A program made the position numbers and the translations under genes. Positions 1 through 64,000 of a stretch of DNA of 64,000 bases are shown piece after piece. Under the pieces are notes generated by a model that saw only the letters and a program-made list of their open reading frames with translations, searched no databases and was not told where the DNA came from. Origin of the DNA: Lepidodermella squamata. Its lineage: Eukaryota > Animalia > Gastrotricha. Every line of letters begins with the position of its first letter. Positions within the stretch are counted from its first letter, which is position 1. The stretch covers positions 1,860,001 through 1,924,000 of the forward strand of contig JBLDXI010000002.1 of assembly GCA_047495785.1 (NCBI GenBank), written 5' to 3'.

Positions 1-1761
1 GTAAAACTCAGATTTCTAGAAATTAATTCCGATTATTAATTTTAATTAAAGTTGAATAATGGAAACTAACGGATTCGGAGATCCTTTGACCAAAAGGCAA
101 GTGTAATTTTTAGGGCATGACCTAAAAATTAAGCATTGTTTCAAATATTTCAAATAGTTATCAAATTTAACTGAGCCATGGAATAATTTCCGCAAACATA
201 GTACTCCCAGCCGTCGTCCTGATAACCCCAGTTGCCTGAAATTGCTCATTTTCTTGTAAAATCAAATAATTTGAAATATAGGAAAACTTTGATTTTTCAC
301 CCAGTCTCCCCAACGAGTTCCATTCGGGCTACTATCGGGCGCCAATGTAACACCTGCGAAACTCGCATCCATGACGCATTTCGTCTGCAACATTCCAGCA
401 AACAGTTGAACCCCGAATAGTGCCATTATTGTGAAGAAAAACAAGGTCCTGATTGAAATATAGGTAAAAAATGTAGATTTTTCCAGAAATAATTAAGCTT
501 GCATTATTAAGACATCGCCGAGATTTCTGAACGCTCTGAGCAAGGCTTCGATAATTGTTTTCAAGCCTGGTATGATGGCGACTGATTTCAAAACTCGAAA
601 GACGCGGAAAGTTCGCAACGCTTGTACATTGACCTTGGCGCCGGCCGTCACGTTCGTCGCGATAATTGTCGCGTACGCGGTTAGAATTACGATGAAATCG
701 AGCCAGTTCCACGGGTCTCGCAAATACGTGTACTTGTCCAGTATCACGCCGCGGGCTATTGCTTTGATGATTGCTTCCAGGGTATAAATTGCCAAAAAAG
801 TATACTCGGGTGTCGACTCGTCGACGTTCATCGCCATAAAAAGCTACAAAAAAATTAGATAAAAATGTTAGAAAAAGAAATCAGCTTTCAGCTTTCAATT
901 TTCGAAAAATCAATAAAATTTTTGGATTTTTTTGGATTTTTTGGAAAATTCGTTAAATTCAACTTTTAAAAATGAATTTAATTGAACTAACCGCGTTGGC
1001 TAAAATTGTGAAGACGATCAACAAGTCGAACAACGGATGAGTATAGATATAAATCGCCAATTTTCGGATAGGATTCCAAGGCGCGAAAATGTACATAGCC
1101 CTCGAGGCTGAAAATCGAAAAATCGTCCTATCTCTACCGAGCCGCCGACTGATCAGCATGAAAGTCTGTAAAATTCGGTCATTAAATTTGGAAAAAAAAA
1201 TCTTTAAAAAAATTCTACCTCGTCGTATTCACGGTGACGAGGGTCGATATCTTCGATAGGAACGCCGAGGAGATGCTTCGGGAAGTTAGTTGCTATCGCC
1301 CTGGGTAGATTTCTGCCCTCGACCAATTTCGGGTCGTGTTCTACTTTTTCCGTGTGCTCCAGGATCAGATTACCATCAACGAGTTTCGCCTCGCCCAGCT
1401 CGTAGCGGGCCTGCGATTTTTCGTCGCGATATTTACGGTCGGCGATCCTCGCTTTCAGGGCGTTGTAGCTTTTTTCATCGAATGGCCGCGTCAGCTTAGC
1501 CAACATGCCGGCCTGGCCTGGGGTCATGTACACATTTTCTGCGTTAGGATCAGCCGTAGCTGGTGTGGCAAAGTTGAAAATGCCATCGCTTGTCAACAAA
1601 TTTGAACTTCGGCGGCTGCTGTGGTGATGCGAGGAATTGTTCCCGCCCGGGCTCGGCGCGACGACCCCGACACTCGAGGCCGATGAAAGACGTTCCACAT
1701 TTGCGTGACCGCTAACCGGAACGGTCAGCGAAGGACCGATGCGACTGTGAGGGCGGTTCAT
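1..1761 (-). CDS. Voltage-gated sodium channel alpha subunit, 5' part (N-terminus and domain I S1-S5 plus extracellular loop); gene continues beyond position 1
   Basis: Exons 1761-1219, 1165-992, 843-503, 448-~288, ~235-171, ~121-70 splice in frame and give [39 protein letters not shown]4 [33 protein letters not shown] and CPKNYTC..GSPNP. The selectivity filter is outside the window, so Nav1 vs Nav2 is unresolved. Confidence 0.93.
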
Positions 1762-2813
1762 CTGTCAAGCTAGGACAGAGACCAAAATTTCGCTCGCGAA
1801 AACCCTGATCAAGTCAGAAAAACTATGTTAATGCGGTTGATAAAAAAAAGTTGTATTATATGGACCATGGAAAAATTTGTCAGCCCTTTCATGCACTATA
1901 ACAACGTTTGTTTTGAGATAAATGGCTTTTCTCGTGTCATTGATGGCTACGTTTCAATCAAAGAATTATTGCGACGCCATGGGAATGCACACTCAAACGG
2001 GTGGGTACTCAGACTTGCTTTTTCAAGTGAAAAAAGACGGGCGCAAAAAATTGAGCGCCATTCACACGGGCAAGCGCGCGTGCGCAGCAGCTTAACGCGG
2101 AAATTTCTGGCTTTTTAACAGGTCAAATCGACCTTAAAAAAGCAGGTCACACTGAAAAATTTCCAGAATATTCGCGCAAATATCACTCGAATTTACCATA
2201 TTTTTTTATTAATTAAATCTTGATTTACAAAATAAAATAACTTTATTTTTAAATTTAAATTTCAAAAAATTATCAGAAATTTTTATTTTGCGATAAACAC
2301 TTAATTATGTTATTTTACTCTTATTTCTGCTGATATTGCTGATTTATCGTTTCGATTTCATATTTTGATTTTAGCATAGGCAAAAACAGGAAACAACAAG
2401 AGGTCCAGACTGGCGGGTGATGTTGCCTAGCAACGGTGCACCAAGGCAGGCGCGCGTATACCAGCACACAGCGTGCCGCTTTTATTCACAGAAAAGCATG
2501 TGTGCGTCTTTTAATGCGCAAAAAATTACGCAGTAGGCGCTCACCCATGTTTTTACTTCAGGTCACCACTACAATTTTTTATCATCAAGTGCGCAGTGCC
2601 TGCAGTATTGCAAGTAGCCAATCGTTATGAAACACAGCGTAAAATAATGATTTGAACAAAATCGATCACTTCTCCATGGCAGGCCACATTATAGCGCGAT
2701 ATTACTTGTGCTACCCTAAAATACAAATCGCTCAATTTACCTGCAAATATTGCTTGACGTTTTTTCTGTAGGTGAAGCTAATTTTTATAAAAAAAAACCT
2801 GTTTAGTCACGCA

Positions 2814-4207
2814 ATGAGACGAGTTAATTTTGAAGACTGCTACCGCTCGGCCCCAGCGCCGGCGCTTGAACCGTCCTCCGAGGCGTTACCTCGAACGGAT
2901 GGCATCGAAATTCCGCCCCAATACGCTCGACACGAACCTTTTCAACTCGGCTCGGGAGCTCTAACAGTAGAAAAACTATCACAAAACGGTAAGCTCATGC
3001 TTTACTCTACCAAATGCGTAGTCAATTTCGCAGTGAAAAGCGAGCGAAAATTATTTTTTAGGTCTCTTTTTAGGTCTCAAACAGTTTTTTTAGGGAATTT
3101 ATTAATTAAATCGGTAATTAATTAAGCGAAATTATACAGGAATCCTATATTATCTTATTTCAAATCAACATCAGAAAAATTTCACAACGGAATTTTACCG
3201 TAATCCTGGTCTTTTATCCATTTTCTGATATTTTTTGGAACAGAATCAGAAAAAATTAAGAACAATTGCATGATAAATTCATTTCCTGACAATTTTATTA
3301 GTAAAAATCTTGTTTTAGCGCTAATTCAAGACCCAGCTCCCGGCTTCGACATAAATAAATAGTCTCAATTCTCGTTTGAACCAACGAATTTTTGAATCTC
3401 TCAAGCTTTTGATTCTCCGAAGGAAATTTAATATTCCTATTTTCAAGCTAATTTGCGAACTTCGGAAAAATTAAATTTTACAGGTAAAGAAAAAATCAAT
3501 AAAATTGAGCGCCGAAAGAAGATGCCTCATTATTACATTTGGATCAAAATTTCATATTTTTCCCTTGATAAATCGATTTTTATCAGTTCTCAAATTTGCA
3601 AGCTCAATTTAATGCTACGTTGCTTTCGGTACACTTGATAGGAGCCAGACCGCCTCTCACGCGACAGTACGTCGATGACCCGACTCTTGACCCGAGCAAC
3701 CGCTGGTGGCAGGCGATTTCATCGCGCCCGGAGCAACAGTACGGCCGCAGGCGGTTGGCTGAAACCATCCAGCAGGCCGAGCTTCTGCGGCCGGAGGTTT
3801 ACGAGTCGCGCGAGCCGTGGCAGCGCGGCGCCTCGCTCACCCGCCTGCGCCCGCCCGCCAAGTTGTCCGGCTTGGTGACCGAGCGAAGCCGGCGCGGCGA
3901 CTGGGACGAGACCATCTACGCGCTGTCTCCGGAGACGAACATCGAATTCCCAGACTGCACCGGCAACCCGGCCGACCTAGCTCAGTACTGGCGTTCGGTC
4001 ACGCGCCAGGCTCATGAGCGCCCGAAAAAGGTTTTCGATAAGCATTTGATCGAGCGTTACCCGGAGGTCTATGGCCCGAACGGCGCAACTAGCCCGATTT
4101 TGAACCCGAATTGCCCACCGCCGCCGGTCAGCTCGTCGCTGAAACCGTTCCCGCACCACTCGGCGTTCCCGTCTGTTGAAATCAGGCCATGGACGGCTAG
4201 GCATTAG
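2814..4207 (+). CDS. Two-exon protein of unknown function (about 246 aa)
   Basis: ATG 2814, donor G|GTAAGC after 2988, acceptor GATAG| before 3642, phase 1 join (..QNG-ARPP..), GC-rich coding-like exon 2, stop at 4207. Confidence 0.65.
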
Positions 4208-5972
4208 GTTGGAAAATCGAGTAGGATCGAAATTATCTGAAATCACGGAATTTAATCATGCAAATATATGCCTATATTTTTAACGAATAATTGCTGTGTT
4301 TGGACCGGAATTCAGTTATAGCTCTGATAATTTCCACCTTTTTCGACAATTTTGCGTTCAAATTTCGATCATACTTTTGTAATAGTATCGAATGAGAGAA
4401 ATAAATTGGAATCGCTTAAAACTCTTTTCGATTTATTGACTAAAAAGGGCTCTTTTAGTTACAAATATCGTATCGCTGGCTCAAATGATAGAGATGAATG
4501 ATGGAAAATGAGTCTATGCTAAAACAATCTTGAGTAAAAATGAAACTGAAACTACAGTGTTCCATAACGTGAGCGATTTATTTTGAATTTTCGGATTAAA
4601 ATTCCGAAATTTCCTGTAGCTACGGGAAGGATCCTCGATTTCACCTTATTCGCCGGACAAAATGTAACGAATTTTCTCATTCACATTAGGCTATCAAAAC
4701 ACTCCCAGAGCATGAAATTGAAGGTCGCGTGTCATTTTGGAAATCATGATTCCTTCTCATAGTACTTTCGTTAGTAGGGTTATTTATAAGGCGGACTGTG
4801 TTAGATAAGATCATTAAGGTGGCTTTCGAAATTTAACAAAAAAAATCAACCTTAAAAATTTCGAAATTTTGATCTTTTCAGACAACATTTTTCAATTCTT
4901 CTATCAAGCTTTTCCACATCAAATTGATGGTTACCTTTAGCTGGAATATTGATCTTCACATCTCCTCCGCATTCCTTGTAGTATCGGCATATTTTAATTA
5001 GCCACTGGATCAAGTGAATAAATAGCAAAATTTAACATGCGATATTCGTTAGCAATATTTATTCCAATTACTTTTTTCATCAATGGAATTTACAAAGACC
5101 AAAAGAAAGAGATACACCAACCAGTTATAATAATATTGAACAAATCACGTATTTTATCGCTGCTTGCAATAAGAAGAGGGTTAAATTAGAGCTTATAGTT
5201 TTTTCATCAATAACACTTGACAGATTTTTCACCAAATTCCACCAGAAGATAAACACAACATAAGATGGCGGCGATTTTCGTCTGAAGTAATATATAAATA
5301 AGCGATTCAATCCTTAGCCTGGTTTCCGTTCCTTGAACGAAGCCCACATAATAATTGGTGAAACGAACGAAACACGACGGAATTGAATAGTTGTTCTCAT
5401 TATTTGTTGATGTTGATGATAAAATTACAGCAGAAAGACCGTTCAAACGCCACGGCGCTTCATCCTTACATATCGATAAAGCGGCTACAACGAGACAGTA
5501 TTATCGACATCAAACCTTGCGTGTGGGCCGTAGCTTGAAACAAACACGCAATCCGCATCAATTGTAATCGGGAGACAGGCAGCAGTTATGGCTAAACACG
5601 AGGCCTATAAGCCAACAATCGGGGCATTGCAGCAATCGATAACTACATTCGAAAGTTTGCACTTCTCTGAGCCTCACTCTATGTACACATTTCCAGGTAG
5701 TCGGTGTAGTAAATACTTTCATTAGTAGCCTTAAGATAGAAACAGCGGTCGATTAAAATAATTATTATAAGCTTTAAAAAGAAACTGGCTCCGCGAACCT
5801 CATTGGAGTAATATCAAATCCAAACAATCATTTTTTCTATATATAAACAGTACGATGCACGGGTGATCGAGAGAGAGAAAAAAGGTGAATTGATAACAGA
5901 TGGCAACTCAATTCGGCTATTTGGAGTGAGATGCATTTTTGAAAAAATATTAAAATATTTTGCTGCAAGAAA

Positions 5973-7989
5973 TTATTCGTCGTCGGCAAACGGTAACGAC
6001 TCTTCGATCTCGCGCAGCTTTTCGGCCAACGCTGGTTCTGACGAGCTTTTTCCGTTCGCCGATAGCAAAGGCTCCCGCGATTCGCTATCAACCTGAGACA
6101 GACAGCAGGTAAAGCTACTGTAATGTTGTTAAATTAAAGACTTACGATTGCAGATTTCGCGCGAGAATCGTTGGCTTGCTGGTTTTCGCCGGAGTCTTTC
6201 GACGAAACCGGGCTCGAACTGGTTTGTTTCTCGCGCCGTTTCGCAGCCACGGGGCCGTGATTATGCCGCGTGTCTGCGCATTTTCCCGCTTGATACGCTG
6301 AACAGCGCAGCAGTTGCGGCGGAATATGATGGGAATGATGATTGATTGATGAGTGACACGGGATTAAACACCCGGCCAGCTTGCCGCCCTTCGCTAGCAC
6401 CGGCGAGTCAGGCGCGGAAACTGGTGTAACCTCATCGTTCGGCCCGTTAACGGGCGCCTTCAATTGGGGCGGTATTTCTGGAGGAGTTAGACACTCCCAG
6501 TCAAGGTCGATGTTCACGTCTTCTTCGTCATCCTCAGCGTGAGGGTGTAATCTCTTCGAACTCGCCAAACTGCTCACGTCATCCAGGTCATCGAGGCCGG
6601 GCAAGGATTCACCACCCCGCATGCTTGATTGATAATCCTCGCTACCTGCGATGAAACTAGGCGCGTAGCTGCGGCAAGAATCAATTGCAAGTGAATCCAT
6701 GACTTTCGACAAATATTGCCTAAATACAACAGAAGTTACCTTAAAATATTTAAGCAACATTAATTGATTTACCTTTGCAGTGTGTAGTTATCTCGAATCA
6801 GAGACATCTTCATATTTGCGTAGTTTTGAAGATCCTTCCGCTTTTTGTAGTACCTGACTCGAATCTTGTAGTAACGGCTACTTGAATAGTCCTTCATTTT
6901 GGCTAGTTTATCGTGGTAACGTTGATGGAGCTGGTCCATCTGAGTACTGCATTGAGTTCGGACACGCTGGGCGCGTTCGAAGTAACGAGCACGAACTCGC
7001 TCCATCTGCTGACTTGCACGGTCACGGATTGCGGCGAGTTGCTCCATTCTGACCGGCATGTATGGGCCCCAGCTTCGGACTGGCATAACTTCCAGGGACA
7101 TTTTACCGTCTACGATAGCAACTTCTGGGACAATGTCGCCGTTCTCCATTCCCTCAACCTCTTCAGTGATTTTGGGCGGAATTGCAATAGTAGCACCGTT
7201 TCCTGGGTAAAAGCGTTGACGACTGAGAACTGGAGCTCCGGGGACATGGTGCTGCCTCGATACAAATTCGATTACCCACTGGACGTGCTTGTTCATTTCC
7301 TGTTTGCGACAGTATTCAATAAGCACCCGCAAGAAATGAGCTGAAAGCGCTATTGCGAGAAAGCCTGTGGCAGCCATTGAGCCAACCACTGAGCTATACA
7401 CAAGCTGGCCGTACAGTGCGGTATCAAAATCGATTACGATACCTAGACGGAATACCTCCGCTTCGGACATCGACGTTTTGTTCAGCTTGACACACTCGTA
7501 GATGCCAGGGTCAGAAGTAAGTACTGGATCGATTATCAACTCGTTGAATTGAGTCAATATTAATCGATCATGGCGAGAGCAATTAAAGCCCCCTGGTTCG
7601 CCAAAAGCAGGTTCGACACAAACATCAGTTTGGTTGTGAGGACCCATGCTTGCCCAGAAACTATCATTGCGTGCATATGGGCATCTAATCACAACTTTCT
7701 GCCCCATGAAAACTCGCTTATACGCGCACATGTTCAACAGTGGCGTCTGCTTAAGCTCTGCAGCCATCGACTCTTCACGGCTAATGATCGAGCTGGCCAA
7801 ACATTTTCCAGTGGTTGGATCCATGAAAGAGAAACAAGGGCAAGTGAACTCAGTAACGTTGCTTCCGTTTGGTGCTTGAGGTGTCCATAGAAAATCCAAA
7901 GGCAACTCGCAGTACGCCTTCTGGGAGACGATGATAACAAGGCAGGTAAGTAGCGTGAATCGTGATGATAAAATAAGTCGAAAGAACAT
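5973..7989 (-). CDS. Single-pass Ig-domain membrane protein, IGLR-2-like cytoplasmic helical region, no LRRs seen
   Basis: Exons 7989-6773, 6719-6146, 6092-5973. Signal peptide, Ig motif (IRCP...ELIIDPVLTSDPGIYECV), TM helix, then QMERVRARY...IRDNYTLQRQYLSKVMDSL, which resembles from memory the tail of IGLR-2-type proteins. Confidence 0.75.
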
Positions 7990-8122
7990 CTAAGATAAAT
8001 AAATTGCACATTTAAGATTTAATTACAGATGTTGCACCGTAATCTTGAATAATAATTAAGCAGGAGAGTCAGAAAGATTCTAAAAATCACATTACAGTTA
8101 CAGGTACACAAAATATAATAAG

Positions 8123-8590
8123 TTAGTATTGTCGCTGTTGAGATGGATCAAATTGAGAAATCATCTGCAGAAGCGATTGACCCATTGGCGTGGAGGCGAC
8201 GATACCGGGAAGTTCTAGAATGTGATTTGGAATAGATTTTCCCGTCAGAAAGCTGCACAATTCTGCGCTGAAGTTGTTGCAATTGTGCTGTAATAAATGA
8301 TAGCGATTTCCAGCAAAATTGTTCATCGCAGCATCAGCAATCCACTCTTCAACAATTTCCAAGGGTAAAAAAGTTTCACCCATAGGAATAGTTTGATCAG
8401 CAGGGCCCAAAATTGTTCCATTAGGCGGGCAGTTATCAATGCCCATGCTGCCGAAGTAAAATTCACGCCCAAAACAGACTGTTCCAGTATGCCAGACACC
8501 GTCCAAAGGAATGCCGATGAGCTGGGGCGCCAGAACTCTCGCCATACCTTTAGTTATATCGTAAACGTGTAAGAATACAGGTTCTCCCAT
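8123..8590 (-). CDS. DESI1: Desumoylating isopeptidase 1 (PPPDE peptidase), single coding exon
   Basis: VFLHVYDITKGMAR, catalytic His in GVWHTG and Cys in YHLLQHNCNNFS; Met at 8590. Confidence 0.93.
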   Translation of the reverse strand: MGEPVFLHVYDITKGMARVLAPQLIGIPLDGVWHTGTVCFGREFYFGSMGIDNCPPNGTILGPADQTIPMGETFLPLEIVEEWIADAAMNNFAGNRYHLLQHNCNNFSAELCSFLTGKSIPNHILELPGIVASTPMGQSLLQMISQFDPSQQRQY

Positions 8591-8990
8591 TATTTGACTG
8601 TTAAAATTGTATAAACTCAACACCGCACTAAAAACTTTCAAAGTGGTTCAACTTTTCTGGGTTGTTAGGATTTAGGATGCAATGCTCACGTGATTGTCGG
8701 CTAAAACTTCAGGTTCAAATTTATTTGAACTGCGGTGAAGGTCGAATTCTATTTCAAAACAAATGCTCTCGAGTTCATATTTGCTGTCAATTGTATTTTT
8801 TAATGTAGATGAAATTTTTTATTTTAAATTATTTTTCAGGGTCGATTGAAGAAAGAGTTAATCATTAAAAAACTGATGAATGGAGTGTGGTTTATATCGC
8901 GCCCAGAGGAAATGCTGACAGCGGTGTCCGGTACTAGCGCCGAGTGGTGACATTCTGACTCACTGTGTAACTGGGCGTGTCAATGATCCG
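8591..8990. promoter_or_regulatory. Probable bidirectional promoter region for DESI1 (-) and neurobeachin (+), including a probable neurobeachin 5'UTR exon at ~8840-8990
   Basis: Head-to-head arrangement with start codons under 0.9 kb apart; TTTTTCAG acceptor at ~8839 and G|GTATTG donor at ~8991. Confidence 0.45.
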
Positions 8991-9448
8991 GTATTGTATT
9001 TAAGATTATATTACCCATTTTCTGACGTCTAGATTGTCTGTTTTTTTAGCAGCGTAAACGAGTGATACTGGTTACTTGATGTTCTTTGCGATCACCTAAA
9101 TTTGCCCTATACCAACGCTCTTCACCCCCTGTGTTTTGTAATTAAAGCCGCTAGCGACAAATTCGGTTTGATATCAGCCAGTCGAGTGATAAAATATTGT
9201 CTTGTTCAGTCCCAGTCAACATGGTCATCGCTTTCCTTGTATAATGTTTTAACGCTCAATCGGCTATGTTTTACGTTTGATCGCTTACTCAGATACTTAA
9301 CCATAAAAGTGTTCCTTACTCGCTCGAGCTTAAAAAACGTCATCTACAACGTCATATAGGAACAGGAATTTCTGATTAACAAGATTCGTTGTGCGCTTCT
9401 TTCGTAATGTTTCATTTTATGTAATTTCTGAGTAGATAGTTACAGTAT

Positions 9449-12400
9449 ATGGCCGAGAACGGCGATCCAAACGCCGTTGATTTCAATGGAAAGGAAACTG
9501 ATGGATTAGAATTACACGAATCCCCTAGGAAAGAACCGAAAGTGGAGGTGGCCTCCTCAGAGAATGGGACGACCGAGTCAATAACGGTGACTCTCAATGA
9601 GGTTCACCTCACAGTTGAGGAGCAGCATGGCGAGAAAAATGCTGACGTCGAGGAAAAGGTTGCTGCTTTAGAACAGCCCGAAGCCAATACAGTAAAAGAA
9701 CCAGATTCATCCTTTACCGAACCTGAGAAGGCAGCGGAAGGTGCGACTGACGAAGTGACAAACCCTGAGGAACCGGCTGAAGGTGTAACTGCCGAAGCGG
9801 CAGAGCCTGAGAAGCCAGCGCCTAAAGATGAGCCCGTTGACGTTCCACAAGTCGAGTCTTCTACAACTCCTTCACTAGTCGCGCCTCCTCAGCCAGCGCC
9901 CCCTCCGGCTCCTCCAACAGCGACAGCTCAAGTGAAATCCGAAAAATCACTAGAATCAAAATTCAACAAGCTTCGCGAGTTGATGTCAACTGGTGCCATT
10001 TCCAACAAAGAGGTTCATGATAATGTGTTGAACCTGCTTGTTGGAGGCGGTGACTTCGATTTCGACCGCAATTTTGTGATCGAAAGCCCGGAATCAATTT
10101 CTCAGTTACTTATGACACTCGATGTTGCAGGAGACGAACTGAAAGCCGAATTATGGAGCTTTTTTGTCGCCGTTCTAAAACGGAGTGGGAGATCTTTGCA
10201 AGCCTGTGCGGAAACAGGTCTAATCGAAATGGCTCTGTCGAGGCTTCCAACTTCAAACGCGATAGTCGCTGATCTGATTATCGAGCTGTTATGTATTCTA
10301 GCCTCGTACAATGTTTCGGAGAGGGAGCTGAAGATGTTATTCGCTTACCTCAAGGCAACTCGGGAATCGGCACCCGTTGGTGAAAATCGCAGCCCTTCCA
10401 AACTGATCAGTGGTAGCTGGAAGCCACATGCTACTAAATTATTAAAGGTACTATCCAAAACCTAATCTAACTTCATTGATTGAATAACGCCATTTTTGTA
10501 GGTATTCCGTGCTATGCCGGCTCGCAGTGGCCCGGATGAATTCTTCTCTTTCCCGGGAACGAAAGGCTCAGCTATAATTCTACCGCCAATTGCTAAATTT
10601 CCGCTGCAAAATGGTTGGACCTTTTCTGGCTGGGTTCGACTAGACCCTTCATCTGGGACGTCGTTTGACGAACGAGAGAGGCCTTATTTATTCAGTTTCA
10701 TGTCTAGTAAATGTCTTGGCTACACTGCCCATTTCTTCGGCAATACCCTCGTTGTTACCGCTATCAAAGTGAAAGGCAAGGGCTTTCAACATTGTTTTAC
10801 GTACCAGTTTCAAGCCAGACGTTGGTACCATGTCAGCTTGGTTTTCACTTACAGCCGTTGGACTAAAAATGAGGTCAAATTGTTTGTCGACGGAGAGCTG
10901 TGTCAGGCCTCTGAAATGGTTTGGGCTCTGAGTAACGGAGCAACAGATGCATTTGATCGTTGCATGATCGGCGCCAACTCGGACCTGGCTGATGCCACGT
11001 TTTTCTCCGGGCAAATGACATCTGCGTATTTATTCGGCGAAGCTTTGCAACCGCAACAAATTGCTGCGATTTATAAACTCGGCGTTTCGTACTCCGGGCA
11101 ATTTCGTCAGGAATCGGAAACATCGTCCGGTTTATCTGAGGTTGAAAAGAAAAGCGTTTATGACGGCAAATTGACGCATGCTTTGGTTTTCGTCTACACC
11201 CCGGCGCTCTGCGATGGTCAACTGTGTTTAGAAGGCTCGCCGAGACAGGTCGTTTCCGGCCAGGTCCAGGCTAATCCGCATTTCGTGTCTATTCCGCACG
11301 CTATGATGCGGGGAGGGGTGAAATCTGTACGGACGCATTCGGTTTTCGCGGCTCTTCATTCGCTGGGTGGTATTCAGTGCTTTTACCTGTTGTTTAACCA
11401 GCTGGATTTACTGCACCCGGGCGCGGATGGAAAACCAGTCGCGGATTTCTCCGTTTGCCACGAGCTGTTGCAAATTGTGTTTTTACTGCTACGAAATTCG
11501 GCGACGATTCAAAACCAGATGGCGCAAACTCGGGGCCTGCTTGTTTTTGCTAATCTGCTGGAAAAATCTAGTCCGAGGCATCTAACACATGGCTTGTTGC
11601 AGACACTGCTGCAAATGGCTGAATTTCTGGCCAACCCGCCTGGTACATCACCGGTCTCGGTTCTTGCGTGTCAGACGTTGTTGAAACACTTGTTTGACTA
11701 CATTTTCTGGAACCCGCAGCTCTGGATTCACGCCGATGTTTCAGTCCAGTTGCAGTTGTATACTTACATGTGTGAAACCAGGCTGTTAGATAACGGTATT
11801 CTGTACAACCCGGTTCGCCGCTGCTCGGCGATTATGCAAGTGCTGCACTCGCTTAAATTTCACTACTGGATCGTGACCCCGAAAGACCTCGCCGGCGCGC
11901 GCACTCTCGAAAACCCGGCCCGGCCGTCGAAAGGTGAAGTCAAACAACTGCGAGAGTTGATGCTGTACCATGTGAAAGCCCTGGTAACGCCGAGAACCCG
12001 GTCGCGGAGCCACTCGGCCTGGTCTATCAGCGGCGAGGCGCGGCAACTGAACTCCACGTCATCCGCACCGGGTGAAGATAATGAAAAACCCGAAAATGAA
12101 ACGGGCCATAGCGAAGTAAAACGTACCCCGAGTTCGCAGGGCTCTGTAAATGGCGATGATGATTTAGACCACGACGATGAGGCCAATCAAAGCCTTTCGT
12201 TGTCAAAGCAACAAGTCTCGAAAGTCGGAATTGTCGACGATGAATTTCAGGCAATTCTCAATTTCCTGTCGACGGTTCACGAGGACGAAAATTTGCAAGA
12301 TGTGCTACGTCTTTGCATATCTTTGATGGCGGAACAGCCGGCTACAATGGTGCCGACTTTCGACCGCCGACAGGGCATTCGAGTTGTTTTCAAGCTACTC

Positions 12401-15400
12401 GCGAGTCAAGACGTCGAAATCAGGTTATTATCACTGAAATTACTCGGCTATTTCCTATGCCGATCTGTCTACCAACGCAAATCAGACGTAATGGGTCCGA
12501 ATAATTTGTTCATGTTGATTGTCGATCGTCTGCTATTACACACTGATCGAATTGATTTGAGGACTTACAACGTGTTACTCGAGTTGATGACTGAAAGAAT
12601 TGTACCCGAGGCACTGGGCAATAAACACCCGACCATTGAGTTGAACCATTCGATTGAAAACCCGATGATGTTCAAAGTAATCGCGAGTCTGATCGCTCAG
12701 TCGAAATCTTCGTTCACAGTTATGGACGTGAAGCGGCAATTTCTCGCTGATTTGAGCATTTTATGCCGGACTAGTAAGTACAATCGCCGGGTTATCCTGC
12801 AAATGTCGGTTTGGCAGGAGTGGCTATTTGCCATGGCCTACCTGACCCCGGCTAACGCTGAGGAAGAGGCGATTACCACGACTGTTCTCGAGCTATTCAG
12901 AGTCCTACTTCACCACGCTGTGAAATATGAATTCGGCGGTTGGCGAGTTTGGATTGATACTATGTCTATTCTCCACTCGAAAATTTCTTTGCATGAGTGG
13001 AAAATGATGGCATTATCGGTTTATTCCGGTAAAAAGAGCGGCGATACTTCGGCTAATGAATCAGCCCGCGAATCATCTGAAAACGTTGGTCTGCCTAATA
13101 ACAATGAAAGTGGCGAGCCACCGGCCGAAAATGGCGATGCTGATGAAAACAGTGCTACGCCAACAGCCGAAAATCAGCCCAGCCAGGCTGAGGGTGAAAC
13201 TGGCGAGCAGAACGAAAATCCAACTCAATCGTCGATTTCACCGCCGCCTTCGTCTTACAAGTTGGCGCCGTTCCGAATTCCTGATTTCAAGTGGTCAGAA
13301 TTGCACAAGAAGCTACTGAACGATTTGCTCGCTTCATTCGAAACCGATGTCGAAGAATTATTTGCGTAAGTTTTATCCTCCTTAATTATGATATTTTTAT
13401 AATTCTAAACTGAAATTAAAATTAATTTCATCTGACGTATGATTTTCTGTGACCAGTGATGCTGTTTCGTCAATGGCCATGAATAACTTGGCCCATCAAC
13501 ACGGGGCTGCGGCCTCCCCTCGCAGGTCGATTAATAAATTTTCTGGATTTTTTTTGCGTGTCTTCACTTAATCACAGTTTTCCTCTGAGTGCGCACTTCT
13601 GATTTTCATGCTAATTTCAGTGTTTAAATTAAAAAATTCAAATTTTCTCAATAATTGCTGGGACTTTCTTTATCAGTGTTGAGACTAATACTTTGTGAGT
13701 TTCCAATCTGCTGAAATGTCAAATTCAGTTGATTTAGCCAAGCTAAAATATATTTGCGATAGATAGACCAAGAAAATCTTAATTTTACGTGATTTTGTAA
13801 TTATTAAGGCGGATTTTTTTATTATTTCCAAGCCAGATTTGCGCACTCTTATTTCTGTGTTTGTTTCGCTTCTCTGCACTTTTTCTCGTGTTTTCTGTGT
13901 CGTCTATTCATTTTATTACGTTTTTACCGCAAATTATCGATCCTGAAGACAGCGCAATAATCGTTTATTTTCGTGACTTGCAGGCAGGAACAATCGCTCT
14001 ACAGCGTGATCAATTCTAACGACAACCAGATATTCGTCGTCAACATGATCCACATTATTTCTCAACTATCGGACATGATCGTCAGCGGTTGCGGCGGTCT
14101 GCTGCCAGTCCTAGCCGCGGCCACCTCCGCCACCGGCTCTGTTGATAGCGTCGAGCCGGAACAAGGCCTGAGTGTCGAAGAATCAGTCACAGTGTTGAAA
14201 AGACTCGTATCCCTTGCCGATATTTTCGTTCTCGGCTCAAATATTTGCCTAACTGATCTTGAAAATGAGAAAAATATGGCTCAAGGCGCGACTTTGCGCC
14301 AATTGCTACGAATGGTTGCTTGTCATTCCGTTGCAGTCGTTCTTAATACGAAACGACAGCAAGAGGGTGTTAACCTCGAGGGGTCGGGCTCAGGCCGCTG
14401 TTTGGCTGTTCTAAGCACTGCTCATCTGCTACATCAACCCAACCCGCCTCTGACGTATCTCGACGCAAAGGGGCAGAAACAATCAGACCCGATTGATCAT
14501 CTCCTCTCGATTTTATCGTCTACGCACAGCCGAGGGGGTGAATTTTTGTACGATGGTTCGAGGTTGTTACAGGAAATTGATGTCGCACGTCTGCGTGCGA
14601 TTCTATTCCGAGATATTGAAGAAACGAAACAAGCGCAATTTTTAGCCATGTCATTGATTTATCTCACGTCTGTTTTGATGGTCTCGCGTTATCGTGACAT
14701 TCTCGAACCGGCTGGTAGTAGCGCGGTGGCTACGCCAAGCACCCCGAAACCGCTGAATGGCGAAACTTCGTCCACCTTAAATGGACACTCGGTCCAGGCA
14801 GAAAATGGAGGTGAAAATGGGGTTGAAGAAAAAGCAGAGGAAAAAGTTGAGGAAGAACCTACTCCTACGGCTGAGGAAGAGAAAATTAAGGAGGAAAATG
14901 AGGAGAAACCGGATGAAGAGAAGGCGGAAGAGAATCGAAGCGCGACAGCGTCGCCCAGTCGAAATTTAGCAAAATCCCCGCTACCTGTTGCATCGTCCGA
15001 CGCGGCTGCCAGCGGAATTTCGTCGATTAATTTGGATTTGTCGCAAGTTCAACTGCCGCCATCTGCTGCCGCTGCCCCGAACCAGGCGCCGTTGATTCGC
15101 ATTGATTTGGCAAATATCAGCATGGAACGGGCTTTGACGCTGGGAGAGCGGCTGGAACGTGCCCTCGGCCCGGTTGCACCGCTGGTCAAGGAAATTTTCT
15201 TCGATTTCTCGCTGTATTTGTCGAAGAATTTGACCGGATCGCATGGACAAGAATTGGTCGCCCCTGGCGGAACTACCATCCGTCAAGCCATGTCTGTTAT
15301 AGAACTGGTAAGTTCTTGTCGAAATGTTGAAATTAGGAATATATTTACTAGTTGATACACTGAGAATTCTAAGACTTCAGATGAAACTTCCAAAAATAGC

Positions 15401-18400
15401 TGACTCAATTTTCAAATTTTTTAAGCTCCTTTTTTATTTTGATTTCGGCCGAATGCATTGAAGATGCCGATCAATTGGTTATGTCTCTAAAATCGAAAAC
15501 TCGATCGATAAATATATTCCTGCGCTATGATATTCACATTTTTAATTCGATCCCATTTTATTTTCGAAGCATGATTTTAGGATTTTTTTTCTAAAAAAAT
15601 CTGTTTGATAGCCCTTCTCCCCTGATACCAAATTATTTAAAACGATAAAATAATACGGCGGATACTTTAAAATTTCACGTTTTTATTTTCAGGTCATGCT
15701 GTTTTGCAGCCAAGAGTGGCAAAACGCTTTGCAGAAGCACGGCGGGTTATCTTTTATCGAGCTGATTAACGAAGGCCGGCTGTACAGCCACGCAGCTCGT
15801 GATCACACCGTTCGAGTCGCAAACGAGGCCGAATTCATTCTGAACCGAATGCGAGCCGAGGACGTGCAACGCCACGCTGAATTCGAAGGTTCCAGCGCCC
15901 AGTGGAACGCCGACCGGCAGGACGATGAGAAGCTGTGCGATCACCTGATCACATCTGCGAGGTTGCGAGACCGCGCACATGCTGTTCGGATCGTTGATAA
16001 AATCTACACGGTGATGACGTCGAAACCGGGGGCGTGGTTCGACGACTTCTCCCGAATGCAATTCTGGAAACTCGATTTCTGGGAGGACGACTCGCGTCGC
16101 CGGCAGCGTTTCCAGCGGAATCCGATCGGAACAACGCATTCCGATGCTGAGCTGAAAGCAGGAGATACCACTCGATCAGACTCTGCCCCGGCTAAATCAG
16201 ACGATGCCGCCTTAATGGAGTTGCATCGGAAATTGAAGGCGCAACAGAGTTTGGCGCCTAGCAACCAACAAGCCTCTCAAATCGGTGATTTCACCGACGA
16301 AGAGCTGTTGCAAGCGTCGATTAATTCTGAGAATGATTTGGCGCTCGAGTTGGATAAGCAGCAACCGGACGGCCCTGTCTCGCTGATGACCAGTGCTAAA
16401 CTGGTCGTACCCGGTTTGGCCATTAATGGCACGCTTTCGGTGACTAAAACCGATGTCTACTTCGAAATGGACCCTGAAGACGCTGAAAACCAGAAAATGG
16501 ACCCTGGGGTAAGTGCAGTTCTTAATAATCAACAGCTATTTTTGAATTAATTGCTTGCTATACAGTATTCCCTTGATATGAGATCTCGGGCCAGGGACAG
16601 GCCCAGGTCTTTATCTAGGGAAGCTTATCGTAAGGTATGTTGCTGCATGAGTTTTGCTACGGAAAAGGAAAAGTTGGCTTCGAAACGGTGGGGGTGTGTG
16701 AAAATGCTATTTTCCTGAATCCATATTTAGGCCAACTGTTTAAATCGTAAATTTCTCATTTTTCTAAAATTCAACCGTTTATTTTCTAAGCTCAAAATGG
16801 TATAATTATGTATTAATTCAATTCAGTCGATTGATTTCATTGAAATTGAAAGTCAACTGGCGTAGAAGTTGCCAAACTTTTCGCGACATTAGAGTGTAAT
16901 TAGCCGCCTGGCTAACCCCAGGCTGTGAATTAGGCGAAGGACTTTCGGTCAAGATGTTGACATTAGCCAGTAAGTAATGGTCCAAGCGCTGGTTTTGCAA
17001 GCAATTTATCAATTGCAGTAAAATTGATCGAATTCTATACAAAAAATTTAAGCTGGATTTTTTGCTAAAATAAATTTCTTACCTATCAGGGAGGCTTGTC
17101 GTTAGCCAATCGGTGTTGCTTGGGTGTTTCTCCCATTCCCAAAGTACCAAAGTGACCAGTTGGTGATTAGTCACCCCGCCAAGGCCTTCGACATGATCGC
17201 GCAGTGTTTTCAGCGCGCGTAGACAGGCAACTCTTCCACTCACCGGCATATCTCCAGCATAAGTGTTCGGGGGTGATTGCGACCCGATTGAACTCAGCAA
17301 ATTACTCTCGGCCTCGAAAACGTTGATTTGCCACGTGTCGCTGTCAGCAGATGCAGAGGGTCGTCTTTGCTGGCCCTGTTGATCCATCCCCTAAAATTAC
17401 GATTTTCGGATGAAATTAATTTGGATTAAAAATCATATTACCGATATGTTACAATTGCTGTCACGAACGTTATAATTGTTAGAATTGAGCCCGGTATTTG
17501 ACGCAGCCGCAGTTGCTTGTGAGTTGTTAGGGTTGACAACCTCGTTTGCGATCAACGTGAATCCAACTAAGGCTCGGCCCTCTTGAGTGCCGTTATTACC
17601 TCCGTTCTTCGGCCCTGTCGGAACGTACAGAGCTGCGCTCCCGGCTGGAAGGGTCGCTAAATTTCGAGCAGATGCCGGCCAGCAACCTCGACAACGAAAT
17701 CCCGGTACAACCGAAACAATATATTTGTTCTGTTGAAAATTCGATTAACTAAAAAATCTCGTAAAATTAAGGCGGCTTACGTATATTGTCAGTGAGCCAT
17801 TACTTTGATTGAATCGAACGACATGAGGGCTTTGGCTGTAAAGTTTCTCAACAGCGTTTAGGAGTAGAGAATGAAATCGACTTCGCAGCTTTTTTGCTGA
17901 CAAGTAACCGCTTGCCGTAATAAATTCTACCCAGAGAGACATCGATCGTTTCCGGCCATCGCACAGTTTTAACGCGGCATATCCCGGTACTGAACCATCG
18001 TCGATGCAATTAAAGACTGCCATTTGGTTGAGGTAGAGAATAATTTGAAATTCATGAGTTGAAATGGCGCGAATCGACGGAATTCGCTGCCACATTTCCG
18101 CGCCACCCAGCATTGGCGGTAAATTTGCCGATTGAGGCTGGGACGTGTCGCCGTCCGACCGGCCCATTACATTATCTTCGGTGCCATCACTCATCAATTG
18201 ATACACAAATCTAGGCTCTTGTTGCTCGACATCTTTCAACAAATTTTGCACTATTGGTAGAATCTAAAAAATTTTAAATAATTTTTGAGGTGGATTTTAT
18301 CAAAATTTGTACCTCTTTTATGCCCTCTTCGACAACAGCTTGGCGCATAGTGCAGCGTTCCATGTAGAAATGGGTCAAAATACTCGCCTCGCGTTGCTCC

Positions 18401-21400
18401 TTAGAAATGATAAATTCGCTTTTGAAGGCGTTCATATCGGCAGCGCTCGGGCCCATGTAACACGTATCGACTTCAGTCTGCTGTTGCTGCTGTTGTTGGG
18501 TTGGGTCCTGTCCATAGCCATAGTCGACGGCATACGGGAAAGTGCTCTGCTGCTGCATGTTCGATGGCGATTGGCCTTGGTGCATCATCACTTCGCCTTG
18601 TTGAGGAATGGCGTAATAATTCGGCTGCTGATAGTAATTCTCTCCGTATCCACCTTAAAAATAAAAATCGAAATTTTTTAGTTTCAAGTGTAAAATAATC
18701 GGTGAAAATTGTGAAATCCCGAAATACCTATATTAGTCATTTGAGGCTGAGGCGCTGAGTATAAAGTAGCGAAAACGGAGGCAAATTCCGTCGAAGAAGC
18801 CGGCCCAGGTTCATAGCCTTCAGTCGCTTGGTTTTGCACCTGTTGGGGATCGCTCGGCTCATTTTCGTAGCAATAGGCGCCGTTGTTCGGTGCCTGTTGC
18901 TCCGGCGCATAGCACTGATTTACTTGATGAAACATTGGGTTTTAAAGTCGCAAGCGAATTTTAAAGAAGAGTGCAATGGCGCGGGCGCTGCTGAGCATCT
19001 TGCGCGCGCGCGATAGAACTGTCAGTTTATATTATGCTAATTCGCAGTGACACATTTTTATCGGCGCGACCATCTCGCGCTTTGACAGGCGGCGTAATTC
19101 GATTCGATTACAAAATTTCAACTGACCTCTTTCGCGTTACTGTTGCGGCTGCTGATCGTTGATCGATATTGTCGAAGGTGTGAATTTCGGGCGAAAAAAT
19201 TCGTTGTGAAATTGGATAATGCGTACAAGTTTTGTCTGGTGATTGCCAGGTTCCGGCCGCAGTTTTATACCCCGTAATTTCATGCGCGTTGCTTGCGGTC
19301 ACGGCAATCATCACCGCTGGGCACTACATTATCATTATCGCGGCTGCGATCGCGCGCGCGGCTACTTTGCGGCCCGTTGAAAACCGAAGCGCGCTCTTAG
19401 CGCACACAGTGCATGTAGTATGTACAATTAGCGATTGTTTATCTTTTTAGCCATCACCACTATTTTCGGTTAATGGTGAGAGCGCGCACCAGCGTCTGTG
19501 TTTAGGCTGCAAGTGTCAGTCGGTGGTGGGCCACCTGCGCTGGCCGTCAGAACCCGTGCTGGTCATTAGACGTTGAGCCTAGAAATATGCCCTCTTTTTC
19601 AAGCCAAAATACACCGTTCAAGCTGTAAGTGACCTGCCAAAATTTATCATCAACTACTTTATTACCGAATAACGATGTTGAGAATAGACAAAACGTAGGC
19701 AAGATATTGAGCGTGCTTGATTTTGCCAGAAAACAAACGTTAACCACAATGGCTTCGAAGCAAAAATAATATGAACAGGACAATTATGGATTTTTAATGC
19801 CCTCTAATCATATTATTTAAGGTGGGCGAATACCATCAAATTTTTGCTCTCTATTTGAGAATTTTTGATTATCTCTAATAAATTTATCTAAAATTGAAAT
19901 TTTAAGGAAGTTTAATGCTATTTCTTCAAGTTCTGCGTTACGATTGTCTAAAGGAGTCATCTTCATGAATTTGGGTTGATTACCTATTTGGAAAGTGAAG
20001 TAAAATAAATAAGAAACTGATTGACTGCTGCAGTTTTATTAATTTTAAAAATCCACCTGAAAACTCTTATTTTACTCTATGCAATTATTATTCCAAGTCC
20101 CTGAAGTCCCTGAAAGCGTTAAACTTCACCAACACGATTAATTTTGAAAAATAAGTATGTGTCGAATTTTGCCATATTGACTTGGATTTAACCCAAACGG
20201 GTCCGTATTTTGAATAATTTCTATTGTATAATATTTTTGCTTTTTCCTTTTATTATGAAATATTTAAAATAATTTCCATGCCTCTTTAAGGTGCATTTTT
20301 CTCTTGCTTTCTTTTGAATACCTGTGATTGCCTCAATTTCACTCATCTTATTTTTCGTAAAGGTTCTTGCTTATGCGGAAGGTGTTCATGGTCGATGGGC
20401 TTTCTCCGAAATCCGCGCGATTTTCTCGCGACGGTACCTGCTGCAAAATGTCGCCATCGAAATGTTCCTGTCAAACCGAACTGCCGTGTTCTTCGCCTTC
20501 CCAGACCGCGCAACCGTCAAAAAAGTCATCAACGTCCTGCCGCGAGTCGGTGTCGGTGTCAAATACGGCCTGCCCCAGACCCGGCGCAGTTCGCTAGCCA
20601 CGCCGAGACAGCTGTTCAAACTCTCTGGAATGACTGCGAGATGGCAGCGTCGTGAAATTTCAAACTTCGACTATCTAATGTTTTTGAACACAATCGCCGG
20701 CCGCTCTTACTGCGACCTGAGCCAGTACCCGGTATTCCCGTGGGTTCTGTCAAATTACGACACGGAAGAGTTGGATTTGAATGTGCCGTCGAATTACCGT
20801 GATTTGTCGAAACCTATCGGCGCGTTGAACCCCCAACGTAAGACCTACTTTGAGGAGAGGTACGCTCAGTGGGAGCACGATCAGGTACCCGCTTTCCACT
20901 ACGGCACCCACTACTCGACCGCGGCTTTCGTCCTGAATTGGCTGCTACGCGTTGAACCGTTCTCTTCGGCTTTCATCGCAATGCAGGGCGGGCGGTTCGA
21001 TCATGCGGATCGGATGTTCCATTCCGTGCCGACGGCGTGGAAAAACTGCCAACGCGACTCGGCTGACGTTAAGGAGGTTATCCCCGAGTTCTACTACCTG
21101 CCTGAAATGTTCATCAACTGCAATGCGTTTAAACTCGGCCAAGTCGACGAGAAACCGATTGGCGACGTTGAATTACCACCCTGGGCCAAGTCGCCGGACG
21201 ATTTCGTTCGAATTAGCCGAATGGCGTTGGAATCGGAATTCGTGTCCTGTCAACTGCATCAGTGGATTGATTTGATTTTCGGCTACAAGCAACGCGGCCC
21301 TGAGGCGGTTCGGGCGACGAATAGTTTCTATTACCTGACGTATGAAGGCGCGGTTGATGTTGATTCAATCAAAGACCCGGCGGTTAAGGAGGGTACGCTC

Positions 21401-23541
21401 AACCAGATTCGCAGTTTTGGCATCACTCCATCGCAACTTTTGACCGACCCGCATCCGACTCGCAGCTCGGCCATGCATGTCATGCTTGAACGCAACCGCG
21501 CTATGAATGTGAGTCAAATATTTTTGAAATTTATACCAATAAGGTGGGTTGGACGTTCAGGTTTATAATAGGGTAATTTTGGGCTGTTTGAATGTCCCAA
21601 AAAATCAAAAAATTATGAAAAAATTCTCAAAAGTGGCAAAAATTCACATAAATCACCTTGAATTCAATTACGGTATTAAATTTACAATATTTTCGATTTT
21701 TGAAAAATTTTGAACTTATTTTTGAAATTTTTCTAATTTCAAGTGGCCGGTGCAAATTCCGATGACGGCGAAATCTGACTTGTGCATGATTCTCAAATTC
21801 GCGACGAATTCAGCTGTTTGCCACGTGGCAGCCAACACCCACCCTGCGTCTCAACTGCCGGCGGTTCTGACCATCCTCGCGAACAAAACGTTTGCCATCA
21901 ACCGGTGGATCACCCCGCAACAGGCCGTTCAGGCGCAGCAGGCTCAACTCGCTCAGATCAATAACAGCAGTAAACAGCAACCACCACCGCAGCCGCAACA
22001 GCAGCAGCAACAACCGCCAGCCGGGTCGGCTGAATCGCAAGCTCCGGCGGATCCGGCAGCCGCGGCTCCCGTCAACGGAACGGCGGCTCCACCTACGCCG
22101 ACGTCGAATGGCCAACAGCCGCAACAACAGCCGGCGGCTGCTCCTCAGCAGCCAGTTCAAGCCGTTGGGTCGAATTCGCAGCCTGAACTCGTATATTTGC
22201 CGCTTCAAATGGATCCGTTTGTGTACGGCTACATCAACATGAACAGAAGGTGAGTTGAAAATCTGTCGGAAATATTTTTCGCAATTTTAAATTGAATTTC
22301 TCGGCCTTCTATCGTCTGCTAATTTTGATTAGTCTATATCGATTTTCATGTAAAAAAGCACTGAATTTGATATTTATCGATTGGTATCGGATCTAACGAA
22401 CGTCCTTATAGCGTGAGGAAAAATTGGTCGTTTTAAGCCTTGTGCGCAACTTTTTAGAGCCTCAATTTCGGCCAAAAAGTGAGAAATTATAAAATTCTGA
22501 TTACTCGCATGAGTGAATTCGATGCACGTTTGAGATGAGGAGAAATTAAGCTTTAATTTTAGCATGATTTATGCTCGAGAAAAACGAGAACCGGAAAAAA
22601 ACGAGAAAGAAATCGAAAAATAATTTTTAAGGAGGATTTTTTATTTTCGAATTTTATTAATTTCTTTTAATTTTTTCAGAACTCTCGTTGATAATTTCGA
22701 CGAGCGCGTGCAATTGGAAAACCGGCATTTCATCGTAACCGCCGATAATAAATACGTTCTATCGTGCGCGTTCTGGGACAAGAGCTTCCGCCTGTACCTG
22801 AGCGACTCGGCCAAGTTGGTCCAGGTCGTCTACGGCCACTGCGACATTGTCACATGCATCGGCCGGTCCGAATGCTCGCTAGTGCAAGACTGCTACGTGG
22901 CAACCGGGTCACGTGACTGCACCGTCCTGTTGTGGCACTGGTCAAACCGCCACCACGCAATAATTGGCGACGCGCAAATGGCCAGCGGCGTTATCACCGA
23001 CCGGCCAGCCCCGAAAGCTGTGCTAACCGGGCATTTATCAGCCGTCACCTGCGTGGCGGTTAGCGCCGAACTCGGGCTGGTTTTCAGCGGGTCGAAAGAC
23101 GGCACTGTCCTGATTCATACAACCCTAGGCGATTTGCTTCACTCCCTCGACCCGCCGCGGCCTGGTCTAACGCCGGCTCATCTGTGCGTGTCACGTGACG
23201 GCCGGTTGTTCGTCTCGTACGAAAAATCGATCATCGTCGCGTTTTCTATCAACGGCCGGCCGCTGACGGCAATCGATATCAGCGACCACATCCGGGCGAT
23301 GTTCACGACCCGGGATGGGCGGTTTTTGTTCCTAGGCACCGATTCGGGCCTGGTGCACATATGGCAGGCCGAAACCCTGACGCTGCTATACACATTCCCG
23401 CGATGCGATTCCGGCGTGAGATCGCTCGGTCTCAGCCACGACCAGCGGTTCATTCTAGCCGGCATGTCGAACGGCTCTCTCGTTGTGTTCAACGTCGACC
23501 TTAATAAATGGAATCTTGAAATGGGTGGTCGGTTCACTTGA
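9449..23541 (+). CDS. NBEA: Neurobeachin/LRBA (rugose, sel-2 family) BEACH-domain protein
   Basis: Exons 9449-10447, 10502-13365, (13457-13525), 13984-15307, 15693-16508, (16566-16634), 20363-21508, 21744-22249, 22680-23541. ConA-like domain, [24 protein letters not shown] ([42 protein letters not shown]) and WD40 repeats. Confidence 0.96.
16818..18935 (-). CDS. mab-21: Mab-21 family protein, nested antisense in a neurobeachin intron
   Basis: Exons 18935-18728, 18653-18313, 18263-17781, 17729-17442, 17390-17083, 17034-16818. Diagnostic [72 protein letters not shown]. Confidence 0.93.
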
Positions 23542-24386
23542 ATTTCTATAATATGAAAACTTTTCCGTTGTCATTTTCTGTGTTGTTTTTTCAATATCGA
23601 TATATATATATTATTCATTCCAGTCTGCAGTCACAACGTGACACCCGTGCGGTCGTTTTTTGGTTCAAAAACTACTCTGTGACTAAAACAAATTAGTGCT
23701 TTATTCGAGATACATACATAACTTGTTGGTGTGCAATACGTTGCAGTAAAACATTCAAAATCTGTGTCACTTTTTTCTTATCATCTGCTCATAATATAAC
23801 GAAAGGCAAAACAGAATTCAATGCAGGCGACGCCTTGTATAACTTTATCGTGTGAGAAAAAAAAAACATTTCAATTTTGGTGATTTGGGCTCTTCTTTTG
23901 AATTTTCTGGATGCGGAGCTTTACACATTTTTTTCTTCTGCTGCGCGCATGTTTTTATATATGGAAATGAGACATTCGATTGAACCTTTAGCACACGCAT
24001 ATTCTGTAGTAAAATATTACGCGCTTGCGAAAATCGAATCGGGCATGTGAAAATATATACTATTCTAATTATTTGATTTACTATCACGCGGTTGTGGAGA
24101 GTCGAAATTTTTTGGGAAAAATTACAATAATATTATTATGATTATTATTATGACCTGTTTCGATTCCGATATCTGAAATGAAAAATTATATACGCAATGT
24201 GTTATGTTATCAACTTTCTCTCTCTCCTTCGTCTTCGTCTTCTATCAACGGCCTGCGGGCGCGCTTGCTCTTACGCCCGCTTTTCAGCATGTGTGTGCAA
24301 ATGAATTGAGTTCAAAAAATAAAACTAAATCATTTATTGATATAACAGCATATTTATTTTTGATTATTTCGACGATATTATTTGTT

Positions 24387-26338
24387 TTATCGCTTTTTGG
24401 CCAGGGAATATCCGTTCTCAGATTCGATACAGACGCTGCTAGCGCTGTCGTAGGTTTCATCGCCGCAGCAAGCTAACCGACCATCTTCAGAGACTGAGTA
24501 GACCCCGTTGCAGCATATCTGAAAAATCAGAAAAATTGAATGAGAAATTTAAAAAAATAAAAAAATTCGATTCCAATAATCGATTTTACAAATCAGTGAT
24601 TTTCAGGGATCCATGACTTAAGGGTACGAGTTTGCTAAAAAAATGCAGAGTTGGAACCTCAATATTAATTGTACCCATCGCGAAAATGATAATCGATAAC
24701 CAATAGCCAATTTTGGGGAATTATGAGAAAATCGATTCCTCATTGACGAAACACCATAAAATTGCTGAAGAATTGTCAATTTTTTACCTGTCCTGGCGTC
24801 CGTTTGTAGATGAATGTCCCGCAGCAGAAAATTGGCGCGTCATGCTGCTTGCAAATAGCCGCCGCGAATTGTTGAAAAGAGTGCATTTCGACCTGAGTTC
24901 CTCCTGCTGCAACAGCGATTTCTTCACTTTTCCGTTTATCAGCAGCGAAATTGTCACGAGCTCGAGGCATCATCAAAGCCACGTCAATAACTGGAGAAGG
25001 AATTGACACTGCATCAGCTTCAGCCGGGTTCAATGTCGGAATAGGCGTGGGTGTGGTTGTTGTTGTAGTCGGCGTAGTGGCCTCGGTAGATGTCGATGTT
25101 TGCTCCGTGGTCGTTGTGGTGGTTGTTTCTGGGGTAGTCGTTGTTGTCGTAGAAACAGTCGTAGTCGTGGTTGGTTCAGTAGTAGTAGTTGTTGTCTCGA
25201 TTTCAACCAAAAGCGGGCTAGTCTGCTCGTCCATTGCCTGCTGCTCGATTTTCAGCGGCTTCTTAACCGGCGCATTTTGATCTCGATTGGCTCGTTGGAT
25301 AATCACGTTGTCAACGCAATAAGAATTTTGAATATTAAACGCCTTTTCCCCACAACAGAAAATCCACGGTAATTTTTGCTCCAAGGCCACGAATTTTCTC
25401 TGGTTACATCTAACTAAACGATGGCCATTTTTAATGATAGGCGTCATCAGGATTTCAGGCGGGTAACTCGTATCTTCAAAACTCGGGAAAGTCGGCTGAT
25501 TTTCGGGTTCTTCTTGTTCCTCAATAATATCAGGCTCCGGCACTGTTTTCCGGACCGGTGGTATGATGGTGAAATGATTTTGCAGCAACTGGATGCAATC
25601 ATTGAAGCGGCTCTCCACATTTTCAACCGTTGTAGTCGTCGCAATTGTTGTTGACGTGCTAGTCGTAGGCGGTGTAGTTGATAAAATTTTCGAATGCCGA
25701 TAAATTGGCCTCATTCCCATCGGCATTGGTTTTATTTGATGGAGGGAGAAAAATCGTTTATCACTACCGTCGAAGCCGTAGTTTTGCGATTCTTGCGGCG
25801 GATGGTAAATCGGTTGCCGGTTCTCGAATCGATTGTGCCGGAAATTACCCGAAAAAGTCGGGAAAAATGACTCAGAATCTTGAAAATTCGCTTGAAATTC
25901 ATCCAACTCAGACATTGAAAACGGCCTAGAAATGACTTTTTGACTCTGAAATGTCGGAATTTCTGTCGTCGTCGTAGTCGTTTGAACTTTCATGAATCGT
26001 TTGTTGCCAGTTGGAAGGACTTGGAACACCTTGTTTTTTGCTAAATCGATATGAGGTGACGTTTTCGGTATCAATTTTCGATGGCCCATCAATTGCGGGT
26101 TCTGATAGACAAAATTTGGCTGCATTGGACCGCGTTTAGGCTGTTGTTCGAACTCGTCCATGTAATCGATATGGCGCTGTTGTTCCGGGGTGAGAAAGGC
26201 GCGTGGGTCGAGCTGCGGTGTCATCGGCAGTAGTGGAAAAATGTCGCGCCATTGCTTCGGGTACGAAGGCTGAGGCAATTTCACCGCTTGAACGGACGTA
26301 CCAAATAAAACCAAAATTAATCCGCAAAATGTTTTCAT
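24387..26338 (-). CDS. Secreted Cys-Cys repeat (galaxin-like) / Thr-rich protein A
   Basis: Signal peptide, Q/P-rich N-terminus, poly-Thr tracts, CCG modules. Exons 26338-24788 and 24518-24387 (ICCNGVYS...LACCGDETYD...KKR*). Confidence 0.85.
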
Positions 26339-27596
26339 TTTATGATTTGACCAGTAAAAAACCGAAATTAATTTTATTACTACTCGTAAAAATTAAGGTA
26401 TTCCTCAATTGAGGTGTTACGGCCTAATTTGTGTCAAATTTCGTGACCAAGTTAATTAGCCAGCGGTTTCGTGGCTTTATTTCACACCTGAATTAATGAC
26501 GCCATTATTCGGAGTCGAAAAAACCATTTCATATTTCTTTACCAGCTTTTTTCGCTATTTTTATTGTAGCCGAAGGTGTAGAATTTTATAGCTGCGTTAA
26601 CAGCTTCGGTATTGGTGACAAAAATATATCTGAATCACGTTGTATACACAGCTTTCTGTATTTTCTTCGAAAACTCGACGTGTAACATGGAAAAAAGTTT
26701 TATCAATGGCGACAAGGCCGAAAGAAATAATTTCGGTATGAAAAAGATAAATAAAAATGCAAAATTAAAAAAAAATGGCTTTGCTAATTATTGGTTTTAA
26801 ATACTCTTCACCTACTTCACTTCATATTTCGGCCAGGTCGTGCATTACTAATTGGTAAGGAGGCTTCAATTTGAGTCACCGACCTCTGTCTATTGGGCAC
26901 GATCCAGCTGGATGTGAAGATCGCACTCACGCGCCGCATTTGTTAATTATACCCTGGCGCGCTAGAGGCGTTAAGGCGGATAGGTAGGGTGACAAGAATC
27001 CGGAGACTTTTAAGGCAGTTTTAAGGCTGCGCGCGAACATGACACGCAACTTGGCCGCAATAATTCGGGTCAAATTTGATGACACGCGATATGAGCTTCC
27101 AGGTTAACACATTTCGATTGTTTTACATAATTTAAGGAAGTTCAAATTTTTATAAAAATTGCGATATTTTTTATTGAAATTCAGCGTTTATCTTCTGCTC
27201 CTCTTCGGGGCCGCAAATGAGAAATAATTTTTCCGCATCTCACACCTTTTTACAGCACCAACTTTGTTCGATGATTCATCGTCGAATCGCTCTTTATAAT
27301 TCGAAACTGAATTTCCGCTGAATTTGAAATTTCAGTCTGCCATTTCAAAATCGTTGCATCATTTTATTTATTAAAAAAGTTTGATAATAAAGGAAACAAA
27401 GTGCTATACATTCAGAGCCATAAAAGATTCGCAGCCGCTGGATAGTACGAAATTGAAATTTAAGGAGGCTACTAAAGCTAAGAATTTCGACAGTGAATTC
27501 CAGCATCCAAGCATCTTGACTACGCAATCCAAGCAAATCTCTATAGTCCATCACACGATTGATTGATTTTACTGACACCCGGTATGAAATTCTCGT

Positions 27597-30500
27597 TTAC
27601 ACCTGAGAGACCTGATTGAATTCCGAGCAAACCTGAAAAATCATTAAAAACTATTTGAAAAAATCGCGGAATTAATTGAAAAGGATCAACCTGAGTCGAA
27701 GGGTCGAAGCTTTCCCGGCCACAACAAGCGAGTTGTTTGCTTGACGACGAATAAAAGCGTCCTTGGCAACATAACTGACCCTGAGCTTTCCGATGCGCTG
27801 TCCCGCCGCAGCAGAATCTACCTGTTGGGCAGGGAATTTTCGGTTTTTTAGTCGTTCGAATGATATAACTGCGGGCAGTTTGAAGCGCGTGATGTCTCAG
27901 CTGTCGGTTGAAAATTGGATCCGACCAAAATTGGCCGATATTAAATGGTAGCGATTCGTCGCCAGATACCGAGAACCCACGATTTCTCGCATCCTGGCCA
28001 ACCTTGTCGTTTTCCGAGGAAGATGTCGAAGAGGTTCGTTCGGAAAATTCACCGCCACTTGCCAGCATTTGAACCGGTGACTGTAGAGTATCAGCAGCTA
28101 CCTCACTGTGGCTGATCAAAGTTGGCGCCGTAGTGTCCCGAGAGCAGGTGGTCATTAAATCTTGCAGGGTAGATCCACAGCAGACGTAGAAAATAGGCGC
28201 GGCTTTTGTTTGCCAGTAAGTGTCGTTGCATTTCAAAGTGAAAACCTAGGAAAAATACCGATATTACAGGTAAGTAATCCAATTTTTTTTAATTTGAAAA
28301 ACTGAATTTGAAAATTTCAAATTTCAAATCTTTTTTAAACATTTTATACATTTATCAAACATTTAAATTTTAAAACTCAAATTTTTAATTAGCTTTAAAT
28401 TTGAAATTTTGAAATTTTGAAAATTTTGATTTTAAAAAATTCTGAATGTCTGAAATTAGGACTGGTGACTAGTGATTTTAAGGAATTTTCTTCCTATGGT
28501 TGAAGTTAACTTACGCCTCCTGAACGGCTGGGTAGCGGTATTAAATGATCATTTTTCAAGTTTTCAGGCGCTTCGCCATCGTTTGAGAATGGCGGCTGGT
28601 CCATAGGCTCGTTTTCATTAACAGCACCCTCATTATTGAACGAACTTGAACTTTTTTCCAGCCGTTGCCACTCACTGGAGGGTTGGCTAATTTTCCGCCG
28701 ACTCGAACGCGGCACAACACCAGATTTTGCTGAATTTTTATTCTCCATATCTTGCTTGTTCCCAGCCGTCTCATTGATCAACTTCAACTCTGCCGCTAAA
28801 TCTTCGTCGATATAGTGAACATGGGGTGGTTCGCTGTGAGAATACTGAACAGTACTCCTGACGATTTCAGGTGTTGTAGTTAGAAATTCAGCTCCTTCAA
28901 TCGCGACTTCGGCGGTTATTGCCCGACCCATCATCGATTTCATCGGCATAACTGTCGTGATTTCCGGCAAACTACTGCGATCGACTAAATTCCCACGGAG
29001 GCAGATAAATTTCTTCGGGTCGAATGCGCTATTTCCACAGCAAAATACAAAAAGACGCTAAAAAATTCGAAAATAAATTGAAAAATTGATTTAAATTCGA
29101 ATAGGACTTACGTCATCTTTAATGACAAACGACCGCTTATCCGGGCATTGATAGATGATTTTTCCTTTAATGTTGCTCACGATAGAAGGCATGGTACTGT
29201 CGTCCTCGAATTTAGGCGGGCTAGGTGTTTGCAGGCGTGGCTTTTCGATAACCTCGCCACCGATGCATGACGCTAAATGCGTATTGTAAGCCACATTTCC
29301 GCAGCATCGAGCATCCTCATTCTATCAAAAAATCTCATTAAAGGCGGTTGGAAAAATTCGGGGAAATGTTATACCCTATCAGCCGGGACCATGAAGCGGC
29401 GATTTCCGCATTTAGCCACTTGCCGCCCGTCGGGTAAAATGTCGCCAAGTTCGGGTCGAATTTGAGATTCAGGCGGCGGGGGTGGCGGTCCGAATGCTCC
29501 CTCGAGGGTGGATAAATTGTTAGATTTGCCAACATCGATGACTACGACTGTATTGTTGATGCAGCTGGCCTCGAAAATTCCGAACATTTTATCAAGGCAA
29601 CAAGCGACCTCAGAAATCTGTGAAAATTAAAAAAAATTAAAATTTGAAAATTTGAAAATATTGAATTATTTTTGAAAATTGACCTTATTTTCTGGAACAG
29701 CAAATTTTTTATCCTCGCATTTAACCAATCGAAGGCCATCGGGTAGAATTTGATCGAGTTCAACCTGGCTAGTCGCGCCATTACCGGCCAATAGGCCTAA
29801 TTTTGTCGTGACCATACTAAGGCCTCCAATACCATTAGCCGGGTAATTCGGAATGTCATTGCTCGGCGTTTGCGTGATAGGAGCCTCGGTGGTGACATTC
29901 AAATAATTCATAACCTCACCACTCCGGCAATACGATTGTCGGATACTGAACGCAACTTGGCCGCAACACGCAGTTTCAGGAACCTTTTCTTCTGGAACCA
30001 CAAACCTCCTACCACGACAGCTTATCTCACGCTGATTGCCGGGTAATACGCTCAGCAACTCCGGGGTAGGTTCCTTCTCAATAGCTGAATTTTGAGGCTT
30101 TGAAGTCGCTTTGTTGGAAGGATACAGCGAAACTACATTCCCACCGACGCATCTCGACGCTTTGATGTAGAAAATTTTGTTGCTACAACACGCGAGCTCG
30201 GAGAGTTTTAGCAGCGAGACAATAACCGTCTTATCGAGACATTTCACCATTTGTCGGCTGCCGTTCGGGTCGCCCATTGGTACGGGTTTCGACACGCCGT
30301 CTTGGTTTATTTGAGACTCGGTAACAGGCGGCGGCAGGTTATGAGTGCCGATTATCGAGGCTGGAACTTGGGCGACGTAATTTTCGGTTGTTGGAGGTAA
30401 TGGCGTGGTTGTTGTTGTTGTTGTTGTTCTCCGAACCCCGGACGGCAGAGGCTTAACTTCACCATCAACACACCACGATTCGACACGGTTGAACAGCTTG

Positions 30501-32625
30501 TCTCCGCAACATTTTACCTCAACCAACTAAAATTGATGAAAGTTTGATATTTTAAATTACGATTAAAACTCGTTTTTTCTCACCCTTGAGGCAATGACTG
30601 AGAAAGTTCGGTTTAGGCATTTGACTAATTGCCGACCATCTAAGCCTTTCGCTGAGATAATTTCGGGTAAATAAACCCCAGCCGGAGTTGTCATAGGCGC
30701 TTCAGTCGTGATGGAACCAGCCCCGTAAAGCGGAACCACCCGCCCATCGACACACCTCTGCTCGTTTTCATTCATTACAGCGCGACCGCAGCACCACGTC
30801 GATGGAATATTACCAATTGGAATGTAGGTCATGACGTTATGACAGTGCACGGGTAACACGCCGTTTGACAGTGCGCGGCCGGAAATTTCGGGCCGGAAGG
30901 CGCCTGTGCCGGGTTCAGGTGACTTGGTTGTAGTAGTTGGTGGCCGGGAATTTTTGAAAATTCGACCCTCGTCGCAAGTCGCTTCGTTAACATTGAACGG
31001 AAATTCAGCGCAACACATAATGCGCCATAGCTTTAAATAAAAATTTACGATAAAAAAATAATAAAATTTAATAAAATAAAATTCCACCTTAATAACTGGG
31101 ACATGGTAAGATTTGAAAGCGCACTGAATCGCCTGGCGTCCATTTGCAGTCGGTCCGCCGATAATTTGGGGCTTGTAAGCAGTTCCAGGAGGTGGCAACG
31201 TCGTTGTCAGTAAGGAAGCTTCTGTGGTCGAGATAGGTAGAGCCTCTGAGTTAACTGGGTGATGTTGGGGCACAGGGAGTTGGCGCCATTGGGCTCCATC
31301 AACCACCTCACTTTGCACGCAAGCGTTCAGACGAGTATTGAACGCCTTATTAACGCAACAAGCAACGTCGGGCATCTGAAATATTAATTTTCAAATTTAA
31401 AAAATTAAGTTTGAAATTTTTGAAATTTTTGAAAATTTAAATTTTCAAGTACTTATGGGATTCAAAATTTTAAAATTGTTGAAATTTTTATTACCTTTTC
31501 AATAGCGATGTAAAACGTTTTAGTTCCACATTTGACAGGTTGACGGCCATTTTTATTAGGCGGACCGAGAATTTTCGGCAGGTAAGGTCCGTCCCTAGAC
31601 GATTGAGATGCTGATTGCTGCTGAGGCTCGACCTCCATTTCGTCTTGATTCTTCTGACCCAACTTGGGTTGGTTAATGAACGATAGAGGGGCTGATTGTT
31701 GCTGAGGCACGATTGGCATGTCATCCTGGTTATTCTGGCCCAGTTTCTGTTGGTTGATAAACGATAAAGGGGCTGCTGATTGCTGCTGACGCTCCACTTC
31801 CATGTCATCTTGATTATTCTGGATTAACCTCTGTTGGTTAAGCTGGGTGAAAGGTCCTGATGGGTCGTTTGGCAGTAAGAAAGGGGACGGCTGGGCTATT
31901 ACATGAGGCATTGTAGTTCTCACACTTTTCGTACTCGGTTTCGGGGGTACCAACGTCACGACTTCATTGCCCGTCGGTAGGGTGGCTGGTAATTGCGGCT
32001 TCATACCAGGTAAATTCATGTAACCGTACGTCATCGGCAAAAACTGCTCCTGGGCTCCTCGCCTGTGCTCGTACGGGTTCAAGGGCGCCACAGTAAAGGG
32101 AGCTTCACCAACGACTTTGCGTGAAAAAGCAGGGTTCTGAGGTGGCTGCTGGCTCTGGAATAACCCGCCGAATCCCGAAAATTGACCAGGCATAATCGGG
32201 AATTGGTTCGGGGGCTGGGTCTGAGGTTGAGGCTGGGTCGCGCCAATATTTGGCTGGTTGCCAGCAAGCGCTTTCATGAAAAGACTTTCCAGCGACAAAC
32301 CGCCGTAATCTGGCTCCGGATTTTCGGACTTTTGATGCTGCATTAGCCCTGAGAACGGGTTGCCGAAATTGAACCAAGATGGGCTGGCATCAAATTGTTG
32401 CGGATTTTGCTGGTAAAACATGTTTTGATCCGGCCGCTGGGCAGGTTTCCAATTGTTGTTTGCCTGCCTTGGTTTAAGGAGTAACAATGGGTGCCGTTGG
32501 TGTTGGTCACCCAGCTTTGGGTGACCCGGGTGACCTGGGTTGCGGTACATCAGCAACGGCATAGGGTGGCTCAAATCGATCGCCGAACATGGCGCTATAA
32601 GGAAAGCGAGCAGGGCAAAAAACAT
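27597..32625 (-). CDS. Secreted Cys-Cys repeat (galaxin-like) protein B, 9 exons
   Basis: Exons 32625-31495, 31375-31088, 31030-30584, 30526-29684, 29617-29375, 29321-29112, 29057-28515, 28245-27691, 27632-27597, all phase 0. About 9 modules of G-x-Q-x-V-x-C..CC..F....C..G.V. Confidence 0.85.
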
Positions 32626-33461
32626 GATAACTGCTGTTTCATGCGCTGCAATTTCAATGATAAAAATTGAAAAGATGCGTTATACTAAAAGATGGCTTTA
32701 ATTTCAGTTAATAAAATCGCACGAGTCCTAACTGCCGAAGTTTTTCCGCAACAACAATTGATGATGACGACGACTCACAGCAGTAGGTAGGTAAGAAGTT
32801 ATTCCATGAAAACTTTGGCCACGCATTGTTTGATGCGTTGGTTTCGCGGTTTTGCCGCGCGCGACGCCTCGCGCGTTTTGTGAAGTGAATTTTTTTTATT
32901 GCGACGCTCGCGCGCGCAAAACGCGGCTTCATTTTTGGTGGCCAATATTACAATATTAAGCTGGAGTTATTTAACTCAATGAGAGCTTCCTTAACGCGCG
33001 CGCTCGCGCTCGCGCATTTCTTTAATCGTCTGTAACACGGAATTTAACAGGATTTTCTGCGCCGCGACGCGCCAAGCGTTTTCAACGTACTCTAATAATT
33101 TTGATGACAAATGTAAAACGGCTGTAAATTGCTACGTTTAACCGTATCTCTTTGTCGCTAGATTAGGATCAAAACAATATCCGCCGGATGTTGTGGTACA
33201 GCATACATTAGATCATTTATGTCTGGAATATTTAAATTAAAGACTGCAAAAATTCTCACGCTGTTTCAATTCAGGGTGTTTCAAATTTTTTTATTACGAA
33301 AATGTTTTCTCAAATCAAACACATATCTTGGCACCATAAATTTTTAGTTCAATACGTAATTTTTTGATCAATTTTTTTTACAGTACAGTCACAATTCACG
33401 CATGGAATATATACAACATATATTTTCTATATAAATTTTTTTCCGGTCTTTTCAGGTGATT

Positions 33462-36400
33462 TTACCGCCTCCGCAAGACGACGTAGCTTGATTCGGAGCA
33501 TTCCTGTAAAATAAAAAATAATTTATTTATTTTAAAATCCACAAAAATTTCAACTCACGTGAGATTTTGAGTCGAACGGAATTGGCCCGCAGCAGCTCAT
33601 TTCGCCGCTTTCAGACGCGCTGTAATTACCATCGCAGCACACCTGTCCGGGTTGTTTCTCATAGACCTGATTACCGCAGCAGAAAACTTGCGAATTTTCC
33701 GCGTCACAGGTTACAGTTTTCGGCCGAGTAACAATAACCCCTTGTGATTCATCCAGGGCAGCTAACTCATTTTCCGACCTTTCCCTCGCGACAATTATCG
33801 CCTCGGCTGTATTTTCAGTAATGTTCGGGTTCACCATATCGTTAAGCTGAGGTTGAGGCGTAATTTCACCACCGTGACTCAAAGCCCTCGCGACGCCTTT
33901 AGGTACCGCAATATCACCCTCTTCAAATGCGACCAATTTAGGAGCAACAGGTTGAAGGCCCAAGTCACATTGGGTCAGTTCGACTCGATTAAGAATATCG
34001 CCGCAGCATAAGAAGGCCGAAGTTGGTTCGCCCGTTTGCCATGTTTGATCGCCGCATTGAAGCGTGTAGGTACCCTTCTCACTACCCACCTTGCCCTGAT
34101 TCCTTAACTGATCTTGGAAACTGCGGATTAAATTTATTAAAGCTGTTCGGGAAAGGTTCGGATTTTGGAGTAGCTCGAACAAAGCAGAGTTTCCCTCTTG
34201 CCTAATTTCCTGGGGCCGAATTACGGTAGCTTCAGGCTGGGTTGGCTCAACTATTTTAGGGGCTTCTTCCTCAGTTTTCGCCTCAAAATCGTTTTCCATC
34301 GATTTCGATTTAGCTTCTTCCTCATCAACTGATTCCAAAAGCTTCCGCCTTAATTCTTCCCGGCCGATTTCTAGCAACCTCGCCTCGTTGATAACAGCAG
34401 CTAACGACTCAGCTTGTTTGATTGAAGGGGCCATTAACGATTCAGTATTCGACGTCATTTCCAATTCTGAAGATAAATTTTCGTAAATTTCAGTCGAAGT
34501 TGTCGCTTGAGTTGTAGTGGTTGTAGTAGTGGTGGTTGAGGTTGTTGTTGAAGTTGTAGACGAAGGGCTCAATTTAGGGAGGTTTAGGCCACCCGATGAT
34601 ACCGAATCGCGCCAAACGTGTTCATCCACAATATGGCCATCAAGGCATGCCAAATTCGCCTTATTAAACGCTCGTGTTCCACAGCATCGAATATTAGGCA
34701 ACTAAAATAAAACGTCCAGCTTAATAAATTCTCCATTCAGATAAAATATTTACCTTAATTTGCGTTGAAACGAATTTTTTGTCTCCGCATTTTACTAGGC
34801 GGCGGTTTTCAGGCAGCAGCAATCCTTCGATGAGTTCCGGATCAGTACTGTCATCATTTCGGCGTCCGAATTCGGAAACAGCCTGTTCGGCGATAGCTTT
34901 TAAATCCGTATTTTGTCGCTGGTTATCTTCCTCTTTTTCATTATGGTTGTCAACTTGTTGTTGCCGCCGCAGGGCTTCTTGAATTTGCTGTTGCCAGGAC
35001 GGTTTCAATTGGCCAGGGCGTGGGAGAGGTTCCGAGGTTGGGTTCAGCTGAGAGCTATCATCTGATACATTTTTCGAAAAAATTTCCTCGTTTTTAACAG
35101 GTTCAAAAACAGGCTAGAAAAAATGGAGGAATATTACAGAAAAATTTGCAAAATTCAAGTTACGAACCTTGGGTGTTGTAGTCGATGTCGTTTGGTCCGG
35201 AGTATTCGACCTGGTTTGAACCTCGTTAGGGAAGTTGCTGAACTTCGGTAATGAAGCTGAAGTCGTAGTAGTAGGAGCAAACGTCGACTTTGAAAGAAAA
35301 AACACATGAAAAGTCCCTCAATTCTGAAAATTCTATGAAAACTTTATTTCTTAGGTTTGAGATTAGGAAAAAATGGAATCAGGAGGTGCGTGAAAAAAAC
35401 TAGAGGTTTTATCGTAACAAATAGAAGGAAACTAGCATTTTTTCTAATAAGTTTGAAAACTAACTAATTTGGCTACATTGGCGGATCTTTCTATCGGGTT
35501 GTATTGGGGTTGTTGCTGCTGAACTTGCGCCGCTATCTGCTGCGAATAAGGATCGAAGTTCAGAGGTATCTCTTGATTAGTTTGCATCATTTGCTGCGGC
35601 TCAGTCTGACGAGGAGGTTCAGGATTAAAATTTGCCTGTAAAAATAATACCCGAAATATGAATAGCGATAAAAGGAATGTGAAGTTTCCGAACCTGAGTC
35701 GGCTGGAGCTGGACCATAACATTCGGCAACCGAGGTGAGCCAGAAGGTGGTAGACCGAAATTTTGCGGTTGATTTTGTTGTAGAAGCTATTTAAATTGTT
35801 AATAAAATTTATTCAAATTTTTTCGTAATATTTACCTGCTGCTGCTGCATGGGGTAAGGATTTTGCATCGGATTCTGTTGAGATCTGCTCATATCAAACT
35901 GAGGCTGTGGTTGTTTTTGCATGGGAACCGGTTGGCCGTAAAATTGGTAACCAGAATTTCCGAAATTTCCATTAAATTGATTCCCATTCGGATCCAACAA
36001 CTGATTCGGCGGCATCATTTGACCCTGATCAGTCGGATTCATCTGACTAGGCTGAACGGGTCCTTCTTGCTGCTGAGGATCAATCGGCATCAGCGGCTGA
36101 AATTGAGGCTGAGGCGACTGAGGCTGGTATAAATAATTAGCCGGCTGGTAAAACATGGGCTGATTTTGACCAGGCGGCGGCGGAGGTAAATTCGGCGTGT
36201 AAAAGCCTCGATTTTGCTGCGGCAAAGCTCGACGCGGCGGCCACGGCGCGTAAACTGGCGCGTTTTGATAATAACCAGCTGGCTCCCTATTATCCGCCTC
36301 ATTTTGCATGACCATCTGAGCACCAGGGGGTGGCATCACGTAATTACCCTGGGCGTATTGAGGGTGATAGGGCGGCGCGGCATAAACGCGGTGAGGTGAT

Positions 36401-36708
36401 GGCAGGTATTGCCGGTTGAATTGCGGGGGTCTACCCGGGCCAGCTGCAAAGGCCGGGTATAGCGGGGCCGATTTCCTGAGATGGTGCCCGGCGACACCTG
36501 GGTAGGGTGCCGCACTAAGGGCCCTAGCCGCAGGGTGCCACCGCTGGTGATGAGAGCGGTGATTAAGAGCTTGTTGGCGCCTTTGCGGCGCCGATTGCCG
36601 GTAAGAATTTTTCGATCCTGAAACTTTCGACCGAGAATTACTCCCACCTGCTGATGATATTGCATCAGGTAGGGTAGCGAAAAATATCACGAAAATTCCT
36701 AGCTTCAT
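33462..36708 (-). CDS. Secreted Cys-Cys repeat (galaxin-like) protein C
   Basis: Signal peptide, Q/P/Y-rich exon 36708-35836, small exons 35786-35694, 35635-35465, 35287-~35168, ~35060-34754, then 34701-33559 and 33503-33462. Same C-terminal FCCG..Y...GQVCC.G.YS...CCG..FD block as genes A and B. One junction is ambiguous. Confidence 0.8.
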
Positions 36709-37597
36709 TACTATCTAAAAAGACAAATAATAAAAAGGAGCATCATAGCTTCCGGTAATGTCTGCTCTGAGATTTTTAAGGTGATACAATCGCCGCAGAG
36801 ATAGTAAATAATTTTTTTTTCTGCGTTTTATTTAGTGACATGCCGCCAGTATCAATAGTAGATTTTTTCGCTGCTGCAAAGACATTTCGAGTCAGAATGT
36901 GTTGAACCTTTGTTATAAGATATACGAGAGTGAAAAATAAACCGCCGTTGCCTTTGTTATGTCTGAAAATTTCCGCAATACTACGGAAAGTGGCCATACA
37001 AGTGTGCGTGAAATGCTTGTTGAAAACAGCATCAAGAACTATCTTGTAATTAACAAATTAATTTTAAAGGGGTGTTTTCGTTTTATAGAGAGACGCATAG
37101 GCCAAACAATAAAATATCTTAAATTAATAAAAATTATATATTGTGTAAATAAGGGCAATAATACTTCAAGTGTGCCGCGTATAATTTCTAGTAAATAACA
37201 ACAATATAGCCCGACCGGTGGTGATTTGAGCGCGCGTGTTAACGCGCAACGCGAGCGGGAAACTTCTTCTTCTTATATACGATGAAGCGAAAACGTAAAA
37301 ACAAGCTAACAACATCAGTCATCGCTGATGTGACGCGCATTTATTATACCAAAATTTTCGTTTTTATGTCGCCACCTGTCCGGTTGTTTTGTGGCGGATT
37401 TATTTGAATTGGCAATATAGCTACCTTAAACCGCGGCGAGATTATACATTATTATACGCATTGGGACTACTTTTTATTGCCCTTACTTCAAAAACCCGTT
37501 TGCTGTAAAAGGTGTTTGTCGCTATTGCTATAACAAAAATAAAAAATTACATTAGACTTTATCAGATTTTATTCAGATAAAAACGCAACAAAATTCA

Positions 37598-38652
37598 TCA
37601 AGGAACAGCTACTTGAATTTTGATTTTCCGAGTAATTCTCGGCCGAACTTCAAAGCTGCCACACCGGCCGACAATTTGTTGAACGAGCTGCGTTGTCCCA
37701 AACTCAGCGTTAACAGACATATCGATTGTTTCGAATTTTTCGAAAATTTCCTTAGAAACAAGCGACCAGTTGAAACCAGTTTTCGAGCTCAATCCGAGTT
37801 GTTTCGAAAATTCGCTCTTCAAAGCATCACCGCGGGTTGAGTTGTTTTGAATTCCGATTAGTAGAGTGAAATTACATGTTACTAGGTCATCGCCGGATGA
37901 ATTTTCGCAGGTCACCACGGTTTCCCAGTTGTCCTTGGGCTCGGCACATATCGGTGGCGAGACTTTATTCCTTACCAGCCGATTCGATACCCTTTCCGTT
38001 ATAGCAAGGTCTGATTTTGAGAGGTTGTGTACGATGAATTTGTGAGTTCCTCGGTAGTCGAAATAGCGGCAAGATCCGCGGCCGAAGCCGTAGTCGTGGC
38101 TTTGATTCATCGCCAGAGCTGCTCCTCTCCCGTCGAGAACGACCAAACTCTCGAAGAAATTCGATCGAAACGAAATTGTCCCATCTTCGTTGTCTATAGC
38201 CTGGTACCGCTCGTAGAGACTGCCGATTGCGCAACACCTGAGGTGATTTTTCATCGACCAAACCGACCAGCCAGTGTTTTCGCAACTCGTGCTGAGATAC
38301 CGGCCGATGAAATGGGCTGATCCGATTAGGAAAGTTTTCGTCACATTTCGAACTGGGATTATTAGGAAGCGTTCGTAGTTGCTGGGTGGGCCTAGCTGGG
38401 CGTTGACGTAGCCGCCGCAGCCTGACCTCACGCCCTCGCAGGACATTCGTAGGAAAACTCCGCGATGCTTCGCAGATTCGATGGCTACAACTCGCATTTC
38501 AGTTGAAAACGTGTCAGACGGAGGATCAGGCCGGCCATCTGTATAGAAAGAATGCAATTATTTTTTCGTAATTATGGGATAAATATTATTCAAAGACCTA
38601 TTGAGTTGACGACAGACTGAAGTAGGAGAAAGACCAACTTAAGGTGCTTCAT
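37598..38652 (-). CDS. Secreted protein: fascin-like beta-trefoil domain plus C-terminal aerolysin/ETX-like beta domain (candidate pore-forming lectin), copy 1, intact
   Basis: Exon 1 38652-38598 (MKHLKLVFLLLQSVVNSI signal-like), exon 2 38538-37598. Repeats VAIESAKHRGVFLRM...VNAQ...ERF / NEDGTISFRS, then WETVVTCENS..TCNFTLLIG..LGLSSKTGFNWS..VQQIVGRCG. The gene is well supported; the domain calls are by eye. Confidence 0.7.
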
Positions 38653-38911
38653 TTTAAGAATTTCTTCTTATCTAACCATGGACATGAAATTCACATGAAA
38701 ATTCACTATTAGAGACTGACTGCTGACAAGAAAAGAAGTAGAAGAAGGCCATGGGCGTCAGATTGTAAACTGATTCGTCCATCAGCTGCTTGGAGGTAAA
38801 GTAAACAAAATAAATACAGCACCGTTTATTTCAACGGGACACAACCTTTCGAAACAGGACCCTGCCAAGACGGAAAGAATCTCATTTATCTATCATTTAT
38901 TTATTGATCTG

Positions 38912-39003
38912 GTAAGAAACAGAATTTCGGCACCGATATGCTCCTTGCCCACGGATGACTGGGAAACTGCGGTGACCAGTGAAAATTCATCTGACGAAGA
39001 CCC
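38912..39003 (+). pseudogene. Inverted ~90 bp fragment of the adjacent trefoil/toxin-like exon
   Basis: Degenerate reverse-complement copy of ~37883-37975 (PPICAEPKDNWETVVTCENSSGDDL); counterpart at ~53326-53419 in unit 2. Confidence 0.8.
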
Positions 39004-39198
39004 GGCGCAAATAAATTGACTGCTTGCATTCAGTTCTCCAGTAAAATAGTTGTGTTGCGGCTATTTTGTCTTGTTAGCTGACCGGAACCGTGACAGAAAT
39101 GAAAAAGAAGACAAAGAAATTAAAATTCAGAATAAAAAACACTGCAGTGGCTGCGCCACAGCCACAATCGGAGGTGTTGTTGATCCTAGCGTCCGTGG

Positions 39199-39233
39199 CA
39201 TAGAGAACGGAGTGATCACTCCGTTCCTCTATG
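39199..39233. mobile_element. 35-bp hairpin micro-element with 8-bp target-site duplication
   Basis: catagagaacggagtga|tcactccgttcctctatg (near-perfect palindrome) flanked by gtccgtgg at 39191-39198 and 39234-39241. Confidence 0.75.
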
Positions 39234-41041
39234 GTCCGTGGTTACGCTAATCGCAAACGCAGATATTGGCTCACTTGAATTTTGCGTAAGTTAGGGATGA
39301 CACGTGGTACGCATAGGCCGGGTACGAAAAGATCCGGATCATCCTTGAGGCCTGATGAATTTTGACAACTCAGATGAAAGCCACAGATGACAGAGGTTAC
39401 GGGTGACCCCTACTTGATTTTTCATGGGCCCGTAAAAATCACTCTGCTAGAAAAACCCCGTTTTTATTTCAAGGTACCGAATCAGCAAAGACATCTATTC
39501 AGCAGTCCTGGCCTGTTTTTCATCTCAATTCTTAATAAGTTCTTATTCGAAAATGCTGGAATCTCTGAAGACAACGAAGTTCTAAACGCACAGCCGGCAA
39601 CTTAATGTCTGTCTCCTACTTAGTACTCATATTCTTATATTCTCGAGGAGCAGTAGAAAGTTGTTCAGGTTACTTCTTTCATGCACGAAGAAATGCAGAA
39701 GATTTCTGTCAAATGTGAAGTCCTACATCTATTTCGCCTGGATAATTTTAGCAGGCTGAAATCGCCTGAGACACCCATCATGTTTTCCATAATCATAGCA
39801 GATATATGGCACAACACGGATGACGGAGCACGTAGATCAAACAAGAGCTGCCCCTTGGCAAGCAAGGCAAAATCGATCTCTTGATTCACAACGTGTTCCC
39901 TTATTGAGTGGCTTTAAGGGCAACAGGGAAGATGTAGATGAGATTGGCGGCCACAGCTCCCTCAGAAATCACGCCCGTCATTCTGTGTCCTCAGCAAAAC
40001 ACAGCATTAAAATATAGTGTAACCTAAGGTAAGGTAACCTAATTCTGCATAAAAAATTGCCACTTTTTCGATCGCCTGGCATTCCATAACCATGAGGTTC
40101 TATGGGCTCAAATTTTGACCATGAGCAGTCAGAACTCATTCAAGTAAGCCCACAAATCTCATGAGGCAATTCCTGACCGTTAGGGAGCCAACGTTGCTAA
40201 AAGTCAAAAAAAAGATCGAGAGGGCCAGGAACAATGCGCAATCTCATGGTCTGCGAAACTATCTAAACCTGATATTTAGGCTTTTAATCATTGGTTTGAC
40301 AGCTGCATTCATTCTCATAGGGCCCTATCAACATTTAAACTAAAATGATTTTAGATCATGCATTGAATTCACAAAATTGGAACTCTCTGGTTTCTCGCAC
40401 TTCATCTCTCGTACTGGAGTTATTTAGGCATCTCACCTGAAAACCGGCCTCTTTGAAACAACTGCACTAACGTATCTTCCCTAATGTGAGAAAAGTGAAC
40501 AAAAGACGATGACGGGAGAAAATCTCTCTTTTGCATTCTTTGTATGCTAAACACTCTGCATGATGCATGGACTTGATGCAGGCATAGATGCAGGTTGATC
40601 ATGAGTCCCATGTAGCATGAAAGCTGTCAGTTCAATGTAACTACAAAGCTTACGCAAGAACACAACTCTCTCGTTTTTCCCGCTACATCCCGCTAAGAAG
40701 GCATCTCACCTGAAAACCTGATGTGGTCCAGTTTGATCATGAGTTCCATGTATAATGAACGAAAACGCGAAAAACTAGAAACGAAGAAAAAGCCTTGGGC
40801 TCTTGGGCTGCGTACTCATCGTGGTCGATTTTCAAATTTGAAATCCCCGCCGAAGTCAATTCCCGCTTGATTTTGTCAAATAATATAACATAATTATTAA
40901 TTTAAATTAAAAAATGTACATTTTCATGAGAATTCGAAATTTATCAAGTTGTCGATGAATTTTCCGAGGTCGGAAAACATCTCCGGTGTTAAAACACCTC
41001 CGATTCATTTATTTTCATCAGGCGGTGAAATGAACCAACAT

Positions 41042-44000
41042 TTACAAAATTGCACCGGCTGCTAAGAGATTGTGTACGGTTTTCTGTTTGTCTTCATCCG
41101 ACACATCGTCATCGCAATTCTGGGCTATAAGCAAAGCTGTCCATCCCGTCGACGGCACTCTGTAATTGACATCAGCCCCGAGCTCACGAATCAGCAAGTC
41201 GACAACAGCATGGCGGCCTTTGAAGGCTGCACCCATGAGAACAGTACGCCATTTTTCAGGTGGAGGATCAAACGAGTTTCCCAGTCTCATTGCTATTTTA
41301 GGCGAAAAGTCCAAAGCATTGATATCTGCTGGAAACTGCGAAGTTAGAAGTCTCACAATATGGATGTGGCCCCAGTAAGCAGAGACATGTAAAGGCGTGG
41401 TTCCATCTTCAGCTTCTGCATTAACGTCGCAGTTGAACTCTCCTGCAAGCATTCTGACGATTTCCTCGTGCCCTTTTCGAGCAGCGGTGTGCAGCGGCGT
41501 CCAGCCATCACTCCCAGGGGCACTTACGTCGCATTTGATCTCCTCCGCAAGCATCCTTACGATTTCCGTGTGTCCATTTAGGGCAGCCAAGTGCAAAGGT
41601 GTAAGGCCATCTTTATTGGGAGCATTAACATCGCACTGAAACTCACCTGCAAGCATTCGGACGACTATCGCATGTCCAGTTAGAGCAGCAATGTGCAAAG
41701 GTGAGATGCTATGCTCCATCGCGCGAGTGAAGTGGCAGTGGAATTCCCCTGCAAGCATTTTGACGATTTCTGCATGTCCCCTTTGAGCAGCGACGTGCAA
41801 CGGCGTTAAGCCATTCTTGCTGGAGGCATTAACGTCGCACTTAAACTCTCCTGCAAGCATTCTGACGACCTCCGCTTGTTCAAACAAAGTAGCAATGTGC
41901 AGAGGTGTCCAGCCAGCCTCATTGGGGGCATTCACGTCGCAGTTGAACTCACCTGCAAGCATTTTGATGATTTCTGTGTGTCCATTCTTAGCAGCGATGT
42001 GCAAAGATGCTTGTCCATCTTTATCGGGAGCATTGGTGTCGCAGTGGAACTGTCCTGCAAGCAGTTTGACGATTTCCGCGTGTCCATTTTCAGTGGCCAT
42101 GTGCAAAGGTGTATGGCCGTCGTTATTGGAAGCATTAATGTCGCACTTGAACTCTCCTGCAAGCATTTTGACGATATCCGCCTGTCCATTTACAGCAGCA
42201 ATGTGCAAAGGCGTATTGCAATCCTTCCCAGAGGCATTTACGTTGCAGTTGATCTGTTCTGCAAGCGATCTGACGACATCCGCGCGTCCAATCTGAGCTG
42301 CGATGTGCAACGGTGTCCAGCCATCCCTTCCAGAGGCATTAACGTCGCCCTTGAACTCTCCCGCAAGCACTTTGATGATATCCGCCTGTCCATTTATGGC
42401 AGCCATGTGCAAAGGTGTATTGTCATCCTTTCCAGTGGCATTAACGTCGCATGTGAACTCCTCCGCAAGCATCCTTACGATTTCCGCGTGTCCAATCTGA
42501 GCAGCAATGTGCAAAGGTGTATATCCATCCTCCCCAGAGGCATTGACGTCGCAGTTAACATTTCTTGCTAGAACTTCCACTACATCCAGGGTGCCGTTCA
42601 GCGCAGCGAGATGCAAGGGTGTTAATCCTGTCGCAGTTCTAGTGTCCACTTTGATGTATTCGTCTGCGAGAAATTCAACCACTTCGGCCTGACCCTCTAA
42701 AGCTGCGACATGCAATAAATTCATGCCGCGTTCATCCTGCATTTGCACGTTTGCCTTCATCGCACCCGCTAGTAGTCCAACAACCTTAGCGTGGCCGTTC
42801 TTGACTGCCGCCAGAATTGGGGTCTCGTCATTGTTTGTTGCAATATCGATGCTTTCATTTGAAACCGTTCCCAGGGTTTTGACCGTACGCAGATTGCCGA
42901 CGCTCGCAGCTATGTAAATGGGAGTTCTCCCTAATAGGTCCTTAGACAGCGGATTAGCATTGAACTTCTTTACCAATAGTTTTGCGATCTCATCATGTCC
43001 TTCTTGCGCAGCTAGAAACAACGGGGTCACACCTTCGCTGTTCTCGCAGTTAACGTTTATTTTCAAAGCTTCGGCTGATAACAGCGATTCGATTTCTCCG
43101 ATTTCGTTCTGTCTGATGAGGCGAAAAAGGAACTATAAATGCAATGATAGCAAGCTCATTTATGATCAAGGAAAACTTCGCCTTACTTTTTCTCCGGGGC
43201 TAAGGTCCGGCATTGCAAGATTTTCATCGGAAGCTGTTTTCATGAGCTGATTGGCGATTTGGGCTTCTGTTATAGAATTATCCGTTGCGTTAAGCAAAGC
43301 CTGCGGAGAGCCGCGCCTCGAGCTGATTTTTTCACGAATCATCCCCATGATTGCGTTTCGGAATTTAAATGAATAACCGCGGGAATCATCAAAGTCTTTT
43401 GGATGATTGCTGTATATGTAAAGAGGGTGAATCGTACGAAAGCATATATTGCTTGAAACTTACAAAATGATTGCCAAAGTAGAGTCAAACTGAAAATTAT
43501 ATTGCGTAAAAAACTTTATTTACCAGCCAGAGTAATAGCTTACAGGCATGCAGAAATTTGCCAACTCGAACAAAGTGACACCTAAAGACCACCAGTCGCT
43601 CGCGTTCGAGTGATCCTTCTTTGCAAATAGTTCAGGAGCCTTGTAAAGCTGATTATTGTATTCCAATTTTTCAACTGGTTGCTGCTTGTGTCTTTGTGAT
43701 CATTGGTACATGCATATCGTTAGCGACGCGCCAAAACAACCACTTTACTATTTATAGCTTTTTTATGGAAAGTACGTTCGACTCTTGAACGTAAATTCAA
43801 ATTACGATGAGTACGATCAGTGCTCAAAAAGCCGAACGTACTCCTTCTTTACGTTCGGCTCGTCAAAGTACGATCGAATGAGTCATCAAAGTGGTTGTTT
43901 TGGCGCGTCGCTAACGATATCGTATCAAATCCCTCTTTAAAATCGATCATACCTTTCGTAAACTTTCGCCAACCCAAACCCTCCAAGTTTGACAGTGGTG

Positions 44001-46778
44001 CTGTTATGGAGAAAAATATTCTTGGGCTCTATTGCGCGATGGAGAATTCCGCTTGCGTGCAGCTTTTCCACCGCAGAAGCAAGCTGTCGTGACCAATCCA
44101 TCAACAGACATTCGGGAATAGGTCCAGCTGATTTTTTCTTGTAATCTTTCAAATTTCCTTCCGAGCAGTATTCCATTACCAAATTATAAATTGATCCATG
44201 CTCTTTAACAATAAATAAAGAAGAAATTATGCGACTATTAAGTCAAACGTGGCTCTTGAGTTATCCTAATTAAGGCGGGAGATAATTTGCAGTTTGATGT
44301 CATGTGGAACGGAGAGTAGTGACATAACTTGCACTCAAAGCACAGTAGTACGATAAGCAAAAAGTAAATCCGACTCACCATCGAATGATCCGAATACCGA
44401 AAGAATGTTAGGGTGTAATATATCCACGAGTTTAAGATTCTATAGGTTAAGACCTCTTTGTACATGCATATTTAATAAAAAACGGGACTTTACCTCGTCT
44501 CGGCTTAGTTTGATTAATCGGTCTGCAAAATTAGGATCACTGTCATTAGTACGAGAAATTAGGCTTAGATTGAAAGCCTTGACAACATAATGGTTCACGT
44601 CTTTGTATCGCCTGCATAGCATTGCCGAGCCGAAGGTACCTCTTCCGAGCTCCTTTTCACGCTTGAACTCGCGGATTGAGGAAAAAATCAACTTCTTTGC
44701 TTCTGCTACGGGCACTTCGGTCATCTTCCCTTGTCTAATGAAACGACTGCCCAGCAGATCAACAGCCGTAGCTCGATTAGAAGGGTCTTTTACGAGCATC
44801 GAGAGAACAAAGCAATAATATTCTTCTGATCGTTCTTTGTCGAATGGTTTCGGTTCGCTCCTAAGAAAGGATAGCGATCATTTATGACAAGATTTATGAA
44901 GCGTTTGTTTTGAGCGGTGTGATATATGGGGACCGAAATGTCCGATGCGGCATTCCAAACTTACCCTGTGATGTCACCTGCGCTATCAAACTGAAAACAG
45001 TAAAGTTTCTTTCAAGAGCGCAATCGCAATAGTGCTGACTTACTGGCAAGTAGAAATTCGCTAGTTCGAAGAAAGTAACCCCGAGTGACCAACAGTCGCT
45101 AGCCTGGGAATTTGGCACATTACGAAACGTTTCAGGTGCCCTGTACAATGATGTGCCAAGACCAATCAGTGAGATACTCGCTGAACTGCGATATAAAGGT
45201 CAAGCTCCTCAGATACTCTTATTTCTTATTGCATGAAAGCTTACTCGCTTTTAGGGGGTCTAGCCAGACCAAAGTCGCCAAGTTTGACAGTTTTCTCATC
45301 GTCGCACAAAAATATGTTCTTCGGCTTGATGTCGCGATGCAGTGCGCCGATGCTGTGAACCTTTTCGACAGCCGACACCAATTGACAGGCCCAGTTTTGC
45401 AAGACACACTCAGGTATTATCGCTTGGGCCTCTTTTTTTCGCTTAATGTAGTCTGACAAATCGCCGTTCGAACAATGTTCCGTAATCATATAATATATTT
45501 CATTTCCTTTCTGCCAATGGTCGAGCGTTTCAATCGGCTCATCCTTCAGCTGTTCTGTAAGAACAAATTTACTGTAAATTATGCACTGTCTTCTAATTTT
45601 TCGAAAAAATGCACTCTACACAGGTTTTGCGGTATTACGCTATCAGAGAATTTCAGCAAATGACAGGTTGGGCAGTTTTTAAATGGAATTCCGCCATGGG
45701 CAGCCGTCATCGCGAATTCTCATCCGTCTCGACAAGATTCCGGTCACGGATAAGACATTAGACCCATCCATAGCGGAATCACACCGCCATCACACTTGCG
45801 TGTATGATGTACCGTCACTTGGGGTAATCTGGGTCAGTGGGGCTATTCGGGGCTATGAAAACGGGAGAAGGAGCATGGCTCAAAAACTACCCGGCCGTTA
45901 GCAGTGAAATTTTGCACGGAGTTAGGTGTAGCCCCATCCGTGGGGCTATTCGGAATCCTGGTTCCATTGGAATCAGGACCTTCTGAAACATGTAAAAATG
46001 CAAAGAAATCAGGGGGTAATTTTTTTTCGCCGTCCGGATAGCCCCAACTGACGGTATGAAATGCACTGCATGGATTGGTAAGCCATGGCGGAATTGACAC
46101 CAATTAGTCCTTGGAGCTTATACCCATTGCCCATGGTAGAATTCCATTCTAACCAGCCCAATCTGTCATTGTCTGGAATCCCTGTATGGCCTGCGACATA
46201 TCGTTGTCGTCATTGAATAACTCGGATTTAGGCTTGTTTACATCCGTTTCAAGGTCACGGAATGGGTCACGGGTGACAAGTAAAAAGCGGCTTTTTTAAC
46301 GTGATGAAGAGGCAATAACAAAAGACATTTTACTTACCTATCACCTATCACCGTGAAATGGATGTAAACAAGCCTAAATCCGGGTTATTCAACGACGACA
46401 ACGATATATGGCAAGCTTTTTTAATTGCTGCCATCATTTACCTGTAAATGCGCCACGGACAGCGACAATGTTTTCATGCTTCAAGCTCTCAAGTAACTTG
46501 TGCTAATGAAAAAATATCAATAAGCAAATGCAATCTAAGAAGCCCATACGGTTATGTTGCCGTACCTCTTGGCAGCTCAATTTTATGAGTTTCATTGCGA
46601 AAGTCGCATCGTCGCCTTTTCCGTAAGTCATCAGAATCATGTTCAGGTTGACAGCCTTAACCACGTAGTCAGCTAAATCCCCATCTTTCCGCCGACATAG
46701 CCATACAAAACCAAAAGCTCCTTTTCCCAGGTGTTGAATTCTTTCGAATTCAGATATAGAGGTAAATTCAGCCGCCAT
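41042..46778 (-). CDS. Tandem kinase-pseudokinase-ankyrin repeat protein (NEK-like kinases), copy 1, intact, about 1305 aa
   Basis: 12 exons: 46778-46566, 46502-46442, 45554-45245, 45185-45044, 44990-44965, 44860-44494, 44439-44379, 44202-43953, 43691-43544, 43489-43464, 43409-43187, 43132-41042; all GT-AG and frame-consistent (3918 nt). Kinase 1 has GKGAFG/VVK/HRDIKPKN/DFG/APE; kinase 2 has HRAIEPKN/GFG; about 19 ankyrin repeats follow. Confidence 0.88.
43718..43916. mobile_element. Intronic MITE (cgtt...aacg termini, ATAT/TA target)
   Basis: TIR cgttagcgacgcgccaaaacaaccacttt, flanked by atat on both sides; empty site in unit 2 at ~57374. Confidence 0.88.
45644..46183. mobile_element. Older TIR element in kinase intron 2, present in both units
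   Basis: Imperfect inverted ends tgacaggttgggcag..aatggaattccgccatgggc / gcccatggtagaattccattct..gcccaatctgtca; homologue at ~59116-60190. TSD unclear. Confidence 0.65.
46202..46403. mobile_element. Intronic MITE (cgtt...aacg termini, ATAT/TA target)
   Basis: About 50 bp TIR cgttgtcgtcattgaataactcggatttaggcttgtttacatcc, atat flanks; absent at ~60217 in unit 2. Confidence 0.88.
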
Positions 46779-46842
46779 GTCGGGTAAATGACGTGTAGCT
46801 TGCATGAATCTAAAAACCTGCAACTAAAAAGTGTGCTATTAA

Positions 46843-47244
46843 CCCTTAGCCGCCGGCGCAATGACGTGTTAACTCGAGCACCTTTCAGAAAATCCCAGAA
46901 AATCAAGAAGAGGCTAAAATCAAATTCTGAGTCGGCAGAAAGTCTTACATTTAGCCTTAGATTGAAAGCCGAACCTCTTTTTCAGAAGAAATTTACCTGG
47001 GTTGACGTTGCTATGACGTGTTAACGCGTTTTCATGACGTGTTAACAAGTCACTTGAAATTTTTCTCACTATTTTCGACCTGGTCGGAATGGCTTTGAAA
47101 ATTTGGATTTTCGGGGAGTGCTTGTTTCTTGCTATTGATTTATCATAATTTATGACGCAACAATGGGTTCGATAGCCCAAATGCTCCGACCACGGTGAAT
47201 TTTCTCCGGAATTAACGCGTGTACACGTCATCGGCGGCTAAGGG
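46843..47244. mobile_element. piggyBac-like MITE
   Basis: TTAA TSD, cccttagccgccg...cggcggctaaggg termini; absent at ~60659 in unit 2. Confidence 0.88.
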
Positions 47245-47729
47245 TTAAAGGATTATTCTATACCTAGCTATAGCCATAGAGAAATGAAATTTCCCCCTGA
47301 TCTGAAACACCGAGGGCATAGAGAATAGAGTTACCAGAGATGAAACTCCTATTGGAAACTAGAAGTTTTAATTCTTTTGCCGATTTCGTAAAATTTCATT
47401 ATGGCGGATCTTTTTGAAAGTCGCGCATGCATGTTTACATGTAAAAAATGGTGTTTTTCCACGTGCTATACCCACTATCCCTCATCATGGAATTTTTATT
47501 TTTTTATTTTAATCGATGGGGATTGGTTTCAACTTCAACCAGTTCAAAGGAATCGGCTGGGAAATGAATGGTTTTGACGCCATAGCGGTTTTCCCGAAGG
47601 TCACTTTTTGGGGGTTCAAAAATAGGGGTTTTCGGCTTGACCCCACGGCCACATCCTTGATCGGACTATCGTTTTCTTTGGTGGAAATGATAGAGCTGAG
47701 TCCATATTATCACCATGTGAAATGAGTTG

Positions 47730-48020
47730 TTTACCAAAGCCACCGTTCAAAAATTATTCATGGGTTTCAGAAGCATTTTTTCGGAATTCTGTTATTGAAT
47801 ATTGCAAAGTGCAAAGGCTGAAATCGATGCTAAGTTTTTTTTCAAATTATTTAAAAGCAGCCTACGAAATTTCTCAATTTTTTTTCATACGAAGGGCGAA
47901 CGCGTTTTCTCATGCGGAATGACGTCTGGAATGACGGCTGGGTGGTTTAGGTATAAAGCATGTAAACCAAAAAAATGCTTCTGAAACCCATGAATAATTT
48001 TTGAACGGTGGCTTTGGCAA
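47730..48020. mobile_element. Foldback/MITE element
   Basis: About 45-50 bp inverted ends ccaaagccaccgttcaaaaattattcatgggtttcagaagcatttttt. Confidence 0.75.
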
Positions 48021-48423
48021 TATTGGCAAACTTAGATGATGCAGCTGCGCCGGGGAACCAATAGCCTGAGGCAATTAAACAATTAATTTATAACAACAAT
48101 TAAAATCAAGAACTGATATGTGGCAAATTCCTTCCGAGGATAACTCGGATTAATCGAATCAGACTACGAGCACTAAAACCTAGTCTCAGGGCTTTTGAGT
48201 CGCCTTCCATTGCGAACAGTGGCTAATGTGAACCATTTGAAGACGACCGGGGGTGTGTCTATTGTAATTTAGCAGTCCGCTAACTAAGCTTTATACGTAA
48301 AATCGCACTTATTTTGTTGGCATATTCATGATTATTTTATTTTACTACCATCGCCTGTTACGGCGCTCTCTCGGCGCGATTACATAGCCTCATAGACTTG
48401 TAATGTATGGCGCAATCATCATA

Positions 48424-48939
48424 TGGGGGTTATTTTCGAAGCCGTCTTTATCGATAAAGTCAACTTTAAGCTGTAGCATTTAAGCTGTGCAAAAGTCGAC
48501 TTTATTGCGTAAAACCATCTTTGCCATGATATTTCGAAGAAATTAATGAACGACGGTATCATAAATTGCTCATCATTAGCCATGACCTACTTCTTACCAG
48601 CATTTTTGTTGTGATAAATCATAAAAAACGACGTCGAACAGAGCTTTAAGGTTCATATCACTCGTTCGGGGACAAAAATATGTCGATAAACCCGACTTGA
48701 AGGCATAAAGATGAGGATGGTCGTCTTTAACGGCTCTACTACATTTCTATATGCAGGATAAAGACGACTTTTTACAAATAAAGTCAGCTTTATGTTCGAA
48801 AATCATGTATTGGATAAAGCTAGCTCTATGTCTATCGTATAAACTAGCTGACATCAGCTAAAGTCGACTTTACGAGATAAAGCCGACTTTATCGATAGAG
48901 TAGACTTTATCATGAAGACAGCCTCGAAAATAACCCCCA
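48424..48939. mobile_element. MITE with TA-flanked TIRs
   Basis: tgggggttattttcga...tcgaaaataaccccca with subterminal aaagtcgacttta repeats. Confidence 0.78.
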
Positions 48940-49847
48940 TAAGGCGATATAAAATTAACGGTAGAAAAGATAATGCCGTTTCTCTAAAAAGAGTGCTGGT
49001 CATAAACCGGCTTGTAGCCAGTCGCGTGGGTCGTGTGAGATGTGAGAGGCTCTGCTGACTAGGTTTTGGTTCTTCGCGTAAATGCCAAGCTGTGCACTTA
49101 TCAGCAAGAACTTTGCGGACGTCTTCTGACGGTGGGCGAATTCCGCGGACGTAGTTGATGTAGTCCGCCATATCGAGACCTGCTGCTTAGAAGCGTTCGC
49201 GTAGCGCTTGATAAGGCGACAAGAAAGACATCGTCAATCGAGTTGACTCCGGCGTAAGCGATTACGTCAATTTTCATGTTTCGAAGGAGTTCGAAGTTGT
49301 GTTTTTTAGAGTAACAAAGGCTGGCAAAAATTTTCCGAGAATAAACTCAAAGCTAGATCAAAAAAAGCTAGTTTTAACGAGATTTGTCAATTACTGTTAA
49401 TCAATACAGATAATTTCTCTGATGAAATTAACGGATAGGGCGAAGAAATGGCGAAAATTGGAGTCAAAATACGGCGAAAATTCAAAACTTGCACCAATCT
49501 AAAATAGAAGAAAATTCGAAAACATCAATATAATCGATACCTACCAAATATCAAACACCATAACTATCAATGAACGTATTATTTTTTCAGGCTAAGAGGT
49601 GATCGCGAAATGTTTAACATCATTTCTGTTTATAATTGCTAATAATTGCATCAAAACACTAGACAATTTTCTTCATGTCTTAAGGCTCGTAGAAACGGGC
49701 AAACATTTTGTCAAACATTGACTTCAAACATGGATGTTTGATGAAACAAACTTTCATTTACACGCTCAAACAATGTTTGCAAGAAAACTAGCAAAATGTA
49801 TGCAAATCATCCAGAAATTAGCATAATCTATGCAAATTGTCAAGATA

Positions 49848-50074
49848 ATCATCTTAGGCCGGATTTTGCGGAGTCAAAGTCCAACTACGTGTTGCTCTGA
49901 TGGTCGATATGATAGCATCAATGGGATCAATGGGGCTTGGCAGCACGCGATTCTATCACTTGATTAACATAGTGTGAAAAAAATTACACCCACCAACCCG
50001 ACCAGCCCCACTATCGCGACCGACCCAGCAACAAGTAGTTGGACTTTGACACTGCATATCCAGACTAAGATGAT
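49848..50074. mobile_element. Nested MITE
   Basis: Imperfect inverted ends atcatcttaggccggat..gtcaaagtccaactac / gtagttggactttgac..atccagactaagatgat. Confidence 0.7.
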
Positions 50075-50201
50075 TTATTCAATTTATGCAAATTAGGAGG
50101 AAAATTACATAAAAAGGTGGAATGTTTCACTTTTTCGTCCGCTCTGATTTGATTTTTTCCTTGCAGCATCACCCTAGCAATTTATGAATCAATGTGATCA
50201 T

Positions 50202-50614
50202 TACATTACATCATCTTATTTTCATATTATTATCATATCTTATCATCTTATTATCATATGCATTTAACGTCGGCATATAACTTCACCTCATGATACCTAG
50301 GCCGAGGCTCGTTGTTAGCCTCACGCGTAAGTGTTGAGGGAGGAACGCGCTCACATGGCGCTATCCTGGGTCACACGACGCACCAACAGATCCCTACACC
50401 CCTTCTAGAGCGTACAGCGTACTCATGGGTAATGTACACTATCGTACCTCTAGCCTCAAGGGGCCTCGAGCAATGGTTTCACATTGTCTACTCGAGTAGC
50501 AATTTTTTTGTCTCACCAGTGGATTGCTAAACCACCGTCGGGCGTCAGCGGGCGTTGAACCCACGACCTTATGCACATAGGCTAGCTTCCTTATCTACTA
50601 GGCTACTGCTCCCC
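50202..50614 (-). mobile_element. tRNA-derived SINE
   Basis: Minus-strand head ggggagcagtagcctagtag (A box) ... gggttcaacgccc (B box), AT-rich ATGATA-type tail, 11-bp TSD aatgtgatcat (50191-50201, 50615-50625). Confidence 0.82.
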
Positions 50615-51181
50615 AATGTGATCATAATTTATCCATTTTCTGAAGATGCGCTTGCAAATCTTCCGCAGATGTCGTTCCGGCTGGCATCTCCGTAGCAGGC
50701 ACAGCGCAAAATTTTTGAATGTTTGTCAAACAAAATCGCCTCCCCGAGTGATTTTGTTTGAAGTCATTATCAACAAACTTTTCAAACATTTTCTTTCAAA
50801 CACGTTAATTTAGACGGGCAAACATGTTTGAAAGCCGTGTTGGTCCCAACAATGTTTGAACCAAAAGTTTGAAAGTGTAAATGCAATGTTTGAAGCCGTT
50901 GTTTGGCAAACAATGTTTGAGGTCCATGTTTGGTAAACATGTTTGCCCGTTTATACGAGCCTTTACAGCAATTGGATTTATTTGAATTGGCGATAGCTAC
51001 CTTAAACCGCGGCGAGATAATACATTATTATACTCATTGGGAATTGGGACTACTTTTTATTGCCCTTACTTCAAAAACCCGTTTGCTATAAAAGGTGTTT
51101 GTCGCTATTGCTATAACAAAAATAAAAAAATTACATTGGACATTATCAGATTTTATTAAGATAAAAACGCAACAAAATTCA

Positions 51182-64000: not shown

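Follow-up and report, generated by a model that had tools for sequence, protein, structure and literature searches.

A Lepidodermella squamata gene predicted to join a kinase, a pseudokinase and 19 ankyrin repeats in one soluble protein

Plant tandem kinases, among them Rpg1, Yr15/WTK1, Sr62 and WTK4, carry two tandem kinase folds in one soluble protein, often as a kinase with a pseudokinase and at times with an extra domain, and some of them arose by duplication. They derive from the receptor-like or IRAK-Pelle clade and have an immune role that depends on a helper NLR. The two-kinase layout and the origin by duplication recur in a gene of the gastrotrich Lepidodermella squamata, found in a 64,000-nucleotide stretch of contig JBLDXI010000002.1 (the window). 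Plant tandem kinases are known only from plants, chiefly cereals, whereas this gene comes from a bilaterian animal; in the literature searched, no plant tandem kinase is reported to have an ankyrin array, of which there are 19 repeats here. Membership in the plant family was rejected, as the two-kinase layout is present but the plant origin and the receptor-like/Pelle lineage are not; neither an IRAK nor a plant receptor-like kinase occurs among the best 60 PDB matches listed for the core of the first kinase domain (kinase 1).

Other described systems each share part of this architecture. RIPK4 and ANKK1 are soluble animal Ser/Thr kinases followed by 10 to 11 C-terminal ankyrin repeats, and they resemble the gene described here in placing an N-terminal kinase ahead of a C-terminal ankyrin array. 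They have a single kinase, no pseudokinase and about 10 repeats, whereas here a kinase and a pseudokinase precede 19. An identity with RIPK4/ANKK1 (RIP/TKL) was rejected on the profile scores (Pfam Pkinase, 74 bits, versus PK_Tyr_Ser-Thr, 53 bits), and the same 60 best PDB matches listed include no RIP kinase. RNase L combines ankyrin repeats with a pseudokinase, the two together sensing a ligand and switching on the adjacent enzyme domain, but its domain order is the reverse, its output domain is a nuclease where this gene has a kinase, and it has 9 repeats; no sequence relationship of the gene to RNase L was detected. In JAKs and GCN2, an intramolecular pseudokinase adjoins an active kinase and regulates it, and a pseudokinase adjoining a kinase is present here too. 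The JAK/GCN2 pseudokinase, however, is N-terminal to the kinase rather than C-terminal to it, the accessory domains are different and include no ankyrin repeats, and the genes are conserved housekeeping or signalling genes rather than lineage-specific ones. The Nek-ankyrin family of the protist Giardia combines an N-terminal NEK-type kinase, often dead, with a variable array of 1 to 26 repeats that are quickly gained and lost. That family has a single kinase domain, whereas the gene here has two, and membership in it was rejected on the repeat type, which in Giardia is the TALM subclass; the array described here contains TALM 0 times and TPLH 11 times.

The gene (copy A; Table 1) comprises 12 exons on the minus strand, from 46778 to 41042, with a spliced length of 3918 nt. 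All 11 of its predicted introns are GT-AG, and the joined exons read as 1305 codons and a stop codon with 0 internal stops. The splice sites are kept in a tandem paralog (copy B), past whose stop codon an AATAAA also occurs. Pfam Pkinase matches run colinearly along the pieces of the kinase exons, and ankyrin reaches 535 bits on the last exon. The donor of exon 1 is in phase 0, and this exon matches residues 6 to 51 of the NEK2-like protein P0001. Residues 65 to 105 of exon 6 correspond to Pfam Pkinase positions 1 to 41, and the junction between the two kinases lies inside this one uninterrupted exon. No family was found for exon 11, including its linker, in the Pfam search. The open frame and the Pfam domains bear out the original prediction of one hidden gene with an active kinase, a pseudokinase and about 19 ankyrin repeats, and the paired 61-nt exons and 26-nt micro-exons to which it drew attention are real.

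Table 1. Positions in the window of the exons of copy A and of related features
Feature	Position	Strand	Content
Exon 1	46566..46778	-	Predicted start codon, kinase 1 G-loop GKGAFG, beta-3 Lys VVKA; ends past alphaC Glu region
Exon 2	46442..46502	-	61 nt, beta4 region of kinase 1; exon 7 agrees in size and phase
Exon 3	45245..45554	-	Kinase 1 core, HRDIKPKN and DFG; Pfam Pkinase 2e-20, profile positions 62-146
Exon 4	45044..45185	-	Kinase 1 activation segment, APE, DxWSLG; Pfam Pkinase positions 158-195
Exon 5	44965..44990	-	26-nt micro-exon FDSAGDITG; matches exon 10
Exon 6	44494..44860	-	Kinase 1 C-lobe end, short linker, kinase 2 G-loop and beta-3 Lys
Exon 7	44379..44439	-	61 nt, kinase 2
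Exon 8	43953..44202	-	Kinase 2 core, HRAIEPKN and GFG (pseudokinase signature); Pfam Pkinase 3e-16
Exon 9	43544..43691	-	Kinase 2 activation segment, APE, DWWSLG; Pfam Pkinase positions 161-195
Exon 10	43464..43489	-	26-nt micro-exon FDSTLAIIF
Exon 11	43187..43409	-	Kinase 2 C-lobe end and linker of ~50 residues
Exon 12	41042..43132	-	Ankyrin solenoid, then stop codon; Pfam Ank_2 2e-164
AATAAA polyadenylation-type signal	41008..41013	-	~30 nt past copy A stop
Tandem paralog (copy B)	53678..60598	-	Same 12-exon plan, ~21 ankyrin repeats
Tandem segmental duplication unit	37396..46841	.	Unknown gene X and kinase-ankyrin gene; repeated at 50974-60661 (blastn, window versus itself)

The predicted step from exon 11 to exon 12 is where the locus might instead yield two products, namely, a protein of kinase and pseudokinase that stops within or past exon 11 and a separate ankyrin protein, or isoforms of this kind; the single protein of 1305 residues would then be an artefact of prediction. 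Were the 54-nt intron 11 retained in copy A, the frame would close after 6 codons, and this intron is the least conserved between the copies (73%); yet it is GT-AG and the frame is kept across it in both copies, at lengths of 54 and 52 nt. The ankyrin exon lacks a Met for its first 124 residues, and the first repeats precede that Met, while a stop codon sits at the acceptor of the exon. An AATAAA was noted past the final stop of both copies but not between exons 11 and 12. Two products are considered very unlikely, and the model of one continuous protein is preferred.

Kinase 1 begins at residue 11, so the N-terminus leads directly into the kinase domain. The G-loop (GKGAFG, residue 18), the VAIK Lys (VVKA, residue 39), HRD (HRDIKPKN, residue 164), DFG (DFGLA, residue 185) and APE (residue 211) are all intact, as had been claimed, and with every motif kept, kinase 1 is a predicted active-type member of the eukaryotic protein kinase superfamily (PF00069). 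Aligned over residues 11 to 297, kinase 1 is 31% identical to a NEK2-like kinase, and the sole representative-library match to exon 6 was a NEK2-like protein (36 bits). For the kinase 1 core, NEK7 ranked at the top of the PDB matches (54.3 bits), but PKR (53.2 bits), RAD53 (52.4 bits) and Chk1 (50.4 bits) were equivalent. The leading match and the kinases below it score nearly alike, and the matches weakly suggest a NEK affinity of kinase 1, as in the earlier label "NEK-like". The PDB matches nearest to the kinase 2 core were GCN2 and TYK2, with JAK2 also among the matches.

A kinase fold without at least one of the beta-3 Lys, the catalytic Asp and the DFG Asp is termed a pseudokinase in published accounts, among them PMC13519141. 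Kinase 2 carries the motifs GRGTFG, VVKA, HRAIEPKN, GFGLA and APE, in which the beta-3 Lys is kept, HRD has become HRA, the catalytic-loop Lys has become Glu and DFG has become GFG. With HRA, Glu and GFG in these places, it is a predicted pseudokinase by the sequence definition. The three substitutions are identical in copies A and B, and kinase 2 is open in both, in agreement with the original prediction.

The kinase pair was born by internal duplication, as had been proposed: kinases 1 and 2 are 48% identical over 272 columns, and they coincide in 5 of 5 intron positions and phases (0, 1, 2, 0 and 2). Purifying selection acts on both domains. Between copies A and B, kinase 1 has a dN/dS of 0.45 (p = 0.003), kinase 2 of 0.42 (p = 0.006), exon 11 of 0.20 and the whole pre-ankyrin part of 0.39 (607 codons; p = 9e-7), the last with non-synonymous change about 2.5-fold depleted against synonymous change; the sole comparison paralog is frame-broken, so these values, which rest on 50 to 130 substitutions, mix constrained with possibly unconstrained history. 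The copies are 92.7% identical in exons and 89.8% identical in introns. A relative-rate test with a NEK2-like outgroup counted 28 unique changes in kinase 2 versus 17 in kinase 1 (p = 0.10), and the excess in kinase 2 since the duplication is not significant. Neutral evolution of the dead domain was not seen, and the claim that it is maintained stands.

The locus has been tandemly duplicated by segment, with ankyrin repeats turning over. Introns 2 and 8 of copy A have gained small inverted-repeat insertions. The original prediction, which described kinase 2 as staying open in both paralogs, is corrected in one respect: in copy B kinase 2 is open but the whole gene is not, as the assembly contains two frame breaks: one in kinase 1 exon 3, near 58930, where an A-run is one base short, and one in the ankyrin frame near 54060-54075, where a homogenised repeat array ends. 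These breaks, the intron insertions and the lack of an orthologue in large protein searches could reflect a young, functionless family in decay, with both copies becoming pseudogenes and the open frame of copy A a brief survival. Such decay is improbable in the face of the non-synonymous depletion across the pre-ankyrin part. The kinase pair is also old, judged by its divergence, yet has kept its fold-defining motifs, its five common introns and an open frame, and both breaks in copy B coincide with expected sites of assembly error, one being an A-run and the other the border of near-identical repeats. A functional gene is the reading retained below.

Ankyrin units of about 33 residues form a helix-turn-helix with a hairpin loop, carry a TPLH..AA..GH signature and stack into a solenoid. 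The ankyrin exon has a period of 102 nt (34 residues) and contains 17 canonical 34-residue repeats and 2 degenerate C-terminal ones, which agrees with the count of about 19 given in the original prediction. AlphaFold2 modelled helix pairs every 34 residues (pLDDT 76.8), and the best Foldseek match of the model was the 24 repeats of AnkB (TM 0.59), with AnkR also matched. In signature, period and modelled solenoid, exon 12 belongs with the ankyrin repeat proteins. Variation among the repeats clusters at unit positions 1, 7 to 9, 12, 17 and 20 to 21, to either side of the TPLH and AA motifs.

Neither a signal peptide nor a membrane segment was found in the copy A protein, whose maximal 19-residue Kyte-Doolittle hydropathy is 1.38 and whose kinase domain begins as early as residue 11, and the protein is therefore taken to be cytosolic. 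A membrane receptor kinase is ruled out on the same grounds, and the term "receptor" in the original prediction is not upheld; a receptor role of the kinase-pseudokinase-ankyrin protein was there itself offered as an inference, and nothing in the analysis shows an immune receptor. The predicted animal host is supported by other genes in the window, which include galaxin-repeat genes and a neurobeachin/LRBA gene with a BEACH exon 70 to 73% identical to insect, mollusc and vertebrate proteins. A Mab-21 fragment is nested in the neurobeachin gene.

The locus is probably one lineage-specific animal gene encoding a soluble cytosolic protein of 1305 residues, in the order kinase, pseudokinase, linker and 19 ankyrin repeats, that would work as follows. 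The ankyrin solenoid would dock at least one protein partner on its concave face; the variable repeat residues occupy canonical binding positions. Kinase 2 keeps the G-loop, the beta-3 Lys and the alphaC Glu and so may still bind nucleotide; by analogy with JAKs and RNase L, it would serve within the protein as an allosteric or dimerisation partner, restraining kinase 1 or setting it free. Kinase 1, which has a Ser-rich activation segment, would then phosphorylate itself or the docked partner. For the pseudokinase and the ankyrin array alike, the proposed role is argued by analogy.

A more specific possibility is an intracellular immune sensor like the plant tandem-kinase resistance proteins, in which the ankyrin array or the pseudokinase would serve as bait or sensor for pathogen molecules and kinase 1 would trigger defence. 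The kinase-pseudokinase order is the common plant layout, the gene is lineage specific, with an orthologue absent in very large searches, and RNase L is an animal innate-immune sensor that has both ankyrin repeats and a pseudokinase. Tandem copies with 19 versus about 21 repeats of differing content, one of them decaying, form a birth-and-death pattern, and the ankyrin part is more diverged between the copies than the kinase part (dS, 0.30 to 0.62 versus 0.13 to 0.15). There is, however, no sign of positive selection in the ankyrin region (copy A versus copy B dN/dS, 0.31 to 0.46), and consensus-like ankyrin arrays turn over rapidly in non-immune proteins too. Just two copies can be seen, and nothing points to a large family. 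Pfam found no death, TIR, CARD, NACHT or other immune signalling module, and neither copy adjoins a gene with a recognised immune domain, of which the window has only the Mab-21 fragment about 23 kb away. An immune sensor is unlikely on this evidence, and docking of a partner by a cytosolic kinase-pseudokinase protein is the function proposed.

No orthologue was found in 1.8 billion representative proteins, in 5.8 billion proteins or in a pattern-seeded scan of JGI metagenome contigs, and no paper describing the layout was found in the literature searched. The gene is judged a lineage-specific new arrangement of known domains, and even on an ordinary reading it represents a kinase architecture absent from that literature, of a type that ORF-based scans overlook entirely. 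Tandem kinase-pseudokinase proteins are now regarded as a plant, mostly cereal, class of immune receptors, and the animal pseudokinase-kinase pairs of JAK and GCN2 are ancient and conserved. It is quite unlikely that a tandem kinase-pseudokinase sensor, cytosolic and fitted with a fast-turnover ankyrin recognition array, arose independently in an animal lineage; if true, birth and death at a duplicated locus would be shaping a functional counterpart of the tandem-kinase immune receptors of plants. As a young lineage-specific gene with an internal kinase duplication, a constrained dead copy and an added long ankyrin array, the gene would offer a natural system for asking how a new kinase duplicate turns into a regulatory module and whether animals, too, use such a layout for recognition.

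The prokaryote-style list of open reading frames between 40 and 48 kb of the window contained a 674-residue ankyrin ORF on the minus strand and, farther upstream on that strand, a scattering of short kinase-like ORFs. With splice sites set by hand on the minus-strand sequence, these pieces form a single gene of 12 exons (copy A), the spliced coding sequence of which (3918 nt) runs uninterrupted through 1305 codons to its stop. All 11 introns are GT-AG; 8 of the 11 are 53 to 63 nt long, and the other three measure 887, 176, and 261 nt. The acceptor of exon 12, the ankyrin exon (tttatag/TTC), is in frame and is the same in copy B, the tandem paralog, whereas a candidate acceptor 10 nt downstream is out of frame. 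An AATAAA signal lies approximately 30 nt past the stop codon in both copies. Matches to the Pfam Pkinase profile are colinear in profile order along the exon pieces, spanning profile positions 62-146 and 158-195 in the N-terminal kinase (kinase 1) and positions 1-41, 73-148, and 161-195 in the second kinase-fold domain (kinase 2), and exon 12 scored 535 bits against Ank_2. The number of exons, the length of the protein, the 61-nt exons, and the 26-nt micro-exons of the spliced model all agree with the original prediction of one hidden gene. The gene is real and has the anatomy that had been described for it, the sole correction being to the paralog.

Features of the window discussed in the text, in window positions; exon boundaries of copy A are hand-placed splice sites.
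Feature	Positions	Strand	Remark
Copy A exon 1	46778-46566	-	
Copy A exon 2	46502-46442	-	
Copy A exon 3	45554-45245	-	
Copy A exon 4	45185-45044	-	
Copy A exon 5	44990-44965	-	
Copy A exon 6	44860-44494	-	
Copy A exon 7	44439-44379	-	
Copy A exon 8	44202-43953	-	
Copy A exon 9	43691-43544	-	
Copy A exon 10	43489-43464	-	
Copy A exon 11	43409-43187	-	
Copy A exon 12	43132-41042	-	
Ankyrin ORF	41042-43066	-	
Copy A intron 8 element	43714-43920		
Copy A intron 2 palindromic element	46189-46416		
Copy A intron 2 element with 21-nt inverted repeats	45682-46148		
Copy B intron 2 element with 21-nt inverted repeats	59137-60160		
ORF in copy B intron 2 element	59277-59900	+	
Gene X	37396-39016	-	co-duplicated; 319-residue ORF at 37598-38557
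Gene X, second copy	50974-53431		split by 842-nt insertion at 51591-52432
Neurobeachin/LRBA orthologue	9449-23541	+	few very long exons
Mab-21 (nucleotidyltransferase fold) fragment	17745-18251	-	nested antisense between DUF1088 and BEACH exons
DESI/PPPDE-type (Peptidase_C97) gene	8126-8590	-	
Gene run	24776-36708	-	

Kinase 1 contains all of the catalytic motifs, including a G-loop (GKGAFG), catalytic loop (HRDIKPKN), Mg-binding loop (DFGLA), and subdomain IX motif (DCWSLG); the beta-3 lysine motif (VVKA) and the APE motif are identical in the two domains. Kinase 2 retains the fold, the G-loop (GRGTFG), and the ATP-site lysine, has DWWSLG in subdomain IX, and lacks the catalytic aspartate and catalytic-loop lysine (HRAIEPKN) as well as the Mg-binding aspartate (GFGLA), so that the intact kinase 1 and the HRD-to-HRA, K-to-E, and DFG-to-GFG changes reported earlier for kinase 2 were all seen in the motif comparison. 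By its residues, kinase 2 is classed as a pseudokinase under the published sequence definition. When the assembled protein was aligned by script to P0001, a NEK2-like kinase found as a database match, kinase 1 (residues 11-297) was 31% identical and kinase 2 was 29% identical. Among PDB entries, NEK7 matched the kinase 1 core best (54 bits), with PKR, RAD53, and Chk1 no more than 4 bits behind, and the kinase 2 core was closest to GCN2 and to the TYK2 pseudokinase region; "NEK-like" is therefore not a classification of these domains but may be useful as a lead.

The two domains share 48% identity across 272 aligned positions, and the introns of each kinase half (5/5) lie at homologous positions with equal phases (0, 1, 2, 0, 2), which is direct evidence that a kinase unit with five introns was duplicated within the gene, in line with the internal duplication proposed earlier. 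Nei-Gojobori comparison of copy A with copy B, performed with our own script and Fisher p values, gave dN/dS values of 0.45 in kinase 1 (p=0.003), 0.42 in kinase 2 (p=0.006), and 0.39 over all 607 codons that precede the ankyrin part (p=9e-7), with dS of approximately 0.13-0.15 in the kinase half; identity between the copies was 92.7% in exons versus 89.8% in short introns. In a relative-rate count with P0001 as the outgroup, kinase 1 had 17 unique changes versus 28 in kinase 2 (p=0.10), and kinase 2 has not run away in rate since the duplication. The HRA, catalytic-loop glutamate, and GFG substitutions of kinase 2 are common to copies A and B and are therefore older than the duplication of the locus. 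The dN/dS value and the relative-rate count, obtained from one pair of sequences, support the earlier suggestion of a maintained dead domain.

Comparison of the window with itself identified a tandem segmental duplication in which 37396-39016 and 41007-46841 are repeated at 50974-53431 and 53646-60661, a unit that also takes in the upstream gene X. This co-duplicated neighbor had no Pfam or PDB match, and its single-sequence AlphaFold2 model was unusable (pLDDT of 32). Copy B has the exon plan of copy A with conserved splice sites. The original prediction that both paralogs stay open holds for kinase 2 of copy B, but the frame of copy B is broken twice. Exon 3, encoding the kinase 1 core, has 1 base fewer than its copy A counterpart within an A-run, beyond which conserved kinase sequence resumes in a different frame; the ankyrin frame stops near 54060-54075, where near-identical 68-residue double repeats abut the final unique repeat but are out of register with it. 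Assembly errors are expected at both sites, one a homopolymer and the other a repeat edge, and copy B is either a young pseudogene or mis-assembled. The copy B array (54072-55334) contains four near-identical 68-residue double repeats and is strongly homogenized (TRF matches of 85% versus 70% in copy A), which indicates either that unequal crossing-over took place very recently or that the assembly is at fault here.

Intron 8 of copy A contains a 207-nt element with perfect 33-nt terminal inverted repeats that is absent from the corresponding copy B intron (56 nt) and therefore resembles a recent MITE-like insertion. A 228-nt palindromic element in copy A intron 2, its 67-nt arms showing 90% complementarity, is missing from the matching part of copy B intron 2. 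In both copies, intron 2 also holds an element flanked by a shared pair of 21-nt inverted repeats, AATGGAATTCCGCCATGGGCA. This element measures 467 nt in copy A versus 1024 nt in copy B; the copy B version includes a 207-residue ORF that matched no Pfam family. The element is probably the remnant of a DNA transposon and predates the locus duplication.

The ankyrin unit is 34 residues (102 nt), and the copy A array consists of 17 canonical repeats plus 2 degenerate repeats at the C-terminal end, matching the roughly 19 originally counted. AlphaFold2 modeling of exon 12 alone (mean pLDDT of 76.8) produced helix pairs every 34 residues as far as residue 599, followed by two low-confidence pairs, and the first Foldseek matches to this model were the 24-repeat membrane-binding domains of ankyrin-B/R (TM of ~0.6). 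The framework of the canonical central repeats is near the ankyrin consensus, and variation is focused on unit positions 1, 7-9, 12, 17, and 20-21, flanking the TPLH and AA motifs; in ankyrin and DARPin structures, this is the usual target-binding face. This pattern is a generic ankyrin property and is no evidence for a sensor. Between copies A and B, the ankyrin half is more diverged than the kinase half: ankyrin dS was 0.30-0.36 in those flanks that could be aligned and 0.62 in the center, above the kinase-half values, and the locus therefore has a mosaic history, arising either from gene conversion in the kinase half or from turnover of the repeats. Across the whole ankyrin region dN/dS was 0.31-0.46, and no positive selection on the array was found at whole-region level. 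Lineage restriction, tandem duplication, and repeat turnover are all compatible with copy A encoding an immune receptor, a role that is nevertheless improbable.

The copy A protein is predicted to be cytosolic. A 19-residue hydropathy scan peaked at 1.38, below membrane-spanning strength, and found no membrane-spanning hydrophobic stretch, and the kinase domain begins at residue 11. The term "receptor" could thus be applied to such a protein only in the sense of an intracellular sensor.

The gene content of the window points to a bilaterian host whose genome is compact and poor in introns. The neurobeachin/LRBA orthologue contains Laminin_G_3, DUF4704, DUF1088, PH-BEACH, BEACH, and WD40 domains, and in its BEACH exon it shares 70-73% identity with insect, mollusc, and vertebrate proteins and 62-66% with those of rotifers, nematodes, and flatworms. 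The nesting of the Mab-21 fragment also occurs in related metagenome contigs (L003, 7443-8759). Several galaxin-repeat genes were present. A run of genes encodes proteins rich in Thr or in Pro/Gln that carry di-cysteine modules and are probably secreted, and three of its ORFs match a galaxin-like repeat family (E values of 1e-7 to 4e-6). The DESI/PPPDE-type gene encodes 155 residues and is apparently intronless. No Rfam families were matched in the window.

A HMMER search of 1.84 billion representative proteins with exon 6, which joins kinase 1 to kinase 2, returned one match, P0001 (36 bits), and no orthologue; exon 6 spans the least conserved parts of the kinases, and this blank argues only weakly against distant relatives. 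Exon 12 matched only generic ankyrin proteins among 5.8 billion proteins (best identity of 39-43%), in a search that saw candidates of up to 1218 residues and thus no full-length 1300-residue relatives. The two matches that also contain a kinase, P0022 and P0105, were rejected as relatives, each having a single unrelated kinase (23-27% identical). Searches of JGI metagenome contigs by tblastn with four protein segments found no locus combining kinase, pseudokinase, and ankyrin; the kinase 2 core matched 66 generic kinases (31-46% identity over the core). The nearest relatives of the window were metagenome contigs, with 90% identity in the BEACH exon and only 65% in the DESI-type peptidase, for which this was the best database relative, indicating a poorly sampled animal lineage. 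The collections do not include the genome of the window, and the absence of an orthologue therefore carries little weight.

The literature searched on tandem kinases, pseudokinases, and ankyrin proteins described no animal kinase-pseudokinase-ankyrin protein; it did cover tandem-kinase proteins of plants, obscurin/SPEG, RNase L, and the Giardia Neks. The plant proteins share with copy A a tandem kinase-pseudokinase and an optional added domain but belong to plant kinase lineages, the defining features of which copy A lacks, and have a demonstrated resistance function. In RNase L, an ankyrin array and a pseudokinase together form a ligand sensor, but the domain order is reversed and the output domain is a nuclease. 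A pseudokinase also accompanies a kinase in JAK and GCN2, where the order is opposite to that of copy A. In RIPK4 and ANKK1, the kinase precedes the ankyrin repeats as in copy A, but there is one kinase, of the RIP type. The Giardia Neks have a kinase or pseudokinase domain followed by a variable TALM-type ankyrin array, whereas the copy A protein has no TALM motif.

The best-supported reading is that copy A would encode a cytosolic Ser/Thr kinase that is specific to its lineage and is directed to its targets by a long ankyrin solenoid, and in which the constrained, catalytically dead sister domain may serve as a built-in regulator. Its parts are well known, and what is new is their arrangement.
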